In this document: positions 1 through 64,000 of the stretch, one piece after another
How the letters are laid out: every line of letters begins with the position of its first letter
Position numbering within the stretch: position 1 is the first letter of the stretch
From: Cyclobacteriaceae bacterium
GTDB lineage: Bacteria > Bacteroidota > Bacteroidia > Cytophagales > Cyclobacteriaceae
Assembly: GCA_965243485.1 (NCBI GenBank)
Contig: CBDEVP010000001.1
Coordinates: forward strand, 5,121,835 to 5,185,834
Direction of reading: 5' to 3'
Length of the DNA: 64,000 nt
The notes under the pieces: generated by a model
What the model was told of the DNA's origin: nothing
Databases searched by the model: none
The model's input: the letters and a program-made list of their open reading frames with translations, nothing else
Program-made: the position numbers and the translations under genes

Positions 1-731
1 ACACTTCCATCCGCCAACTCAACCAGGGATGTTTCACTCGGGACAGGTGTTGATTCCGTGTTTTCGCAAACAGTCTCGCCCGGCTGCCAGGTCTGGCCGT
101 GATCATCACTATATACGGAAACCACTATTGAAGGCCGATGACCCCGATACTCGGGCCCGAATTCTTTGGCGGTACCATCCGACAACCAAAAAGGAACGAC
201 CAGCCGGCCATTTCTAAGCTGAATACCATGACCCGGTCCGGGAGCCATCACTACCCAGGGATAAATTTCCTTAAATTTTTCTACGGAGGTGGTAATGTCC
301 TTTGGTTCCGAAAAAGACACCCCGTCATCTTCTGATTTCATGTAATAAAGCAAATTGTAGTTGGATTGGAAAAGCATGTGTATATCTCCAGTCTCATAAT
401 CCACAAAGGCCATGGGATTATCTGTTGGAAAAGTACCCATATCCGCTATCACCTGCATGTCCGCCCAGCTGTTTCCTCCGTCCTCACTACGCCTTAAAAC
501 AATATCAATGTCATCCCAGTCTCCACCTTGCCCCTTTCTACCAACGCAATAAGCCAGGATGGTCCCTTTGGAGGTCACGACTATTCCCGGAATCCTGAAA
601 GTGAGGTAGTCTGCTTCACCAGCTTTGAAAAGGTCTTGTTTGTTCAGATATGGCTCCGGATCTACAGCATTATCGCTCTTCGAATTACAGGCTAAAACGT
701 ATACAAGTAAGAGATAAATTAACTTATTCAT
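1..731 (-). CDS. exo-alpha-sialidase (GH33-like) lipoprotein, N-terminal 243 aa only; gene continues past left edge
   Basis: Open at the window edge, so absent from the ORF track. Hand translation of the minus strand from ATG 731-729 gives MNKLIYLLLVYVLACNSKSDN...ADYLTFRIPGIVVTSKGTILAY...RRSEDGGNSW...KSEDDGVSF...YSDDHGQTW. This shows a lipoprotein signal (LAC), the sialidase FRIP motif and Asp-boxes (SxDxGxxW). Plus-strand ORFs 29-598 are antisense to it. Confidence 0.85.
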   Translation of the reverse strand, partial: MNKLIYLLLVYVLACNSKSDNAVDPEPYLNKQDLFKAGEADYLTFRIPGIVVTSKGTILAYCVGRKGQGGDWDDIDIVLRRSEDGGNSWADMQVIADMGTFPTDNPMAFVDYETGDIHMLFQSNYNLLYYMKSEDDGVSFSEPKDITTSVEKFKEIYPWVVMAPGPGHGIQLRNGRLVVPFWLSDGTAKEFGPEYRGHRPSIVVSVYSDDHGQTWQPGETVCENTESTPVPSETSLVELADGS

Positions 732-1015
732 GGAGGAAAAATAAGATTTGATATGGCGCTATGTAAAGTCAGTGAACACCCCCCCAATTACATCCTTACG
801 TATGATATACCTAACAATGTCACTGTTGGGATTATAATAAACCAAAAACTACTTATTTACAATTATCAAAGATGTAAACGGGCGGTGCCACTCACTGACT
901 ATAACATGATAGCATGGAAAAACTATTATATGGTAAAGCTAACTGCTCGTAATTAATAGTAAATATTATTTATTGCTAATTATATTATGATTCTTGCTAC
1001 CTATTGTGAATCAAA

Positions 1016-2356
1016 TTACTTGTTAGCAGAGATCATGTACAATGAAGAACCATGCACCGGAAGTAAGATATCCAAGTATGTCGAGTCATGAACTGAGGTT
1101 TTACCAGACCATAAATCCCTGAGTTCTACTTTACCGGAAAAACCTACATCTTTTAGGAGTACACTGACCGGCGTGGTATCATCTTCACCCAAATTAAAAA
1201 CCGCCAAATATTTATCTTTAGATCCGGGAACATCAGCCACCCAGGCCACATGATTCCCTCGCCTGAAAAGTTGTCGGTTATTCGCACTCGATCGACCGAC
1301 TTTCAGCACTTCATCATTGACAAAAAGCCTAAAATCGTAGGTCCTGAGTTGCATTAAGTCACCACCCAGCATCAATGGGGACCTGGCAATATTCCAGAGG
1401 GTCATCAGGGTCTGCTTTTCATCCATGGTGAATTCTGATTCCCGTTCCGGACCCTTTGGTCCCCTTCTGGATAACCTGCCGATCGGGATCATGTCGGCAT
1501 CCGGCCAATGGCCCGGACCAATGTGAGCTTCCCACTTGTGGGTGAGTTCAAACATTTCTTTCAGATCCTCCCAGCGGTCCCAAAAATCAGCTGAAATCCG
1601 CCACAGATGAGCATTTTCTTTTAAGACATCTGCCTTTTCGATGGGGGTGGTTGCTCCGTGAGATAAACTTAAAACCATCGGACGGCCTGCATTTTCAATG
1701 GCTTTTCTCACGCCAACAATTTCCGCTTCCCAAAATGGACTGAGGATATCATCCACTTTCACATAATCTACATCCCAGCTGGCATACAATTCCCAGAGTG
1801 AATTGTAGTATTCCTGTGCACCCGGTTTGCTCATGTCAACCCCGTACATTTGATTAAGCCAGCCGCAGGTACTGGATTTATCTGCGATCTGGTCAGCGGT
1901 ATACTTTGTTCCTTTGATAGGTAATTTTTTAGCCACCGCTTCTCTGGGGATCCCTCTCATGACATGAATGCCAAATTTCAAGCCAAGTGCATGCACATAA
2001 TCAGCCAGGGGCTTAAAACCATTTTGATTCATTGCACTTGGAAATTTCACCGGGGCCGGAAGCAGCCTACCGTACTCATCCATTACCAGATTAGGTTCAA
2101 AGTCGTCATCCTGAGGAGGATTATTAAGGGCTGAAAGGACCGGGTATGACCAGCAATAGTCTACCACGATGTACTCCCAACCGTGCTTTTTCAGAAGACC
2201 AGCCATTACTTCGGCATTTCCTTTAACTTCCTCCTCCAAAACGGCAGCACCGAAACAATCGTAACTGTTCCAACCCATGGGAGGAGTCTCTGCCAGCTGC
2301 TGTCCGTGTAGGGAAATGATTAAGCAAAAAGTGAGTGTGCTAATGAGTGTTTTCAT
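1016..2356 (-). CDS. GH27-like alpha-galactosidase / alpha-N-acetylgalactosaminidase family protein, secreted
   Basis: 446-aa ORF with an N-terminal signal peptide. PPMGWNSYDCFG, YIVVDYCW and DYVKVDD blocks resemble the GH27 blocks PPMGWNSW / IDDCW / LKYDNC. Confidence 0.7.
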   Translation of the reverse strand: MKTLISTLTFCLIISLHGQQLAETPPMGWNSYDCFGAAVLEEEVKGNAEVMAGLLKKHGWEYIVVDYCWSYPVLSALNNPPQDDDFEPNLVMDEYGRLLPAPVKFPSAMNQNGFKPLADYVHALGLKFGIHVMRGIPREAVAKKLPIKGTKYTADQIADKSSTCGWLNQMYGVDMSKPGAQEYYNSLWELYASWDVDYVKVDDILSPFWEAEIVGVRKAIENAGRPMVLSLSHGATTPIEKADVLKENAHLWRISADFWDRWEDLKEMFELTHKWEAHIGPGHWPDADMIPIGRLSRRGPKGPERESEFTMDEKQTLMTLWNIARSPLMLGGDLMQLRTYDFRLFVNDEVLKVGRSSANNRQLFRRGNHVAWVADVPGSKDKYLAVFNLGEDDTTPVSVLLKDVGFSGKVELRDLWSGKTSVHDSTYLDILLPVHGSSLYMISANK

Positions 2357-2395
2357 ATCAGTTCGGTTTAATTTTTAATAGGAATTCGATGTAGT

Positions 2396-2431
2396 AAAAC
2401 AGAAAACCCGTCATTCAATGGCATGAGGGTT
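2396..2431 (-). terminator. candidate rho-independent terminator after the GH36-like gene
   Basis: On the minus strand, AACCCTCAT..(loop)..ATGACGGGTT (about 9 bp stem with one bulge) is followed by TTTTCTGTTTT. It lies about 100 nt downstream of the stop at 2531. Confidence 0.45.
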
Positions 2432-2530
2432 AATTTGTGTTTTGTATTTATAATAAATGTATTTTTTACACTAATTAATAAAACTGTACTATCCTCCGTT
2501 GTATTAATCATCTTTGAAATTCAGATTTTA

Positions 2531-5131
2531 CTAATTAATTGATGTAATAGTTATTTCCTCCGGATGCGAAGACACCACAGATATGTAGTAGGCTGATCCC
2601 TTTTCTTCCATGGTAATTTTAATGGAAGAGTCTGCCTCCCAGGATGGTGTACCTGCAGACTTGTCCCACTTAATCATTTGCTTCCCTGCAGCACCAGTTT
2701 GCCAGGTCAGTCGATCATCTTTCCAGGACAATTCATCCAGCCAGCATGTAGAACTTTGTATTGTCACCCCGGCATCCTGATTTGGGATAATAAATGCTTC
2801 ACGAGTAGATTCTGGCATGGGAAAATCAAATGGAATTGAAATTTCATTGTTTTGTATGGAGTATGCATGATTGAGGACACCCAGAACACTTTCCGCTGGC
2901 ACTGCTGCCTGATGTTCATAATTCATTGCAGAACCACTAAATCCAATCACCATCCCTGCACCAGTTTCTTCATTGATCAATTCATAGATCTCAGGAGAAT
3001 CTCCTACCCGACCGAGTACATTTGGCATGACCCCGGTGAGATCAGGTAATACCCTTTTGGCCTTCGCCACCTGTGCCCCAATCCATTCCCGATTGTCTTC
3101 CCTGGTATCCTGCAATGCTCCCCAGAATCCATGTCCGGCTATCAGCGATGTATTCACATTATACCTCATTGATTTCTCCTGAGCATGCGGATAGTTGGCA
3201 TAAGTAAACAACTCCAATGGAATAATTCCTGCATACTGATTGGGAATCGTCCGCATGGATTTTGCCCTGTAAGAAGAATAGTCATTGTATCCACTGGCGC
3301 CATTGTTCATCCAGAAAGCTTTACCCTGACTGAAAATAGCCAGCCCCGTCATCACCCGCCGGGCCTCGGTCAGGTCAATTTCAATCACAACCTCAGGATT
3401 GTAATCAGTGATCGCCTGCATGGCTTCTACCACGTATATCGGCAGGAGATACTCATAGCGGGCTCTCCTCTCCTCTTCGGTATAGGATGAAGATCCATGA
3501 TGAAGATCTGGTAATGTACTATAGAAGGTATTTATGGCATCCCATTTAAAGAATCTTACTCCCTGATCTACCAGTTTTTTACAATCTTCCACCAGGGTAT
3601 CCCTGAATGAAGACACAAAATCAAAAGCCGGATGATCCCATTGAGCTCCGATAGGATTTCCTTTTGAGTCCCGGATGACCCATTCCGGATGACGCTTAAA
3701 TCTTTCAGCGGTCGAGTCGATGCCCATGGGGGAAATCCAGGCACCCATCTTGATCCCATATTCATCAAGGACCCTCTTAATTGGTGCCAGACCATTCGGT
3801 AGCCGTTCGGGATGCGGAACCCAGACACCCTGTGCCTGCTCCCAGCCATCGTCGAGCACGAAAAGATCAATGTTCAGATCCGCTGCCCGCCTGATCTCTT
3901 CAATGATGTTTTCCTCGGTCATAAAATCCCTTAAGCCATCAAGCTTTTTAGATGAAACCCACCGCTGAGTTCCCCAGGTATTGAAATAGAACTCCGGCTT
4001 TCTTGAGGCATCATATTCACATATCCATTTCCACAGATAGTCATGGATCATTCTCCGGCTCGTGGCCTGTGTTGTATCTGAAGCAAAAGCGCTGGTGGTC
4101 CACACAGAAGCATAGGGGTGCCTGCTGTCAATCCGTTCACCATCCAGATATGCTCCCCGCAGTGCTGTGATTGCGATGCCTGTGCCAGAGACACCTGGCT
4201 GTATTCCAAATCCCAGAAAGTGAAAATCCCTGGCCTTCAACTGAAAATTGAACACTCCCCGTGTTCCTTGTGCTGCATCAAGCAAAAGCGCTTGCTGGCC
4301 CTTATCATCCGCCGAAACATTACTAATGATCCCCCTTAGGTCGTCCTGCGAGGCATGCTCGTAAGTAGAAATCCACTGGAAACCCTCGGATCGAATGATA
4401 TTGATAGGACCCTTTGTGAGTAGTGCTTCCGAATCCGGGGTCAGCGCAAATTGGTTGACCTGGGGGTGATACATGTGATTGTATGCCAGGTTATGGTCAT
4501 TGAACTTTCCATCCGTAAATCGTTCATCAAAACTGGCATGCTCATCAACATCAATCAGCTCGTTGGCAAAAGAAGCGATCCTGATCTCCTTAACGGTCAA
4601 TTCATCTTTAGTTTTCAAATGATACTGTGGGAAGATGAAATGCAGTTGATTGTCTTTCTTATTCAGTACCCTCCTTTTCCCGGAATCATTCAGAATCACC
4701 AGCTTCTCCCTTAGCAAGGTAGAGCCGGGAAAGATCTGCTGGTAAACCTCCAATTCCAATCCGGAGGCGTGGCCTTTACGGGCACTTAATCTTATTGTAA
4801 TTTCAGTACCTCCGTTTCCCATTTCCCTAAGTCTGTACCCTTCATATTGCCAGACAGGATGCAATGAACTTACCTGCTTCCCGTTTATCACAAACTCAAA
4901 ATAAGACTGAGGATCAGCAGAAAGAAGATTTAGTTCTTCATCGCCAAACCACTCAATGACTACTGGCCCCGGTTTTGTCTTCTGAACCCTGATTACTTTT
5001 TTGACACTCCCATTTGAAATATTCAGCGTACCGTTTTCATACGTGACCTGACCTTTCAGATATGATACCGGTCCTGTGAGCAAGACAAACGCAAGGATCC
5101 AGATGGGATGTGCTGCAAATGTTATCATCAT
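2531..5131 (-). CDS. GH36-like (clan GH-D) alpha-galactosidase family protein
   Basis: 866-aa ORF with a hydrophobic N-terminus. FVLDDGWEQAQG and VRFFKWDAIN blocks match the GH36 DDGW and K-x-D nucleophile regions. ATGA stop/start overlap with the upstream GH78-like gene (5128-5131). Confidence 0.6.
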   Translation of the reverse strand: MMITFAAHPIWILAFVLLTGPVSYLKGQVTYENGTLNISNGSVKKVIRVQKTKPGPVVIEWFGDEELNLLSADPQSYFEFVINGKQVSSLHPVWQYEGYRLREMGNGGTEITIRLSARKGHASGLELEVYQQIFPGSTLLREKLVILNDSGKRRVLNKKDNQLHFIFPQYHLKTKDELTVKEIRIASFANELIDVDEHASFDERFTDGKFNDHNLAYNHMYHPQVNQFALTPDSEALLTKGPINIIRSEGFQWISTYEHASQDDLRGIISNVSADDKGQQALLLDAAQGTRGVFNFQLKARDFHFLGFGIQPGVSGTGIAITALRGAYLDGERIDSRHPYASVWTTSAFASDTTQATSRRMIHDYLWKWICEYDASRKPEFYFNTWGTQRWVSSKKLDGLRDFMTEENIIEEIRRAADLNIDLFVLDDGWEQAQGVWVPHPERLPNGLAPIKRVLDEYGIKMGAWISPMGIDSTAERFKRHPEWVIRDSKGNPIGAQWDHPAFDFVSSFRDTLVEDCKKLVDQGVRFFKWDAINTFYSTLPDLHHGSSSYTEEERRARYEYLLPIYVVEAMQAITDYNPEVVIEIDLTEARRVMTGLAIFSQGKAFWMNNGASGYNDYSSYRAKSMRTIPNQYAGIIPLELFTYANYPHAQEKSMRYNVNTSLIAGHGFWGALQDTREDNREWIGAQVAKAKRVLPDLTGVMPNVLGRVGDSPEIYELINEETGAGMVIGFSGSAMNYEHQAAVPAESVLGVLNHAYSIQNNEISIPFDFPMPESTREAFIIPNQDAGVTIQSSTCWLDELSWKDDRLTWQTGAAGKQMIKWDKSAGTPSWEADSSIKITMEEKGSAYYISVVSSHPEEITITSIN

Positions 5132-7989
5132 GGATTATAAGTTGCAATAATTTCGTGAGCTCCGGCACCCAACTCAATAAACATGAACTGATCGCTTTTA
5201 CCACCGTCAGGCGAGGTAGCAGTAAGTTTGTTCAAGGCCTGTTCGTCGTCAATGAGCACGTCCTTAAAAACTCTGCTAGCTCTTACAGGAATGCCGGCAA
5301 TGCAGGTACTACCTTCAGGCACAGTTATGGACATGGTGAAGCTATCCTCCTTGTCCTTAAAGGTACAGCTAATCAATCCCATGGGAGAAGGGACGGCAGT
5401 TTCAATTTCTTTTAATCCCCCCATCCTTGGCAGGACCTGAAATTCCTTGTATGCTGGAAGTATCGGTTCTACTCCTGCTGCATATTGAGATAGCAGGATC
5501 AACGGACCGCCCGACCAGCTATGGTTGATGGTTCCTCCACCATAGCCGGCATTGCCGACGCCCCAACCTTCAAGCAGGGTAGCATACGGAGCATCTACCA
5601 TGACCTCAAATCTTTTTTTCATCCGGTTGATGGCCTGCTCAGGCATATTCATAAGATATAAGGCTTCCAGAACATATTTTTCGGTGTATGGACTGGCATA
5701 CATTTGCCTGCTCAAGACATCTGATATGGCCGGATACTTGTCAGCTTCTGCGATACCGGCAATCACGGCGAGGCCATGCCCCCGGTCATCGGTCTCCCCC
5801 TCATGCTCCGGACTTCGATATGCTTTACCATTCCAAAACCGGTCGTTTACTCCCTTCTTGATGGATGCAATTCGCTCTTCGTAGAAAGAAATATCCTGTT
5901 GATTGCCTACCAATTTTGCCATGGATAAAGCTCCTTTCAGGGCCAGGGTGTAATAGCAATTGTCCAGCATCCGGACATCTTTCTCAAAACCCCAGTCGCC
6001 CCAGTCCCAGTCTCCCGATCGGTGCTTCACCAGACCATGATCATCCATTTCCCATTTTTCCAGATAAGGCCTGATGGATGGGTAAGCATACCTGATGGTG
6101 GCAGTATCCCCCGTGTGAAGAAAATAATTCCAGAAACCGTAGTGGCCAATGCTCATGAGCATCTGTCCGGGCAGCTCGGCATCCCATTTACCTCCGGGTA
6201 CCGGTGAATAAAAAGTACCATCCGGTTTTCTCCAGTTTACCAGCTCGTAAATGGCTTTTTTGCTCAAAGAGTCAGCCACCCTGTCCAGGGCATAGAAGGT
6301 CTGCCCGATCTCAATCACGGCATCCCCCCACCATTGCGCCCTTTCACGATCCGGGCAGTCGTAGTAGGTATCGCGCATACACACCTGCAGGGTACGCAGG
6401 GATTTATCCCAAAGGATATTGAGAAAGGGGTCATCGCTCCTAAAATATCCTGTTACTGGTGCATCAAAAGCTGTTTCGCGGTATCTCACTTCGATATCTG
6501 CAATTTCTTTTGGAATGGCGTATTTCACATAATGACCGTTGAACCACGCCAGAGCCTCAAAGGACTGTGCTCCGTCTTTGGTGATATATTCTGTGCGGAT
6601 GTTATTTTCGCTGCCTCCTACATAGTTATCAGTTCTGATGTCAATCAGCAACCCTGCCCTGGTGTTGGTGCGCAAATAAGGAGTGACGTGCGCATTGGTC
6701 GGCAATTGGGCAATGATCGTATCATAATTGCCCTGTCCCTCGACCCTTTCCGTAGAAACATACGCTCTCAATCCGGAATCCGACCAAAGGGGTATGGATC
6801 GTTTCACCAGGTGATTCCAGGGTGCTGTGGGTGGTGTTCCATAGGTAGCGCAACTATTCCAATCTGAATCATCAAAATCAGGAAAGATCCAGTCCTCTGA
6901 TCCTCTTGAAGCATCATAACGGATGTTGTATTCTGCCAAACGGTAATTCGGGTGTGGTGCTTCGGTCTCTCCATACGATGGATGCCGGCTGATCTTCCAG
7001 GAGTCGTCCGAAATGAATCGATCTTGCCCTCCGTCCATCTGAAAGATAAATCCCGGGATCCCACTGTTGTTGTGACTAAAACTGCTCCTCCCCCAGTGCC
7101 ATACCAGTACAGCGATCGTATTTTTTCCTGCCTCCAGGTATGGGGCCAGGTCAGTCTCATCGTAGTAGGTATCTTGTGGTGTGGGGCCACGTTTTAAACC
7201 TCCTTCAAATATGACAAGCTTTCCGTTAATCCATAACCAGTACTTAGAGTCGACCGCAATTTTTGTGATGGCTGCTTCTGGCTTCTTTTCAAGGTCAACA
7301 ACTTTCCTCAGCCGATACCAGGTGTTTGCATATGGATCATGTCCATCCCAGGTGGCCAATCCTTTGACATCTAGCATTTCAGCCCTACTCCATTCACTAT
7401 CATCAAATGTGGCACTGGTCCAACCTTGCTGCTCTTTGGCAGAAACATTCCAGGAGTCATCAGTGACCAGCACTTGCTCACTCCCCTTTTTATTTTTGAT
7501 TTCGACCTTTGCAATTAAACCGGCAGGACTGTTTCCGGGGCCACGGTTATTCGTGTGTTGAATGGGAACATTTTCCGCTTTGATAGCGATCAGGTTGGAG
7601 CCGGATTTCAGCAACTTAGAAAAATCAAATGTGCTTACTTCTCTCCACTCGGTGTTTTCACCAACTAACTCTCCATTGACCCAGAGGGTAAAGGCATTGT
7701 CTGAAGTCAACGTGATCTGCGCTGTCTCATAAGTCCCCTCCTCAAGCGAAAATTGCTTTCGGAAATAAGCAGGTATTTCCCTGGCCTGATTGGCGGCATT
7801 GGAACGGCTATTAGGTAACCAGATCCAGGAAACCTCTTTAAGCAACTCAGCAGATTCAGGTAAGGGAATTTCTTCCTGACCAATCCATTGAGCCGTCCAT
7901 TCGGCTTCCTCCTTTGCTTTCTGACAGGAAAAAAAGAGAGCTACCAGGTGAGCAACGATTATTAACCTCTTCAAATATCTTCTAATCAT
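5128..7989 (-). CDS. alpha-L-rhamnosidase-like (GH78-like) lipoprotein
   Basis: 953-aa ORF with a lipoprotein signal (LFFSC). Two N-terminal beta-sandwich blocks of the rhamnosidase type (FTLWVNGELVGE, YWLWINGKLVIFEG). Six-hairpin hallmark YYDCPDRERAQWWGDAV. Confidence 0.65.
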   Translation of the reverse strand: MIRRYLKRLIIVAHLVALFFSCQKAKEEAEWTAQWIGQEEIPLPESAELLKEVSWIWLPNSRSNAANQAREIPAYFRKQFSLEEGTYETAQITLTSDNAFTLWVNGELVGENTEWREVSTFDFSKLLKSGSNLIAIKAENVPIQHTNNRGPGNSPAGLIAKVEIKNKKGSEQVLVTDDSWNVSAKEQQGWTSATFDDSEWSRAEMLDVKGLATWDGHDPYANTWYRLRKVVDLEKKPEAAITKIAVDSKYWLWINGKLVIFEGGLKRGPTPQDTYYDETDLAPYLEAGKNTIAVLVWHWGRSSFSHNNSGIPGFIFQMDGGQDRFISDDSWKISRHPSYGETEAPHPNYRLAEYNIRYDASRGSEDWIFPDFDDSDWNSCATYGTPPTAPWNHLVKRSIPLWSDSGLRAYVSTERVEGQGNYDTIIAQLPTNAHVTPYLRTNTRAGLLIDIRTDNYVGGSENNIRTEYITKDGAQSFEALAWFNGHYVKYAIPKEIADIEVRYRETAFDAPVTGYFRSDDPFLNILWDKSLRTLQVCMRDTYYDCPDRERAQWWGDAVIEIGQTFYALDRVADSLSKKAIYELVNWRKPDGTFYSPVPGGKWDAELPGQMLMSIGHYGFWNYFLHTGDTATIRYAYPSIRPYLEKWEMDDHGLVKHRSGDWDWGDWGFEKDVRMLDNCYYTLALKGALSMAKLVGNQQDISFYEERIASIKKGVNDRFWNGKAYRSPEHEGETDDRGHGLAVIAGIAEADKYPAISDVLSRQMYASPYTEKYVLEALYLMNMPEQAINRMKKRFEVMVDAPYATLLEGWGVGNAGYGGGTINHSWSGGPLILLSQYAAGVEPILPAYKEFQVLPRMGGLKEIETAVPSPMGLISCTFKDKEDSFTMSITVPEGSTCIAGIPVRASRVFKDVLIDDEQALNKLTATSPDGGKSDQFMFIELGAGAHEIIATYNP

Positions 7990-7995
7990 CTTACT

Positions 7996-9243
7996 CTACT
8001 TATTTCCAAATACTTTCTCAACTGCCTCAAGGTAGCCATAACCCCACCGCATGTCCGGTTCAAGGTAACTGCCCTCCACCCATTCATTCCATGAGTTGAT
8101 GGTGATCATTGGATATTGATCTGGTCTTTCATCAACATACTGTTTTGCTTTCATCAGAAAAGCCTCAAAACTTTTAGGGTTGGTATTTAATGCAATGCCT
8201 TTCTTCTCAACAAAACGAGGATTATTATCCCATCCGATCGACACGTTCATATAGTATGGTATATTCATGGCACTGTCGATTTTGAGCAGATCCTCCCACG
8301 CCTCCATACCCCACTGCACATAGTCTTTTCCAGGAGGTTTTCCCAGACCCGCATGATGAACCCAAACATAGCTGGTGATACTGTTCGCATTGATAGACTT
8401 AATAGCTTCGTACAAATTGTACTTCTTATTTGGCCGATCTACACCTGAAATATCCTTGACCAGCCAGTTTCTGGAGGTAACCTGGATATGTAACCCGGGA
8501 AAACCTGCTTCTACTACCTTGTCCCTGAAATACTGAATAGCTTCAATCGTAGGCTCCACACCACCTAATCCGTCAAGCAAATTATCAAGATGATAGATAC
8601 TGAAAACCGGTTTCCCGTCAATTTTGAAATATGATGGGTGCTTAAAATACTTTTCAATAAATCTGTCGACCAACTTATCAAATATGGGCCGACTCACTGC
8701 CCCCGGCCAGATCACTACCTGATCGTGAGATCTTTCAATATCCCATGAAGTATTAGCATCATGATTGGCCCACATCAGGTAAAACTTCATTAGATGGTTA
8801 TTCTTTGCCTTAAGAAATCCTTCATTCAATGCCTCCTCCAGATATGGCTGATCCTCAAACCAATACCAATCATAGATAAAGACATCCACCCCATATTTGT
8901 GAGCGGTTTCAATTTTCATCTCCATCACCTTGGGATCATTCTCATAAACATGGCCCCATAAAGGCTGGCGTGGTTGATCGTGTCCTTCCCATTTGGGCAC
9001 AGCATTGTAAATCCGTTCCCATTCCCCGTCATCTCCCCTGTAGAATTCCTTCATTCGAGGTTCAGGATGGTAGGCAGGCCATACATAAGCAGCAATGGTA
9101 TAGGGGTCATCTTTCTCCACTTTGTCCTGTTCAGGACCCTGAGAAACCTGACCTCCTGTGCACCCAATCACCAGTAAAGAAATGATGAATAATTGAAAGA
9201 GCACATTTATGCTTTTACCTTTAGCTAATCTGTCTTTATTCAT
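7996..9243 (-). CDS. WbsX-like (Glyco_tran_WbsX-type TIM barrel) exported lipoprotein, probable glycoside hydrolase
   Basis: 415-aa ORF with a lipoprotein signal (LVIGC). Blocks HDQPRQPLWGHVYENDP, YGVDVFIYDWYWF, LMWANHDANTSW and INSWNEWVEGSYLEPD resemble the WbsX family pattern as I remember it. Confidence 0.55.
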   Translation of the reverse strand: MNKDRLAKGKSINVLFQLFIISLLVIGCTGGQVSQGPEQDKVEKDDPYTIAAYVWPAYHPEPRMKEFYRGDDGEWERIYNAVPKWEGHDQPRQPLWGHVYENDPKVMEMKIETAHKYGVDVFIYDWYWFEDQPYLEEALNEGFLKAKNNHLMKFYLMWANHDANTSWDIERSHDQVVIWPGAVSRPIFDKLVDRFIEKYFKHPSYFKIDGKPVFSIYHLDNLLDGLGGVEPTIEAIQYFRDKVVEAGFPGLHIQVTSRNWLVKDISGVDRPNKKYNLYEAIKSINANSITSYVWVHHAGLGKPPGKDYVQWGMEAWEDLLKIDSAMNIPYYMNVSIGWDNNPRFVEKKGIALNTNPKSFEAFLMKAKQYVDERPDQYPMITINSWNEWVEGSYLEPDMRWGYGYLEAVEKVFGNK

Positions 9244-9438
9244 TTGAGATAATAATTAGTTGTTTAATGGAATGAAGGCCAGACCTACACTTTTCGATTC
9301 TCTCATTGCTCAAATTCCTCACTTTCAAATTTTTATGCTGGTTGAAAGATCCATTCTTTGCTTGCAAACTATGAACAAAGACCCTTTCGAAATGAGCGTA
9401 TGGCCTGGAATTCATTCAAATTAGTTTTTAGCCTCCGG

Positions 9439-9891
9439 TCACCAGAATTTAACCTTTATGACAATTTTCTTCACTTTTTCAGATTGGTCATAAATCACCC
9501 GGGGCTGATGTGCATCACCCGGGAAATAAACAGCAAACATGCCGGCAGTGAATCTTGTATAATCCGGAGTGGTATCAAATAATTCGTAGTCTTCTTCGCT
9601 CACATAGGCTTTGTATACTTTCAAAGAAGTCTTTGGAACAAATCCCATTGATTCCTTTCCAGCGACCAGGTACTGAACATCGATATATTGCCTGTGAGCT
9701 TCGGGATAGCTTTCGGAAGATGCGATGGTCTGATATGCCTGTACCATGGCGTAGATGTCTTCCCCCTGGATCTCATAACGCCCCACATTGAGTTTGGCAA
9801 GATCATTCTCCATGAGCCATTTCAGAGATCTTTCGATCCTGGGATGGACTCCAAAATATAAGTGAGCATTAGATAGCTGGTCGATAATCAT
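9439..9891 (-). CDS. YhcH/YjgK/YiaL (DUF386) family protein, NanQ-like sialic acid anomerase candidate
   Basis: 150-aa cytoplasmic ORF. The N-terminus MIIDQLSNAHLYFGVHPRIERSLKWL...GRYEIQGEDIYAMVQAYQT is typical of the EbgC/YhcH cupin family, which sits in nan operons in enterobacteria. Confidence 0.7.
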   Translation of the reverse strand: MIIDQLSNAHLYFGVHPRIERSLKWLMENDLAKLNVGRYEIQGEDIYAMVQAYQTIASSESYPEAHRQYIDVQYLVAGKESMGFVPKTSLKVYKAYVSEEDYELFDTTPDYTRFTAGMFAVYFPGDAHQPRVIYDQSEKVKKIVIKVKFW

Positions 9892-10035
9892 CTGTAAACG
9901 TAATCAGACAAATCTATTTTTATATCTGACAAAATAAATTGCATTAATTGCTCATTTTATTTTGATTATTGCTATGATTGATGACGTGACCAAATGGTAA
10001 TTATCTTTCTATCATAGTTTCTAAATTCATTATAG

Positions 10036-11487
10036 ATGAATAAAGCCATAGTGGTCATTGCCATATCACTAACGTTGGGTTGCACACAGCAAAATCACAG
10101 GATTGGTCAACCTAATGTTGTTTTCATACTGGCTGACGACCTGGGTTGGGCAGACCTTCCCGTGTACGGAAATCTATTCAATGAAGCACCGAACCTGACC
10201 ACTCTGGCCAATCAGGGAATGCGCTTTACCAACGCATATGCCGCCTGTCCGGTTTGCTCTCCTACGAGAGCCAGTATCCAATCGGGACAATATCCGGCGA
10301 GAGTAGGTGTGATCGACTTTATCCCAGGCCATTGGCGCCCCTACGAAAAGGTAATTGTTCCGAAAAATCGAACGCAGTATTTGCCTCCGGAGAATATCAC
10401 CATGGCAGAATCGCTCAGGGATATAGGATACAAAACAGGTTATTTTGGCAAATGGCACCTGGGCGGGCGAGGCATGAAACCCAGAGATCAGGGGTATGAT
10501 GTGCAGGTAGAATCTCCCGGCCGCTTTTTCAACTTTGCAGAGAAAATGGATCCTCCGCAAGCGTTTGGTGAGAAGGTCGTATTATCCGAAGCACTGACAG
10601 ACCTCAGCCTGGAATTTATTGAGTCCAACAAGGAAAATCCCTTCTTTCTCTTTTTGGCTCATTACGATGTTCATGTTCAACTTGATGCCCAACCAGAACT
10701 CATCGAAAAGTATCTGGACAAGCCCAAAGCTCAAGGCTATCCTTCCAATGCTGTTTATGCGGCCATGATCGAAAACATTGATACCAGCACCGGAAGAATC
10801 ATGCAAAAGCTGGAGGAACTTGACCTGACCGACAACACAATCATCATCTTCTTTTCTGACAATGGGGGTCTGATCAGCAGGTTTGATCAAATACCCCTGA
10901 TCAACGAATCTAAACAGCACTATTATGAGGATGATTCATTGTTATACATCGCTTCTTCGAATGCTCCCTTAAGAGCTGAGAAAGGTACTTTATTCGAGGG
11001 TGGCATTCGTGAACCTTTGATCATCAGGTGGCCAGGTAAGGTGAAGGCAGGAACGGTCAATGAATCATTGATTACCAGTGTGGATTTCTATCCCACACTG
11101 ATGGAAATTGCCGGAGAAAACTCCTCTCCACAACTATTGGATGGTGAAAGTATTGTCCCCATCCTTACGAAGGATCAACAAGTATATGAGCGCCCTGTAT
11201 ACTGGCATTATCCGGTGTATCATCATGATGAACCAGCCAGTGCTGTCCGGAAAGGAGACTTTAAACTGATCCGGAACCTGGTGGACTCCACCCTGGAGCT
11301 CTATAATATAAAAGAAGACATTTCCGAAACGACGAACTTGGCAGATATTGAAATTGAAAAACGTGACGAATTGTTTGTCCTTTTAACAACCTGGCAAAAA
11401 GAGGTCAAAGCAGAATTTCCGATACCAAATCCAAATTTTGATCCTGAAAAGCGATTTGAATGGGGTACACATCCTGATCGCAATTAG
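10036..11487 (+). CDS. S1 (formylglycine-dependent) sulfatase, lipoprotein
   Basis: 483 aa with a lipoprotein signal (LTLGC). ILADDLGWADL metal-binding block and the C-x-P-x-R signature in CPVCSPTRASIQSGQY. Confidence 0.9.
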   Translation: MNKAIVVIAISLTLGCTQQNHRIGQPNVVFILADDLGWADLPVYGNLFNEAPNLTTLANQGMRFTNAYAACPVCSPTRASIQSGQYPARVGVIDFIPGHWRPYEKVIVPKNRTQYLPPENITMAESLRDIGYKTGYFGKWHLGGRGMKPRDQGYDVQVESPGRFFNFAEKMDPPQAFGEKVVLSEALTDLSLEFIESNKENPFFLFLAHYDVHVQLDAQPELIEKYLDKPKAQGYPSNAVYAAMIENIDTSTGRIMQKLEELDLTDNTIIIFFSDNGGLISRFDQIPLINESKQHYYEDDSLLYIASSNAPLRAEKGTLFEGGIREPLIIRWPGKVKAGTVNESLITSVDFYPTLMEIAGENSSPQLLDGESIVPILTKDQQVYERPVYWHYPVYHHDEPASAVRKGDFKLIRNLVDSTLELYNIKEDISETTNLADIEIEKRDELFVLLTTWQKEVKAEFPIPNPNFDPEKRFEWGTHPDRN

Positions 11488-11518
11488 TCATCATATCAAC
11501 TTCATTCGTAAAGTCTGG

Positions 11519-12934
11519 TTAAACCTGATCCACCCTCGGAAAAATGGGTGGTAAGGCTTCTACATCAATGATACCATCATTATTTCTGAGTTCTTCTCTG
11601 AGCCGGTTGATATCTACTTCAGCAAATGACACCCGATTTTCAACTACCTGAGCGGCAGCCAGTCCGGCGGCCTCACCCATCGCCATGATCGGGGCCATGA
11701 CCCTGACAGGCCCCAGCACCTGACCTTCAACAGACACCGCACGGCCGGGATTGATGAGATTCCTGATGGGCCGCGGGATCATAATCCGGTATGGCATAGG
11801 GGTACTTAATCCTTTCTGGACTTTGTACTTGTAGCCATCTACCTTATCATCAGCAAATGGCTGCACACTTGGCTTATCCGGATCCGGCAGATCCCAGCCA
11901 TACATGCTGAATCCAATGGTATCGTCAAAGGTGTTGTTTTCGGTCAAGTCCCTCACTGTAAGTGTAAAATCTCCGATGATCCTTCGTGTCTCCCTTATCC
12001 CCAACTGGGGTGCAATGGATTTAATCTTCACATTTTCAAATCCGGGAAAGTGCTTCTTAAAGATCTCCATCAATTTGTGGATCTCTTTCCGTCCACGAAC
12101 CATTCCTTTTGAAATAGACGAACCGTCGGTCCCGTCAACTCCTACCAGCCTTGTGGTGTTTATATAAAACTCACCTTTGTCCAGCAGCTGGGTAGCTATA
12201 AAAATGTCATACGGAAAATCCCATTCTCCAGTCTTCTTCAAGGAATTGATTAAATCCCTTAACTTCGGGTCCCTTAATTCCTCAATGTACCGGGTGAATT
12301 TATCCTGATCCACATTGTATACATGAAAAATCAGAGAAGCAGGGGTCATCTTACCATCCTCTCTCCTTCCTTTAATGGTTTCGCAGCCCGACTTGAAGGC
12401 AATATCCGCATTTCCGGTGGCATCAATGACAGCTTTGACCCTGATGGCCTGAAGCCCCGAGCGATTGTAGATGACGACATGGCTGATCTGCTCATCCGCA
12501 ACAATCGCATCCACGGCCTGCGTATGTAGCAAAACATCGACGCCCGCAGCTTTCAGTTTCTCATCCAGGAAAAGGTCCATGTAGAATGGATCAAATGGAA
12601 CGCCATGAATAAACCAGTTATACCAGCCAAAAGGATGATATTTCTCGTTCGGATTAAGTTCTGGTAAGAGTGCAAATCCCTTTTCGGTAGCCTCGGTAGA
12701 CAATTCCTTGAAGATCCCGCCAACAACCCACTCTCCTTCCTGGGTCCGGCCGCCCAGCCACTGAGAGACTAAAGCCGTCACTCCCATGCCACCCAGCTGT
12801 CCAGTACTTTCGACCAGCAAGACTTTCTGACCGGACCTGGCACTGGAAAGCGCCGCCGCACAACCTGCCGGACCTCCCCCACAAACGATGATGTCGTAGT
12901 CTGCATTCTCTTCAATAGTCACTTTATATTCCAT
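11519..12934 (-). CDS. FAD-dependent oxidoreductase (FAD_oxidored-type), cytoplasmic
   Basis: 471 aa with no signal peptide. N-terminal Rossmann dinucleotide motif DIIVCGGGPAGCAAALSSAR. Confidence 0.8.
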   Translation of the reverse strand: MEYKVTIEENADYDIIVCGGGPAGCAAALSSARSGQKVLLVESTGQLGGMGVTALVSQWLGGRTQEGEWVVGGIFKELSTEATEKGFALLPELNPNEKYHPFGWYNWFIHGVPFDPFYMDLFLDEKLKAAGVDVLLHTQAVDAIVADEQISHVVIYNRSGLQAIRVKAVIDATGNADIAFKSGCETIKGRREDGKMTPASLIFHVYNVDQDKFTRYIEELRDPKLRDLINSLKKTGEWDFPYDIFIATQLLDKGEFYINTTRLVGVDGTDGSSISKGMVRGRKEIHKLMEIFKKHFPGFENVKIKSIAPQLGIRETRRIIGDFTLTVRDLTENNTFDDTIGFSMYGWDLPDPDKPSVQPFADDKVDGYKYKVQKGLSTPMPYRIMIPRPIRNLINPGRAVSVEGQVLGPVRVMAPIMAMGEAAGLAAAQVVENRVSFAEVDINRLREELRNNDGIIDVEALPPIFPRVDQV

Positions 12935-12986
12935 CAGTAATATTTTTATCTTATCAAAATTTTAAGTCACAATCCCATGCGGGAGA

Positions 12987-14780
12987 TCATTTAGGGTTTC
13001 TATTTAGTATTTCCTCAGTAACTACATAGCTCCGTAAAAAAGGCATTTCCGCAGGCTCGCCGCCATTCCCTCCAACTGTATAATCGGCAATGACAATCGT
13101 ACCATCGTCCATCTGCGTAATAGCCGGATATCCGGTGTGCGCAAAATGATCAGCTATCAATTCCAGCGCTACGATCCTGTCTCTTCTGAATTGATCAGGG
13201 TACCCTTTGGATACATCCCATGTCCAATGAATATCATAATCCTCCTTGTTGTCGACCTTTACGCTAAGTGATCTCCAGTGACTTTCAGAGTCCATCTTCC
13301 AGTCATCGTTGGCACCAACTTCGACATCATCAAAATTGAAATTGCTGACATGCCTGTTTCCTATCTGAACATGTCTGTTTTCAAGTCCTTTGATCGAAGA
13401 CCGGAGGCGGGACTTTCCATCAACCAGAATCTCCAACTTGCTGTCTCTCCTGATCACCTCGTATTTATGCCACTTGCTGGCGTCGATATCAAATCCTTTG
13501 TCAGGATCAAGCGTGAGGTATACCCTGTCAGGTTCAATGCTCACCCAGCATCCCGCACCTATCACGCATCCGTTACTTTCCGCACGATCCACTTTTATCT
13601 CGGCATTGATTTGAACTGTGGTCTCCGGCGACTGTGCAGGATAGAATCCCAAAACAAAGGAATTACGAAGTCCATCTCCCGTCCTGATCACCATAGATCC
13701 ATCTTCCAGGGTGCAGGTTTCTTCCCTGTAAACAAATGTTGCAGGCTGGTAACTGAACTTTTCCTCCGGATCGAATAAGAAAGCGTAGGTTCCCGGCGTT
13801 CCCCACCTGTTTCGGTAAACCGCTAATAATTTGCCTGACTGTAGTTTTCGCACGATCGGACGTTGGGCGTAGATCGGCGACAATTGCGGATTTTCCCAGG
13901 ATTGACCACCATCATAACTATAAACAAAGCGGCTGGGCTGCTTAAATGCTCCACCACCCATGCCAACACGCGTGATGGCCAAAAGCTTATCTCCTTCGAG
14001 GTTGACGGTACCGACCTCGCAATCTCCAAAATAAGGGTCATCTGCAATAATAACAGGTGGTTCCCATGTCTTTCCACCGTCTGTTGATCGCACCGATTCA
14101 TTTAGGTAATAGATATCTCCCCACGGCATAGGCGCATCCCAGAGCTTATCAGTTTTCTTTGACCTTGTCCTGGTGTATATCAAATTGCCATTTTCTAATT
14201 CTGTTATGTACCCCGGCTCTCCACCCAAATCATCAATCTTGTGGGGTCCGGTCCACGTTTTTCCATCATCATGGCTCCAAAACAGGTGATTAGACATACC
14301 CCTGTTATCTTGTTGCCATTGGCTCAGCATCGGCCAATCCTGCTGGGACGTGCGGTTTCCCCAATCACAGATGATGACCAGTCTGCCGTCACCCAAAGCC
14401 GTCAGTTGGGGGGCGATCCAGACACCTTTCTGATTCCATACATCACCGTGGGCGATGCTGTGGTGACCGGACCAATTCTTACCATCTGTTGAATAGGTTA
14501 CCATGATATCAGTACTTACTGCAGTATGGAAATCAGATCTTCTATAAGTGGCTACCAATCCGGTTTTTGTGGCAGCAACGCCGGCTACTGAATAGTACCA
14601 GCCGTCTTTACTGAAGGATAACGGATCAGGAACGGTGTCTCTCACCAGATCATACTTGTATTCATCCGGAAGACGATACATCCCCTGCGAGAAGGACGGG
14701 TTACAAATTCCCAACCCAACCAGGAACAGTCCATAAAATAGTAAGTTTCTATTTCCCATTGATTTGAAGTTCATGCTCAA
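12987..14780 (-). CDS. BNR/Asp-box sialidase-like beta-propeller lipoprotein with an inserted jelly-roll-like domain
   Basis: 597 aa with a lipoprotein signal (LGIC). Asp-boxes YSTDGKNW, SHDDGKTW, STDGGKTW and SYDGGQSW; no FRIP motif seen. Alternative start at Met8 (14759). It overlaps the upstream PhyH stop. Confidence 0.7.
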   Translation of the reverse strand: MSMNFKSMGNRNLLFYGLFLVGLGICNPSFSQGMYRLPDEYKYDLVRDTVPDPLSFSKDGWYYSVAGVAATKTGLVATYRRSDFHTAVSTDIMVTYSTDGKNWSGHHSIAHGDVWNQKGVWIAPQLTALGDGRLVIICDWGNRTSQQDWPMLSQWQQDNRGMSNHLFWSHDDGKTWTGPHKIDDLGGEPGYITELENGNLIYTRTRSKKTDKLWDAPMPWGDIYYLNESVRSTDGGKTWEPPVIIADDPYFGDCEVGTVNLEGDKLLAITRVGMGGGAFKQPSRFVYSYDGGQSWENPQLSPIYAQRPIVRKLQSGKLLAVYRNRWGTPGTYAFLFDPEEKFSYQPATFVYREETCTLEDGSMVIRTGDGLRNSFVLGFYPAQSPETTVQINAEIKVDRAESNGCVIGAGCWVSIEPDRVYLTLDPDKGFDIDASKWHKYEVIRRDSKLEILVDGKSRLRSSIKGLENRHVQIGNRHVSNFNFDDVEVGANDDWKMDSESHWRSLSVKVDNKEDYDIHWTWDVSKGYPDQFRRDRIVALELIADHFAHTGYPAITQMDDGTIVIADYTVGGNGGEPAEMPFLRSYVVTEEILNRNPK

Positions 14781-15555
14781 AATTTCTTACTTCTTCAAAC
14801 TGCGTGGAACCAGCCAATAGTTTACCTAACCTTGGCTTCCGATGATTATATACCTCCACTGCATCCGCATCGGCATATCTTAAAAAGAGTATCCTTCTGT
14901 CCCTGGTCTTCGAAAAATTGCCATTGGAGTTGTGTAAGGTCCAGCAATGGAAAATCAGAGTATCACCGGGTTCCATGTGCATGGGAATGGCCTTGCTCTC
15001 ATCCACATCCACATGAATAGCCTCCAGACCTTCTCTATCCCGCTCCTTAATTTGGATCTGACCCTCGAGGTGACTTTTGGGTATTAAATACAAACATCCA
15101 TTGTCGTCATCAACCTTCTCTAATGCGGTGAGCGAAGTGATGGTATTGTAGGGTTCTAATTCTCCATATCCATTATCCTGATGCCAGTCAAATGACTTCG
15201 TATTTCCACGCATCTTGAATGTAAGCTGGGAAGTGGCACCTTTGATATTTGGTCCGATGATTTGTTTTGCAATTTCAAGGATGGGTCCCTGAAAGTAAAA
15301 ATCCCTGACGGCCTGTGACTTTTTATGTATATCAACCAGTAATGAATTTTGCAGCCATGTGCCGTCTTCTCTGAAAGGCCCTTTTTCCTTATTCCACTCT
15401 CTCATCGACTCCTCCAAGAGGACCTCCACCCCTTTTTCGGTCAAAGTTTTACCCAACAACAGGTATCCATTTTCCTGGTAAAACTGCAGCTGCTCATCTG
15501 TCAGTTTTCTATAATTAAACAAGTCCTTATTCATTGGAATGATTTGATTTTTCAA
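14749..15555 (-). CDS. phytanoyl-CoA dioxygenase (PhyH) family Fe(II)/2-oxoglutarate dioxygenase
   Basis: 268 aa, cytoplasmic. HxD facial-triad motif in WHQDNGY, distal His in FHCWTLHNS and an Arg-rich RDRRILF block. The start overlaps the upstream transporter gene by 29 nt. Confidence 0.75.
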   Translation of the reverse strand: MKNQIIPMNKDLFNYRKLTDEQLQFYQENGYLLLGKTLTEKGVEVLLEESMREWNKEKGPFREDGTWLQNSLLVDIHKKSQAVRDFYFQGPILEIAKQIIGPNIKGATSQLTFKMRGNTKSFDWHQDNGYGELEPYNTITSLTALEKVDDDNGCLYLIPKSHLEGQIQIKERDREGLEAIHVDVDESKAIPMHMEPGDTLIFHCWTLHNSNGNFSKTRDRRILFLRYADADAVEVYNHRKPRLGKLLAGSTQFEEVRNFEHELQINGK

Positions 15556-18106
15556 TTGTATAAAATGTTAAACCTTTAAGATCTTTTGTGCCGGGAAAGA
15601 AATAGCTGGCCAGCCAACCAAACAGAAATGCACTGACCATCCCTATGCCGCTATATAAAAAGAAGTTCACCTGCGTATATTCTTTTACCAAGAACAGTAA
15701 CAAAGCACTTAAAACGGCCCCAATGCTGGCTCCTACAGCACTGGCTCTCAGGGTGAAAATGCCAAGTACAAAAATCCCTGTCATAGCTCCGGTAAATAAG
15801 CTGGCCACTTCCAGGATTATGTCCCATACCGAGGTAATTTCTACCTGACTCATTACGAGGGCGATGAGCGTTCCAAGCAAACCGAATCCAATAGTTGTAA
15901 ACTGTGCAATTCTTACTTTCCTGGATTCATCATAATTGTCCAAAGCTTCTCCAAAAAAGTCTCTCATGAGAACGGTGGTGCTGCTATGAATAGAACTGTC
16001 CACACTAGACATAGCTGCTGCAAATATTCCGGCGATAATGACCCCACTTATTCCTACAGGGAGGTTTTGTCCGATAAAATAGGGTACGATGCCATCAGGA
16101 GAAAGCGAGGGATCCAGTGATTGCGGGTTCAGCTTGTAATAAACAAATAAGGCAGTGCCCAGACCAAACACAAGCAGCGCCCAGGGTATGCTGACCAGGG
16201 CATCCGTCCAGAGTGCCTTTGCAGTCTCTTTTTCATTCCTTGTTGTCAGATAACGTTGAACAACCGATTGATCAGTAGCCAGCATACTGATCCTGTTAAA
16301 AATATTTCCAATAATTATCACCCAGAAAACAGCCATAGTAAGGTTCAGGTCGAAGCTTCCCAGACTGAACTTATGATCATTCCAGGCAATCTGTGTAAAG
16401 CGGGCCATACCCCCCTCAATTTGAAAGAGGATGAAAATGATGCAGAGGAAGACCCCTCCAAAAAGCACAAACGCCTGGATCACATCGATCCATATTACGG
16501 CATTCATACCGCCCAGCGCAGTATAGGCAGTGGCCAAAATTCCAATCATTGAAATACATAGCAGCACATCTATCCCTGTAACTGCTGATAGTGCCAATGA
16601 AGGAAGGAAAATAATGGCTCCTAATCTACCCAGCAATTGGAAAAGGAGATAAAGGGATGCTATGAATAACCTGACAAATTGATTAAATCTTTTTTCAAGA
16701 TACTCATAGGCACTTGTGACATTGAGTCTTCGGTAAAAGGGCACAAAAATGTAGACCGTCACAGGTACGGCTACAAACCAGGTAAAGACACCGGCAAAAT
16801 AACTCCAGTCCGTTGCAAAAGATTTGGCCGGAATGGCCATGAAACCAATAGAGCTCACCTGGGCAGCCATCATACTCACTCCCGCAGCCCAGAACGGAAT
16901 TTTTCGTCCACCCAGAAAAAAGTCACCCGTATTCTTGTTTCTCTTAGCAAAATAGGGTCCTAACAATACAATAATGCCTAAGTAAAAGAACAAGGTCAGG
17001 TAATCCAGCCAGTGAAAGTGATTCATTTCACCCTTAGCCAGCCTTCCTGAGTAAATTAGGGGTGTTCTTTCACCAGGTGTATTTTCTCCTCCCGGAATGA
17101 TCAGCCTGCCATCATATTGAACAACCGAAGTTGCAGCCAATCCCTGTGGCATGGTTCCCACTTCGTACCATATGTTGGTAATTGTATTATACGAATAGAT
17201 CTGCATCGGGAATCTATAGGCACTTTTGAGTATTTCCAGTTTGTCGATATCATGGCCGTCAGAACCGCTAAATACCCAGATCTGAGATAACCCGATAGGC
17301 GCTGAAGCAGCAACAAATAGTGGACGTGGTAGAGGTTGTTTCTTTGACCAGTTATTCCGGGTTTTTAACGGGTCATATTCCCAAACTTCGTTCAGATACT
17401 TATCACTGGTTTTTCCCCCGATCAGGTAGAGACATTGATGATCACCATTTGTTTGTGTGATCAGGCTTGCTCCTGCTCTCGAAAATCCCTCCCAGGAGTC
17501 TTCCTTCATCCATCCCGAGGAGATATCGCTGAGATCCAATCTTAGAAACTGGTCTGATGATTGGACCCCCTCAGGATGAACCATATATCCCCCGGCCACA
17601 TAGATCCTTTCCGCCAATAGAGCTGCCGAGAGATGAGAGGTTGGATAGGGAAGCTCGGGTAGTTGCTGGTTGAAAGAGATCTTATTCTCAGCGGTGAATG
17701 TTAGTTTAAACACACTGCTTAGTTTCCCCTGCGCATTCTCACCACCGATCAGTACCAGTCCATCCTTTAAGAGAACAGCCGCTCCATGCGCACATTTTTC
17801 AGGCAGCAGGCCGCGGTATTGCCAGGTGGATGTGTCACTATCTAATGTCAGGGAAAAGACTGAATCAAGATAAATCTTGGTTCCTCCGTCCCATTTATCG
17901 TTGTCAAAATAGCTCCCTCCTGCAACGATCAGCTGATTATCGACAATTCCAATGTATGCGCCACTTAATCCTTTGTCGATTGGCAATGATGGAAAAGCGC
18001 GTTCTTCCCAGGAGATCCAATTTTCTGTCTCTTTGGAAAAACCCTTTACACTTATCAAGCAGAATATTAGAAAAAGACTATTGAAGAATATTAACCGTCC
18101 TGTCAT
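15527..18106 (-). CDS. fusion protein: NanM-like Kelch propeller (cyclically permuted mutarotase type) + sodium:solute symporter (SSS/SLC5)
   Basis: 859 aa. Residues about 1-355 carry a signal/anchor plus Kelch-type repeats (VAGGSYF, LIGGENAQG, VAGGYM, LIGGKTS, FSGSDG, IPGGEN). Residues about 365-859 are a polytopic SSS permease (GDFFLGGRKIPFWAAGVSMMAAQVSSIGFMAIPAKSFATDW). Confidence 0.8.
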   Translation of the reverse strand: MTGRLIFFNSLFLIFCLISVKGFSKETENWISWEERAFPSLPIDKGLSGAYIGIVDNQLIVAGGSYFDNDKWDGGTKIYLDSVFSLTLDSDTSTWQYRGLLPEKCAHGAAVLLKDGLVLIGGENAQGKLSSVFKLTFTAENKISFNQQLPELPYPTSHLSAALLAERIYVAGGYMVHPEGVQSSDQFLRLDLSDISSGWMKEDSWEGFSRAGASLITQTNGDHQCLYLIGGKTSDKYLNEVWEYDPLKTRNNWSKKQPLPRPLFVAASAPIGLSQIWVFSGSDGHDIDKLEILKSAYRFPMQIYSYNTITNIWYEVGTMPQGLAATSVVQYDGRLIIPGGENTPGERTPLIYSGRLAKGEMNHFHWLDYLTLFFYLGIIVLLGPYFAKRNKNTGDFFLGGRKIPFWAAGVSMMAAQVSSIGFMAIPAKSFATDWSYFAGVFTWFVAVPVTVYIFVPFYRRLNVTSAYEYLEKRFNQFVRLFIASLYLLFQLLGRLGAIIFLPSLALSAVTGIDVLLCISMIGILATAYTALGGMNAVIWIDVIQAFVLFGGVFLCIIFILFQIEGGMARFTQIAWNDHKFSLGSFDLNLTMAVFWVIIIGNIFNRISMLATDQSVVQRYLTTRNEKETAKALWTDALVSIPWALLVFGLGTALFVYYKLNPQSLDPSLSPDGIVPYFIGQNLPVGISGVIIAGIFAAAMSSVDSSIHSSTTVLMRDFFGEALDNYDESRKVRIAQFTTIGFGLLGTLIALVMSQVEITSVWDIILEVASLFTGAMTGIFVLGIFTLRASAVGASIGAVLSALLLFLVKEYTQVNFFLYSGIGMVSAFLFGWLASYFFPGTKDLKGLTFYTIEKSNHSNE

Positions 18107-18118
18107 TTCTAAGGAAAA

Positions 18119-19978
18119 TCATTCAACGGGGAGCCAAACATCGAACGTACCCCCAGCCTTACCCGCATCAGCAAATGGGATTAGATTTATTAATCCCTTG
18201 TCCGATTCCACTTCATATTGATACCCTGAAAGGACATTAGGATTTGGAGTAAGTTTCCCATTTTGTAAATCCTCCCTTTTAAAAGAGAAATCTGTTAACT
18301 CCCTGTTGTAATTCGGATCAAAAACCCATGTGATCGGACCTTTTTGAACACTCAAACTCTGAGTTTCTTTAGACCCTTTCAATCGTCTTAAGTTCTTGGG
18401 TACCAGGGTTATCATTCCGTAATCTACCCCTTTCGCATCCATCTTAAATTCAACTTCAAGCTGATCACCCTTTCTCCAGTTTCGCTGAATAATTATAAAA
18501 CCTTCAGAAATCTGTGGGTCCTTTATCAATTTGCTGTTTATCTTTAGTGAGTATGCTTCGCTAAAAGATGGAACTCTCAATTTAAGCATGAAGTCAACTG
18601 GCTCTCTGGGGTCTACAGCAAGCTGAATATTTCCATTTAACGGATACAAGGTTTTTTGATAAATATCTACATTGATGTTATTGATCTTCGTATTCACATG
18701 GGAGTCTTCATAGAAATTAACAACCAGGCTTTTTTGATCCTGTGATGTCCAATAAAAAATCTGCGGGAAATAACTAATCATCATGCTATTCATTGTGTAG
18801 CAACAAAATGAATGACTACCATGTGCCATGCATTTAAAACCATTTGAACCAAAAAAAGAAACGTTGCCAGCTACGGCACACGAGGCTCCTGCATCATGTG
18901 CATTTATAGAATTGTATATAACAGACTCTACAATATTCATATACTTTATATCACCTGTTAACTCGAACATTTTAATACAAAAGATCGCAAATGGACAGAT
19001 ATCGCATAAATAATCAAGCCCAAGACCTTGGTTTTCCTCTACTCGATTGAATTCTACAAATTGATGAAAATTGTTGGAAGCGGAAACCAACATTGTGTCT
19101 GATAAAGTAGTCCTATACAAGTTTATAAATCCAAGAAAATTAAGGAAATCTTCACAAGGTTTACGATGATAATTCTGGCGATTATTTGGATCATTTGTAA
19201 GCAAAAATCTTGGTCCAATCACTGAATAGTACCTTGACTTAATATAATTACAAAACGCCAGGTAATCATCATTTCCTTCCAATTCGTAAAGCCAGGCAAA
19301 TGGATATATGGCGCATGTAGCTCCGGAACTAAACATGGTTGCCGGGTTAGAAGCAAGAATATCTACTTTACCATCATCTGACTGGTAAAAAGTTCCATTT
19401 GGCTTATTTGAATCCCCTCCAAAAATATCCATATAAAGTTCAGCAATCTTCTTTGCCATCTCTAATGATTTTCTGTCATTAAACACTTCGTGATGAGTTA
19501 ATAAACCTATCATCAAGAGATTGTGATTCCATGTATCAAAATGCCAGGTTTGCTTTTTTATGTGGTCAATTTGATTCCAGTTCAGCTCAAAAAATCTGTA
19601 GCCAGGTTTATAAGATCCCAGATAGCCATTGTCAAGCTGTTGCTTCTGTAGTCTGTAAATGCATCTATCAATGAGTTCTTTTAGCTTATTATCTGGTTTG
19701 TATTTATAACTGTTACACGCAGCCACCAGCCATTTCCCAATGTGTTCTCCGCTAAACCAACGAAAGGTATCGATCGGATGCTCATAGTACGATAAGAATT
19801 CCTCCAAATCAGTCATATTCTTGACTCTGGTTTCAAGGTTATTGTCAAAACGCGCTCCCAGAATACCATTAAGCTCAAGTTGACCCTGGACAGGAACTAA
19901 CTCATTTTTTAAAGATTGAGATTTAAGGTTTAGTAGCCAGCATATTGCGATAATAGTAATTATTGATTTTCTGTACAT
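18119..19978 (-). CDS. DUF1680 / GH127-like glycoside hydrolase, secreted
   Basis: 619 aa with a signal peptide. GEHIGKWLVAA block typical of DUF1680 and a vicinal Cys pair in SHSFCCYTMN. The length fits GH127/GH146-type enzymes. Confidence 0.55.
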   Translation of the reverse strand: MYRKSIITIIAICWLLNLKSQSLKNELVPVQGQLELNGILGARFDNNLETRVKNMTDLEEFLSYYEHPIDTFRWFSGEHIGKWLVAACNSYKYKPDNKLKELIDRCIYRLQKQQLDNGYLGSYKPGYRFFELNWNQIDHIKKQTWHFDTWNHNLLMIGLLTHHEVFNDRKSLEMAKKIAELYMDIFGGDSNKPNGTFYQSDDGKVDILASNPATMFSSGATCAIYPFAWLYELEGNDDYLAFCNYIKSRYYSVIGPRFLLTNDPNNRQNYHRKPCEDFLNFLGFINLYRTTLSDTMLVSASNNFHQFVEFNRVEENQGLGLDYLCDICPFAIFCIKMFELTGDIKYMNIVESVIYNSINAHDAGASCAVAGNVSFFGSNGFKCMAHGSHSFCCYTMNSMMISYFPQIFYWTSQDQKSLVVNFYEDSHVNTKINNINVDIYQKTLYPLNGNIQLAVDPREPVDFMLKLRVPSFSEAYSLKINSKLIKDPQISEGFIIIQRNWRKGDQLEVEFKMDAKGVDYGMITLVPKNLRRLKGSKETQSLSVQKGPITWVFDPNYNRELTDFSFKREDLQNGKLTPNPNVLSGYQYEVESDKGLINLIPFADAGKAGGTFDVWLPVE

Positions 19979-20083
19979 ATATGAAATGAGTTTTCAGGTT
20001 TTAACTGATTACTTGAATTTTTAAACTTTTTTTTTGATGCAGGGAATGCCCATTTTTAAGGTGCAGGACATTCCCATCGTTTC

Positions 20084-21634
20084 TTACCAGCTAGGATTTT
20101 GTGTCAATAAACTACCTTTGATTGCCAATTGATTCTGAGGAATCGGAAACAGTTCATGCTTCCCGGCAATTACAGGTTTTCCCTGGGCTTGCAAGGTAGA
20201 AATCAGTCTTCCTGTTCTCTTTAGGTCAAACCAACGGTGACCCTCACCGGCCAGTTCTATGGCCCGCTCATTCAGAATAGCATCGCGTAACTCATCTTTG
20301 CTGAGACCAGTTGTAGCATCCGCCGGAAAGCCTGTCTCAACCCATGGTCCGCCACCATCCCCATCTCTGGCTCGCTTCCTGATCTTGTTCAACTCGGCCA
20401 CCGCACCGGCTTTATCATCCAACTCATTCAAAGCTTCTGCCTTCATTAAGATGACATCGGCGTATCTCAGGATCATGATATTGGCTGAAAAAGCATATCC
20501 TGACCTGCTTGTATTCGCACTTGCATCTACAAACTTCTGAGGCATACTTGGAAGGCCTCTTGGAAACTGAGTGTAGTCGATCGGATTACCAAATTCATCA
20601 ATTCCGCTATAAACGAAAGTCATATCTCTTCTGTAATCCTGTGGGTCGAACATATCAAAAAATTGTTGCTCCGCAACGATACCTCCTGTGCCGGGGGTAG
20701 CCGCTTCTCCCGAGAAATCGGCATTAATTCCGTTCAATTGAATGTCCCAGGTGGTATTTGGCAGGTGGAAGACACCCCAGATTGACAATTCGCCATTCCC
20801 TGTGGTCCCACCTCTTGTGGTGATAAACTCAAAGATTGATTCTGAATTGAAAGCATCTTCCTTGCCAATAGCCTTTTCGAAATCAGCAGTCAAGGCATAC
20901 ACCCCACTGGTGATTACTTCATTGCATGCATCCACACAGGCCTGATAATCCCCCGGCTGAGCGCTTGGAGATCCGGCTCTCGTCAAATACACTTTGGCTA
21001 AAAGGCTGGCTGCCGCTCCGCTGGTTGCTCGCCCGGTTTCATTGGTTGCCGCCATATTATCTTTGGCAAAAATCAAGTCATTGATGATGAATTGATATAC
21101 TTCTGATTCGGGACTCCTTGGAGAGATAGCCTCCGCCGGGCTTGTGACAGATTTATCTCGTATCACAATATCCCCGAACAATCTCATCAGATTAAAATGA
21201 TGAAGTGCCCTGAGAAACCTGGCTTCACCTTCAAATTGAGAAGCAGCTGTTGCTGAAATATCGGCAATGGGCAGATTGTCAATGACTGCATTGGCGGCTG
21301 CAATAGCCTCGTAGATGTGCCGGTATGTAGCGTTTACATTATTATCTCCTGAAGTATAAGTGAACTCATGTAGCGGTCTGTCACCTCCAAGTCCTATAGG
21401 ATCCATTTCGTCGGAAGCAAAATTGACCATATAGAGGAATCTTCTCTTGTAATACTGTATGCTCCCACTTCCCAGGCGATCATAGGCACCAACCAGGGCA
21501 AGAAACATATCGTTTTCAGTCCGGTAAGCCAACTCGGGAGAATTGAAATCAGGTGCGTCTTCTGATAGAAACTCTTCGCATGCGCTGAAATGAAGCGCAA
21601 GCATAATGATGAAAATATATTTTAAAGTCTTCAT
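20084..21634 (-). CDS. SusD/RagB family nutrient-binding outer membrane lipoprotein
   Basis: 516 aa with a lipoprotein signal (HFSAC). Sits immediately downstream of a SusC-like gene and ends in a typical SusD C-terminus (RWFDLKRTGR...QNPSW). Confidence 0.9.
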   Translation of the reverse strand: MKTLKYIFIIMLALHFSACEEFLSEDAPDFNSPELAYRTENDMFLALVGAYDRLGSGSIQYYKRRFLYMVNFASDEMDPIGLGGDRPLHEFTYTSGDNNVNATYRHIYEAIAAANAVIDNLPIADISATAASQFEGEARFLRALHHFNLMRLFGDIVIRDKSVTSPAEAISPRSPESEVYQFIINDLIFAKDNMAATNETGRATSGAAASLLAKVYLTRAGSPSAQPGDYQACVDACNEVITSGVYALTADFEKAIGKEDAFNSESIFEFITTRGGTTGNGELSIWGVFHLPNTTWDIQLNGINADFSGEAATPGTGGIVAEQQFFDMFDPQDYRRDMTFVYSGIDEFGNPIDYTQFPRGLPSMPQKFVDASANTSRSGYAFSANIMILRYADVILMKAEALNELDDKAGAVAELNKIRKRARDGDGGGPWVETGFPADATTGLSKDELRDAILNERAIELAGEGHRWFDLKRTGRLISTLQAQGKPVIAGKHELFPIPQNQLAIKGSLLTQNPSW

Positions 21635-21652
21635 AATATTCTCTAGTTATTT

Positions 21653-24600
21653 TTAGAAACCAAGGTTTACTCCAATCAGATAGGTAGTAGCTGAGGGATA
21701 GGCCGCAAAGTCAATACCCTGTCGACCACCTACAGTGCTGATCAATGCAGGATCCACACCCGAGTAGCTGGTAAAAGTGGCCAGGTTTTGTCCTGACAGA
21801 TAAACTTTAGCTGACGATATCCAGCCTGGAAGATTGGTGAACGTGTAACCGAGCTGGATATTCTGGATCTTGATATAGGATGCATCTTCCACATATGTCG
21901 ACAGCAGCGCATCCTGATAGACAGATCTTGATCCCGCCTGTGGAATGTTACTCTCTGTATTAGAAGGGGTCCACCGGTTGAGCAAATCGACGTGTTTGTT
22001 TGAGCCGGAGTTGACTGAATTAAATATCTCAGCTGCTGCTCCATTGACAGCTTCAAAGCCTTGCATTCCGCGGATGAAAACAGTCAATGACAAGCCCTTA
22101 TATCTAAAGGTGTTGTTAAAACCAAAGGCAAGATCCGGAATTGAATTACCAAGAATCACCCGATCATCCTGATTCCACAATGAATCTCCATTGATATCCA
22201 TGATTTTCAATTCACCTGGTCTGATTCCGGTAGTATCGTAACCTGCGGAAGCTGCCTGATTAATTTCATTTTGAGTATTCCAGACACCATCGGCCCGATA
22301 GCCATAGAAGGATCCAAATGGCTGTCCAACAGAATCTATTTTAGAAATCACTCCACTTATTGCAGTGCTAAAGCCCTGATATTCCCTGGGCGCACTCGGA
22401 CCATTGCTCAAAACCTCATTATTGAGGAAAGTCATGTTGACTTCAGTGGTCCACTCGAAGTCAGATGTCCTGACAGGAGATCCTCCCAGAACCACTTCAA
22501 ATCCATTGCTGCTCTGACTTCCGGTATTGAAGATTTTGTTGGCTTCAACACCATTGGTGTAGTCCAGCGTAATTAGCAATAATTGGTCTTCGGTCGTCTT
22601 GTCAAAATATTCCACAGTACCGTACAACCGGTTATTAAACAATCCGAAATCCACTCCGATATTGCTAGTGATTGTCTCTTCCCAGCCCAGATCTGAATTG
22701 GCCAGCTGAGAGGGAGCTGTACCAGTGTACACCACTCCGCCAAAAATGTATTGGCCTCCGGAACCTACAGCCGGAAAGGAAGAGTATGCGCCAATGGCCT
22801 GGTTACCAGTGACACCATAACCTGCCCTCAATTTCAGGTCACTTACCAGGTCACTGTTTTGTAAAAACGATTCTTCGGAAATTCTCCATCCTGCGGATAC
22901 AGCACCGAAATTTCCCCATTTGTTGTTCTCTCCAAACACGGATGCACCATCTCTCCTAAAGCTTGCGGCAAGCAGATATTTCCCGCCGTATTCGTAGTTT
23001 ACTCTACCCAGAAATCCAGCCAGCGTGCGCTCGCTGTAATCTGAAAATGCATTGGTGCTGGTACTTGCATTTTCAAGTGCATTCAATCTGAAATTATCAT
23101 CCGGAAATCCCAGTGCCGTTGTTCTGGCAGCATATGACTTTGATCCCTGTAAGCTTGAACCGACAACTACCGAAAGGGAATGATCTGCAAAAGTCTTCGC
23201 ATAAGTAAGGGTATATTCATTGATCCATGACTTATTTTCAATCGCCGTCAGGTCTGCACGTCCATTAGTTAAACCTCCCAGATAGCTGGACCTGCCGGGG
23301 AAGTAGTATTGCCCCTGAGCGTTGCTGATATCCAAACCAAGAGAAGCCCTGAAATCCAGACCATCCATCAAATTGGCATCCAGTGCGAAATTTCCCAAAA
23401 AAGTTTTGGTAACCACGTTTGAGGTGATATCCCTTAAAGCCCATACCGGGTTTTCGGGTTTATTGCTTTCGACCCAATCCACGATATAGTCTCCCTCATC
23501 ATCAAACACACTTATTGTGGGTGAGGTTGCATAAGCTTTTTGAATAGGTCCCCTCACATTATCACTTCCTGAATCATCTGTTCCTCCAACATTTTTGCTT
23601 TCGCTGTAGGTCATCCGGGCAGATAACCCGACGCGGTCATTCACATCAAAATCAAGGTTCGACCTGAAGGTATAGCGCTCCAGACCTGTATTCAATACAA
23701 TACCATCCTGATCAAAATAAGAACCCGAGAAGTAATAATTCACACTTTCCGAGCCTCCGGATACCGATATCTGATGGTTTTCCAATAGGGCCTCAGTACC
23801 TGACCTCACAATTTCATCCTGCCAATCTGTACCTGCTCCCATCCCTGAAATCTCAGCATCAGAAAAGCCCGGATTCTGACCTCTGTTGATAAGGTACTCA
23901 TTGAGAAACTCGGCATGTTGCTGGCCATTCATCAGGTCCATCTTATTGTGCAATGACTGCACCCCTACCTGGCTGCTAATGTTCACCTGTGCTTTTTGGG
24001 CGTATTTTCCTTTCTTGGTGGTGATGATAATGACCCCATTGGCACCACGGGCACCGTAAATGGCAGTTGAGGCGGCATCTTTTAAAACCTGTATGGATTC
24101 TATGTCCTGTGGATTTAGCAAAGACAACGGACTGGAAGACGGATTCATTGGCTGATCCTCACCGGGGGCATTGGTCCGTTCGCCACCGCCAACCTGAACA
24201 CCATCAATGACATACAGAGGCTGAGTACCCGCATTGGCAGAGCTGCTACCTCTGATATTGACCTGCATACCCGCACCCGGTGCGCCGGAAGCAGGAGTAA
24301 TATTCAGTCCTGCAACTCTTCCCTGCAGCAATGACTGGACGTTCTGCTCAACCTGTTTGTTGATCTCATCCACATCCACCACTGAAATTGATCCGGTAAC
24401 ATTCTTTTTCTGCTGAGTACCATATCCTACAACCACCACTTCGCTCAAAGCCTGTACATCAGCTTCCAGGGTTACCGGGATCGTAGAACGACTTTTGATT
24501 GCAATTTCCTGATTGAGGTAACCGACAAAACTAATTACGAGGGTAGCATTGTCCGTATCATTCACTTCTAATGAGTAATTGCCATCAACATCAGTGATGG

Positions 24601-24772
24601 TTCCGATTGATGAACCCTTTAACTGTACTGATGCTCCCGGCAAAGGGTCTCCGTTATTATCGGACACTTTGCCTGTGATCACACTTTGAGACCACACAGA
24701 GAGGCCGGCCAAAATGCACACTAAAGCCAAGTAAATTTTTTTCATAATACATGTTGTTTCGTTACAAATCAA
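21653..24772 (-). CDS. SusC/RagA family TonB-dependent receptor (no STN signalling domain)
   Basis: 1039 aa. Carboxypeptidase-regulatory-like domain (GKVSDNNGDPLPGASVQLKG), plug region (VVVGYGTQQKKNVTGS) and a C-terminal beta-barrel ending in F. The likely true start is MKKIYLALV at 24745. Confidence 0.9.
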   Translation of the reverse strand: MICNETTCIMKKIYLALVCILAGLSVWSQSVITGKVSDNNGDPLPGASVQLKGSSIGTITDVDGNYSLEVNDTDNATLVISFVGYLNQEIAIKSRSTIPVTLEADVQALSEVVVVGYGTQQKKNVTGSISVVDVDEINKQVEQNVQSLLQGRVAGLNITPASGAPGAGMQVNIRGSSSANAGTQPLYVIDGVQVGGGERTNAPGEDQPMNPSSSPLSLLNPQDIESIQVLKDAASTAIYGARGANGVIIITTKKGKYAQKAQVNISSQVGVQSLHNKMDLMNGQQHAEFLNEYLINRGQNPGFSDAEISGMGAGTDWQDEIVRSGTEALLENHQISVSGGSESVNYYFSGSYFDQDGIVLNTGLERYTFRSNLDFDVNDRVGLSARMTYSESKNVGGTDDSGSDNVRGPIQKAYATSPTISVFDDEGDYIVDWVESNKPENPVWALRDITSNVVTKTFLGNFALDANLMDGLDFRASLGLDISNAQGQYYFPGRSSYLGGLTNGRADLTAIENKSWINEYTLTYAKTFADHSLSVVVGSSLQGSKSYAARTTALGFPDDNFRLNALENASTSTNAFSDYSERTLAGFLGRVNYEYGGKYLLAASFRRDGASVFGENNKWGNFGAVSAGWRISEESFLQNSDLVSDLKLRAGYGVTGNQAIGAYSSFPAVGSGGQYIFGGVVYTGTAPSQLANSDLGWEETITSNIGVDFGLFNNRLYGTVEYFDKTTEDQLLLITLDYTNGVEANKIFNTGSQSSNGFEVVLGGSPVRTSDFEWTTEVNMTFLNNEVLSNGPSAPREYQGFSTAISGVISKIDSVGQPFGSFYGYRADGVWNTQNEINQAASAGYDTTGIRPGELKIMDINGDSLWNQDDRVILGNSIPDLAFGFNNTFRYKGLSLTVFIRGMQGFEAVNGAAAEIFNSVNSGSNKHVDLLNRWTPSNTESNIPQAGSRSVYQDALLSTYVEDASYIKIQNIQLGYTFTNLPGWISSAKVYLSGQNLATFTSYSGVDPALISTVGGRQGIDFAAYPSATTYLIGVNLGF

Positions 24773-24799
24773 GACAGGGATTATCCCAGTTATGAATTG

Positions 24800-24827
24800 T
24801 AAATATATAGTGTTATAACATTATATA
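24800..24827 (-). promoter_or_regulatory. candidate GntR operator (palindrome TGTTATAACA within a 24-bp near-palindrome) fused to a TAnnTTT(A) -7-like box, upstream of susC
   Basis: Minus strand reads AATGTTATAACACTATATATTTA. The 10-bp perfect palindrome is at 24811-24820, extended to 24804-24827 with one mismatched pair. The same unit recurs at 26646-26668. Confidence 0.45.
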
Positions 24828-24980
24828 AAATAGTATACTATAAAATAAATATTAGAATTATAATTAGGTTAGATTAGAGTGGCTCCGAATTGAAGATATG
24901 GCAATTCTTTATCCGCTGTTCAATCAGATTTACATTAAAAGTCTCATTTTTTTAAACGAGGAGGAATTAACCTGTGTTTG

Positions 24981-25718
24981 CTACAGTTCATCGCTGAAAA
25001 TATCATTCCTTTCGCGTTCCTCGTTCTGATACTCGCCATAGATGCGCAGCATCGTCTTTTTACCATGCTCAATATGCAAATCGATGCAAGAACGCAGTAG
25101 ATCTGTATCTTGCCGTTCAATTCCGTCGATCATCTGGGCATGTTCGTCAACCGCAAGCTTTAGCAGATCCCAGCTTCCGAATATGCGTTTCCTTTTATGA
25201 AATCGCGTGATCAGATTAGAATCGTGAACAATCTTCATCAAGCGCTGATTTTTAGCGATCTTTAGAATTGCCAGATGAAACTTTCCGTCCTGCCTGATGA
25301 TCTCAGCCACCAGCTCATCATCATATTTGTTACTATCGGGGTAATTATTGGGATCATTCGCTGCTTTCTGTATCATTTCAGCAAAGTCAGAATTAATACG
25401 TCTCAGTTCTTCAATATCAGTTGTACTTGCCAGCTTACTTGCCTGGATGGCAGCATGGATCTCCAGTGCTTTCCTGATCTCATAAATTTCTATGATTTCA
25501 TCCTCTGACGGATTTGCTACAAAAAACCCAACACCATTCTTTTGCACCATAATGCCCTCTGATACCAGTTGATGAATCGCTTCTCTGATAGGTATAAAAC
25601 TTACTCCTATCTCCTTGGCCAGTGCTCTATTGGATAATTTAGTATCCGGGCTGAGCTCTCCTGCTGCTATTTTCCGCCGCAGATATTTGTATGCCTTTTC
25701 CTTTAATGATTCACTCAT
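24981..25718 (-). CDS. GntR family transcriptional regulator (FadR/FCD subfamily)
   Basis: 245 aa. N-terminal winged HTH (KLSNRALAKEIGVSFIPIREAIHQLVSEGIM) and an all-helical C-terminal domain. Confidence 0.85.
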   Translation of the reverse strand: MSESLKEKAYKYLRRKIAAGELSPDTKLSNRALAKEIGVSFIPIREAIHQLVSEGIMVQKNGVGFFVANPSEDEIIEIYEIRKALEIHAAIQASKLASTTDIEELRRINSDFAEMIQKAANDPNNYPDSNKYDDELVAEIIRQDGKFHLAILKIAKNQRLMKIVHDSNLITRFHKRKRIFGSWDLLKLAVDEHAQMIDGIERQDTDLLRSCIDLHIEHGKKTMLRIYGEYQNEERERNDIFSDEL

Positions 25719-25731
25719 AATAACCCTTTGA

Positions 25732-26631
25732 TCAATTACTAAATCTATCCCTGGCCTCTACCCAGCAATCCTCGATGATTGCTTTCATTTGAACCGCCTG
25801 TTTTAATCTGTTCCCCTCCTGTATTAATTCACCCTGATACCAATAAGTCACTGCATAGTGCGAAGTGACCCCCAACAGTTCAGGTGCAAAAATGATATAG
25901 TCGCCAGCCTGGGCTTCCTTTAAAAACCCAACTAATGACCTGATCCACATTTCCCTAAAATACTTAATATTGACTTCCATCTCAGGATTCATGATATCCC
26001 GTTGCATACACCCTCCGTTTCCAATTCGTCCATGAATGAAACGAACTCGATCGAAAACAGGCTGTATGAATTCAAATTTCTTCTCCATATGAGCAAACCG
26101 GCCATATCTCATTTCCTGGCCTGTGTACCAGTGCGAAAAGTCACCGTTGAATCTTATTTCGGGAAATCGTTCAACCATTCGTACAGTACGCCACATATCC
26201 TGAGTAATCGTGGCTCTGTGAGTCTCAAGAAAAACAGGCATAGCGCTCTTGACCGAGGCATTGAGGATGTCATCAACGAGCACATCCATTTCATCATCGT
26301 CTTCTAAACCGGTACCTGCATGCACAGTAACACAATCTGAGCCGTACTCCTTTGCTTGCTCAATCAGACGAGCCGCATCACCTTTCTTGTCAACCTTGCC
26401 ACTATGCGTATGACTTAGTCCGAATTCCCTGCAAGTATCAGCATCTCCATTTTGAATGCCACTAAAACCCTGATCTTTAAAGAATCGGTAGTAATCTTTC
26501 TCATCCCCCAATTGTATGGATTCGGGCAACTCCAACCAGGTTTCCCTGACCACATCAACGCGTAGTGCTGGTGCTTCCCTGGAACCCTTCCTGTTGCATA
26601 TATTACTCATAGCGCCTTTGATCGTTTTCAA
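25732..26631 (-). CDS. xylose-isomerase-like TIM barrel (sugar phosphate isomerase/epimerase fold) protein, paralog A
   Basis: The ORF-track start at 26631 is TTG; the first ATG (MSNICNRKG) is at 26610. Blocks FLETHRATITQDMWRTV, FNGDFSHWYTGQEMRYG, HGRIGNGGCMQRD and IIFAPELL give an E/D/H/E metal-ligand-like pattern. No signal peptide. Confidence 0.6.
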   Translation of the reverse strand: MKTIKGAMSNICNRKGSREAPALRVDVVRETWLELPESIQLGDEKDYYRFFKDQGFSGIQNGDADTCREFGLSHTHSGKVDKKGDAARLIEQAKEYGSDCVTVHAGTGLEDDDEMDVLVDDILNASVKSAMPVFLETHRATITQDMWRTVRMVERFPEIRFNGDFSHWYTGQEMRYGRFAHMEKKFEFIQPVFDRVRFIHGRIGNGGCMQRDIMNPEMEVNIKYFREMWIRSLVGFLKEAQAGDYIIFAPELLGVTSHYAVTYWYQGELIQEGNRLKQAVQMKAIIEDCWVEARDRFSN

Positions 26632-26645
26632 TACAAAACATAGAT

Positions 26646-26668
26646 CAAATATACACTGTTATAACATT
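26646..26668 (-). promoter_or_regulatory. second copy of the TGTTATAACA operator + exact TAnnTTTG -7 box, upstream of the TIM-barrel/GntR operon
   Basis: Minus strand reads AATGTTATAACAGTGTATATTTG. The palindrome is at 26657-26666 and TATATTTG at 26646-26653, about 36 nt upstream of ATG 26610. Confidence 0.45.
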
Positions 26669-26759
26669 TGAGTAAAACCGAAGATAACATAATGCAATTG
26701 AGTGATCGAAACTATGAGGTTGTGATGACAGCATCACACCTTCTTTGTATCGGGCTCAT

Positions 26760-27647
26760 CTATATAAAAGAAGTACCATTTTTTTGGTGTGCCTTCTGAT
26801 ACCTGAGCGGTGAAATCCCCTTAATCTTTCTAAATGAATAGATAAAGTGAGCGTAGGATCCAAAACCGGATTTCACATAGATCTCGTTTAAGTGTCCACC
26901 CTGCTCAAGCAAACGGCTCGCCAGTGCAACCCTCGCTGCCAGTATGTACTGGTGGATCGTAGTACCAATCTCTGCTTTAAAAACTCTTGACAAATGATAT
27001 TTACTCATTAAAGCCTGATCAGCAAGCTTTTCCAGTGTCAAATCCTCTTCCAGGTGACTATGAATAAATCCGATCAGTCCGGCAATCACTCCTGACCTGG
27101 ACCTGGAAAGATGATCGGAAGGAATACCCCGATTCTTGGAAAGCTCACCAACATATACAAGCAGATCATAAAGTCTTAAAACCTCTTCAGCATATGATTT
27201 TCCCAATCTTGCACGAATCAAATTGGCAAATAGATCGGACAATTCCTTTCGACATTCAACGGGCACACTGATCTTGTGCAGTTTCAATCGGAAGGGATAG
27301 GTCAGATCACAGATGCCCATAAATGGAGTTGTCACCTCACTCCTAAATTTGGCCATGTACCGCTCCATCACTGTGTCAGGCAAACTGCTTGCAGTATGGA
27401 TCTGGTTGCTCCCAATCAGGAAAAGATCGTGATCCTCAATGGTGTAAATGTGGCCATCTACCAGATACTGATGTCCGCCCCGGATGATGTAGCTTATTTC
27501 ATAATTCTCGTGGAAGTGTAGCTGGAGGGGTTTATCAATATTACTGATCTTTCTGGCGATGATCGGTTGCTTTTCTTCTTCCTGAAAAACCTTCAAGTTC
27601 AACATAGCAATTTTTCGAAATATTTTAGCAATATATTTAAATAACAT
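26760..27647 (-). CDS. AraC family transcriptional regulator (cupin sensor + HTH)
   Basis: N-terminal cupin block LQLHFHENYEISYIIRGGHQYLVDGHIY and a C-terminal AraC HTH (ALMSKYHLSRVFKAEIGTTIHQYI). The probable start is MLNLKVF at 27605. Confidence 0.85.
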   Translation of the reverse strand: MLFKYIAKIFRKIAMLNLKVFQEEEKQPIIARKISNIDKPLQLHFHENYEISYIIRGGHQYLVDGHIYTIEDHDLFLIGSNQIHTASSLPDTVMERYMAKFRSEVTTPFMGICDLTYPFRLKLHKISVPVECRKELSDLFANLIRARLGKSYAEEVLRLYDLLVYVGELSKNRGIPSDHLSRSRSGVIAGLIGFIHSHLEEDLTLEKLADQALMSKYHLSRVFKAEIGTTIHQYILAARVALASRLLEQGGHLNEIYVKSGFGSYAHFIYSFRKIKGISPLRYQKAHQKNGTSFI

Positions 27648-27674
27648 ATAAAACCTGTCATATTTATTTGCAGG

Positions 27675-28454
27675 ATGAACTCATTACAGTTAAGTCAGGA
27701 GGAGAGAAAGAAGCTGAGAGCATCCTACCTCTCCGATGGATATATTTTCTTCAAAGGTTTCCTTTCCAAAGATGAGATCGGGAAAGTGACCAGGGTCACG
27801 GAGGAATTAATTGCAAATCGCATAGACCAGCTGCCTCAGCATCAGGTCTATTATGAGGAAAAAGGAAATAAGTCTACGATCAAACAAATCCAAAAACTAT
27901 TTGAGTACGATGATACCTTCGAACAAATGATGTTTCAAAGCAGGTTTTCTGAGCTGGCGGAGTTGCTTTTAGGCGAGAAAGAAGTACCCAAGAATATGCA
28001 GTACTTCAACAAGCCTCCGCGTATCGGTCAGCCAACACCTCCGCATCAGGATGGATATTATTTCATGCTGGAGCCGCAGATTGCCCTCACCATGTGGCTG
28101 GCGCTGGATTATGTTGACGAAAAGAACGGATGTGTCCGGTATGTAAAGGGTTCTCATAAACAAGGCATGAGACCTCACGGCAGAACCCAGGTGTTAGGTT
28201 TTTCACAAGGCATGCTTGATTTTGGGACCGCCAATGATAAAGAAAATGAGGTGTTCTTTAGTGCAGAACCAGGGGACTTACTTGTCCACGATGCGCTCAC
28301 AGTTCACTGGGCTGATGCAAATCAAAGTGAAACGCGAAACAGAAGATCGCTGGGTTTCATTTACTATGGCGAATCAGCCAAAGTGGATGAAGAAGCACAC
28401 CAGCAGTATCAGAAACAATTAGCCGAAGAATTGAAAGAAAAGCAAATCATCTAA
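27675..28454 (+). CDS. PhyH family Fe(II)/2-oxoglutarate dioxygenase, paralog 2
   Basis: 259 aa, cytoplasmic. HxD in PPHQDGYY, distal His in LTVHWADAN and RNRRSLGF. Divergent from the AraC gene and 13 nt upstream of a sulfatase. Confidence 0.75.
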   Translation: MNSLQLSQEERKKLRASYLSDGYIFFKGFLSKDEIGKVTRVTEELIANRIDQLPQHQVYYEEKGNKSTIKQIQKLFEYDDTFEQMMFQSRFSELAELLLGEKEVPKNMQYFNKPPRIGQPTPPHQDGYYFMLEPQIALTMWLALDYVDEKNGCVRYVKGSHKQGMRPHGRTQVLGFSQGMLDFGTANDKENEVFFSAEPGDLLVHDALTVHWADANQSETRNRRSLGFIYYGESAKVDEEAHQQYQKQLAEELKEKQII

Positions 28455-28467
28455 GACATCTATAAAA

Positions 28468-29919
28468 ATGATAAAATATATCCCTTTCCTGGTAAGCATA
28501 TATCTACTGATCAGTTGTAAGCCTCAGGTCGAGCAAAAAAGTAAGAGTCCGAATGTTGTCTTCTTTCTGGTGGATGATCTGGGATACAGCGATCTTGGAT
28601 GCTATGGCAGTGAGTTTTACGAGACACCTAATATCGATAAACTGGCTGCGGAAGGGGTCCTGTTTACCCGCAATTATTCCGCATCCACCATCTGTTCACC
28701 CACGAGGGCGAGTATATTATCCGGCAAATATCCGGGACGTCTCCACCTGACAGGGCCGATCCCCATCCTTGGTGCTGAAAGAAGAGAAAATCCTAAAATG
28801 CTGGATGCCGATTATGATATGACCATGGATCTTGAGGAATTTACCATGGCTGAGGCTTTCAAAGAGCAGGGATACACCACTGCTTTCTTAGGTAAATGGC
28901 ATGTTGCTCATGATACTCTAGGATTTCCGCAGTTCCAGGGATTTGACTACAACATTGGGGGCTGCCAGCATGGAAACCCGGGCGAATATTTTTACCCTTA
29001 CCATGGCAAGTGGAGGATGACTCCACGGCACCAATGGGTAGAATGGAATACCTTGCCTGACGGAGAACCCGGTGAATACCTCACAGATCGTCTGACCGAT
29101 GAGGCTGTGGAAATCATAAAAAACCACAGTGAAGTACCCTTCTTATTGTACATGTCGCACTATGCCGTGCACAGCCCGCTCCAGGCCAAAGAAGAGCTGA
29201 TCAAAAAATATGAGGCAAAAAGCCCAGACACAGTGAGAAATCATAGTAATGCGTCATATGCTGCTATGATTGAAAGTGTGGATGAAAGCCTGGGCAGGAT
29301 CCTGAAGACCCTCGACTCCCTGGGTCTCACAGAAAATACGCTGGTTGTATTCACTTCAGACAATGGAGGTGCTCATTTTGCTACCAACAATTATCCGTGG
29401 AGGGGACACAAGGGTAATTTTTATGAGGGTGGAATTCGCGTTCCATTAATCATGAAATTCCCGGAAAAAATCAATACAGGCTGGAAAACAGACTTAAAGG
29501 TCATTTCTATAGACTATTACCCTACCATTCTGGACCTTTGCAGTTTCCCTCAGCAACCTGACCAAATTAAGGATGGAAAGAGTTTTGCCAACCATATCCT
29601 GAAAGGTTCCACCTTCGATGAAACAGCCTTCAATAACCGTGATATCTTCTGGCATTTCCCCAACTATATCGGGGCGGTTAAGAACAACCCTACTAACCCG
29701 GTCACTGTCATTCAAAGCGGGGACTGGAAAATGCTTCAACAGCTGGAAGATTACAGTGTCGAGTTATATAATTTAAAAACGGACCCACTTGAGACTACTG
29801 AGGTAAGTAAAGAGTATCCGGAAATCGTGAAACAGCTTGAGGAGAAACTTGAGGCTCATCGAAACGAACAGTCTGTGCAGATGCCAAGACCCAATCCCAA
29901 TTATGTGAGTTCCAATTGA
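28468..29919 (+). CDS. S1 sulfatase, lipoprotein (paralog of 50205-51671)
   Basis: 483 aa with a lipoprotein signal (LLISC). FLVDDLGYSDLGCYG and ASTICSPTRASILSGKYPGRL (CxPxR). Confidence 0.9.
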   Translation: MIKYIPFLVSIYLLISCKPQVEQKSKSPNVVFFLVDDLGYSDLGCYGSEFYETPNIDKLAAEGVLFTRNYSASTICSPTRASILSGKYPGRLHLTGPIPILGAERRENPKMLDADYDMTMDLEEFTMAEAFKEQGYTTAFLGKWHVAHDTLGFPQFQGFDYNIGGCQHGNPGEYFYPYHGKWRMTPRHQWVEWNTLPDGEPGEYLTDRLTDEAVEIIKNHSEVPFLLYMSHYAVHSPLQAKEELIKKYEAKSPDTVRNHSNASYAAMIESVDESLGRILKTLDSLGLTENTLVVFTSDNGGAHFATNNYPWRGHKGNFYEGGIRVPLIMKFPEKINTGWKTDLKVISIDYYPTILDLCSFPQQPDQIKDGKSFANHILKGSTFDETAFNNRDIFWHFPNYIGAVKNNPTNPVTVIQSGDWKMLQQLEDYSVELYNLKTDPLETTEVSKEYPEIVKQLEEKLEAHRNEQSVQMPRPNPNYVSSN

Positions 29920-29961
29920 TTTGCTTAAGGCAAGGTCTTATTGACTTGGAAAGTGAAACAA

Positions 29962-30789
29962 TCATTCCTCATTTTTTAATCGCTTACAGGCTGTCACCCA
30001 ACAGTCCTCAATAAGTGTTTTCATTTTTACAGCAAGCTCCAGACGATTGCCTTCTTCTTTTAGCACACCATCTTCCACAAATGTTACCGCATAATTGGAA
30101 GATACTCTCAGCAGTTCGGGAGCAAAAATAATGTAGTCTCCAGGTGCTGCCTTTCGGAGAAAACCTATAAGAGATCTGGTCCACATTTCTTTGAAATAGG
30201 TCACATGAATATCCATTTCCGGAGCAGTAAAGTCCCGCTGCATACAACTCCCATTTCCGATCCTGCCATGCATGAATCCAATTCGATCGAATACAGGCTG
30301 AAGAAATTCAAACTTCATTTCCATCATTTGAAATTTCCCATAACGCATTTCCTGTCCGGTATACCAATGAGAGAAATCCCCGTTGAATTCAATTTCAGGG
30401 AATCTTTTGACCAGTTGTACAGTACGCCACATATCCTGGGTAATGGTAGCGCGATGTGTTTCAAGAAATATGGGAAAGCCTTCTTTAGCGGCAACATTCA
30501 AAAGGTCTCCTACCAGAAAATCAATTTCGCTATCGGATTCCATTCCTGTACCGGCATGAACGGTCATGCAATCAGCGCCCTGATTTTTAGCATGCTCTAC
30601 GAGCACCTTAATGTCACCAGGCACACGGATCTTTCCGCTATGGGTATATCTCAAACCATTGAAAGCGCAAAATGCCGGGTCTCCATTTTGTACTCCTTCA
30701 AATTCGTGAGATTTAAAAAAGGTATAGTAATCTTCTTCCCCGGGCAGTTTAATGGATGAGTAAAGCTCTAACCAGCTTTCCCTTACCAC
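29962..30789 (-). CDS. xylose-isomerase-like TIM barrel protein, paralog B
   Basis: 275 aa, alignable along its full length with 25732-26610 (FLETHRATITQDMWRTV, FNGDFSHWYTGQEMRYG, HGRIGNGSCMQRD, IIFAPELL). The ORF-track start is GTG. An ATG 14 nt upstream (30803-30801) is out of frame (MKPRLW*). Confidence 0.6.
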   Translation of the reverse strand: MVRESWLELYSSIKLPGEEDYYTFFKSHEFEGVQNGDPAFCAFNGLRYTHSGKIRVPGDIKVLVEHAKNQGADCMTVHAGTGMESDSEIDFLVGDLLNVAAKEGFPIFLETHRATITQDMWRTVQLVKRFPEIEFNGDFSHWYTGQEMRYGKFQMMEMKFEFLQPVFDRIGFMHGRIGNGSCMQRDFTAPEMDIHVTYFKEMWTRSLIGFLRKAAPGDYIIFAPELLRVSSNYAVTFVEDGVLKEEGNRLELAVKMKTLIEDCWVTACKRLKNEE

Positions 30790-30861
30790 AGCCTGGGTTT
30801 CATATTTGTTTTTGAATTACAGAACATGTGGTAGGACAATCAGGATCAAATCTTTAATTAT

Positions 30862-30900
30862 TAAAAACAAAAAACGACCCGGATCAAGCCGGGTCGTTTT
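30862..30900 (-). terminator. rho-independent terminator ending the susC/susD operon (structure is bidirectional)
   Basis: Perfect 12-bp stem aaaacgacccgg / ccgggtcgtttt (30871-30882 and 30889-30900) with a 6-nt loop. The minus strand continues TTTTTTGTTTTT. It lies 23 nt downstream of the SusD stop. Confidence 0.75.
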
Positions 30901-30922
30901 ATGTTTCTGATCATTAATCTGG

Positions 30923-32431
30923 TTACTCATAGGCCGGGTTTTGGACCAGCTTCGAATTAAGGTTCATTACATCCGTTGCGATAGGAAGTAAGTGAGCATT
31001 CGGATCATTTCCGAGTGTCGTTCTTTCAGCCACCTCTCCAAACCGCATCATGGCGATATATGATTTTCCTTCCCAGACAAACTCCTCGATGATCTCATCA
31101 AGGATGGCATCCTCAAGGGCTTCCCCTGTCAGACCGGCATACACATTGGTCACGTCATACGCTCTGTTTGCAATAAGATTTAAAAACTGAAGGGCCTCAG
31201 CAGGATCATTATCTGCGGCCTCAATCTCTGCCTTGAGCAAGATGGCATCTGCCTGACGGTAAATAATCACATCATCGGAATGAAAATATGACTGATTTGC
31301 CACATCAAATACACCTTCATATTTACCTCCCCATTCATAAACATTGCCGGAAGGCATCGCTGTAAAGCTTGACCACGAAACAGATGATCGAACATCCTGC
31401 GTTGCTGAACCAGGGAATGCATTCAGCTTATTATTAACGAAGTTGTCGTTCAAACCAACAGTCGCAGCCGGATATGCAAGTACAATAGGTATACCATTGT
31501 TGCGGAAAGCAAGATCTTCCGGGGCTATTTGATTATTTCCTAAAATGGAAAGCCGAGAGACAACTACTCCCGTCTCAGTCCGTCCAGTAGGAGTAGGATT
31601 CCCACTAGATGTCTCAAGTGATGCATCATAATAAATGCTAAAGATCACTTCTGACGATCCAGCCCCTTCATCGAATATGTTGGCAAAGTTTGTATCGAGC
31701 TTAGACGGATCCACCACGGCATCAATCGCTGACCTGGCGGTACTTAAATCGGTTGCTCCTCCATTGAGACGTTTGAATCTCCACAGATAAACTTCTGCCT
31801 TAAGAATGTTTGCTGCGGCCTTGCTCAGGAAGTTCACACCCGCAGTGGCAGGTAGTTCTTTCACTGCCTCTTCCACATCCATTACCGCCTGATTCACGAG
31901 ATCAGATGGCTCAGACTGACCAATTTCCAGATCACCCTCAGCACTGACGAAAGGTTCCACAATCAAAGGTGCCCTCCCCCATAGCTGGGCCAATTTCAAG
32001 TACGAAAAAGCACGGGCAAAATAGGCGGCACCCATCACTCTACTCCTTGTGCTTTCGTCCATATTAATGTCAGGAACATTCAGCAGTACCAGGTTTGCAT
32101 CGTTGATCAAACGATAGATCTGGACCCAATTTGCATAGTCATTGGCTGGAAACAGTTGAGATTGATCCAGAAAGCCTTCCAGATCACCGATATCGGTCGC
32201 CGTAGAATATCTCTTATATGTACCGGTCCGCATTTCTCCCCAGGCAACAAGCTTATAGTCGTATGTGGCCCTGAACTGACTATAGAGCATGGCTTCCGCA
32301 GCCAGGGCATCACTTTCAGTCTGCCAAAAACTTGAATTGGAGATCTGGTCTCTTGGAATAAGGTCCAGATCATTGGAGCATGATTGCAGCAACAGAGCTG
32401 CAATTGAAAATATCAATACATAATTTTTCAT
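30923..32431 (-). CDS. SusD/RagB family lipoprotein
   Basis: 502 aa with a lipoprotein signal (LLQSC). Sits 18 nt downstream of a SusC-like gene. Confidence 0.9.
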   Translation of the reverse strand: MKNYVLIFSIAALLLQSCSNDLDLIPRDQISNSSFWQTESDALAAEAMLYSQFRATYDYKLVAWGEMRTGTYKRYSTATDIGDLEGFLDQSQLFPANDYANWVQIYRLINDANLVLLNVPDINMDESTRSRVMGAAYFARAFSYLKLAQLWGRAPLIVEPFVSAEGDLEIGQSEPSDLVNQAVMDVEEAVKELPATAGVNFLSKAAANILKAEVYLWRFKRLNGGATDLSTARSAIDAVVDPSKLDTNFANIFDEGAGSSEVIFSIYYDASLETSSGNPTPTGRTETGVVVSRLSILGNNQIAPEDLAFRNNGIPIVLAYPAATVGLNDNFVNNKLNAFPGSATQDVRSSVSWSSFTAMPSGNVYEWGGKYEGVFDVANQSYFHSDDVIIYRQADAILLKAEIEAADNDPAEALQFLNLIANRAYDVTNVYAGLTGEALEDAILDEIIEEFVWEGKSYIAMMRFGEVAERTTLGNDPNAHLLPIATDVMNLNSKLVQNPAYE

Positions 32432-32449
32432 CGTATTATTTCTTTAAGA

Positions 32450-35400
32450 TTAAAACCCTACTTTGACGCCGAAAACAAAGCTTCTGAAGGCCGGATAATT
32501 TGATCGGTCAGAAATAGTGTATCCACCAGTCTCCGGATTGTAGCCCGGATATTCCGTGAAATAATGAATATTATTTCCAGCTACATACAGTCTGAGACTT
32601 GACAGAAATCCTCCCATGGCTTCTAAGGCAGCATTGGAGAAAGTATAGCCCAAACGCACATCCCTCAGACAAAGAAAATCCCCTTTGTAGGCGTTGATGG
32701 GACTTAACCTCATATAATTCATTCCCTGGGAAGCATCGTGAAAGGCTATTCTCGGTAATTCATCACCAGGTTTCGTCCACGCTCTTAAAACGTCTGTGGT
32801 AGGTGAAGCAAACCTGTTGCCATTTCCATTCAACCAGGCCCTGTTCTGATCCACAATCATATGACCAAGTGTAAAATCCATAAATACCGTCAAATCAAAA
32901 CCTTTGTATTTGAAAGTATTGGTGATACCTCCAAAAGCTGTAGGTACGGAGTTACCGATGACTACCTGATCATTGTTGTCTATGACTCCATCATTATTCC
33001 GATCTACCCATACTACATCTCCTTTTTGCTTTACGTAATTGTTGGCGTCTGCCCGATCATCAATATTCAATGCGAGATAATCTGCCAGCTGCTGGTCAGT
33101 GTCAATGATGTAATCCGGCAAATAACCCAACAGGTTACCTATTCTCTCTCCCTCTGCAATTCCACCAATTCCCGGGCTACCCTCTTCATTATAAATAACG
33201 AATGTTGCCCCACGGATCGATGGCCCAACCGGATTAGAAAATACGTTAGCATCTTGTAGACGATTTTTATCGAATGAACCTTCCGGCAACTTGACTACCT
33301 CATCGATCACATAGCTATAGTTCACACCAAGATTCCATTTGAAGTCTGATTTATCCAGAATACGGGCATTGACCCCGATCTCATAGCCATCATACCTTAC
33401 GCTACCCACATTCTTTAAAATGCTACTAAAGCCGGTTTCTCTTGGCAGACTTACATTGAACAGGAGATCATCGGTCTGCTTGGAGAAGACATCTAACGTC
33501 AGGAATATCTTATCCTGATCAAACAGACCTAACTCAAGTCCAAAATCTATTTGTGTGGTCTGCTCCCACTTCAGGCCTGTATTGGGAATTTCAGCAGGGT
33601 ATACAACAGAGGTGCCTGCATAAGTGAACCCAGGACTATATGTCCCCTGCCAGCCATACACATTGTTTACATTGTCATTACCGGTAACTCCCCAGCTTCC
33701 TCTAAATTTAATATTTGACAAGACATTCGAAATACCAAGATCTTTAAAGAAAGACTCCTCTGACAGTACCCAGCCCAGGCTCAAACTTGGAAATATACCA
33801 TACTGATTGTCTGATCCAAATACTGAAGAACCATCTCTCCTTATGGCACCGCTAAACAGGTATTTGAATTGATAATTGTAAACTAGCCTTCCAAACTGAC
33901 TGACCAGCCTTCGATCAAAATAATTATCGAAGGCATTGGTCACCTCAGCACCTGTAATCGTTGTAATATTATTGGCAGGTCTGTTTTGTGCAGCGACGAA
34001 AGCATTACCTCCTTGCACATACAAATTGGTATAACCCGCAGAAAGTGAAAGATTATGCGCTTCATTGAAAGACTTTTCATAGGTGAGCAGGGCCTCAAAC
34101 TGTGTTCTTGTCTGATCGATCTGCCGCATGCTGATCGGTCGGTTACCATAGAAAGTGGTGCTTTCCTTGGTCCAGGAATTGTCATAATTGTCCCGATCCA
34201 AATTATTGATGTGGTAGTTTCCATTGACGTCAAACTTCAAACCATCGATTATGTTGATCGTTCCGCCCAAAGCCACTGTGGCAGTAGTTCGTTGATCAAG
34301 ATTAGTTGACAAATCAGCCAATAACTCAGGGTTGATAGAGGCTTGCTCTCTACCCGGTGTGATAGAACCATCCGGTAGGGTCGTCTTAATGGTTCGCCCT
34401 ACATGAGGGCTCCTTCCAAAAGTCCTTGAAACTTCTGCATCCAATTGGTTAGTCTTACTCACGGAAAAATCACTGGAAGTCCTGAAACTGATCCAGTCGT
34501 TAACCTTGAAATCTACATTTACCCTGCCACTCGTTCTTACATAGTCTGATCCCACAGCCACTCCTTCCTGATCCGTATGTCCGACGCCTGCTGCATATTT
34601 GATTTTATCAGCTCCACCATTAACAGAAAGGTAGGTATTGGTAATTGGTGCGGTTCTAAATAGCACATCCTGCCAGTCGTTGTCCTGAAAGATCAGAGTT
34701 TGTCCGGGATTCAACGGATCTTCTATGCTTTGATAGCCCGCAGGTACAGGTTGTCCGCTGGGAAGAATCGTCAGAGAGTAGGAGTTTTGCGGCTCATTGG
34801 AAGTCAGGTCAAAACCAGTGCCCAGTGCACTTTGATTACCATTGAGCTGACCTGCCGAACTTCCGCCTGCCGGACGATACAATTCAATGTATTGCCTCGC
34901 GGTGAGCTTATCCAGCTTTCTTGGAAAATCCTGGAAGCCGGTACTTACATGCAGATCAAATTGGGCACTCCCCGCCGACCCCCTTTTGGTGGTGATCAAA
35001 ACAACGCCATTTGAGGCCCTGGCTCCGTAAATAGCCGTGGCTGCGGCGTCTTTTAAGACCGTCAGGGTCTCAATGTCCTGGACATTGATATCATTGATAT
35101 CCCTTTGCAGTCCATCTACAATATATAATGGATCATTAGACTGTGTGATAGAGGAACCACCTCTGATCCTGATATCTAATTGCTGGCCGGGTGAACCATT
35201 GCTTTGATTTACCCTGACGCCAGTTGTTTTTCCCTGTAGCGCTGCTGTAATTGTTTGCGTGGGTACTTCCTCTACTGTTTCTCCTGAAACAGATGAAATT
35301 GCGCTCGTCACAGTTCCTTTGGTCTGAGTACCATAACCAACCACTACAATCTCTCCCAGTGCTGTTACATCAGAAACAAGGCTGATCTCTAAAGATGACC

Positions 35401-36040
35401 TTCCATTCAGTGCGATTTCCTGAGGTTGATAACCCACAAAGGAAACGGTAAGAATGGCATCTTCCGCTACAGTAAGATTAAATTTACCCTGCAGGTCTGT
35501 GACAGCGCCTCTGGTCGTACCCTTCTCAATGATCGATGCTCCAGGCAAAGGTTCACCATTCTCGTCAGTGATTGTACCAGATACCTCCACCTGATCAATG
35601 ACGACATCGATGGCGTAATCAGTACTTTTAATTGACAATTGCTTCACGCTGATCCTGTTGTTGACCTGCTTAAAACTTACGTTGGCTTCCCGGGAAATAC
35701 TTAGCAACAGATTTTCCATCGAAGAGCCATACGATTCGGGGCTCATGCTGAGCCTGATCTTCTTATTCAATTCTGAATACTTGTAGACAAACTTGTAATC
35801 AGAATTGCTTTCAATCAGGTCAAAAGTCTCTTCCAGACTCAATTGATCAATGGTCACTGAGATTCTGGCTTCTTTCACACTCAAGATGTTTTGAGCTCCA
35901 CTTTTGGAGGCCAAAACGGAGTTAAAAATGATTGCTGAAATGACGAATAGATGTATGGATAGCTTGCCAACCATTCGAATCAGTTGTAATGTTAGTTTCA
36001 TATATTTGTAGTGATTTAAAAAGTGAACAATGGTTTTCAC
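32450..36040 (-). CDS. SusC-type TonB-dependent receptor with N-terminal STN/FecR-interacting signalling domain
   Basis: 1196 aa. N-terminal extension (ISVTIDQLSLEETFDLIESNSDYKFVY) precedes the carboxypeptidase-like domain (GTITDENGEPLPGASIIEKG) and the plug/barrel. Alternative starts at 36001 or later. Confidence 0.9.
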   Translation of the reverse strand: MKTIVHFLNHYKYMKLTLQLIRMVGKLSIHLFVISAIIFNSVLASKSGAQNILSVKEARISVTIDQLSLEETFDLIESNSDYKFVYKYSELNKKIRLSMSPESYGSSMENLLLSISREANVSFKQVNNRISVKQLSIKSTDYAIDVVIDQVEVSGTITDENGEPLPGASIIEKGTTRGAVTDLQGKFNLTVAEDAILTVSFVGYQPQEIALNGRSSLEISLVSDVTALGEIVVVGYGTQTKGTVTSAISSVSGETVEEVPTQTITAALQGKTTGVRVNQSNGSPGQQLDIRIRGGSSITQSNDPLYIVDGLQRDINDINVQDIETLTVLKDAAATAIYGARASNGVVLITTKRGSAGSAQFDLHVSTGFQDFPRKLDKLTARQYIELYRPAGGSSAGQLNGNQSALGTGFDLTSNEPQNSYSLTILPSGQPVPAGYQSIEDPLNPGQTLIFQDNDWQDVLFRTAPITNTYLSVNGGADKIKYAAGVGHTDQEGVAVGSDYVRTSGRVNVDFKVNDWISFRTSSDFSVSKTNQLDAEVSRTFGRSPHVGRTIKTTLPDGSITPGREQASINPELLADLSTNLDQRTTATVALGGTINIIDGLKFDVNGNYHINNLDRDNYDNSWTKESTTFYGNRPISMRQIDQTRTQFEALLTYEKSFNEAHNLSLSAGYTNLYVQGGNAFVAAQNRPANNITTITGAEVTNAFDNYFDRRLVSQFGRLVYNYQFKYLFSGAIRRDGSSVFGSDNQYGIFPSLSLGWVLSEESFFKDLGISNVLSNIKFRGSWGVTGNDNVNNVYGWQGTYSPGFTYAGTSVVYPAEIPNTGLKWEQTTQIDFGLELGLFDQDKIFLTLDVFSKQTDDLLFNVSLPRETGFSSILKNVGSVRYDGYEIGVNARILDKSDFKWNLGVNYSYVIDEVVKLPEGSFDKNRLQDANVFSNPVGPSIRGATFVIYNEEGSPGIGGIAEGERIGNLLGYLPDYIIDTDQQLADYLALNIDDRADANNYVKQKGDVVWVDRNNDGVIDNNDQVVIGNSVPTAFGGITNTFKYKGFDLTVFMDFTLGHMIVDQNRAWLNGNGNRFASPTTDVLRAWTKPGDELPRIAFHDASQGMNYMRLSPINAYKGDFLCLRDVRLGYTFSNAALEAMGGFLSSLRLYVAGNNIHYFTEYPGYNPETGGYTISDRSNYPAFRSFVFGVKVGF

Positions 36041-36119
36041 GATCTTACCCGGAAGGAATGTTGACGCAGACTTCCGGGTTAATTCTTTCTAAAGGTTTTT
36101 TCTCATCTATTTAGGGGTT

Positions 36120-37184
36120 TCATTTAAAAATAATTTTTACATTTTTTTGGTCGATTTTATGTTCAAACTTCATGGAGAAGCCTAAACTCGTAAGGACGTT
36201 GTGCAGATTATCATTATCGAATGTTCCAGTCAGTTCCATGCCCTTCTTACTTCCAAGATTGACCACTTCGATATCCACCCCATACCATCTTTCCAGTTCT
36301 TCAATTCCCGCATCCCACGGTGTCTTTTGAAAATAAATGACGCCATCCTTCCAGCTGATATCAGCCGGAGAGGCTTTACCTATGGGATTCAGGTGATCCT
36401 CAAAAGTGACCTTCTCATTTGGAGCTAAGATCACCGACTCAGTATCATCGCTTTTATTGCTAACGCTCACCTTACCTGAAACAAGTGTGACTTCTTCATG
36501 GTCATAATAAGCCCGCACATTAAAGGAGGTACCCAGTGCTGTAGTGATCAAATGACCCGTTTGCACAAGAAAAGGGCTTGACTTGTCTTCAATCACATCA
36601 AAAAACGCCTCACCAGAAAGCAGTATCCGTCGCTCTGCATCACTAAATACCGAAGGATATTCTAATGAACTTCCTGCATTCAGAATGACTTTCGAACCAT
36701 CAGGGAGCAAGATGGTAGATTTTTGGCCGGAGGGGTTACTTTTAATTATGGTAGTGAAACCATCTTCTGCTAATACAGAGGTGTCATCCTTATCCAGGTA
36801 AATAAACAGGCCGAAGGCCATGATCACCATAGCAGCTACCAGTATCCGGATAATAAGAGATGAATCATGTGATTCCTTTTTCTCAGCTCCTAATACGGAG
36901 GTAGCATTCAAGGGAATGGTTTTTCTGGCATCTTTCGCTTCTCCTAATGACCCTTCAATTTTATCCCACAAGGCATTTTTATGATTTCGGGCGGAGTTCG
37001 AATGGTCAATCCTCGCCATGGACATCAGAATGCCCCTGGCATCCTTTATTTTATTTCTTTTATCAGGATGGTCTTCCAGGAAATTTTTCCAGTAAATATT
37101 GGATTCCTTTGAGGGAGTCAAAACCCAATCCCTGAAATCCGGATCCATGATGAAATCCTCAGTATCGTATTTTTTGTAGTCCAA
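36120..37184 (-). CDS. FecR family anti-sigma factor
   Basis: 354 aa. Cytoplasmic N-domain, a single TM segment (IIRILVAAMVIMAFGLFIYL), then a periplasmic FecR domain plus a C-terminal DUF4974-like block (LERWYGVDIEV). Confidence 0.85.
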   Translation of the reverse strand: MDYKKYDTEDFIMDPDFRDWVLTPSKESNIYWKNFLEDHPDKRNKIKDARGILMSMARIDHSNSARNHKNALWDKIEGSLGEAKDARKTIPLNATSVLGAEKKESHDSSLIIRILVAAMVIMAFGLFIYLDKDDTSVLAEDGFTTIIKSNPSGQKSTILLPDGSKVILNAGSSLEYPSVFSDAERRILLSGEAFFDVIEDKSSPFLVQTGHLITTALGTSFNVRAYYDHEEVTLVSGKVSVSNKSDDTESVILAPNEKVTFEDHLNPIGKASPADISWKDGVIYFQKTPWDAGIEELERWYGVDIEVVNLGSKKGMELTGTFDNDNLHNVLTSLGFSMKFEHKIDQKNVKIIFK

Positions 37185-37343
37185 CTAAAAAGTTTTTTTG
37201 AATACGATAATAAGAGTGGGATGTCTCTAAAATCTCATCCGATCGATGAGAAATTTTATTAAAATTTACCAATCAAACAATAAATACCCGAGTATTTTTA
37301 AAATAAATACTCTGATTAGACTACTTTGTTGTAATTATCACAA

Positions 37344-37925
37344 TTATCTGCCTGCGTCGGCGAAATATTTGCGTTTAAGTGTGGATACGGCCTTCCAAAT
37401 GAGATTGTAAACAGAATTGATGTTCATGTTTAGTATCCTGGCAGTGTCTTCATAGGAATTCCCCTCGAAAAAGATCATCACAACAGCTTCTCGTTGAGTC
37501 AGCGGAAGCTCGTTGATCATTATTCGGAGATTTTTTGAACGTAGGTCCTCGAAATCTTTGTCTGAAAAATCATCGTCATCACGATACAGGTAGGCTAGAT
37601 TTCCCTCATCATAGTCATTATTTAAATGCTCAAATTTCTTTTCAGCGACAAGTTTTTTTACTATTTCAGACCTTAGGGATTTATAAAGGTATGATTTGAC
37701 TTTTGTCACATTGGATAATCCTGACTGGTAAGTCCAGAGTGAGACAAAGAGCTCCTGGATAGCATCTAAAACAATCATTCTGTTTGGAACGATCAACATT
37801 CCAAAACTGAAAAGATCTTCAAAGAAGTGATCATATATCAGTCGAAATGCTTCCCTGTCACCCTGCTTGAGCAACAACCATAATTCGGCTGGATCTGTAG
37901 TAGTATAGGATTCGACCTTTTGCAT
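37344..37925 (-). CDS. ECF (sigma-70 family, group 4) RNA polymerase sigma factor
   Basis: 193 aa with region 2 (FRLIYDHFFEDLFSFG) and region 4 HTH (REAVVMIFFEGNSYEDTARILNMNINSVYNLIWKA). Sits upstream of the FecR gene. Confidence 0.85.
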   Translation of the reverse strand: MQKVESYTTTDPAELWLLLKQGDREAFRLIYDHFFEDLFSFGMLIVPNRMIVLDAIQELFVSLWTYQSGLSNVTKVKSYLYKSLRSEIVKKLVAEKKFEHLNNDYDEGNLAYLYRDDDDFSDKDFEDLRSKNLRIMINELPLTQREAVVMIFFEGNSYEDTARILNMNINSVYNLIWKAVSTLKRKYFADAGR

Positions 37926-38027
37926 CTTATTTTAAAATAAGTAAAATGTTATCTCTTTCAAGCGAACAAGATTAGGATTATTTTCAATATGGACTCTTTA
38001 TTTCAAATTCTAACAAATTCGTTAACC

Positions 38028-39455
38028 TCACTTAAGTCCAAAATCATATTGTTCCTGGGTATACCATTTGTGGTCCATCCGCTCACCCCAAATGAGTTGA
38101 AGCTTTTCATTGTAAAAGGGGTTGATCTCGGGCATGTCCGCATCTACCGACTCCAGCCACCCAAATAATTTTTCATTCAGGGATTTCGCTTTATCAGTTT
38201 GAGTTTCTGAAAGGTCAAATTGTTCTCCTATATCTTCCTTTAGATTGTAGAGTTCTACAGCTTCAGTTTCATAAAAATAGATGAGTTTGTAGTCTCCAGA
38301 TCTTATCGCCGATGCCGGCGTGGAATGATGATAGTGTGGGTAGTGCCAGAAAAGATCCCTGGAAGTAGATAGGGTGTTATTCTTCAGGTATGAAATAAAA
38401 CTTGTCCCATCCAACGTCTTTGAAACTTTTGCTCCAGTGAGCTCCAATATCGTTGGGAAAAAATCTACTACATGGACCATTTGGTCATTTGTTGTACCTG
38501 GTTTTACTTGACCAGGCCATACAGCCACAAAAGGTACCCTGATACCTCCTTCATACAGTGTTCCCTTTTCAGATCTGAGTGGCCAGTTGTGAGTTACAAG
38601 GGTCGGGTAGCCATTAAACAGGAAACCACGTTCTTCGATCACGCCTCCGTTATCAGAATAAAAGATGATCAGGGTGTTCTTATCAAGCCCGTTTTCCTTA
38701 AGCGCCTTTCTTATCCAACCGATCCCTTCATCCATTACTTCAGCCATGGCAGCATACGTGGGATCAATGGTTGTTCGGTTATTGGCCACAATTTTCTTGT
38801 ATTTGTCAACAAGTTCTTTCCTCGCCTCCGGTTTGGTATGGACCGCAGTAAATGAAACAAAACAGAAAAAGGGCTGATCCTTATTTTGTTCTATGAACTT
38901 CACAGATTCTCCCAAAATCTTGCCCGTTAACTTTTCAGGGTTTGCATCAATCCAGGATCGGAGATCATTTTGATACTTGCCCTTGAAAGGCTGATCCGAT
39001 ACATTCACGTATCCCTGATCATCAGGTTGGTAGTCCGGGCCATATCCGAGATGCCATTTTCCAAAGATCCCTGAAGTATATCCTACCTCAGAAATAGCTT
39101 CAGCAATAGTAACATGTTCCCTTTTCAACTTCCAGTAAATTTCCGGCGGGATCAGTTTGGCGTACGGTCTTCTGTGCCCGTTGGGAACCCCGGTCAGCTT
39201 TAGCCACGCAGAATATTGTCCGGTCTGGATCATCGCACGTGTAGGTGCACAGACGGGATCAGCATAAGCATTTGTGAATCGCATCCCTTCTTTGGCCAAT
39301 TGATCAATATTTGGTGTCTGTATGATCGGGTTGCCATAGCACCCGGGGTCTGACCAGCCCATGTCATCCGCAAGAATGAGCACGATGTTGGGCCTTTGCT
39401 GTCCTATGACCTCACAGGAAATCAAAATCAGAATGAAGATGAACGTCGATCTCAT
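38028..39455 (-). CDS. S1 sulfatase, lipoprotein
   Basis: The ORF track extends to 39641, but that extension crosses a terminator hairpin. MRSTFIFILILISC at 39455 gives a proper lipoprotein signal. LILADDMGWSDPGCYG and DPVCAPTRAMIQTGQY (CxPxR). Confidence 0.9.
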   Translation of the reverse strand: MRSTFIFILILISCEVIGQQRPNIVLILADDMGWSDPGCYGNPIIQTPNIDQLAKEGMRFTNAYADPVCAPTRAMIQTGQYSAWLKLTGVPNGHRRPYAKLIPPEIYWKLKREHVTIAEAISEVGYTSGIFGKWHLGYGPDYQPDDQGYVNVSDQPFKGKYQNDLRSWIDANPEKLTGKILGESVKFIEQNKDQPFFCFVSFTAVHTKPEARKELVDKYKKIVANNRTTIDPTYAAMAEVMDEGIGWIRKALKENGLDKNTLIIFYSDNGGVIEERGFLFNGYPTLVTHNWPLRSEKGTLYEGGIRVPFVAVWPGQVKPGTTNDQMVHVVDFFPTILELTGAKVSKTLDGTSFISYLKNNTLSTSRDLFWHYPHYHHSTPASAIRSGDYKLIYFYETEAVELYNLKEDIGEQFDLSETQTDKAKSLNEKLFGWLESVDADMPEINPFYNEKLQLIWGERMDHKWYTQEQYDFGLK

Positions 39456-39549
39456 GTACTGCAAAAAGTAAATAACCAAAGTATATATCCGGTTGAAGAG
39501 AATACTTTTAGAAATTGCCATTTTTATTTTGATTCTTGTGATTGCACAT

Positions 39550-39579
39550 AAAAAAAGTATCTGGCCATTAACCAGATAC
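39550..39579 (-). terminator. rho-independent terminator between susD and the downstream sulfatase
   Basis: 8-bp stem gtatctgg / ccagatac (39557-39564 and 39572-39579) with a 7-nt loop, followed on the minus strand by a 7-T run (39550-39556). Confidence 0.6.
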
Positions 39580-39660
39580 CTTTCTTTAAAATTAATGTTG
39601 TTTTGAACAATAGATTGCAATAGAACTATTGATTGGTTCAATAATCCTATTTTTAAGGTT

Positions 39661-39702
39661 TACCCCACGGCACCATGCATAATAAAATTGTGCCGTGGGG
39701 TA
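39661..39702 (-). terminator. 13-bp perfect inverted repeat just downstream of the susD stop; no T-run
   Basis: taccccacggcac (39661-39673) pairs with gtgccgtggggta (39690-39702) across a 16-nt loop. Confidence 0.4.
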
Positions 39703-39726
39703 ATTGAATTAATTACTTAATGCATT

Positions 39727-41316
39727 TTACCAACCCGGGTTTTGCGCAAGCACTCCACCTGAAACTTGAATTTCCTGTGCAGGTATGGCTAGTAGTTCAT
39801 AGCCTGGTTTGTATATCAGATTGGTTGCATTGAACCATTCTTCTACCCTGCCTGACCTAACCCAATGAAACCACAACTTGCCCCCCTCGGCAATACTCTC
39901 AATAATCACCTCTTTATGTAAAACGAAATCGAACTGATCATAAGTAAGATTGGCAGCAACTAAATCTACAGGCACTGGTGCAGGATTTGTGGCATTCCAC
40001 TCCGTTTCATTGCTTCCATCGGATAGGGTGACTCCCAGGGTCTCTGGAGGAGCTAAGAATTCTCCCCTGGCGCGAGCACGTAAAGCATTGATATAGCCGA
40101 CCGCCTGGTCATTTGGTCCATCATTCAGTTCATTTTCGATTTCGGCCAACATTAAAAGCACATCTGCATATTGCATCAAATGCTGATCTCTTGATCTTTG
40201 CACAGATCCCTGATTATCTCTCTGGAATTTACGGATTCTCAATGCACCCGGCTGCACCCTGTTGTCCGGATTCGGTTCCCATGTCGAAATAAATCGAAAA
40301 TCATTGAAGCTAAACAAAGGATCGATATTTTCATCGTAAAAATCGATCATATATTGCCACATGGGTCTGTTGGCATTATTTAAATAAAATTGACCCATGC
40401 CCAGATCCGGGCGAGCGTGAATGCCGAAGATCTCCTCCTTACCCAGTTCATTTTCGGGTTTGGTGACGATAAAATTCTCGGTGTAAACGATATTATTCTG
40501 GAAATCTTCCTCCAAAGCATAGGTGAATGGAGATTTGGCCAGGTGTGGAGAGGACGGGTCAACTAATTGCTCAAGCTCAGTTTTGGCCAATTGGAAATGA
40601 GAATCTCCCAGACTTAGAGGTCTTTGAGCCATGGTCAGGTAAGCCTGCCCAAGATAAGCAATGGCTGCACCACGTGTCGGCCTTCCGAGATCCGGATAGG
40701 TGCCCGTATAGCTTATTGGTAGGTTTGCTTTAGCAATTTCAAGGTCTGGAATAATAATCTGCTCATACACTTCTTGCGCAGGGCTTCTTGGCAATAATGC
40801 TGCGCTTGGATCGGCAGTAGGATCAGTCTGCATTGGCAGGTCTCCCCATAACCGAACAGCATAAAAATAAGTGAAAGCTCTAAAGAAATGGGCTTCACCT
40901 AAAAACTGTCTTCGGGCTTCCTCTGAAATAGAACCTTCAGGCATGTTGCTTACGCCATCAATGATGATATTGCAGATATTGATCAACTGATAAGATCCGC
41001 TCCACGCTCCATATATCCATGGGGTAGTTGAATTGGATGGAGGAGGTAAATTTGGAGGATTTTCATGATCCATCACTGGGGTTCCGTAATAGTATTCCAT
41101 TTCCCAAAGTATCCTTGACATGTTGTTACTATATAATCCACTGGAAAACAGCACTGAATAAATACCATCCACAGTCAATTGTGCATTTCTCTCATTGTCA
41201 AATGCTCCGGCAGGGTCTAAAAAATTTAGCGGTTCTTCTTCAAGAATATCCTCACACGCTGAAATAGTAAATAGCATAAATACCATTCCTAATAATAATG
41301 TCTTATATATTTTCAT
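39727..41316 (-). CDS. SusD/RagB family lipoprotein
   Basis: 529 aa with a lipoprotein signal (TISAC). Sits 30 nt downstream of a SusC-like gene. Confidence 0.9.
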   Translation of the reverse strand: MKIYKTLLLGMVFMLFTISACEDILEEEPLNFLDPAGAFDNERNAQLTVDGIYSVLFSSGLYSNNMSRILWEMEYYYGTPVMDHENPPNLPPPSNSTTPWIYGAWSGSYQLINICNIIIDGVSNMPEGSISEEARRQFLGEAHFFRAFTYFYAVRLWGDLPMQTDPTADPSAALLPRSPAQEVYEQIIIPDLEIAKANLPISYTGTYPDLGRPTRGAAIAYLGQAYLTMAQRPLSLGDSHFQLAKTELEQLVDPSSPHLAKSPFTYALEEDFQNNIVYTENFIVTKPENELGKEEIFGIHARPDLGMGQFYLNNANRPMWQYMIDFYDENIDPLFSFNDFRFISTWEPNPDNRVQPGALRIRKFQRDNQGSVQRSRDQHLMQYADVLLMLAEIENELNDGPNDQAVGYINALRARARGEFLAPPETLGVTLSDGSNETEWNATNPAPVPVDLVAANLTYDQFDFVLHKEVIIESIAEGGKLWFHWVRSGRVEEWFNATNLIYKPGYELLAIPAQEIQVSGGVLAQNPGW

Positions 41317-41346
41317 CTTACTATGATTTAAAATCCAAAATATGTT

Positions 41347-44300
41347 CTACAGGCCTACCTGTAATCCGAATGTTACAGATCGCGCCCGGGGGTATGCTCC
41401 CGTATCTACACCTAATCTGGGGGCTCCAAAAGCACCGCCCTGGTTATTGACTTCAGGATCAAAACCGGAATAATCGGTCAACGTCAAAAGATTTTGGCCG
41501 GAAACATAAACCCTCAAAGACTTGATCCAACCAATTAAACCTGCTGGCGCAGTGTAACCAAACATGATATTCTGAAGTCGTACATAGCTTCCGTTTTCAA
41601 TCATCCGGTCATTGACGACGTCATCTCTTGGCAAAATCTGATAGGCAGGGTATTTCGCGTTAACATTTTCCGGGGTCCACATATTCTCAAGATAGTCCCG
41701 GGAGGGTACACCACCTTCATATGTGTTCAGTCCGAATTCGTATTGGCTTTTATTTGCATTCAATACATCCTGACCGAAAACTCCCTGGATAAAAAGTTTC
41801 AAATCAAAATTATTATACCTGAAAGTGTTGTTCCATCCGAAGATAAAATCCGGATTGGGATTTCCAATGACGCGGACATCCTCCCCGTTAATCACACCAT
41901 TTCCATCGACATCCTCGTACTTAAATACTCCCGGTCGATTATTTCCATTAAAGGTTGGATAACCATTGTCAATATCCTCCTGACTCATTAGTCCGACAAC
42001 GGGTCTTCCCCAAAATAGCCCAACCTCCTGACCTTCAATCAATACGTGAGTTGGGATAGATCCATTTACTGAGGCACCTATAGTAAGTGTGTCGGTGTCT
42101 GCAAGCTTGACAACTTTTGATTTGTTGTGGCTGTAATTAAATGAAGTAGACCAGGTAAAAGGTCCTTTGACCACAACATCCATACCCAGATCAATCTCGA
42201 AGCCCCTGTTTTCAATAATGCCGACATTATCTAAAATGCTGGTGAATCCGGATTGTGCTGGCAGCGGCACATTTTGGAGAAGATCCTCGGTTCTTTTGCT
42301 ATAAAAATCCGTTGTTAATCTAAATCGATTATTGATCAATCCCACATCTAATCCCAGGTTGAACTGACCTGTCTGTTCCCATCGAAGGTTTTGATTTCCC
42401 GGATTTTGTGGAATAAACCCGGTAATTACAGAACCATCACCAAGAGGATATCTTCCGTCAATACCAGGACCTCCAATCCCAAAAGCTGCCAGGGACTGAT
42501 AAGGAGAGATGGCTTGATTTCCGGAAAAACCATAGCTTACTCTAACCTTTAACATGTCAATGGCAGTTACATCTTCCAAGAAGGCTTCGTCAGACAATCT
42601 CCAGGCAACTGCTCCGGAAGGAAAGAAGGCGTATTTGTTGTTCTTAGCAAAAACGCTTGACCCATCATAACGACCAGTGAAATTGAATAAATACCGATCC
42701 AACAATGTGTAAGATATCCTACTATAGTATGACAATAGCGTACTTTCAGATCCAAACCTATTGTATCTGTCATTGAAAGCTGCCTGAGAAAAATCATTAA
42801 TTCCTAATGACTGAACAGTGTAATCATAGCCATTAAGTACATTGCTCCATCGGGTAGTTTGCTGAAACGAGTATCCAGCAACAACCTCCAAATTACTTGA
42901 TCCAAAATCTTTGGTGATCGTTGCGAAGTTTTCGAATAAATAGTCATTGGATTTTATATCGCCCAAAATCCCCAGGCCGTTTAATTGCCAACCTCTTGAG
43001 GTATTCCTTGGAAAGAAAGATTCTCGAACCTCATTTCTAACCGTCGCTCCACCCAGGAAGTTAATTTTAAGGAAATCCCATGGCTTCCAGGCAACGTCAA
43101 GGTTTGCCAATGTCAGGTCAGTGAAATTCTTGACATGAGCATCATTGATTTCCCTTAATGGATTATAGGTCAAAACCCTTGAATCACCTTTTTGACCCCC
43201 AAAATTTAGTAATGTCAAATCATTTTCATCATCAATCGGATCAGTTGGTCGCGTAATCGGATTAGCCTTTAAAATGGAAATAACCGTAGGATATCCTGCA
43301 CCCGTACTGGTAACATTTGTTGCTGAAGTAACTGTCCTTGACGCATCTGTCCTACTGTAGTTGACATTCAAATCAACGGTAACTTTAGAGGATAAATCAG
43401 CAGAAATGTTGGCTCGTAATCCACCACGTGAAAACCCAGTACCGGTGACGATACCCTCTTCATTTAGATAATTACCTGACATATAGTACCGAACACTTTT
43501 AGAGCCGCCGGTAAAGTTCAATTGATAATTTTGAGCGTATCCGGTCCTGAGAATTTCATCAAACCAGTTTGTACCTTCCCCATAGGTCTGGGCAATCTGA
43601 TCAGGTGTCGCTCCATTAGCTGTAGTATACCTTTTGCCAACTCCATTAAAAAGAGCATCCTGCCGATCATTTTCATATTGTGCAAATTGCTGAGCATTGG
43701 CCAATTCTATAGGTTGGCTGATGACACCCGAAAAGCTGGAGAAATGCTGAAACTCTACAACTCCATTTCCTTCTTTACCGCTTTTGGTGGTAATAATTAC
43801 AACACCATTTGAGCCTCTTGACCCATAAATAGCTGTAGCAGAGGCATCCTTCAATACCTCTACAGATTCAATATCATTCGGATTAATGTTTGCTAGCGGA
43901 TTAATTGGTATACCTCCCGGATTACCAGCTCCGCTAATTGATACCAGAATAGGAAATCCATCCACTACATATAATGGTTCACTTGATGCGAGAAGGGAAT
44001 TGGTTCCTCTAACCCGAATACTTATTCCCCCACCTGGCTCAGCGGATGTTTGTGTAACCTGGACACCGGCAACGCGACCCTGGAGGCCCTGTTCAAAACT
44101 GCGGTTGGGCATCTCGCTCATGACATCTCCATCCAAAGAAACAACAGAACCGGTCAAATCTTTCTTTTTAGTGGCGCCATAGCCCACCACAACAATCTCT
44201 TCAAGTGCAGTAACATCGGCGGACAAAGAGGCATCAATGACTGACCTCCCGGCTATTTGAACTTCCATCGTTTGATACCCCACAAAAGAGATAATCAATG

Positions 44301-44832
44301 TTGCATCCTGGGAAACACTCAATGAATATTTACCGTCAATATCTGTGACAGTTCCGTTAGCAGTTCCTTTTTCAATTACCGAAGCACCCGGAAGACCTAA
44401 ACCAGTCTCATCAGTGATGACGCCGGTAATCTGCTGCTGTTCGGAAACGATATCAATAAGAAGCTCCTGACCAGCCGATGCAGGCTTTACGTTAATAGTT
44501 TCATTGATCCTACGGAAAGATAGTCTTGATTGCTCCGATACCTCTCTTAGCAGGTTTGCAAGTGTCCAACTATCTCCAGAGAGAGTGATTGGTTCTCTTG
44601 GCAATTCACTTTCCTTAAATGCAAATGTGAATTCAGTTGAAGATTCAATCTTCCTGAAGATCTTTTTTACGTTCTCAGAATTAAATTCAGCTTTGATATG
44701 AATTTCTTCCAGGCTTTTCTGCGCATTCCCTTCAATAGCAAATGCGAAGGAATACAAAGAGAGTTGGATCACGATGCCATATAAAGCATACTTCGACATT
44801 CGAATTAGAATTTTTCGTAATTTTGATTTCAT
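41347..44832 (-). CDS. SusC-type TonB-dependent receptor with N-terminal STN signalling domain
   Basis: 1161 aa. STN-like block (IHIKAEFNSENVKKIFRKIESSTEFTFAF), carboxypeptidase-like domain (GVITDETGLGLPGASVIEKG), plug and barrel. Alternative start at Met12 (44799). Confidence 0.9.
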   Translation of the reverse strand: MKSKLRKILIRMSKYALYGIVIQLSLYSFAFAIEGNAQKSLEEIHIKAEFNSENVKKIFRKIESSTEFTFAFKESELPREPITLSGDSWTLANLLREVSEQSRLSFRRINETINVKPASAGQELLIDIVSEQQQITGVITDETGLGLPGASVIEKGTANGTVTDIDGKYSLSVSQDATLIISFVGYQTMEVQIAGRSVIDASLSADVTALEEIVVVGYGATKKKDLTGSVVSLDGDVMSEMPNRSFEQGLQGRVAGVQVTQTSAEPGGGISIRVRGTNSLLASSEPLYVVDGFPILVSISGAGNPGGIPINPLANINPNDIESVEVLKDASATAIYGSRGSNGVVIITTKSGKEGNGVVEFQHFSSFSGVISQPIELANAQQFAQYENDRQDALFNGVGKRYTTANGATPDQIAQTYGEGTNWFDEILRTGYAQNYQLNFTGGSKSVRYYMSGNYLNEEGIVTGTGFSRGGLRANISADLSSKVTVDLNVNYSRTDASRTVTSATNVTSTGAGYPTVISILKANPITRPTDPIDDENDLTLLNFGGQKGDSRVLTYNPLREINDAHVKNFTDLTLANLDVAWKPWDFLKINFLGGATVRNEVRESFFPRNTSRGWQLNGLGILGDIKSNDYLFENFATITKDFGSSNLEVVAGYSFQQTTRWSNVLNGYDYTVQSLGINDFSQAAFNDRYNRFGSESTLLSYYSRISYTLLDRYLFNFTGRYDGSSVFAKNNKYAFFPSGAVAWRLSDEAFLEDVTAIDMLKVRVSYGFSGNQAISPYQSLAAFGIGGPGIDGRYPLGDGSVITGFIPQNPGNQNLRWEQTGQFNLGLDVGLINNRFRLTTDFYSKRTEDLLQNVPLPAQSGFTSILDNVGIIENRGFEIDLGMDVVVKGPFTWSTSFNYSHNKSKVVKLADTDTLTIGASVNGSIPTHVLIEGQEVGLFWGRPVVGLMSQEDIDNGYPTFNGNNRPGVFKYEDVDGNGVINGEDVRVIGNPNPDFIFGWNNTFRYNNFDLKLFIQGVFGQDVLNANKSQYEFGLNTYEGGVPSRDYLENMWTPENVNAKYPAYQILPRDDVVNDRMIENGSYVRLQNIMFGYTAPAGLIGWIKSLRVYVSGQNLLTLTDYSGFDPEVNNQGGAFGAPRLGVDTGAYPRARSVTFGLQVGL

Positions 44833-44868
44833 TAGTTTGGTTTTTAGGTGATAAATCTGAAGCCATCA

Positions 44869-44924
44869 AAAATCCATGAGCGTTGGAAATTCATTTTGCC
44901 GATGCTTTCCAACCTCGTGGATTT
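44869..44924 (-). terminator. terminator-like long imperfect hairpin between fecR and susC
   Basis: On the minus strand, AAATCCACGAGGTTGGAAA..(about 16 nt loop)..TTTCCAACGCTCATGGATTT is followed by TTGATGG, so the stem end plus tail reads GGATTTTTG. Confidence 0.5.
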
Positions 44925-44964
44925 ATTTTGCGCTCCTTTCACAAAAGATGTTTCATAAGCGTCT

Positions 44965-45960
44965 TTATTTAATGATTACTTTATTGTTGTTGATATAAAA
45001 GTCAAAATCGTAGATGAAAGCAATGCCCTTCATCACAGAGTCCAGTGATTTATCCTGGTATTCTCCGGTAAAGTCCTTTTTACTGTCTATTTCCGTCAAT
45101 ATCTCAAATTCAACCCCATACCACCTTTGCAAGGTCCTGATCACCTGATCAAAGCTGGCATTCTCGAAGTACAAAATCTTATCCTTCCAACTGAGGATTT
45201 CTTTTCTGTCAAATGAAGTTTTGATCAATCCATTTGAACTAATATGCCTTGTAGCCATCTCATTTTCCTCAATGATGAAGCCAGACTCACGATCCCTGAT
45301 TGAAGACACTGAAACCTTGCCACGATCTACGGCTACGGTAATTTTCTCCTCATCTGGATAGGCACTTACATTAAAAGCAGTACCCAGAACCCTTACCTCA
45401 AGATCCGTTGTAGTAATGATAAACGGATGGTCTTTGTCTTCTATAACTTCAAAAAAAGCCTCTCCTTCCAGTTTTACCTCCCGGTAATCTCCGATGAATT
45501 GATCCGGGGCTATTAACTTACTCCCGGCATTTAATTTTACCTTACTCCCATCGGGTAACTGGATATTTATCTTTTGACCATTAAGACTGATCCGTTCGAG
45601 ATAATTTATAGGTTGAGCTATTTCCTGATTCTTATAATAATTATTCTGATAAAGCAATACACCAATAAAGAATCCTATGACCAGCACAGCAGCTATCTTG
45701 GAGAAATTGACAATCATTTTTTCTGAATTGCCTTTGTTTTCAATTGGCTCTTCAAATGCCATTTCGTCATTAAGCTTCTCCCAAACCCTTTCTTTGGCAT
45801 ATTTATTCTGTCTGAGATCTACTTTCCAGAAGGTCTCTACTTTAGCCAGCACTTCCCGGTTATTGTCATTTTCTTCTAACCATTTTGACAAAGTGTGCTG
45901 GTCCTCAATACTCATCTCATCATTGAGGTATCTTAGTATTATTTCATTTATATAATTCAA
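44965..45960 (-). CDS. FecR family anti-sigma factor
   Basis: 331 aa with a single TM segment (IAAVLVIGFFIGVLLY), a FecR periplasmic domain and a C-terminal LQRWYGVEFEI block. Confidence 0.85.
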   Translation of the reverse strand: MNYINEIILRYLNDEMSIEDQHTLSKWLEENDNNREVLAKVETFWKVDLRQNKYAKERVWEKLNDEMAFEEPIENKGNSEKMIVNFSKIAAVLVIGFFIGVLLYQNNYYKNQEIAQPINYLERISLNGQKINIQLPDGSKVKLNAGSKLIAPDQFIGDYREVKLEGEAFFEVIEDKDHPFIITTTDLEVRVLGTAFNVSAYPDEEKITVAVDRGKVSVSSIRDRESGFIIEENEMATRHISSNGLIKTSFDRKEILSWKDKILYFENASFDQVIRTLQRWYGVEFEILTEIDSKKDFTGEYQDKSLDSVMKGIAFIYDFDFYINNNKVIIK

Positions 45961-46103
45961 GGTAGCTGAATTGTGATGTATCTATATTAAAGAGTACTAA
46001 AAGTTGATTCAGACACACTCCGGCAATAATATTTACATATTCAATGAAATATCTGCTTAAACATTTAATGAAATAACAATAAATAGGAAATATATTGTGA
46101 ATA

Positions 46104-46739
46104 TTATAACAATTCAGAAAGTATCGCAATCCAGAACATGATAATGAATGATCCAAGATTGGTGTAGTTGTTTGATGTATAGTTCTGAATTTCCAGGTAG
46201 GTAGTTACTTTCTCTCTGATCACATAGACAGCCTTCAGTAAGTGGTTCTTTACAGTACCTTCGGAGATACCCAGCTCCGTTGCGACTTCCGAGTTTCTTT
46301 TACCCTCCTCCTTAATCATAGAGTAGACCAACTTGCATTGATCAGGTAGGTCTTCCACAGCTTTAAATAAAATCGACTGCAATTCCTTCCCAATATATAT
46401 CTCTTCAGGATCACTTTTCTCCATTTGGTTGATGCTGTTCAGATCCTGACCAGCGAGTTGTTGGATATTTTTAGTAACTGCTCTGATAGCAAGATTCTTT
46501 ACGGAAATGAAAAGATATGATTGTATCTTAAGGATACCTTCCGTTTGCGATCTCATATTCCAGAGATTCATAAATACTTCAGAAACCACATCTTCAGCTA
46601 TTTGCGAATCTTTCACGATGCTGATTACATAGGTATAGAGCTTATCAAAGTTTTCCTCATACACCTGCTTAAACCATTCATGGCTTGAGTGATCTTTTTC
46701 ACTTTTTAAAACCCTGGTGTTTGATCGATGCTTAAGCAT
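46104..46739 (-). CDS. ECF sigma factor
   Basis: 211 aa with region 2 (FDKLYTYVISIVKDSQIAEDVVSEVF) and region 4 HTH (NSEVATELGISEGTVKNHLLKA). It carries an unusual hydrophobic C-terminal tail of about 25 aa (LGSFIIMFWIAILSELL). Confidence 0.8.
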   Translation of the reverse strand: MLKHRSNTRVLKSEKDHSSHEWFKQVYEENFDKLYTYVISIVKDSQIAEDVVSEVFMNLWNMRSQTEGILKIQSYLFISVKNLAIRAVTKNIQQLAGQDLNSINQMEKSDPEEIYIGKELQSILFKAVEDLPDQCKLVYSMIKEEGKRNSEVATELGISEGTVKNHLLKAVYVIREKVTTYLEIQNYTSNNYTNLGSFIIMFWIAILSELL

Positions 46740-46832
46740 TGTGAAATTGGCAAATCAAGATATCAAAAGAATGGTATTTTCGAATATTTGATAAAATAAT
46801 GACTATTTCAAATAATTTTTTCATTTTAAATT

Positions 46833-47771
46833 TTATAGTTCAATGAAAAATTCCGGAATCATCTCCTTTGCTTTGGGCCTTAATCTCCCGATCAAATCAG
46901 TACTTAAGGACCGGTAAGGCCACCTGAGTCTACAGCCGATATCCGCCCACCCACCAATAGCCGCCAGCATTTTATCAACCGCCTGATTGGAATACTTTTC
47001 ACCAGCAATCAACGGAGCAATGAATCCACTTAAGAATTGATTGATCCTGCTCTCCAGCTCCAGGGCTTTCTCCAGATCTATCAAAATTTGATCGGCCCAA
47101 AGCTGGGCAGCTTTGGGATTGAGACAAGCCATGTTGGAGTAGGCCCCATGACTAACTTTCAACTTGTGGCCGGTGGCAATTTTATGACCGGGTATGAAAA
47201 CAGAGATCTTCTCAGCGACTTTTGTCATTTCCTGATACCAGGAATCATCTCCATCCGCTACTTTAAGGCCCACAAGATGGGGTACATCATATGTTAATTG
47301 AAATAGCTCTGCTGGTGTCAGTCGCTTCTTTGCATGAGGGGGATTATATAGAACGATACCAATCTCACCTGCTGATTCACTCATCTTATTCAAAAAAGTC
47401 ACACATTCCTGGTACGTGGGAAAAAACCAGTCTGGCAAAATCACCTGAACGGCACCTGGTTTCAGGTCGACAGACCTTTTTAGCCGTTCCAAAGAAATGA
47501 CAGGGCTCATGTGACTGACCCCGATCTGAAACGGAATCCCGGCACTGTTGCACTTCTCCGCCAGGAGTATCCCTACCTGATCAAATTCGTCTTCAGTGAG
47601 ATTATAAAATTCTCCGGCAGTACCATTGCAATACATGCCATCAGGGTTGATGGAAATGAAAGCATCTATCTCGGCACTTAGCCTTGAAAAATCGATGGTT
47701 TCATCCTGGTTGATTGGTAATAACACCGTACACCAGTTCCCTTTTATGTCGCCAGCTGACAAAGTCCTCAT
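46833..47771 (-). CDS. DapA/NanA superfamily class I aldolase or dehydratase paralog
   Basis: 312 aa. NGTAGEFYNLTEDEF is a variant of the GxTGE carboxylate-binding motif. The candidate Schiff-base Lys lies in LVGLKVADGD. Divergent from the AraC gene. Confidence 0.65.
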   Translation of the reverse strand: MRTLSAGDIKGNWCTVLLPINQDETIDFSRLSAEIDAFISINPDGMYCNGTAGEFYNLTEDEFDQVGILLAEKCNSAGIPFQIGVSHMSPVISLERLKRSVDLKPGAVQVILPDWFFPTYQECVTFLNKMSESAGEIGIVLYNPPHAKKRLTPAELFQLTYDVPHLVGLKVADGDDSWYQEMTKVAEKISVFIPGHKIATGHKLKVSHGAYSNMACLNPKAAQLWADQILIDLEKALELESRINQFLSGFIAPLIAGEKYSNQAVDKMLAAIGGWADIGCRLRWPYRSLSTDLIGRLRPKAKEMIPEFFIEL

Positions 47772-47891
47772 CGTATTTATGAATTGATAATCACTACTCT
47801 AATGCAGTTCAATGGGAAAATTAAGATCATTTTGATGCAAATAATACGTAATTTATTTGCTAATTTATCTATTTATTTTGATTCTTGCTGA

Positions 47892-48734
47892 ATGGAAACG
47901 AATTTAGTTATCAATGCCGAAGAGAATCTACCCTTTGTGGTGAGGAAAAAGATCGGACCTGAAAAACCCAGACACCTTCATTTTCATCAGAATTATGAAA
48001 TCGGATTTATCATCAAAGGGGGAAACAGATTCATGGTTGACGGACGGTTTTATCCGGCCTTAGATTATGACCTGTTCCTGATTGATAAGAATGTCATTCA
48101 CACTGGTTATGGTCTTCCCGATCAGTCTGTGGAAGCCTATGTTGTTAAATTCCTTGGCCAGCTGGTTTCCCCGTTTACCCAATTTACAGATCTGTTGAGT
48201 GTCTTCAGAAGGTCAGGAATAACCATGCCGCCCAAGATCAATGTTCCCCCAGAACGACGTGAATGGTTTATCAGACAGTTTGAAAAGTTGAGGAACCCCG
48301 GAGAATATGAATCAATGTCTAAACAGGTGATATACCTGTCCGAGCTGCTAATCGCTATCGGAGAACTCACCCAGACTGAGTCTAAAAGAACTTCGGGAAA
48401 CCCATACACCAATATTCTCAATAATCTGATCACTTACATAGAAGACAATCTCAGTGATCCTCTGGAGCTGGAAGGACTTGCCAAAATTGCCGGAATGTCA
48501 AAATTCCACCTGAGTCGCATGTTTAAGCAAGAATTCGGGACGAGTATTTATCAGTACATACTTACCAAAAGGATCAACCGCGCTGTCATTCTTCTGGAAG
48601 CAGACCTGAGCATCACTGAGATATGTGATCAGACCGGCTTTGGAAGCTATCCCAACTTCATCACCCGCTTCAAGCAAATGAAGGGTTTGCCGCCCCTTCA
48701 GTATAAAAACAAACTCATCAAAAAAGACAACTAA
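47892..48734 (+). CDS. AraC family transcriptional regulator (paralog of 26760-27605)
   Basis: 280 aa. Cupin block RHLHFHQNYEIGFIIKGGNRFMVDGRFY parallels the other AraC. C-terminal HTH (AGMSKFHLSRMFKQEFGTSIYQYI). Confidence 0.85.
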   Translation: METNLVINAEENLPFVVRKKIGPEKPRHLHFHQNYEIGFIIKGGNRFMVDGRFYPALDYDLFLIDKNVIHTGYGLPDQSVEAYVVKFLGQLVSPFTQFTDLLSVFRRSGITMPPKINVPPERREWFIRQFEKLRNPGEYESMSKQVIYLSELLIAIGELTQTESKRTSGNPYTNILNNLITYIEDNLSDPLELEGLAKIAGMSKFHLSRMFKQEFGTSIYQYILTKRINRAVILLEADLSITEICDQTGFGSYPNFITRFKQMKGLPPLQYKNKLIKKDN

Positions 48735-48741
48735 CTGATTT

Positions 48742-50193
48742 ATGAGGCTATTATTCTTTCTGGCAATACTCTCCCTTTTGTCATGTGACCAGCAAAATCA
48801 ACCAGGTTTTGTTGAGCGACCCAATGTATTATTTATCGCCATCGACGATATGAATCATTGGACATCGCTTTATGATGATTCAAATCCCATAAAAACTCCC
48901 AATCTAAATAAAATTGCTTCTGAAGGCATATTTTTCAATAAAGCCTATTGCAACTCCCCAGCTTGCAATCCCAGCAGAACTTCTATCCTGAGTGGATTGA
49001 GACCTTCCACTACAGGAGTCTACGGAAATGCTTCCAGTTGGAGAGATGTGCTTTCACCCAGCCAACTCCTTCCTGCTTATTTTAAGCAAAACGGATATCA
49101 AACCTTTACCGCAGGAAAGATATTCCACCACCAAAAGCCTGAACATGCTGACTATACGGTTTTTGATGAAGCACTTCCGTTCCCGGCATGGCCTCCGGAT
49201 GCTCCAATGCCTCCCGAATTACTCAATGGAATGCGTATGCACTATTATCGATCCGGAGATAGCATTGTCAGTAAAAGTCCAAATTTTGACTGGGGAGTCT
49301 GGCCCTCTAAACGGGAAGATTACATTGATCAAAGAACATCAGACTGGGTAGTTAAACATCTGAAGCATATGGATAAAAGCAAGCCATTCTTCATGGCTGC
49401 GGGTATTTTCAGGCCACACGCCCCCACGTTCGCTCCTCAGGAGTTTTTTGATATGTATCCACTCAGTGAAATACAAATGCCAGAGCTGAAAGAGGACGAC
49501 CTGGACGACATTCCTGAAGAAGCATTAAAACTTCTCCACCGACCCAACTACGCCTGGTTTTCGACACTCAGGCACTATGTTCTCAATAAAGACTCCTTGA
49601 TGTATAAAAAGGCCGTACAGGGGTATATGGCAGCTTCCTCATTTTGCGATTATCAGGTAGGCCTGATCCTCCAGGGACTGGAAGAAGCCGGATTTAAAGA
49701 AAACACGATTGTGGTGATCTGGTCGGATCATGGCTATTTCCTGGGACAAAAGGAAAGATGGGAAAAATTTGCACTATACGAGCAAAGTACCCATGTTCCT
49801 CTCATTTTCAGAGCTCCGGGCATATCTGGAGGATCAGACTGTGAAGCACCGGTCAGCCTAATCGATATCTATCCCACGCTTTTGGATCTTTGCAATCTTC
49901 CTGAAAATGAGTGGCTTGAAGGCACCAGCCTTAAAAAATATCTCATCGATCCTGCATCAAGCGGAGATCGACCGGTCATTATTACTTACGAAAAAAATAA
50001 TCATTCCATAAGAAGTGACGACTACAGGTATAATCGCTACGCGAATGGTGCAGAGGAATTATACCATACCACAGAAGACCCCCACGAATGGGTCAATCTT
50101 TCAGGAGATATTGATCATAGAAAAATGATGGATAGTCTGTCACAATGGATCCCAATTCTAAATGCCAACCAAACCAGAAATGCCCTTCCATAA
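48742..50193 (+). CDS. S1 sulfatase, lipoprotein (paralog of 51668-53173)
   Basis: 483 aa with a lipoprotein signal (SLLSC). FIAIDDMNHW and NSPACNPSRTSILSGLRPSTTG (CxPxR). Confidence 0.9.
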   Translation: MRLLFFLAILSLLSCDQQNQPGFVERPNVLFIAIDDMNHWTSLYDDSNPIKTPNLNKIASEGIFFNKAYCNSPACNPSRTSILSGLRPSTTGVYGNASSWRDVLSPSQLLPAYFKQNGYQTFTAGKIFHHQKPEHADYTVFDEALPFPAWPPDAPMPPELLNGMRMHYYRSGDSIVSKSPNFDWGVWPSKREDYIDQRTSDWVVKHLKHMDKSKPFFMAAGIFRPHAPTFAPQEFFDMYPLSEIQMPELKEDDLDDIPEEALKLLHRPNYAWFSTLRHYVLNKDSLMYKKAVQGYMAASSFCDYQVGLILQGLEEAGFKENTIVVIWSDHGYFLGQKERWEKFALYEQSTHVPLIFRAPGISGGSDCEAPVSLIDIYPTLLDLCNLPENEWLEGTSLKKYLIDPASSGDRPVIITYEKNNHSIRSDDYRYNRYANGAEELYHTTEDPHEWVNLSGDIDHRKMMDSLSQWIPILNANQTRNALP

Positions 50194-50204
50194 ACCGTTT
50201 GAAC

Positions 50205-51671
50205 ATGAATAAGATCTTCGGATCACTGATCCTTACTTACATACTGATGAGTTGCAGCAACCATCAGGAAACCACCGAACCCACAAAACCCAATGTGATA
50301 TTATTCCTGATTGATGATCTGGGATATAGCGATCTTGGCTGCTACGGAAGCAAATTTTATGAAACGCCCACAATAGACAGCATCGCATCTGTGGGAGTAA
50401 AATTCACTCAAAATTATTCCGCCTCTACCATCTGTTCACCCACCAGGGCGGCGATCCTGACCGGGAAATATCCCGGGAGGCTGGGGATCACCGGACCTAT
50501 ACCCATCTACGGATATACCAGATGTGAAAATCCAAAGATGATGGATGCTGAATATGAAATGAATCTGCCGCTGGAAGAGATTACGATTGGGGATGCTTTC
50601 AAGGAAGCCGGATATACGACCATGTTCCTTGGTAAATGGCATGTAAATGATGACCCTGAATTATATCCTCAGCACCACGGATTTGATCATGTGGTAGGTA
50701 AAGAAGGTTTTCGATTTGGAGGTCCGGCCAGTTATTTTTCTCCATATAAAGGAAGGTGGCGAATGACCGAAAATCATCCCTGGGTGGAAAAACAGATATT
50801 TTCGGACGGAGATGAAGGAGAGACTGGTGAGTATCTGACCGACCGGTTGACTGATGAGGCGGTCCAATTGATAAAAGCACATAAAGATGAACCGTTTTTC
50901 CTTGATCTTTCCCATTATGCCGTACACGCACCGCTCCAGGGAAAAGAGACTTTAATCGATTATTTCAAGACAAAACCGGCTGATACGATCAGGAGACATG
51001 ATGATGTCCGATATGCGGCGATGATCAAAAGCGTAGATGAAAGTCTGGCGAGCATAATCAGCGCGCTTAAGAAGTTCAACCTGGAAAAAAACACGATCAT
51101 CATGATCGCCTCGGATAATGGTGGCGCCGACCTTGCGACGAACAACTGGCCGTGGCATGGAGTCAAAGGAAATTTCTTTGAAGGAGGCATCCGTGTACCA
51201 TTGATTGTTAGCTGGCCTGGGAAAATAAGACAAGGTTCAGAGACAGATGTGCCTGTGATCAGCACCGATTATTATCCTACCCTGCTGGAGCTTGCAGGAC
51301 TTCCTCAAAAACCCGAACAGACCCTCGACGGCAAAAGCTTTGCGCGATTACTTTTTGAACAACCCCCTACTGAGTTAGAGAATGATTTCAGAAACAGAGA
51401 CCTTTACTGGCATTTTCCCAATTACATTGGTGAAAATAAGTTTGAACCGGCCACACCCAGTACAATTATCCGGACCGGAGACTGGAAGCTGATCCAATCT
51501 CTGGAAGACTCTACTTCGGTACTTTATGATCTTAAAAATGATCCATTAGAATCAAAAGATGTATCAGGAGAAAATCCAGAATTAGTCTCCATGCTCGTTC
51601 AAAAACTGGAGGACCATCGTGAAGAGCAAAAAGTGATGATGCCCAGGCCGAACCCTGATTATCAGCCATGA
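50205..51671 (+). CDS. S1 sulfatase, lipoprotein (paralog of 28468-29919)
   Basis: The ORF track starts at 50145, inside the previous gene. ATG 50205 (MNKIFGSLILTYILMSC) gives a lipoprotein signal. FLIDDLGYSDLGCYG and ASTICSPTRAAILTGKYPGRL. Confidence 0.9.
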   Translation: MNKIFGSLILTYILMSCSNHQETTEPTKPNVILFLIDDLGYSDLGCYGSKFYETPTIDSIASVGVKFTQNYSASTICSPTRAAILTGKYPGRLGITGPIPIYGYTRCENPKMMDAEYEMNLPLEEITIGDAFKEAGYTTMFLGKWHVNDDPELYPQHHGFDHVVGKEGFRFGGPASYFSPYKGRWRMTENHPWVEKQIFSDGDEGETGEYLTDRLTDEAVQLIKAHKDEPFFLDLSHYAVHAPLQGKETLIDYFKTKPADTIRRHDDVRYAAMIKSVDESLASIISALKKFNLEKNTIIMIASDNGGADLATNNWPWHGVKGNFFEGGIRVPLIVSWPGKIRQGSETDVPVISTDYYPTLLELAGLPQKPEQTLDGKSFARLLFEQPPTELENDFRNRDLYWHFPNYIGENKFEPATPSTIIRTGDWKLIQSLEDSTSVLYDLKNDPLESKDVSGENPELVSMLVQKLEDHREEQKVMMPRPNPDYQP

Positions 51672-53173
51672 TCTTAACATTGAAAACCAGAAAAGCCATG
51701 ACTTCATTTGAAGTACTTACTATTTTGATAATCACCCTGTTATTTGGATGCGGCCAGGAAAACGATAATTCTACCAAAGCCCCTCCAAATGTATTGATGA
51801 TCTCGGTTGATGACATGAATGACTGGGTTGGGTATTTGAATGGCTATCCCGGAGTGAAAACACCAAATATTGACAGACTTGCCAAATCTTCAGTGGCCTT
51901 CATGGATGCTCATTGTCCATCACCTAAGTGCGGACCAAGCCGAACTGCCATCCTGACCGGGATGTTGCCATCCACCACCGGCATTTACGACAACGATCAA
52001 TGGTGGGCACCTAATCTTCCAGATGTAGTAACCATGCCATTGCATTTTATGAATAACGGATACAAAGCCTTAGGGGCTGGTAAAGTATTTCACCACACAG
52101 GAGGAAATAATCCACCATCCAATTGGGATGAATACTTCGATCAGGTTTTTGACGATGTCTGGGACAAACGAGTTCAATCCAATTATCTAAAAATTGATCC
52201 CCCTCCTTTTCCGGATTCCATACCACTAAACGGAATACGGCCTCACCAACATGAACTGGACTGGGGGCCATTGTATGAAGACCCAATGGCTTACGGTGAT
52301 GCCAAGGCCGTAGAATGGGGACTCTCTCAGCTTCAAAAATCGCATGAAAAACCATTCTTCCTGGCCGTGGGGCTGTTTCATCCTCACCTTCCCTGGTATG
52401 CGCCATCGGAATTTTTTCATGAATATTCTATTGAGGAAATCGTAACACCTGATACCATTGAAAATGACCTGGATGACATACCGGAGGTAGGTCTGGAACT
52501 GGCAGCTGCAGGAAGAGAAACATTACGAAAAATTGTAGCATCAGATAAATACAGGGAAGCTATTAAGGCTTATCTGGCCAATATTACCTATGCAGATTAT
52601 CTGGTAGGAAAACTTCTGGATGGTTTGGAGATGAGCAAATATGCTGGTAATACCATCGTTGTCTTGTGGTCTGACCATGGATGGCATCTGGGAGAAAAGC
52701 AGCACTGGTACAAGTCTACGCTTTGGCAAAGGGCTACTCATGTACCGTTTATGATCCAGGTGCCTGGCCTTAACCCGAGAAAAGTAAATACTCCTGTCAA
52801 CCTGATCGATCTTTATCCAACTCTGAGTGAGCTATGTCAGCTATCCGAAAATACCGAATTAGAAGGCAATGATCTCACACTACTTTTAAATGGCAGTGAA
52901 GGTAAGGACTCAACCACTTTGATCACCTTCAGAAAAGGCAATCACGCCATACATGATTCCCGATGGAGATATATCAGGTATCATGATGGCGGCGAAGAAC
53001 TCTATGATCATTCAAACGACCCAAATGAATGCATTAATCTGGCAAATGAGCCAAAATATTTCTCCATCATCGAGTCAATGAAATCATTTTTGCCCGAAGT
53101 GAATGCTGAACCCAAACCAGCCAAATCTGCATTCATTTTTAATCCGGATACTTATAACTGGACAACAAAATAA
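51668..53173 (+). CDS. S1 sulfatase, lipoprotein
   Basis: 501 aa with ATGA stop/start overlap with the previous sulfatase. Lipoprotein signal (TLLFGC). ISVDDMNDW and CPSPKCGPSRTAILTGMLPSTTG. Confidence 0.9.
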   Translation: MILTLKTRKAMTSFEVLTILIITLLFGCGQENDNSTKAPPNVLMISVDDMNDWVGYLNGYPGVKTPNIDRLAKSSVAFMDAHCPSPKCGPSRTAILTGMLPSTTGIYDNDQWWAPNLPDVVTMPLHFMNNGYKALGAGKVFHHTGGNNPPSNWDEYFDQVFDDVWDKRVQSNYLKIDPPPFPDSIPLNGIRPHQHELDWGPLYEDPMAYGDAKAVEWGLSQLQKSHEKPFFLAVGLFHPHLPWYAPSEFFHEYSIEEIVTPDTIENDLDDIPEVGLELAAAGRETLRKIVASDKYREAIKAYLANITYADYLVGKLLDGLEMSKYAGNTIVVLWSDHGWHLGEKQHWYKSTLWQRATHVPFMIQVPGLNPRKVNTPVNLIDLYPTLSELCQLSENTELEGNDLTLLLNGSEGKDSTTLITFRKGNHAIHDSRWRYIRYHDGGEELYDHSNDPNECINLANEPKYFSIIESMKSFLPEVNAEPKPAKSAFIFNPDTYNWTTK

Positions 53174-53189
53174 CCTAATACGATCTTAA

Positions 53190-55787
53190 ATGTCATCCAG
53201 CATGCTGCGAACTCATCTCCTTTCCATCACACTTCTTACATTCTTTCTGGTAAACGGACAATCGCCGAAAGAATACTTCACGTGGGAGGAACTTCCATCG
53301 CTACCGGCAGTAGGATCACAATCAGAACCCATTGGCGTAGCTGGCCCCATTGCCGGGATTCACAATGGCGTCATCATTGCCGCCGGTGGAGCAAATTTTA
53401 ACAAACCCTACTGGGAAAATGAAAAGGAATGGCATGATGACATCTGGGTGCTTACAGACGGTCGGTGGGTGAAAAAGGGTAACCTGGAGCATCCGGTCGC
53501 ATACGGTGCGGTAGTGAGTACCAACCTTGGTGTGGTGAATATTGGTGGAAGCGACAGTTCTCAAACGTATGACGAGGTGCTTCTTCTTCAATGGGACCAA
53601 AAGACTGAGTCAGTTTTACAGGAAAAGCTTCCTTCTCTCCCCAGAAAATGTGCCTATGCCGGTGCAACGATTCTGGATAACGTCATTTATGTGGCAGGAG
53701 GCACTGAAACTACAGACCTTCGCTCAGCCATGAAGAATTTCTGGATGCTTGACCTTAGCAGGTACGGACAGGCGGATTTCCAGTGGAAGGAACTGCCCTC
53801 ATGGCCCGGACCGGAACGCGCCCTTAACATTGTGGCTACCCAGCATAACGGTAAAAATAATTGCATCTACGTTTTCAGTGGTCGAAGAGATGATCCTTCA
53901 GCAAAATGGGATGTTCTTGCAGATATGTACGAGTTTGATCCTGCTGCATATCATTCCAGCAAGAATGCCTGGACAAGAAAAGCTGATATCCACATGCCCA
54001 GGATGGCCGGAACCGCTGTACCTATAGGACAGGGCCATCTTTTCGTTCTTGGAGGTGCTGATGGCACCTTATATCATAGAGAAAATGAACTGAAAGAAAA
54101 TCATCCGGGATTCCCGAGACAGATCCTCGCCTATCATACCATTTCCGACACCTGGTTTTCCGCAGGTGAACTACCAGCTAATCATGTAACTACACATGCC
54201 TTCAAAGACGATAAAGGTGCAGCGATCATCGTGAGCGGAGAGGTAAAACCCAGGACCCGGTCACCCAAAGTATGGAAAGCCACACCTGTTCAAACTTCAA
54301 CCACTTTCGGTATGGGCAATAACCTGGCAATCGTTGCCTATCTGCTCATCCTTGTAGGGATTGGCCTCTTCTTTTCATTTAGAAATAAGAGCACAGAAGA
54401 TTTCTTCAGGGGTGGACAGCAAATCCCATGGTGGGCCGCTGGTTGTAGCATTTTTGCCACCATGCTCAGTTCACTAACCTTCATGAGTATACCTGCAAAG
54501 GCCTATGCCACAGACTGGGTTTACTTTCTGATTAATATGCCCATCATTATACTGGCTCCCTTCATCATTCATTACATTCTGCCATTCTTCAGAATGATCA
54601 ATGCGACCAGCGCCTATGAATACCTGGAACTTCGATTCAATCTGGCAGCAAGGCTATTTGCCAGCGCTTCCTATATCTTATTCCAAATAGGACGCATGGC
54701 AATCGTCATGTACCTGCCTTCCCTGGCATTGGCTACGGTTTCACCCATTTCGATTGAAGCAAGCATCCTGATCATGGGAGTACTCAGCATTATCTATTGT
54801 ACCCTGGGTGGATTAGAAGCCGTGATCTGGACGGATACACTTCAAACCTTTGTCTTACTTGGTGGTGCTTTGTTGAGTCTGATACTCGTTCTGGTAAATC
54901 CGGATGTTGGAACCAGCACTTTCTTCAATGTCGCCTTTGATGATCATAAATTCAAAATGGTTGAATTAGAGTGGGACTACATGGGCACAGCCCTGTGGGT
55001 GGTCATCCTCGGAGGATTTGCTCAGCAACTCATCCCTTATTCCTCCGATCAGGGAGTGATCCAACGGTACATGTCCGTATCCTCAAGGCAAAAAGCCGCC
55101 AACTCTATCTGGACCAATGCCGGGCTTTCGCTGTTTGCTACTGTACTTTTTTTTGCAGTAGGCACAGCGCTATATGTCTTTTATAAAAAACATCCTGAGG
55201 CCCTTGATCCTACCTATCAGACGGATGCTGTCTTTCCGTTGTTTATCGCACGACAGCTACCGGTTGGCATTGCCGGGATTGTGATTGCAGGGATCTTTGC
55301 TGCTGCTCAGTCTACCATTTCCACCAGCATGAACAGCATTTCAACAGCATTTACTACCGATTTTATCCGGCGATTCAATAGTCAAAGGACCGAGAAAAGC
55401 TATCTCAACATTGCCCGGATCATCACCCTGGTTTCGGGAGTTCTGGGGACTGTTTTTGCCCTGCTCATTGCCAGTGCAGACATTAAATCCCTTTGGGATA
55501 CTTTCCTCAGCGTCCTGGGATTATTTGGTGGTTCTATGTGTGGTCTATTTATGTTGGGCATTTTTACGACTAAATCCAATGGAAATGGAGCAATGATAGG
55601 AGCTCTGGTTGGTGCTTTGATCCTTTGGTCTGCGCAACAATACACTCAGGTGAGTTTTCTCCTGTATGCGGTCATTGGGATCGGGGCCACTTTCCTCATA
55701 GGATTGATAGCCAGCTACTTTTTCAAGACGCCGCTCAAAGACATCAATGGATTGACCATTTATACCCTGGATAGAAAAAACGAATAA
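53190..55787 (+). CDS. second NanM-like Kelch propeller + SSS symporter fusion protein
   Basis: 865 aa, collinear with 15527-18106. It has a Kelch-type N-terminal half (AAGGANF, NIGGSDS, VAGGTET, FSGRRDD, VLGGADG) and then an SSS permease (EDFFRGGQQIPWWAAGCSIFATMLSSLTFMSIPAKAYATDW). Confidence 0.8.
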   Translation: MSSSMLRTHLLSITLLTFFLVNGQSPKEYFTWEELPSLPAVGSQSEPIGVAGPIAGIHNGVIIAAGGANFNKPYWENEKEWHDDIWVLTDGRWVKKGNLEHPVAYGAVVSTNLGVVNIGGSDSSQTYDEVLLLQWDQKTESVLQEKLPSLPRKCAYAGATILDNVIYVAGGTETTDLRSAMKNFWMLDLSRYGQADFQWKELPSWPGPERALNIVATQHNGKNNCIYVFSGRRDDPSAKWDVLADMYEFDPAAYHSSKNAWTRKADIHMPRMAGTAVPIGQGHLFVLGGADGTLYHRENELKENHPGFPRQILAYHTISDTWFSAGELPANHVTTHAFKDDKGAAIIVSGEVKPRTRSPKVWKATPVQTSTTFGMGNNLAIVAYLLILVGIGLFFSFRNKSTEDFFRGGQQIPWWAAGCSIFATMLSSLTFMSIPAKAYATDWVYFLINMPIIILAPFIIHYILPFFRMINATSAYEYLELRFNLAARLFASASYILFQIGRMAIVMYLPSLALATVSPISIEASILIMGVLSIIYCTLGGLEAVIWTDTLQTFVLLGGALLSLILVLVNPDVGTSTFFNVAFDDHKFKMVELEWDYMGTALWVVILGGFAQQLIPYSSDQGVIQRYMSVSSRQKAANSIWTNAGLSLFATVLFFAVGTALYVFYKKHPEALDPTYQTDAVFPLFIARQLPVGIAGIVIAGIFAAAQSTISTSMNSISTAFTTDFIRRFNSQRTEKSYLNIARIITLVSGVLGTVFALLIASADIKSLWDTFLSVLGLFGGSMCGLFMLGIFTTKSNGNGAMIGALVGALILWSAQQYTQVSFLLYAVIGIGATFLIGLIASYFFKTPLKDINGLTIYTLDRKNE

Positions 55788-55806
55788 AAAATTTAACAGA
55801 CTAATA

Positions 55807-56742
55807 ATGAATAAAAATATTAAACTCATCGCCGCTCCTTACACGCCTTTTGACGATAGAGGAGTGCTGAATCCGGATGCCATCCCAGGTTATGCCACGT
55901 ATTTGAAGGAGGCCGGAATCCAGGGTGTTTTCGTCAATGGAACTACAGGTGAGGGAGCTTCCATGAGCCCCGGGGAGCGGATGAAAGCTGCTGAGGCCTG
56001 GTGCAACGAAAAAGATGGTTCTTTCCGGGTGCTTGTGCATGTAGGAGACAATAATATCAATGTCTGTAAACAACTTGCCAGCCATGCTGAATCCATTGAG
56101 GCCGATGCCATCGGTCTCATCGCCCCAAACTATTTCAAGCCGGAAAATCTGGATGCCCTGGTGAGATTTAATCAGGAAGTAGCTTCAGCCGCCCCAGCGC
56201 TTCCTTACTATTATTACCACATGCCTGACATGACTGGGGTGAATTTTCCAATGATCAATTTCCTTGAAAAAGCAGGTCCTCTCATTCCGAGTCTTGCTGG
56301 TATCAAGTTTACTCATAGTGACCTGATGGATTTTTGCCAGTGTCTTGATCACGGAAATGGTAAATTTGAAATATACCATGGGCGCGATGAAATTTTGCTG
56401 GGTGGGCTTGCACTGGGTGCAAAAGGAGCGATAGGCAGCACGTATAATTATATCGGTCCACTGTACAATCAACTGGTCGGGGAATTTATGGAGGGGGATT
56501 TGACCAAGGCGAAAACCCTTCAGCTCGAGGCCATAAAAATCGTGAAAATCCTCATTAAGTATGGTGGGGCCGTCAAAGCAGGGAAAGCCATCATGCGTGC
56601 CATCGGCTTTGATTTCGGTCAACCGCGATTACCGGTAGTCGGGTACAGTCCGGAACTGGAGAAAATGCTGGTGAGTGAACTGAGGAAAACAGCTTTTTTT
56701 GAATACTGTGGAAGAGAACTACCTGCTTCTCATCTTCAATAA
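55807..56742 (+). CDS. nanA: N-acetylneuraminate lyase (NanA-type class I aldolase)
   Basis: 311 aa. GTTGEG motif (VFVNGTTGEGASMS), Tyr block YYYHMP and the Schiff-base Lys context LAGIKFTHSDL. Sits directly downstream of the sialic-acid-type transporter fusion. Confidence 0.75.
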   Translation: MNKNIKLIAAPYTPFDDRGVLNPDAIPGYATYLKEAGIQGVFVNGTTGEGASMSPGERMKAAEAWCNEKDGSFRVLVHVGDNNINVCKQLASHAESIEADAIGLIAPNYFKPENLDALVRFNQEVASAAPALPYYYYHMPDMTGVNFPMINFLEKAGPLIPSLAGIKFTHSDLMDFCQCLDHGNGKFEIYHGRDEILLGGLALGAKGAIGSTYNYIGPLYNQLVGEFMEGDLTKAKTLQLEAIKIVKILIKYGGAVKAGKAIMRAIGFDFGQPRLPVVGYSPELEKMLVSELRKTAFFEYCGRELPASHLQ

Positions 56743-57645
56743 ACCCCGAAAATACAGCCACATCATTTTCATTTCGGCTCCTCCCTTTCGGCTGATTTCC
56801 ATGGCATCCCAAAGCTCATCTGGTACCTGGTCAAGTTGATTGAATTCACCCGCGCCCTTCAGCCATTCACCACCATCGATCGTAATGACTTCACCGTTGA
56901 CATAGGCAGAGTAATCCGATACCAAATAAGCTGCCAGGTTTGCCAGCTCCTGGTGCTCCCCCACCCTGCCGACGGGTACTTTGATGGCCGGGTCAAATTT
57001 CTTTTTCAGATCGCCTGGAAGAAGCCTGTCCCAGGCTCCTTTCGTTGGGAAAGGTCCGGGTGCAATGGCATTGCAACGAATGCCATATTTAGCCCATTCC
57101 ACAGCCAGTGAACGAGTCATAGCAAGCACACCAGCTTTAGCGCTGGCAGAAGGCACCACATAGCCCGATCCGGTCCAGGCATAGGTGGTCACAATGCTCA
57201 GTATGTTTCCAGACTGTCCTTTTTCAATCCATTGCTTTCCCATGGCCAGGGTGCAATTGTATGAACCTTTCAATACAATGTCCACTATGGTATCGAAGGC
57301 CCGATGAGAAAGTCTTTCTGTGGGGCTGATGAAGTTACCTGCTGCATTGTTAAGCAATACATCTACTCCTCCAAACTCTTCAATAGATTTGGAAATCAAC
57401 TGTTCGACCTGCTCATATTCCCGCACATCACATTCCAGCGGAAGTACAGGATTGCCTGTTTTAGTTGAAATCTCCTTAGCAGCTTCCTCCAGAACATCAA
57501 GTTTACGACTTGTGATGATCAGATTAGCACCCAGTTGAGAAAAGTAGGTACCCATTGATTTTCCCAGGCCTGTACCGCCTCCGGTTATGAGAATGGTCTT
57601 GCCTTTTAGCGATCCCTCCTTGAGCATGCCGTCTGAATAGGTCAT
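56719..57645 (-). CDS. short-chain dehydrogenase/reductase, 2,4-dienoyl-CoA reductase-like
   Basis: 308 aa. Cofactor motif ITGGGTGLGKSM and DECR-type SASAKAGVLAMTRSLAVEW in place of the classical YxxxK. Its 3' end overlaps the convergent nanA by 24 nt. Confidence 0.75.
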   Translation of the reverse strand: MTYSDGMLKEGSLKGKTILITGGGTGLGKSMGTYFSQLGANLIITSRKLDVLEEAAKEISTKTGNPVLPLECDVREYEQVEQLISKSIEEFGGVDVLLNNAAGNFISPTERLSHRAFDTIVDIVLKGSYNCTLAMGKQWIEKGQSGNILSIVTTYAWTGSGYVVPSASAKAGVLAMTRSLAVEWAKYGIRCNAIAPGPFPTKGAWDRLLPGDLKKKFDPAIKVPVGRVGEHQELANLAAYLVSDYSAYVNGEVITIDGGEWLKGAGEFNQLDQVPDELWDAMEISRKGGAEMKMMWLYFRGLLKMRSR

Positions 57646-57751
57646 GATTACTATTTTATTTAATAAAGCTAAATAATTTCTGAAGGCCCATAGATACTAA
57701 ATATCGAATGTTGAGAAGGAATTGTCCTGTCAAAAATCAAATCGAAATATT

Positions 57752-57807
57752 CTTTGTGTCTTTGTGGCATTAAGAATTGCGCGCCACCAAGGCACCAAGA
57801 CACAAAG
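57752..57807 (-). terminator. candidate rho-independent terminator after the yeeE/yedE pair
   Basis: 11-bp perfect stem ctttgtgtctt (57752-57762) / aagacacaaag (57797-57807), plus an inner 5-bp stem gtggc/gccac. The minus strand continues AATATTTCGATTTGATTTTTG. Confidence 0.55.
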
Positions 57808-57866
57808 CTATTAGTATGATAACCTTGCATTGAATCGCAATAAATTCAACACCATAATGTAAATTT

Positions 57867-58280
57867 TTATTTGGGCAGTTTTCCATCCAGCAATCCGTAA
57901 ACAAAGGTGCCCAGGACCGCACTCAAAAGAACCACAATGAACATCAGAAACCCATTACCAATGAGAATATAAATTGGTCCGGGGCATGCACCGGTCATCG
58001 CCCAGCCACACCCAAAGATGGTTCCTCCGATCAATGGCGCCCACTTATTCTTCGCTTTCGGTTGAATGACGATCGGATGACCTTCAAAGTCTTTAATCTT
58101 AAATCTCTTGATCAGCTGAATCGCAACAATTCCGAGAACTACTGCTGACCCGATCACCCCGTACATGTGAAAGGATTCAAAACGGAACATTTCATAGATC
58201 CTGTACCAGGAGATGACCTCTGACTTGGTAAGGATGATACCAAAAATAAGTCCTGCAATTAAGAATTTGAGGTGCTTCAT
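57867..58280 (-). CDS. YeeE/YedE-type sulfur-compound transport membrane protein, small subunit
   Basis: 137 aa with 4 predicted TM segments. ATGA overlap with the upstream YeeE/YedE gene. Confidence 0.7.
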   Translation of the reverse strand: MKHLKFLIAGLIFGIILTKSEVISWYRIYEMFRFESFHMYGVIGSAVVLGIVAIQLIKRFKIKDFEGHPIVIQPKAKNKWAPLIGGTIFGCGWAMTGACPGPIYILIGNGFLMFIVVLLSAVLGTFVYGLLDGKLPK

Positions 58281-58834
58281 AGTAGTATTGGTAAGATAAT
58301 ATGAGTTACAAATAAGCCTCCAACAAAGAATCCCATCACTGCTATCAGGGATGGAAACTGTAGATTACTCAAACCGCTGATGGCATGTCCCGAGGTACAA
58401 CCGTCTGCATACCGCGTCCCAAAGCCAACCATAAATCCGCCGACCACCATAAAGACAAAGCCTTGCATCGTAAATAGATTTTCCCAGCTAAAGATGGAGA
58501 CCGGCACATACTCACCTCCTGGATTTAGAATGCCAGCCGCCATCAGAGATGCGGTTGTCTTACTGTTGAGATCTATGGCCTGTCCGGCGGTCATGTAATG
58601 AGAGGCGATGTACCCCCCAATCAATGCGCCAACAACAAAAAACAAATTCCAGACCTGCTCCTTCCAGTCAATTTTAAAAAACTCGCTGAACCTGGATGCA
58701 CCTCCAATGGTACACACGGTCCTTAATGTAGATGATATGCCAAAGCTTTTTCCATAATATAGCATGAGCACCATGATAAAGGTGATCAATGGCCCGCCAA
58801 CGTACCAGGGCCATGGGGATTTAATCCATTCCAT
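58277..58834 (-). CDS. YeeE/YedE family membrane protein
   Basis: 185 aa, polytopic. Hallmark YADGCTSGHAISGLS block with a conserved Cys. Confidence 0.75.
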   Translation of the reverse strand: MEWIKSPWPWYVGGPLITFIMVLMLYYGKSFGISSTLRTVCTIGGASRFSEFFKIDWKEQVWNLFFVVGALIGGYIASHYMTAGQAIDLNSKTTASLMAAGILNPGGEYVPVSIFSWENLFTMQGFVFMVVGGFMVGFGTRYADGCTSGHAISGLSNLQFPSLIAVMGFFVGGLFVTHIILPILL

Positions 58835-58959
58835 GTTAGTGTCTAAATTTTATGTGAATCTAATCGGACAATTTAGCAAAAGAAACAAAAATGGTCCTTG
58901 AAAGATTCGAGTCGTATCTGATGGTTCCCAAACTGCTCAATGAATATGAAAAATGTGAG

Positions 58960-59849
58960 CTAAGTTTGCTGAAAAATACGATCTCTGATTTGATACTTTT
59001 CACCCAGCATCCTGGTCCTGCTGTCAACTTTATTTCTATAGTTATATGGCAGATGATTACTCTTAAACAGCTCCTTATACTTCGGTAAAAGCTCCGGGAA
59101 ATGCTTCCCTATCGCTTTCATGACCAGAGTCTTACTGTCTGCATTTCCATTTCCAAATAAAGTAATGGTAGCTGGGAAAATATAATCAACCGAAACACCT
59201 GCAAACGTTTCAAATAATCCCTTCAACGATTCTTCGGTATCCGAAATGTAAGGCAACAATGGCATCAGGCTTACCCCCGCATAAAAGTCTGTTGATTTCA
59301 CTTCCTAAGCGCATCCAGCCTTGCCATTGAGATTGTGGCACCCAGCTCAAAAATCCTGGCGACAGCCTCATCCAGGGTAGAAAAAGAAAAGGTGATCAGG
59401 ACACCCCGATGAAGTTGCTTAAGATCTTCCGGCAATTGAGCCTGCTGATCGATCTGCTGCAGTAGATCAAAATCCCGGACTACCAGATCAGATTTTGTGA
59501 TAATATGGACAGGAAACCGGTATTTTAGAATGATCTCCAGAGCCTCTCTCGTCAATTGATATTGTTCCTCAGCTTTTAGATAGGGATCCGTGGCAGAAGA
59601 AATGACGATAAAACCGTAATCTCCTTTACGGGCTCTCAGGGCCAGTTGTTTATCCAGCAATTCAATGGCGTTGACTTTCACCGAAAGTGCCTCTTCCATG
59701 TGGATGCCGTATTTACTTCCACGGATATAGCAATACAAACAGTTAAATGAACAGGAGGAATAAGGATTGAAGGTGTTATCATCCAGAAACCAGGAATCCC
59801 GCTTCTTTTTTCTGTTTAGAACGGACCTGACCTTTATTTCTCTGGTCAA
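58960..59849 (-). pseudogene. radical SAM protein (SplB/Rv2578c-like) split by a single frameshift near 59298-59305
   Basis: ORF 59298-59849 carries CSFNCLYCY (CxxxCxxC). ORF 58960-59301 continues the same protein in another frame (..RLDALRK* / (GTG)KSTDFYAGVSLMPLLPYISD). One extra base at AGGAAGTG would fuse them. Confidence 0.6.
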
Positions 59850-59856
59850 TGCAAAC

Positions 59857-60519
59857 CTATTTTACAAGGTACGGAGCAATTACTTTTTGCCAGATCTTAT
59901 ATCCTTCTGCATTCATGTGCAGGTTATCATCCCTGAAAATGTGCGTAAAGACCATTCCGTTTTCATCCAGAGCCGGGTACCAGACGTCCACATATTCAGT
60001 GTTTTCTGTTTTGCAGGCATACATCTCAATGGCTTCATTGAGCTCCAGGTATTTGTCCCCCAGCTCCCATCGGGCCACGCTTGGTTTGGCCGCAATCAAA
60101 GCTACCTCAGCATCAGGAAGCTTCTTTTTGATGATCTTACGGATCTTTTTCACATCCTTCATGATGGTTTTTGTATCCTTGCCGCTGGCAATGTCATTGT
60201 CACCTTCATAGATAAAGATCTTGGCTGGCTCATAGGGAATGACAATCCTGTCCAGGTAATACAAGAGGTCTGAATATTGAGAGCCACCAAAACCTCGATT
60301 GATCACCTGATAACCGGGGAAATAATCGGCAATATCCTGCCAGATCCGAATAGATGAACTGCCGACAAACAGGTTGGCTCCTTCTGGTGGAAAATCGGCC
60401 TTGTCCTGTTCTTCATATTCTTTGATCTGATTTTCAAATCTTTCAGGACCCTTTTCCTGGGCATTTAAAATGGAAATTGAGAATAGTATCAGGATCGTAC
60501 ACTGAAGTAGGCGTTTCAT
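59857..60519 (-). CDS. SGNH/GDSL-type hydrolase (esterase), secreted
   Basis: 220 aa with a signal peptide. The four SGNH blocks are present: FVGSSSI, NRGFGGS, EGDND and DNLHMN. Confidence 0.75.
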   Translation of the reverse strand: MKRLLQCTILILFSISILNAQEKGPERFENQIKEYEEQDKADFPPEGANLFVGSSSIRIWQDIADYFPGYQVINRGFGGSQYSDLLYYLDRIVIPYEPAKIFIYEGDNDIASGKDTKTIMKDVKKIRKIIKKKLPDAEVALIAAKPSVARWELGDKYLELNEAIEMYACKTENTEYVDVWYPALDENGMVFTHIFRDDNLHMNAEGYKIWQKVIAPYLVK

Positions 60520-60549
60520 TTTTTATTGGGTTATTGAATTAACGAAGGT

Positions 60550-62748
60550 TCAATTTAAATTATTTGATCCTTCAGCGATCAATTTATCCTTCTTAATATC
60601 TTCTGAAACTGGTCGCTTATAAAAGAATATCTGATCTACAAAGACAGCGCCTCCCATTCCTTTCTGCCCATGCCACTCCGGCAATTTTTCTAGCGGATAA
60701 GCCATGATCTTATAGTATCGGTAAACGGAATTTACCAATTTGAAATTATGCATATGAGAGGTCCGGTTTTTGAACTTCTCCTGATCATACCGAAGGGATT
60801 CCCGGGCCAGTAACTTTAGATCTTCTTTGGTATTCCCCCCCCACAGTTCGACCTTACCCGGTACAGCTGCCCTGGTTCTTTGATCAATCCCGTAATTAAA
60901 TGCAATGGTCGACAAAACCGGCGGTTGCTCCCCCATATCTGCCAGCACACCAAAGGGTGTATGAAAAAATCCAATCCATGAGAAATAAGGCAGATCCCGG
61001 ATGTTTCCTACCTCATCATCAATAAGCGTCAGTTTGCCCTTTCCTTTGTAAATGCCCTCAGTAGGATATAAGAGCTCAATTTCTTTGGGGGACTCGCCTC
61101 GTTGAATAAGGTCAAACGTCACCGTATCACTGGGAACCCAGCCTTCCTTAAAAGCCATCGCTCTGATAGTGACATCCGAATCGTAATACAAAGGTTCTGA
61201 GAATATCCTCGAAGCACTATCGGGTTTGCTACCATCATCCGTAAAACGGATCTCCGCACCATTGATCTTGTGAGTCAAAACTACAGGATCCTCCTTTGTG
61301 ATAATCTTTTTGCCATTCTGTAACAAGGGCTCTGTAAGGGGCAGCTTTTCTGATTCGTCAGGTTCAAATCCTGATATCAAATTGACATTTTTAGCAGATA
61401 ACTGCTCAACGTCAGCCTCAGCAACCGCAGTATTCCACAAGAAGACTTCCTCCAGCGAGGCAATTTCGAGCTGCTCCAAACCGGTCCGGGTAATCCGGGT
61501 ACCGGAAAGTGACAGGGATCTTAGGTTTTCACATCGATTAAGTGTCGAAATACCCTCTCCTGTAATGTCGGTGAAATTAAGGATCAGCTCTTCGAGATTG
61601 TTGAAGCCGGACACGATCTCAAACACTTCATCTCCCAGCGGCAAATAGGACAGATCCAGGGTCACTACCTGCTCCCTGATCCTGTTCAGGTCAGTGAGAT
61701 ATTCCATCTTAAAGCTCTGTCTCCCAAAGATCTTCACATCGATCGCGGGAGAATTAGGCGCTTGCTGGACCACTGTCCGGTAGGGATTATTCATTTCAGC
61801 AATTACGTCCTCATCAGCAAAATCGAAATCATACTTAGGCTCATCAGATTTCATGCGATCATTCAAGATTCGTTGAGCCAGGAGGTATAAGGTGTCCTTT
61901 TTATTCAGCTGAGCCAGGGTGACACTTTCATCGGCTCCACTTTTGATCCATTCACTGATCAGCTGCAACTCGATCTCACTCAACTGAGGCTTGCCTTTTG
62001 GTGGCATATGCTTTTTGTGGTCCAGAGGCAACATGGCCCTGGTAATGATATGGCTGGAGTCGGTATTGCCTGCAATCCACACAGGTCCGTTTTTTCCTCC
62101 TTCATGTATTTTTTCCAGTGATGAAAGATCCAGATCGCCTTTATGTTTCTCGGCATTGTGACAATTGATACATTTCGACTCGAGCACCGGCATGATCATA
62201 GAGCTGACCACCGGCTCCTGCTCATCAATCTCTTTCACATCCTGGGCAAAAATGGGTTCTGTGAGAAAGTTGATACCATGCGTTAACCCTGCCCCAAAAT
62301 GACCGGCGATCACAATCCCTACAAAACTGATGTACAAAGTCATCCGATATACCTGTTTCTTCAGTTCTACCAGGATCAATATATACATCAGGTAGCTCAC
62401 ACCCACCCCGATCCATTTATGGATGGTCATCACGTCTGAGGTATATCCTTCTTCCTTAGACAGAAAAAAGCCCATCACGGCTGTGAGCGCGGTAGTCAGA
62501 CCGGTTAGAAGCAGTAAAAACTTATTGACCTTGTTAAAAGCGTCCTCCGGCAATTGGGTTTTAAACAGGTTGGCCAGTACCAGTAAAAAGATAAACCCAA
62601 TCGGAAAATGTAAGATCATCGGATGCATCCTGCCGATAGGCTGCAGCCATAAAGGGATCACCACCTGATCTTCAAAGATCAGTAGGATGGTCAACAGACA
62701 TAACAGCGCAAAAATGCTGTTGGATACGATCTTTTCCAGTCTTTCCAT
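60550..62748 (-). CDS. membrane-anchored planctomycete-type cytochrome c (PSCyt) domain protein with LRR and beta-sandwich domains
   Basis: 732 aa with about 5 N-terminal TM helices. Heme motif CINCHNAEKHKGDLDL followed by HMPPKGKPQLSEIELQLISEWIKSG. It also has an LRR-like stretch (LEELILNFTDITG..LRSLSLSGTRIT) and a CHB_HEX_C-like block (AEIRFTDDGSKPDSAS). Confidence 0.6.
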   Translation of the reverse strand: MERLEKIVSNSIFALLCLLTILLIFEDQVVIPLWLQPIGRMHPMILHFPIGFIFLLVLANLFKTQLPEDAFNKVNKFLLLLTGLTTALTAVMGFFLSKEEGYTSDVMTIHKWIGVGVSYLMYILILVELKKQVYRMTLYISFVGIVIAGHFGAGLTHGINFLTEPIFAQDVKEIDEQEPVVSSMIMPVLESKCINCHNAEKHKGDLDLSSLEKIHEGGKNGPVWIAGNTDSSHIITRAMLPLDHKKHMPPKGKPQLSEIELQLISEWIKSGADESVTLAQLNKKDTLYLLAQRILNDRMKSDEPKYDFDFADEDVIAEMNNPYRTVVQQAPNSPAIDVKIFGRQSFKMEYLTDLNRIREQVVTLDLSYLPLGDEVFEIVSGFNNLEELILNFTDITGEGISTLNRCENLRSLSLSGTRITRTGLEQLEIASLEEVFLWNTAVAEADVEQLSAKNVNLISGFEPDESEKLPLTEPLLQNGKKIITKEDPVVLTHKINGAEIRFTDDGSKPDSASRIFSEPLYYDSDVTIRAMAFKEGWVPSDTVTFDLIQRGESPKEIELLYPTEGIYKGKGKLTLIDDEVGNIRDLPYFSWIGFFHTPFGVLADMGEQPPVLSTIAFNYGIDQRTRAAVPGKVELWGGNTKEDLKLLARESLRYDQEKFKNRTSHMHNFKLVNSVYRYYKIMAYPLEKLPEWHGQKGMGGAVFVDQIFFYKRPVSEDIKKDKLIAEGSNNLN

Positions 62749-64000
62749 TTATGCCATGATACCGGGTACCAGTTTCCCGTGAACGTCTGTGAGCCTGAAT
62801 CTGCGACCCAGATATTTGTAAGTAAGCCGTTCATGATCGAGCCCCATCAGATGCAGGATGGTAGCATGCAGGTCATGAATATGCACAGGATCTTTTACAA
62901 TGTTATAGCCAAACTCATCGGTTTCCCCGTAGGAGATACCTGCTTTTACCCCTCCACCGGCCATCCACATGCTGTAGCACTTAGGATGATGGTCGCGACC
63001 ATAATTCTCTTTCGTTAACCGGCCCTGACAGTAATTGGTACGGCCAAATTCACCACCCCAGATCACCAGGGTCTCATCAAGCAGACCTCTTTGTTTCAGG
63101 TCTGTGACCAGTGCAGCAGATGCACGGTCCACATCCCGGGCCTGCATCGGCATTTCATTTACCAGGTTGCCGTGCTGGTCCCACCCCTGGTGATACAACT
63201 GGACAAACCGTACGCCGGACTCAGAAAGTTTCCTTGCCAGCAGGCAGTTGGAAGCATAAGTTCCCGGCACCATACAATCCGATCCGTACATCTTGATGAT
63301 GTGATCAGGCTCTTTGGAAGTATCGGTGATCTCCGGGACAGCCGTCTGCATCCTGTAGGCCATCTCATATTGCTTGATCTTGGTATGTATCTCAGGATCA
63401 CCAAACTCCTGGTAGCTCATCTCATTGAGTGAAGCCAGGTTATCCAGCATCTTCCTCCGGTCATCCATGTTCATGCCCTCAGGGTTATTCAGATACAGGA
63501 TCGGATCTTCGCTGGCGCTAAACTGGACACCCTGGTGCACGCTATCCAGAAATCCGTTGGTCCAGAGCTTGGAATAAACGCCCTGGCCATTTCCTTTTCC
63601 TTTGGAGAGGAGGACGCAAAAGGCCGGCAAATTCTTATTTTCACTTCCTAACCCATAACTCAGCCAGGCACCCATACTCGGACGATTGCCCACCTGGGCA
63701 CCGGTCTGGAAAAATGTGAGGGCCGGGTCGTGATTGATCGCTTCAGTATGAATGGTCTTGATCACGCAGATGTCATCTGCGATTTTGGCAATGTTTGGAA
63801 AAATGTCACTGACCCAGGTTCCGTTTTCCCCATATTGTTTAAAGCCAAATTGAGATCCTACCAGCGGAAATCGCTCCTGGTTGGCGGTCATACCCGTCAG
63901 ACGCTGACCACCCCGGACAGATTCCGGCAGGTCCTGATCATACATTTCATTCAGCAAAGGCTTGTAGTCAAAGCTCTCGAGCTGAGATGGGGCTCCGTTC
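62749..64000 (-). CDS. DUF1501 (sulfatase-fold) protein; N-terminus lies beyond the right edge
   Basis: The ORF-track start at 63957 is TTG. The frame stays open to 64000 (NGAPSQLESFDYKPLLNEM, the typical DUF1501 N-block). C-terminal hallmarks GRDHHPKCYSMWMAGGG and GRRFRLTDVHG. Its stop directly abuts the start of the PSCyt gene. Confidence 0.8.
   Translation of the reverse strand, partial: NGAPSQLESFDYKPLLNEMYDQDLPESVRGGQRLTGMTANQERFPLVGSQFGFKQYGENGTWVSDIFPNIAKIADDICVIKTIHTEAINHDPALTFFQTGAQVGNRPSMGAWLSYGLGSENKNLPAFCVLLSKGKGNGQGVYSKLWTNGFLDSVHQGVQFSASEDPILYLNNPEGMNMDDRRKMLDNLASLNEMSYQEFGDPEIHTKIKQYEMAYRMQTAVPEITDTSKEPDHIIKMYGSDCMVPGTYASNCLLARKLSESGVRFVQLYHQGWDQHGNLVNEMPMQARDVDRASAALVTDLKQRGLLDETLVIWGGEFGRTNYCQGRLTKENYGRDHHPKCYSMWMAGGGVKAGISYGETDEFGYNIVKDPVHIHDLHATILHLMGLDHERLTYKYLGRRFRLTDVHGKLVPGIMA

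Follow-up and report, generated by a model that had tools for sequence, protein, structure and literature searches.

Sialic acids and their nonulosonic relatives occur widely on the surfaces of animals, algae and microbes. To our knowledge, no oxygenase takes part in their described breakdown, which relies on a lyase, an epimerase and a kinase and on an accessory esterase, mutarotase, anomerase and NanOx/NanY, and this raises the question of why a gene for a PhyH-family Fe(II)/2OG dioxygenase, here called PhyH1, lies within a sialic-acid-type uptake operon of a Cyclobacteriaceae bacterium. The original prediction for this gene held that an oxygenase is not required for canonical sialic acid catabolism, and two pathway reviews (PMC8461474 and PMC10017367) agree in that neither mentions one. 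A literature search likewise found no publication on an oxygenase in sialic acid catabolism or on PhyH in such loci. The context of PhyH1 points to an undescribed O2-dependent step in the breakdown of sialic-acid-like sugars.

Operon structure and gene boundaries

PhyH1 belongs to a seven-gene operon on the minus strand of the window (the whole stretch of DNA analyzed, 64,000 nucleotides), in the order SusC-SusD-GH127-SiaF-PhyH1-BNR-FADox. The operon and the genes upstream of it are as follows.

11519-12934, minus strand: FAD-dependent oxidoreductase of family PF12831, with which the operon ends (Pfam, E=1.6e-93)
12987-14759, minus strand: exported divergent BNR/Asp-box propeller, ~590 aa (Pfam BNR_2)
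14749-15534, minus strand: PhyH1, predicted Fe(II)/2OG dioxygenase of 261 aa (the CDS judged most likely; the longest ORF would begin at TTG 15555)
15527-18106, minus strand: SiaF-type transporter, a periplasmic NanM-like Kelch mutarotase joined to an SSS permease (Pfam SSF and NANM/Kelch; NCBIfam sss and mutarotase)
18119-19978, minus strand: GH127-like glycoside hydrolase (Pfam GH127 catalytic and middle domains)
20084-24772, minus strand: SusD (20084-21634) and SusC (21653-24772), the outer-membrane uptake pair heading the operon (ORFs; homologues in locus L002)
24981-26631, minus strand: genes for a GntR/FCD regulator (24981-25718) and a xylose-isomerase-like TIM barrel (25732-26631), both preceding the operon (Pfam)

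The ORF at 14749-15555 is present on the minus strand, and TTG 15555 is only its longest possible start. The likely start is ATG 15534: the database gene call and all orthologues are 256 to 261 aa long and align from this codon. Because of this start, PhyH1 overlaps the SiaF stop codon (TAA, 15529-15527) by 8 nt (ATGAATAA), and the 29-nt overlap with the NanM::SSS gene that was originally predicted is an artefact of using the longest ORF. At the other end, the PhyH1 stop (TAG, 14751-14749) does overlap the BNR propeller gene as predicted, by 11 nt if the latter starts at ATG 14759, which alignment to the L002 orthologue makes most likely, or by 32 nt if it starts at TTG 14780. The predicted tight packing with the transporter and BNR genes therefore stands, and the arrangement is operon-like, with overlaps of 8 and ~11 nt. 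The overlaps themselves are not conserved, as L002 has ~130 to 150 nt between each of the same three genes; it is the adjacency of SiaF, PhyH1 and BNR that is conserved. A scan of the operon for promoters and terminators gave no signal above the shuffled background, including no internal terminator. The N terminus of PhyH1, as read from the sequence, carries no signal peptide, which fits the cytoplasmic location first proposed for it.

The fusion of NanM to SSS is the architecture of the SiaF family (PMC8461474), so that by architecture the product of 15527-18106 belongs to a recognized sialic acid transporter family, with a putative substrate. The BNR propeller has a signal peptide and three Asp-boxes, and solved sialidases matched it only faintly; its orthologues adjoin PhyH1 in L001, L002 and L025. 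The GH127-like protein weakly matches the NCBIfam aceric acid hydrolase, below the cut-off. In the syntenic locus L002, SusC and SusD homologues (annotated as Plug/TonB barrel and SusD) are 61 to 67% identical, a 73%-identical FAD oxidoreductase occupies the same position, and an orthologue of the TIM barrel is also found.

Further genes of the window are the following:

3-731, minus strand: GH33-type sialidase, N-terminal part, the gene running off the window (Pfam BNR_2/BNR_3)
9439-9891, minus strand: YhcH/NanQ-like sialic acid anomerase homologue (Pfam DUF386, E=1.7e-42)
27675-29919, plus strand: PhyH2 (27675-28454) and, directly after it, an S1 sulfatase (28468-29919) (Pfam)
46833-47771, minus strand: DHDPS_A, divergent class-I aldolase/NAL-family enzyme (Pfam DHDPS, E=3.5e-11)
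53190-56742, plus strand: second SiaF transporter (53190-55787) and NanA-like lyase DHDPS_B (55807-56742) (Pfam, NCBIfam)

The visible part of the sialidase has a signal peptide, FRIP at residue 45 and two Asp-boxes, and the anomerase homologue scores 125 bits against NCBIfam N-acetylneuraminate anomerase, under the cut-off of 160. PhyH2 is a distant relative of PhyH1 (32% identity over 121 residues); its orthologues lie beside PhyH1 in L013, L021, L022, L057 and L061, and one is also present in the Arenibacter sialic locus L016.

PhyH1 as a 2OG dioxygenase

By profile, alignment and structural model, PhyH1 is a genuine and intact Fe(II)/2OG dioxygenase of the PhyH family, with predicted activity, from an unstudied subfamily. 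It matches Pfam PhyH (PF05721) over profile positions 1 to 212 of 213 (E=2.7e-26; 93.6 bits against a cut-off of 22), and this is the sole Pfam family found; TauD was not matched at E<=0.01. The HxD, distal His and RDRR block singled out in the original prediction are all real and, in the numbering of the 261-aa protein, correspond to H118 and D120 (WHQDNGY), H201 (TLHNS) and R213 (RDRR). In an alignment to human PhyH (2A1X), the first three align with H175, D177 and H264, and R213 aligns with the 2OG-binding R275. All four residues, together with K107, are invariant among 30 orthologues and in a 55-sequence alignment that includes the second PhyH family.

With the 55-sequence alignment as input, AF2 gave a model of PhyH1 with pLDDT 90.3 and pTM 0.89 (a single-sequence model, pLDDT 33, was discarded). 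Among the 50 listed Foldseek matches in the PDB, the leading ones are almost all PhyH-type at probability 1.00 (E ~1e-16 to 1e-13, TM 0.65 to 0.76), and they include SnoK, MysH, GriE, proline hydroxylase H11 and human PhyH. The PhyH fold and the intact facial triad of the original prediction are thus supported.

The substrate is less readily deduced from these relatives, the nearest named homologue being only ~23% identical. Among solved structures, human PHYH/PAHX comes closest to PhyH1 in sequence (E=1.8e-12); it shares with the PhyH1 model the double-stranded beta-helix fold (Foldseek E=7e-15, TM ~0.7), the H-x-D...H iron triad and the 2OG-binding Arg and Lys. It is ~22% identical, however, and acts on a branched-lipid CoA thioester in peroxisomes, whereas PhyH1 lies in a bacterial sugar-acid uptake operon with no CoA-handling genes among its annotated neighbors. 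Some of the top fold matches (SnoK, SnoN and EvdO1) are sugar-acting small-molecule oxygenases. SnoK of nogalamycin (E=1.3e-16 by fold, 2.4e-9 by sequence) and EvdO1 of everninomicin (E 1.8e-9) are top matches, and SnoK/SnoN and EvdO1/EvdO2 are PhyH-fold oxygenases able to oxidize, epimerize or bridge carbohydrate carbons. They differ in being biosynthetic enzymes of Actinobacteria that act on large antibiotic glycosides (18 to 23% identity), while the locus of PhyH1 is catabolic and its substrate is probably a free acidic monosaccharide.

Relatives and their genomic context

PhyH1 loci were gathered by contig and genome searches and by an alignment-based metagenome scan. The PhyH1 clade is tight; of 400 other Bacteroidota genomes sampled, 3 have a member. 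Relatives with at least 57% identity were taken as close orthologues, and sialic-pathway markers were scored within 10 kb in loci with enough flank. The close relatives of PhyH1 are almost always within sialic-acid-type uptake loci: markers were present in 17 of 19 close-orthologue loci, against 1 of 17 loci of unrelated PhyH genes, counts that lean slightly towards this result because part of the marker reference set came from the scored loci and in which related loci are nonindependent samples. The linkage to transporter or sialidase genes on which the original prediction depended is therefore found in related genomes. Relatives with 49 to 56% identity had markers in 2 of 18 loci; a third marker-bearing distant relative (L044) scored 58% and so was tallied with the close orthologues. 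The loci of this distant half of the clade are of planctomycete type, contain DUF3472, PSCyt2/PSD1, DUF1501 and sulfatases, and for the most part lack sialic markers.

The marker genes of the close loci are FRIP sialidases, SusCD, NanM, MFS or SiaF transporters, GntR and two DHDPS-type lyases, and sialic context is seen in Pfam annotations of, e.g., L002, L003, L004, L013, L014 and L015. Sialidases adjoining PhyH1 in L003, L004, L013 and L014 have FRIP or YRIP, four to five Asp-boxes and signal peptides, and GntR/FCD regulators occur in 10 of the 19 close-orthologue loci. In L044, PhyH1 is part of a proteobacterial-type operon (GntR-TRAP(DctP)-NanA-NanE-ROK(NanK)-PhyH1). On the PhyH1 tree, sialic context needs 4 changes, against a mean of 12.8 after shuffling; the PhyH1 of the window falls in a clade of 7 rows, all sialic-type loci (support, 99/91), and the linkage recurs in several clades with three transporter types (SusCD plus MFS, SiaF and TRAP).

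These loci share with canonical nan clusters (PMC8461474, PMC10017367) the FRIP sialidase, SusCD-type uptake, NanM, a SiaF, MFS or TRAP transporter, a GntR/FCD regulator, a NanA-type lyase and the YhcH anomerase. They differ in the conserved PhyH, which is often accompanied by another PhyH and by an additional, divergent lyase. NanE/NanK or AGE/RokA were found neither in the annotated parts of the window nor in the Bacteroidota-type PhyH1 loci examined, whereas NanE and ROK (NanK) accompany PhyH1 in L043 and L044. The genome of the window has AGE-family genes elsewhere, outside the locus, and the presence or absence of AGE-family genes among PhyH1 genomes did not discriminate.

Of the two lyases of the window, DHDPS_A keeps GTAGE, Tyr142 and the Schiff-base Lys170, and DHDPS_B, with its Schiff-base Lys and Tyr present, is best matched by NanA models, though below their cut-off (138 bits against 281). 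DHDPS_A is coinherited with PhyH1 and shares its phylogenetic profile: it is found in 4 of 4 PhyH1-bearing genomes, against 2 of ~397 others in the 400-genome sample, and it adjoins PhyH1 in L012, L014, L028 and L037. Orthologues of DHDPS_B are found in 10 of the 19 close loci. The identity of the sugar cannot be deduced from the neighboring enzymes, as MR_MLE, 2-Hacid_dh, DHDPS_A and DHDPS_B all fell under the NCBIfam equivalog cut-offs.

Proposed role of PhyH1

We consider it reasonably probable that PhyH1 is a cytoplasmic accessory "tailoring" Fe(II)/2OG oxygenase of a sialic-acid-type (nonulosonic/ulosonic acid) catabolic locus. Exported sialidase-like BNR enzymes would free the sugar acid from glycans, SusCD would carry it across the outer membrane, and SiaF would mutarotate it by its periplasmic NanM domain and import it by its SSS domain. 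With O2 and 2OG, PhyH1 would then act in the cytoplasm by hydroxylation at a C-H bond, either in the imported sugar acid itself or in its immediate product. This step would strip or convert a feature that hydrolases and NanA-type lyases cannot handle, and the two DHDPS-family lyases would split the product into pyruvate and an aldose. In this scheme we infer what PhyH1 acts on, where it attacks the molecule and whether it precedes the lyase, and the substrate could instead be the aldose product or another imported compound.

The original prediction proposed that a substituent of the sugar acid (sulfate, methyl or N-acyl) is removed or transformed. Within this proposal O-demethylation and N-acyl chemistry are possible, while cleavage of a sulfate ester is the least likely for the family as a whole, given the lack of a TauD match and the sulfatase-free soil loci. 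Our leading guess at the chemistry is the hydroxylation-triggered loss of a stable ether substituent, e.g., O-methyl; no formaldehyde-handling gene that would support O-demethylation was seen. Our next guess is that a ring carbon is oxidized to a ketone and then reset by a neighboring reductase.

Alternative explanations

The second guess can be extended to a route in which PhyH1 turns a carbinol carbon into a ketone and a 2-hydroxyacid dehydrogenase, SDR or AKR (in the window perhaps the FAD oxidoreductase) reduces it with the opposite stereochemistry, so that a non-canonical nonulosonic acid would be epimerized to a form that the lyases accept. In many loci PhyH1 has an oxidoreductase as a direct or near neighbor; the reductases 2-Hacid_dh (L001, L015, L020 and L025), SDR (L047, L056 and L057) and AKR (L023, L033, L035 and L050), as well as the acid-sugar dehydratase MR_MLE, recur beside it. 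The fold matches include SnoN, a 2OG-dependent sugar epimerase, and SnoK and EvdO1, which activate sugar C-H bonds. We nevertheless regard such epimerization as rather unlikely, since no reductase belongs to the cluster in the minimal soil loci L012, L014, L028 and L037 and since 2OG spent on epimerization would be costly for catabolism. It is decidedly improbable that PhyH1 has nothing to do with the sugar acid and is a general small-molecule hydroxylase (of an amino acid, osmolyte, phosphonate or lipid) that travels with these loci. GriE (leucine), proline hydroxylase H11 and EctD (ectoine) do give the highest TM-scores (0.70 to 0.76), are alike in size (~260 aa) and act on small polar carboxylate-bearing molecules, but they are ~19 to 20% identical to PhyH1, which has no amino acid or ectoine genes nearby. 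Weak NCBIfam matches point the same way and are far under the equivalog cut-offs (methylphosphonate hydroxylase, 55.6 against 500; ectoine hydroxylase EctD, 34.5 against 336.5), as is a match to a halogenase (50.6 against 226.3). About half of the wider clade lies outside sialic loci, and the close orthologue in L029 has a housekeeping context, flanked by a tRNA synthetase and an SDR epimerase; against this stand the position of PhyH1 inside an operon with overlapping stop and start codons and the recurrence of the sialic linkage across several clades and three transporter types.

Two further readings name the substituent. AtsK, of the TauD family (PF02668), is a catabolic 2OG oxygenase that takes off a substituent by hydroxylation of the carbon bearing it. 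PhyH1 has the cofactor chemistry in common with AtsK/TauD, though its Pfam family (PF05721) differs, and by analogy it would hydroxylate the sulfate-bearing carbon of an imported sulfated sialic acid, giving sulfate and a carbonyl. The window contains at least six S1 sulfatases, one directly after PhyH2, sulfatases are near some marine orthologues (L003, L011, L034, L041, L049 and L053), and a bacterial sulfatase for sulfated sialic acid has not been reported (PMC10017367). However, neither sulfatases nor sulfur genes occur in the soil-type loci L004, L012, L014, L028 and L037, for which sulfated sialic acid is not an expected substrate source, and this makes desulfation unlikely as the role of the family. 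Soil and marine members are, moreover, so tightly conserved (59 to 72% identity) that one shared substrate is to be expected, and with the missing TauD match this leaves desulfation the least probable of the readings considered. Oxidative removal of the N-acyl group at C5 (or C7) would start with hydroxylation of the acetamido-bearing carbon to a carbinolamide, which would collapse to a keto sugar acid; with reduction of the latter to a Kdn-type acid or its direct cleavage by DHDPS_A, this route would bypass NanE/NanK or AGE. It would account for Bacteroidota-type loci with two lyases yet no annotated or detected AGE, NanE or NanK, and it is consistent with the coinheritance of DHDPS_A, with the recurrent reductases and with a Kdn-specific aldolase known in Sphingobacterium according to a citation in PMC10017367. 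We found no precedent on sugars and saw no amidase for the released acetamide, and the coexistence of NanE and NanK with PhyH1 in L043 and L044 and the AGE-family genes elsewhere in the genome of the window also make this chemistry very improbable. Cast more broadly, PhyH1 and DHDPS_A, often with a second PhyH and a reductase, might form an O2-dependent branch of nonulosonic acid catabolism that avoids NanE/NanK or AGE, for example by removal of a C5 N-acyl or ether group to give a Kdn-type keto-deoxy acid cleaved by DHDPS_A; this too is unlikely, with a somewhat better chance than the N-acyl route taken alone. A role for PhyH1 as a sulfatase maturation factor was rejected, as the soil loci have PhyH1 without a sulfatase.

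Implications and wider family

The conservation of an Fe/2OG oxygenase in both Bacteroidota-type and proteobacterial-type loci suggests that some common natural form of the sugar requires an oxidative step before use, candidates being O-methylated, unusually N-acylated, stereo-variant and sulfated forms. If the O2-dependent branch is real, it would give sialic acid breakdown its first oxygenase step, and it could let soil and marine bacteria consume modified or bacterial sialic-like sugars that have no known catabolic pathway. Identification of the substrate would supply a missing piece of glycan turnover on land and in the sea, would assign a function to a family with several hundred detectable members and might make PhyH1 a useful enzyme for sialic acid editing. 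At E<=0.001, 863 homologues of PhyH1 were detected. The fusion proteins P0125 and P0138, in which a PhyH1-like domain is joined to ~550 residues, have no informative partner domain, the extra part being low-complexity, GC-rich, eukaryote-like sequence.

Organization of the PhyH1 operon

The gene for PhyH1, a PhyH-family Fe(II)/2-oxoglutarate (2OG) dioxygenase, sits within, and is conserved with, loci for the release, import and cleavage of sialic-acid-type sugar acids. In the window it belongs to a closely packed run of minus-strand genes, with genes for a GntR/FCD regulator and a TIM barrel just upstream. In a consensus scan of the operon, neither terminators nor promoters rose above shuffled background at internal positions. 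The NanM-SSS fusion encoded immediately before PhyH1 belongs to the SiaF transporter family (PMC8461474).

Genes of the PhyH1 operon (window coordinates, strand, product)
21653-24772, minus, SusC
20084-21634, minus, SusD
18119-19978, minus, GH127-like hydrolase
15527-18106, minus, SiaF-type transporter (NanM-like Kelch propeller fused to SSS permease)
14749-15555 as longest ORF, minus, PhyH1
12987-14780 as TTG-type longest ORF, 12987-14759 from likely ATG, minus, exported BNR/Asp-box propeller
11519-12934, minus, PF12831 FAD oxidoreductase

The original prediction that PhyH1 overlaps the transporter and BNR genes was correct in substance, but its figure of 29 nt for the former derives from the longest ORF (TTG 15555) and is wrong because ATG 15534 is the likely start. 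The window's own gene call in the protein collection is a 261-aa protein from ATG 15534, and the alignments of all homologues listed (n = 120; 256 to 290 aa) begin at that methionine. From this codon, the overlap with the transporter TAA (15529-15527) is the 8-nt string ATGAATAA, a stop/start arrangement that is common in coupled translation. The BNR ORF in turn contains the PhyH1 stop (TAG 14751-14749), and alignment of this ORF to its orthologue in L002, a Cytophagales metagenome-assembled genome (MAG) locus, places its start at ATG 14759; the resulting overlap is 11 nt, and the BNR signal peptide begins MGNRNLLFYGLFLV. These overlaps are particular to the window's genome; the corresponding L002 genes are ∼130 to 150 nt apart.

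In L002, the BNR propeller and FAD oxidoreductase (11519-14759) accompany PhyH1 as a conserved pair (69% and 73% identity, respectively), and they do so more loosely in locus L001; the propeller (∼590 aa) is divergent and only faintly similar to solved sialidases. Elsewhere in the window, a WbsX-family (“glycosyltransferase”) protein (7996-9243, minus strand) lies among catabolic genes (GH78-like and YhcH) and has weak GH71/GH99-like matches; its true role may be that of a glycoside hydrolase.

Enzyme class and active site

The PhyH fold originally proposed is borne out by profile and structural comparison. The ORF matches Pfam PF05721 over the full profile length (E = 2.7e-26), and among solved structures the closest in sequence is that of human phytanoyl-CoA hydroxylase (2A1X; E = 1.8e-12). 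A fold model based on 55 aligned sequences from two PhyH families reached a pLDDT of 90.3 and a pTM of 0.89 (a single-sequence model reached a pLDDT of only 33), and a Foldseek search of the PDB with it returned almost only PhyH-type oxygenases among the matches listed: SnoK (E = 1.3e-16), MysH, proline hydroxylase H11, SyrB2, GriE (TM 0.75), human PhyH, SnoN, ThoJ, EctD and EvdO1, all at 16 to 23% identity. Neither Foldseek against the PDB nor NCBIfam, where every equivalog score was far under its cut-off, provided a characterized enzyme close enough for transfer of function.

The WHQDNGY, TLHNS and RDRR motifs had been noted originally; in the alignment to 2A1X, the His and Asp of WHQD, the His of TLH and the third RDRR residue pair with human H175, D177, H264 and R275, which are iron/2OG residues. 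Invariant in 30 orthologues are H118, D120, H201, K107, R211, R213 and R214, together with the long blocks QLTFKM, WHQDNGYG, RDRRILF.RYADA.A.E.YN and PRLG; all of these single residues except R214 are also invariant in the second PhyH family. The predicted catalytic apparatus is intact, and sequence and model together assign PhyH1 to the Fe/2OG oxygenases, in itself an ordinary enzyme class; the N-terminus carries no signal peptide, which fits a cytoplasmic location.

Conservation of genomic context

All six named orthologue neighborhoods annotated with Pfam are sialic-acid-type loci. Sialidases adjacent to PhyH1 have signal peptides, FRIP/YRIP motifs and four or five Asp-boxes, and a SASA esterase and a further BNR gene lie near the L015 cluster.

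Named PhyH1 neighborhoods
L002, Cytophagales MAG: repeats the window, SusC-SusD-TIM-GntR-SiaF-PhyH1-BNR (587 aa)-FAD oxidoreductase
L003, Membranihabitans: sialidase-PhyH1-SusCD-HpcH aldolase-sulfatases
L004, Pedobacter, soil: sialidase-SusC-SusD-PhyH1-GH43
L013, Kriegella: SusCD, three BNR, two DHDPS, two GntR, PhyH1, SiaF, PhyH2 orthologue
L014, Mucilaginibacter: GntR-sialidase-SusC-SusD-PhyH1-DHDPS-DHDPS-NanM-MFS
L015, Bacteroidota-type MAG (source label Williamsia sp.): GntR-SusCD-NanM-2-hydroxyacid dehydrogenase-PhyH1-BNR-enolase-type dehydratase

With the orthologue alignment as query, a metagenome scan yielded 80 further loci. Their ORFs were compared by BLASTP with a labelled set of references, and loci with flanks of ≥4 kb were classed by identity to the window protein and scored for a sialic-pathway marker within 10 kb. 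The original prediction had made the association of PhyH with transporter and sialidase genes across genomes a test of its reading; a sialic-pathway marker was present in 17 of 19 loci of close orthologues (≥57% identity) compared to 1 of 17 loci of unrelated PhyH genes (≤40%), with relatives at 49 to 56% at 2 of 18, although the reference set was partly drawn from the scored loci and related loci are non-independent samples. On a maximum-likelihood tree, sialic context requires 4 changes, against a shuffle mean of 12.8, and the window gene falls in a seven-member clade (99/91 support) in which every locus is sialic type. Two loci (L043 and L044) place PhyH1 in a proteobacterial-type nan operon, GntR-TRAP(DctP)-NanA-NanE-ROK(NanK)-PhyH1. 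One close orthologue (L029) lies between a tRNA synthetase gene and an SDR epimerase gene.

The distant, planctomycete-like half of the clade occurs in other contexts, of the form PhyH1-DUF3472-PSCyt2/PSD1-DUF1501-sulfatase. In L042, L049, L052 and L053, planctomycete-type relatives (52 to 56% identity) are followed by DUF3472, PSCyt2/PSD1 (DUF1549/DUF1553), DUF1501 and sulfatase genes. At the window end (60550-63957), a DUF1501 gene abuts a gene for a PSCyt1-domain membrane protein. The PhyH1 relative in L047 (10836-12917) has an SSS transporter gene and an SDR gene on its flanks, followed by genes for a protein that combines a neutral-ceramidase N-terminal match with a Laminin_G_3 domain and for an esterase; these neighbors might hint at glycolipid (sialoglycosphingolipid) breakdown, the ceramidase match being weak (E = 4.9e-9).

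Partner genes

Partner genes in the window
46833-47771, minus, DHDPS_A, divergent DHDPS/NAL-family protein
55807-56742, DHDPS_B, NanA-like lyase
27675-28454, plus, PhyH2, second PhyH family

DHDPS_A retains the GTxGE motif, catalytic Tyr and Schiff-base Lys. It directly follows PhyH1 in L012, L014, L028 and L037, is near it in L013, L019, L020, L023 and L031, and occurs in each of the four PhyH1 genomes and in only two others of a 400-genome sample; DHDPS_B is its usual companion. DHDPS_A could be a Kdn-type or modified-sialic-acid lyase. A Kdn-specific aldolase is described in Sphingobacterium (PMC10017367).

PhyH2, which shares 32% identity with PhyH1 across 121 residues, neighbors PhyH1 in L013, L021, L022, L057 and L061. 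In Arenibacter (L016), PhyH2 belongs to a complete sialic locus that includes NanA, SASA esterases, sialidases, sulfatases, AGE and SiaF. In the window (26760-29919), PhyH2 is divergent from an AraC gene, with an S1 sulfatase gene next. The Arenibacter orthologue (L016, 10001-12530) precedes genes for an aldo-keto reductase and a creatininase-family amidohydrolase, and PhyH genes unassigned to family precede the same two genes in metagenome loci L071, L076, L077 and L078; these three genes look like a conserved module of their own.

Other recurring PhyH1 neighbors are 2-Hacid_dh, SDR and AKR genes and an enolase-superfamily acid-sugar dehydratase. No AGE, NanE or NanK was annotated or detected within the Bacteroidota-type loci examined; AGE-family genes are present elsewhere in the window's genome.

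Proposed function

Canonical sialic acid catabolism needs no oxygenase, as had been stated originally; the described pathways proceed without one, and neither pathway review mentions one (PMC8461474, PMC10017367). For sulfated sialic acid, no sulfatase is reported (PMC10017367). We infer that the substrate of PhyH1 would be the imported sugar acid or its immediate product, and that hydroxylation by PhyH1 would eliminate or alter a feature obstructing the usual route.

Among candidate chemistries, removal of an ether, e.g., an O-methyl group, would rank first because catabolic 2OG oxygenases are generally used on hydrolase-resistant bonds: ethers, sulfate esters and inert C-H bonds (TfdA, AtsK and TauD). 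Oxidation to a ketone followed by reduction ranks second, being favored by the recurrence of reductases beside PhyH1 and by the precedent of SnoN, and oxidative N-deacylation ranks third. AtsK-like desulfation is placed last, as the soil PhyH1 loci examined lack sulfatases and PhyH1 falls outside the TauD family.

No description of a conserved PhyH clade in nan-type loci was found in the papers searched. The enzyme class is known; what is not described is a PhyH1 clade conserved in such loci, often with PhyH2 and a co-inherited divergent lyase.

Family distribution

Among 1.84 billion representatives at 50% identity, 3,681 PhyH relatives were found at an E value of ≤0.001 and only 23 clusters at ≤1e-30, beneath which scores fall to generic PhyH proteins of ∼30% identity; this drop places PhyH1 in a discrete clade. 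Named members are from Cytophagales, Cyclobacteriaceae, Saprospiraceae (Membranihabitans), Pedobacter, Mucilaginibacter, Kriegella and Paracoccaceae. In an even sample of 400 Bacteroidota genomes, just 3 besides the window's genome carry PhyH1 (E ≤ 1e-60). A genome of the same genus (G215) lacks PhyH1, the ∼590-aa BNR partner and PhyH2, and retains a DHDPS_A homologue (56% identity). Gene content thus indicates that the SusC-to-FAD oxidoreductase operon is a species-specific accessory trait, and it was probably acquired horizontally.

Two proteins from marine metagenome contigs (P0125 and P0138; 711 to 795 aa) are GC-rich, low-complexity and eukaryote-like. Each has an N-terminal PhyH1-like domain (∼51% identity), followed by ∼550 residues with no Pfam match; these proteins could be homologues from algae or fusions of gene models.

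Follow-up and report, generated by a model that had tools for sequence, protein, structure and literature searches.

A SiaF-type fusion of a NanM-like propeller and an SSS permease with a divergent substrate pocket in a bacterium of the Cyclobacteriaceae

Fusions of NanM to SSS permeases were named the SiaF clade in 2021, together with the proposal that the mutarotase part feeds the beta-anomer straight to the transporter (Severi et al. 2021, PMC8461474). Its defining transporters are those encoded in the nan clusters of organisms whose Neu5Ac catabolism is complete, and the Neu5Ac-binding residues were mapped; SiaF propellers lack the dimerisation hairpin, and SiaT and SiaF alike are Nout-Cin proteins with 13 TMH (Severi et al. 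2021, PMC8461474). The NanM-fused NanZ (ST4) of Akkermansia, in which an exported N-terminal NanM sits on a sialic acid permease, is an independent case of a NanM-permease fusion (PMC8461474); its permease belongs to the MFS and has an extra TM that fixes the topology, whereas that of the protein described here, F1, belongs to the SSS family. No experimental test of any SiaF protein was found in the literature searched.

F1 is encoded in a 64-kb stretch of DNA, referred to as the window, and has both defining parts of SiaF, a leadered N-terminal NanM-like propeller and a C-terminal Nout-Cin SSS of the SiaT (ST5) type. The order of the parts is the same (leader peptide, six-bladed propeller, 13-TMH SiaT-like SSS), the phyla agree (Bacteroidota, Planctomycetota, Verrucomicrobiota), and so does the proposed logic, in which a periplasmic mutarotase hands the transported anomer to the permease. 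The original prediction had left aside whether this architecture had been functionally described. The architecture itself is not novel, and since an enzyme-transporter fusion has already been published F1 opens no new category. F1 differs from the defining SiaF set in three ways: its PUL is rich in sulfatases and contains no nan catabolic genes, T63 and Q82, two essential SiaT contacts, are lacking, and it is linked to a PF12831 flavoenzyme.

The ORF listing of the window shows F1 as the single frame that had been predicted, uninterrupted and beginning with ATG; it lies on the minus strand, which the prediction had not specified (Table 1). This ATG, at position 18106, lies 12 nt past the stop of the upstream gene. 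The database gene call for F1 (P0001) has 843 aa and is 16 residues shorter at the N terminus; because its start loses most of the hydrophobic leader, we consider the ATG at 18106 the better start. In the N terminus, MTGRLIFFNSLFLIFCLISVKG, a hydrophobic stretch (KD hydropathy 2.11 over residues 5 to 23) comes after a basic residue, and a hydrophobic N terminus of this kind is present in 65 of 74 subfamily members. The full-length AF2 model (pLDDT 91, pTM 0.90) has a helix at residues 2 to 20, a disordered low-confidence linker at 21 to 25, an all-beta propeller at 31 to 356, and a helical bundle at 366 to 836. The loop after TM1 (KRNKN) is positively charged but the linker preceding TM1 is not, and we place this loop inside because of its charge. 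Together with the leader helix and the alignment of the SSS part to the Nout-Cin SiaT, this yields a predicted topology in which the propeller is outside the cytoplasm. The N-terminal signal or anchor and the coherent topology that had been proposed are both supported, and structure prediction of the full-length protein returned the expected propeller and helical bundle.

Table 1. Features of the F1 locus, with positions in the window
Feature	Positions	Strand	Basis or remarks
Fusion ORF F1	15527..18106	minus	859 aa, positions include the stop; leader, Kelch/NanM-like propeller, 13-TM SSS permease
F1 residues 1-22, putative signal peptide or N-in/C-out anchor helix	18041..18106	minus	MTGR followed by hydrophobic stretch
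F1 residues 31-356, cyclically permuted Kelch beta-propeller of the NanM/YjhT type with six blades	17039..18016	minus	PF24996, AF2, 2UVK, Foldseek
F1 residues 340-347, GENTPGER, putative catalytic Glu341/Arg347	17066..17089	minus	NanM motif alignment
F1 residues 362-843, SSS (SLC5) permease, SiaT homologue	15578..17023	minus	phmmer 5NV9, Foldseek 5NVA
GntR/FCD-family regulator	24981..25718	minus	family also in L001, L002, L085, L086 and L087
SusC-like TonB-dependent transporter	21653..24772	minus	domain search; heads PUL with SusD-like
SusD-like protein	20084..21634	minus	domain search; heads PUL with SusC-like
GH127-like glycoside hydrolase	18119..19978	minus	PF07944, PF20736; 12 nt upstream of F1, same operon
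PhyH-family Fe(II)/2-oxoglutarate dioxygenase	14749..15555	minus	probable ATG overlaps F1 stop (ATGAATAA)
BNR/Asp-box propeller protein, predicted exported	12987..14780	minus	PF13088; three SxDxGxTW boxes, signal-like N terminus
PF12831 FAD-dependent oxidoreductase	11519..12934	minus	lacks a leader; FAD-binding motif at residue 14
YhcH/YjgK/YiaL (DUF386) protein	9439..9891	minus	PF04074; TIGR00022 above cutoff; NF040884 125 bits, below cutoff of 160
WbsX-family (GH99/GH71-like) protein	7996..9243	minus	recurs downstream of F1-type cluster in L088
Second fusion	53190..55787		pocket different from F1

The propeller matches the Pfam model NANM (PF24996) with 88.4 bits against a gathering cutoff of 45, and several Kelch models match as well. 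The model for cyclically permuted mutarotases, TIGR03548, spans residues 46 to 352 end to end, with a score of 114 bits that is below its cutoff of 243; TIGR03547 (96 versus 256) and NF010730 (94 versus 416) also score below their NCBIfam cutoffs. Recognition by Kelch, TIGR03547/TIGR03548, and PF00474 models had been anticipated, and this was borne out in part: PF24996 and PF00474 exceed their cutoffs, several Kelch models match, and TIGR03547 and TIGR03548 stay below their trusted cutoffs. YjhT (2UVK) was matched with an E value of 3.6e-11, and Foldseek matched this part of the model to Kelch propellers at a target TM of 0.8. In the alignment of the F1 subfamily, the GG doublets G63-G64 and G121-G122 are invariant and G172-G173 is at least 90% conserved; at the doublet G339-G340, G340 is present in 69 of 74 members and G339 in 61 of 74. 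The assignment as a Kelch propeller with GG doublets was confirmed, and its assignment to the cyclically permuted NanM/YjhT type is supported.

Like E. coli NanM (2UVK), this part of F1 is an exported, six-bladed Kelch propeller with a Pfam NANM match and the spacing G-E-x5-R; GENTPGER of F1 aligns with GEAKPGLR of NanM. We take E228 and R234 of the NanM precursor to be the catalytic pair (209 and 215 after a 19-aa leader), and a 2008 study by Severi and colleagues reportedly gave E209 and R215 as the catalytic Glu and Arg of mature YjhT. In contrast to NanM, the F1 propeller is cyclically permuted, so that residues 23 to 139 match positions 222 to 345 of the 350 in the NANM profile, its C-terminal third; the putative catalytic motif sits at the C-terminal end of the propeller domain, and the propeller is tethered to a membrane protein. 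On the basis of this resemblance, the propeller is predicted to have mutarotase activity.

The permease part matches the SSF model PF00474 nearly end to end (residues 396 to 798, profile positions 1 to 404 of 406; 129 bits, cutoff 22.8) and TIGR00813 with 220 bits (cutoff 184). Proteus mirabilis SiaT (5NV9) was matched by phmmer with an E value of 1.7e-100 over SiaT residues 3 to 486, and Foldseek aligned the model with SiaT (5NVA) at a target TM of 0.93 and an rmsd of 2.4 Å, in line with the full, SiaT-type SSS permease of the original prediction. F1 shares with SiaT, a Na+-coupled Neu5Ac symporter that has no N-terminal propeller, the fold, the carboxylate-binding residues S60 and R135, the Na2 site, and Asp182. 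The Na2 residues A56, L59, A339, S342, and S343 of SiaT correspond to A, V, A, S, and S in F1, the contact at position 59 being a backbone carbonyl (PMC5931594), and this site is conserved. At the Na3 site, D182, S345, and S346 correspond to D, D, and S. From these residues, F1 would be expected to be coupled to Na+.

The pocket departs further from SiaT. Neu5Ac is contacted directly by SiaT residues T58, S60, T63, Q82, and R135 (Wahlgren et al. 2018, PMC5931594), where F1 has Q, S, G, V, and R. The pocket residues of F1 (Q416, S418, G421, Y436, G439, V440, R494, N601, and R605) read QSGYGVRNR, compared with T, S, T, F, G, Q, R, F, and N in SiaT; the substitutions at these and the Na3 positions are T58Q, T63G, F78Y, Q82V, F243N, N247R, and S345D, and N247R gives the pocket a second Arg, Arg605. 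Neu5Ac is a doubtful substrate for F1 because only S60 and R135 are kept and because T63A and Q82D abolish Neu5Ac transport by SiaT (PMC5931594), an argument that rests on one crystal structure, of a 37 to 45% identical homologue. The original prediction of uptake of Neu5Ac or another nonulosonic acid through a SiaT-like site fared less well: three of five contacts are lost, and the operon has no nan catabolic genes.

A domain search of the window found no NanA, NanE, NanK, or NanE-II gene in the F1 operon, which instead contains genes for the GH127-like protein, the PhyH protein, the BNR protein, and the PF12831 flavoprotein. NanE, NanK, NanE-II, NagA, and NagB were found neither in the window nor in the other F1-type loci. 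The window does contain two NanA-like DHDPS genes, about 30 to 40 kb from F1, and such genes occur in three of the seven other F1-type loci (L001, L002, and L085); for the two window genes and the L001 copy, the best NCBIfam match is N-acetylneuraminate lyase, below cutoff. The YhcH family includes a cytoplasmic N-acetylneuraminate anomerase, and DUF386 genes are also present in F1-type loci L086 and L088. The gene order around the PhyH gene matches that of L087, the closest relative among the loci listed. The BNR protein of the window is 70% identical to that of L087 and diverges from GH33 sialidases; searches of PDB and NCBIfam gave no sequence matches for it. Homologues of the PF12831 protein are 60 to 73% identical across phyla.

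The signature S60/G63/R135/N243/R247 (SiaT numbering) is common to 114 of the 119 top matches to F1, with the exact string QSGYGVRNR in 100, and thus delimits a discrete subfamily. We compared 8 F1-type loci, the window included, with 80 other fusion loci among the GTDB loci listed; relatives from this genome scan have 31 to 42% identity among the matches listed. The 80 other loci show no variation at S60 and R135 where these positions are present and have either Thr or Ser at position 63, with variable residues in the rest of the pocket; G63 was seen in the F1 type only. Loss of the "N-acetyl patch" is not diagnostic, since position 243 is non-aromatic also in fusions beside NanE-II. The PF12831 flavoenzyme is present in 6 of the 8 F1-type loci and in none of the 80 others listed (Fisher p = 5e-8). 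GntR, SusC/D, BNR, and PF12831 genes are recurrent partners of the F1 type, often with DHDPS and DUF386 genes. The subfamily is linked to sialidase-like BNR genes, and in most relatives a GH33-like "YRIP" sialidase lies directly upstream or is fused in frame; the leader of the resulting BNR-Kelch-SSS triple fusions is of the lipoprotein type, and they contain YRIP and five Asp boxes. NanE-II (PF07221) was found in 15 of the loci with other pocket types but in none of the 8 F1-type loci listed, a difference that is not significant (p = 0.34). Propeller and permease have diverged in step with each other (r = 0.68, Mantel p = 0.001).

Taken together, these data point to F1 as a SiaF-type fusion in which an exported NanM-like mutarotase is tethered to a Na+ symporter, and we think it fairly probable that this symporter takes up an ulosonic acid other than Neu5Ac. 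The SusC/D pair of the PUL would import oligosaccharides, from which exported glycosidases (GH127-like and BNR here, the GH33-like "YRIP" sialidase in most relatives) would free a 2-keto-3-deoxy (ulosonic) sugar acid as a single anomer. The tethered propeller would equilibrate the anomers through Glu341/Arg347 beside the permease mouth, and the permease would take up the sugar with Na+, its carboxylate gripped by Ser418 and Arg494. Processing of the sugar in the cytoplasm would fall to the YhcH-like anomerase and the PF12831 flavoenzyme, joined in relatives by the NanA-like lyase of the DHDPS family. We infer the handover of the anomer and the compartments of the partners, as well as the mutarotase activity, the Na+ coupling, and the substrate. 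The substrate of the subfamily is probably not Neu5Ac; a related sugar acid that does without the contacts specific to Neu5Ac is more likely, for example Kdn or some other ulosonic acid, and Arg605 possibly pairs with a second anionic group on it. With less confidence, we suggest that F1-type fusions may mark an undescribed catabolic route for such acids, for instance for Kdn or a different acidic keto-deoxy sugar from the glycans of algae or microbes.

NanM and SSS are encoded by separate genes in other organisms, and there is the general possibility that two neighboring genes, nanM and an SSS gene, were joined by an assembly or sequencing error. We consider this extremely improbable: more than 100 full-length homologues (40 to 63% identity) align across the domain junction almost without gaps, the junction is colinear in the 74 homologues of the subfamily alignment, from several phyla, and fused homologues number hundreds to thousands. 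The AF2 model is also confident across the junction, and a SiaT-type SSS begins Nout, so that a fused exported domain requires no additional TM. It is less farfetched that the propeller is not an enzyme: tethered to the permease, it could capture the substrate or gate its entry, working much as a fused binding protein would, or the periplasmic BNR glycosidase could dock on it. In favor of this, 21 of 74 subfamily members have another residue in place of Arg347 and 9 of 74 in place of Glu341, the motif is absent from 5 of 60 full-length fusions from GTDB loci, and in proteobacterial relatives the propeller-like N-terminal domain is degenerate and lacks it wholly. A fixed propeller-permease interface, suggested by the pTM, and the TIGR03548 score would also fit. 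Nevertheless, both residues are kept at the NanM spacing in F1 and in most relatives (Glu341 in 65 of 74, Arg347 in 53 of 74; the GE.....R motif in 55 of the 60 fusions), the Pfam NANM score exceeds its gathering threshold, and locus L002 holds a standalone NanM gene alongside a triple fusion, a coexistence which argues that mutarotation belongs to the pathway. We regard a non-enzymatic propeller as quite unlikely.

An ordinary SiaF protein, that is, a Na+ symporter for Neu5Ac (or Neu5Gc) with a Neu5Ac mutarotase and with neutral or compensatory pocket changes, has more in its favor. Among solved structures SiaT is the closest by a wide margin, the carboxylate anchors and Na2 site are retained, and Thr58 is the least conserved of the SiaT contacts (PMC5931594). 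Relatives adjoin GH33-like YRIP sialidases, canonical BNR_assoc_N sialidases, and NanA-like lyases, and a YhcH-family gene is close to F1. The backbone amide of Gly63 could bind the carboxylate and Arg605 could replace the lost contacts, leaving Neu5Ac as the substrate, and NanE-II genes could lie elsewhere in the genome, outside the F1-type loci. Still, the essential T63 and Q82 are Gly and Val in virtually all of the subfamily, whereas position 63 is Thr or Ser in the other fusion types sampled; none of the five nan and nag genes sought is in the window or the F1-type loci; and the flavoenzyme that is the specific partner is uncharacterised and plays no part in known Neu5Ac pathways. In addition, the second fusion of the window, with its different pocket, suggests a division of labor. 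These points make Neu5Ac uptake by F1 unlikely, and we favor a non-Neu5Ac ulosonic acid.

The SiaF architecture extends far beyond the nan-cluster set that defined it, in size as well as in variety, with thousands of members and very diverse pockets around an invariant Ser/Arg carboxylate clamp, and at least one well-delimited subfamily is tied to enzymes outside known sialic acid pathways (the PF12831 flavoprotein; in the genome studied here, PhyH and GH127-like proteins too). When annotation pipelines and metagenomic surveys count such genes as "sialic acid transporters", they risk overstating how widely Bacteroidota and Planctomycetota of marine and soil habitats use Neu5Ac. If the less certain reading, an undescribed route, is correct, the architecture would have radiated into sugar-acid transporters of many pocket types and would not be specific to Neu5Ac, and a catabolic route with a GH33-like exo-glycosidase, a mutarotase-permease fusion, and a highly conserved cytoplasmic PF12831 flavoenzyme at its core would be widespread in environmental Bacteroidota and Planctomycetota. 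Some lineages would then unite glycosidase, mutarotase, and transporter in one polypeptide that releases, anomerises, and imports the sugar. We note that Maribellus comscasis carries an F1-type cluster, which offers an entry point for experiments, and that the triple fusions are well suited to work on substrate channelling at the transporter mouth.

The original prediction held that one open reading frame encodes a mutarotase-type propeller followed by an SSS permease, and profile and structure searches bore this out. F1, the fusion concerned, is an uninterrupted frame of 859 aa in which Pfam placed PF00474 (SSF) at residues 396-798 (profile positions 1-404 of 406) and PF24996 (NANM, the N-acetylneuraminate epimerase family) at 88 bits (gathering score 45), both above cutoff, together with several Kelch models. 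In NCBIfam, TIGR00813 (sss) scored above its cutoff, and TIGR03548 ("cyclically-permuted mutarotase") aligned end to end on residues 46-352 at 114 bits, below its trusted cutoff of 243. The C-terminal half matched SiaT, the Neu5Ac:Na+ symporter of Proteus mirabilis (5NV9; Wahlgren et al. 2018, PMC5931594), with an E value of 1.7e-100 across SiaT residues 3-486, and the N-terminal half matched E. coli YjhT/NanM (2UVK) with an E value of 3.6e-11. An AlphaFold2 model of full-length F1, computed with 74 subfamily sequences as input, was confident (pLDDT 91, pTM 0.90); it predicted a helix at 2-20 that leads through a short disordered linker into an all-beta propeller at 31-356, with residues 366-836 forming a helical bundle. 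Foldseek placed this bundle on SiaT (target TM 0.93, 2.4 Å) and matched the propeller to six-bladed Kelch domains. The architecture is already known and not new: Severi et al. 2021 (PMC8461474) described it in Bacteroidetes, Planctomycetes, and Verrucomicrobia under the name SiaF, a clade of ST5 transporters, noting that experimental evidence is very scarce, and our literature search found no later functional study of SiaF. The idea that the propeller would hand the correct anomer directly to the permease coincides with a hypothesis that this paper had already put forward for SiaF.

The N-terminus of F1 reads MTGR and then a hydrophobic stretch, and on sequence it resembles either a signal peptide or an N-in anchor. 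SSS domains of the SiaT type are Nout-Cin with 13 transmembrane helices (Severi et al. 2021, PMC8461474), and all of SiaT was aligned by F1, with no additional helix. The linker ahead of TM1 carries one basic residue, and the loop past TM1 reads KRNKN. The leader, the Nout-Cin alignment, and the charge pattern around TM1 lead us to predict an extracytoplasmic propeller, in agreement with the topology proposed earlier. We note that the public gene call (P0001, 843 aa) has an N-terminus 16 residues shorter than the ATG-started F1 frame, so that most of the hydrophobic leader would go missing; the better start is the ATG at 18106, 12 nt past the stop of the gene before it. Surveys of the F1 family by topology prediction or SignalP could overlook the export signal if they rely on annotation.

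Mutagenesis of E. coli NanM reportedly pointed to Glu209 and Arg215 as catalytic residues. The MG1655 translation contains GEAKPGLR, in which precursor residues Glu228 and Arg234 become Glu209 and Arg215 once the 19-residue leader is removed. The F1 motif, GENTPGER (Glu341/Arg347), lies at the C-terminal end of the propeller, where a cyclic permutation would put it. Equivalents of Glu341 and Arg347 were present in 65 and 53 of the 74 subfamily sequences, respectively, and GE(x5)R in 55 of 60 full-length fusions from GTDB loci. F1 thus joins a NanM-like propeller, predicted to be exported and carrying the putative catalytic pair, to a permease of the SiaT fold. Its propeller-permease junction is colinear and nearly without gaps in the 74 homologues, which speaks against the single frame being an assembly artefact, a reading with next to no probability. 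The two halves co-diverge (r = 0.68, Mantel p = 0.001), a result also expected from shared ancestry alone, and the loci nearest to F1 are identical for each half, which indicates that each subfamily has its own propeller. A non-catalytic capture or gating domain, in line with the incomplete conservation of Arg347 and with the loss of GE(x5)R from the N-terminal domain of proteobacterial relatives, seems to us quite improbable.

These relatives are SiaT-like SSS proteins of ~800 aa with the pocket N,S,S,Y,N,N,R,V,V,T, found in six loci (L062, L064, L067, L068, L073, and L078; hosts Usitatibacter, an uncultured proteobacterium, Oxalobacteraceae, Dyella, Stenotrophomonas, and Lysobacterales). Each has an exported N-terminal domain of ~300 aa, propeller-like in appearance; in the six loci these domains gave no phmmer match to the F1 Kelch domain and lacked GE(x5)R. 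A DHDPS gene adjoins all six SSS genes and a GH127-like gene five of them, and a GH127-like gene also lies directly upstream of F1.

SiaT holds Neu5Ac by T58, S60, T63, Q82, and R135, and transport is lost when S60, T63, Q82, or R135 is mutated; the pocket for the N-acetyl methyl group is lined by F78, G81, and F243, and N247 and Q250 make water-mediated contacts. Mapped through a gap-free F1-SiaT alignment around TM1, TM2, and TM6, the F1 pocket equivalents are Q416, S418, G421, Y436, G439, V440, R494, N601, and R605. Both the carboxylate clamp and the Na2 site are conserved in the F1 permease. The combination S60/G63/R135/N243/R247 (SiaT numbering) was common to 114 of the best 119 database matches (40-63% identity), and the exact string QSGYGVRNR occurred in 100 of the same 119. 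A GTDB profile scan with the subfamily alignment listed relatives at 31-42% identity, with no close orthologues among these. In the 80 species-genome loci among the matches listed, Ser60 and Arg135 were invariant wherever the position was present, position 63 was Thr or Ser, and the other pocket positions varied widely, giving dozens of types. A near-SiaT pocket, S-T-x-G-Q-R-F-[NS], was seen among the matches listed in only a few Verrucomicrobiota loci (an Akkermansiaceae MAG, Akkermansia muciniphila, a Verrucomicrobiaceae MAG, and Rubritalea). What marks the F1 type is the joint presence of Gly63 and Arg247. Loss of a Phe78/Phe243 "N-acetyl patch" was rejected as a diagnostic, as Phe243 is also missing in fusions beside NanE-II.

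The F1 gene sits in a SusC/D locus with exported glycosidases, in the order GntR, SusC, SusD, GH127-like, F1, PhyH dioxygenase, BNR protein (a sialidase-like Asp-box propeller), and PF12831 FAD-oxidoreductase; beyond these lie genes for a sulfatase, a YhcH-family protein, a WbsX-like protein, GH78, and alpha-galactosidases. Only 12 nt separate the GH127-like stop from the F1 start, and the F1 stop overlaps the probable PhyH start, and we therefore regard these genes as an operon. A promoter and terminator scan of window 9-26 kb returned counts equal to the shuffled expectation and was uninformative. The window BNR protein had no PDB sequence match at E<0.01 and none in NCBIfam. Both PhyH-family Fe(II)/2-oxoglutarate dioxygenases of the window lie within sulfatase-rich PULs, one translationally coupled to F1 and the other adjoining a sulfatase and an AraC regulator. 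The window also holds six sulfatase-family ORFs by ORF clustering, two more SusC/D pairs, and a pair of PSCyt1 and DUF1501 genes, a combination typical of Planctomycetota and Verrucomicrobiota, in an otherwise Bacteroidota-like genome; among named homologues, the closest belong to Cytophagales and Maribellus.

Coordinates of the fusions and of neighbouring features
Feature	Sequence	Position (strand)	Remarks
F1	window	15527..18106 (-)	propeller-SSS fusion
Residues absent from P0001	window	18059..18106 (-)	16 residues
PF12831 flavoprotein	window	11519..12934 (-)	homologues P0242-P0360
BNR protein	window	12987..14780	
PhyH dioxygenase	window	14749..15555 (-)	coupled to F1
PhyH dioxygenase	window	27675..28454 (+)	
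Two further SusC/D pairs and PSCyt1/DUF1501 gene pair	window	32450..46739 and 60550..63957	SusC/D pairs each with ECF sigma factor and FecR anti-sigma factor
DHDPS gene	window	46833..47771	weak
F2	window	53190..55787 (+)	second fusion; with 47892..57645
DHDPS gene	window	55807..56742	NanA-like
Triple fusions	L002	10001..13810	also P0024, P0029, P0031, P0033-P0036, P0040, P0041, P0043, P0044
~371-aa protein	L001	15301..17512	
~371-aa protein	L085	14053..15171	
~371-aa protein	L087	16880..17998	
~371-aa protein	L088	14080..16836	
DUF6772 and small gene	L003	8593..9897	Aeoliella; small gene DUF6385
DUF6772 and small gene	L086	12532..13800	Chitinophaga; small gene without Pfam match
Long F2-type relatives			P0143, P0145, P0146, P0148, P0152, P0154, P0155, P0174

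We compared F1-type gene contexts in seven loci and the window. The closest relative of F1, from a Cytophagales MAG (63% identity), has the same order of F1, PhyH, BNR, and flavoprotein. By clustering of neighbouring ORFs, the PF12831 family was found in 6 of 8 F1-type loci versus 0 of 80 others among the matches listed (Fisher p = 5e-8). This flavoprotein retains 60-73% identity across phyla, from Cytophagales to Thermoguttaceae and Rhodopirellula, and is better conserved than the accompanying transporter; at least 23 of its best 120 homologues come from contigs with exactly the length of one that bears an F1-type match, which suggests shared contigs. PDB and NCBIfam sequence searches with the flavoprotein gave Rossmann-motif matches only, and a fold search with its model (pLDDT 85) returned only generic two-domain flavoproteins (TM 0.4-0.5, rmsd 7-14 Å).

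Gene order in loci with F1-type fusions
Locus	Source	Gene order
L001	Maribellus comscasis	GntR, DHDPS, SusC, SusD, BNR, F1, flavoprotein, BNR, unknown, URO-D, sialidase, sulfatases
L002	NCBI metagenome-assembled contig	GntR, NanM, DHDPS, SusC, SusD, [BNR-Kelch-SSS], flavoprotein
L085	ENA/NCBI 6.5-Mb contig	GntR, DHDPS, BNR, BNR, F1, flavoprotein, unknown, BNR, BNR, second fusion
L088	ENA/NCBI 1.6-Mb contig	SusC, SusD, BNR, F1, flavoprotein, unknown, DUF386, URO-D, WbsX
L086	Chitinophaga sp.	DUF386 ... GntR, BNR, SusC, SusD, BNR, F1, DUF6772
L003	Aeoliella (Planctomycetota)	DUF6772, DUF6385, F1

The BNR partner upstream of F1-type genes shares 25% identity with a canonical sialidase and has YRIP together with five Asp boxes. 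Members of the DHDPS family occurred in 54 of 88 loci, and the best NCBIfam matches of three copies (two from the window, one from L001) include N-acetylneuraminate lyase, always below cutoff. NanE-II (GlcNAc 2-epimerase), a Bacteroidetes marker of genuine Neu5Ac catabolism, was present in 15 loci, all with Thr63 pockets, and in none of the F1-type loci, a difference that was not significant (p = 0.34).

The substrate that the original prediction implied, Neu5Ac or another nonulosonic acid bound at a SiaT-like site, is probably wrong for F1. The loss of T63 and Q82 and the specific flavoenzyme link count against F1 being an ordinary Neu5Ac SiaF, for which the sialidase-like and NanA-like neighbours of its relatives speak and which we consider unlikely. 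Argued from pocket and neighbours, the F1 substrate probably differs from Neu5Ac; that it is Kdn or another keto-deoxy sugar acid, possibly with a second negative group pairing with Arg605, is only a guess, and no Kdn or ulosonic-acid PUL with F1-type partners was found in the literature searched. We tentatively propose, as a reading that falls slightly short of probable, that F1-type fusions, GH33-like glycosidases, and the PF12831 flavoenzyme form the core of a hitherto undescribed pathway for an ulosonic acid. As the likeliest mechanism for F1 itself, we propose that glycosidases in the periplasm would release an ulosonic acid as one anomer, the tethered propeller would equilibrate the anomers at the mouth of the permease, and Na+-coupled import by the F1 permease would follow; in the cytoplasm, a YhcH-like anomerase, the flavoenzyme, and a DHDPS-type lyase might act on the imported acid.

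Triple fusions of ~1,230-1,280 aa combine a lipoprotein-type leader, a GH33-like BNR propeller (YRIP, five Asp boxes), a Kelch propeller, and an SSS permease. Elsewhere, F1-type genes have a separate BNR gene directly upstream, to which the BNR part of the triple fusions is 61% identical. For the triple fusions of ~1,260 aa we rejected a cytoplasmic location of the BNR domain, as BLAST placed it N-terminally behind the leader. In four F1-type loci the flavoprotein gene is followed by one for a conserved ~371-aa protein with no Pfam or NCBIfam match, with a URO-D-family gene further downstream in L001 and L088; the ~371-aa gene was not seen beside the window flavoprotein gene. In L003 and L086, a DUF6772 gene and a small gene directly beside the fusion stand in the place of the flavoprotein gene.

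F2, a second Kelch/NanM-SSS fusion in the window, has 865 aa and 38% identity to F1, with the pocket M,S,T,Y,I,N,R,G,Q,P and the catalytic motif GEVKPRTR. Genes for an AraC regulator and three sulfatases lie ahead of F2, and the NanA-like DHDPS gene and a convergent SDR gene come after it. A relative at 67% identity (L089) lies among sulfatases, a BNR gene, SusC/D, and DHDPS genes, one full-length and one apparently split. The F2 subfamily, with 3,166 matches at E<1e-20, is larger than that of F1 and includes sulfatase-rich Planctomycetota. Some F2-type relatives reach ~1,240-1,290 aa with Pfam matches to NANM/Kelch and SSF only, and these may contain two propellers or an unrecognised extra domain.
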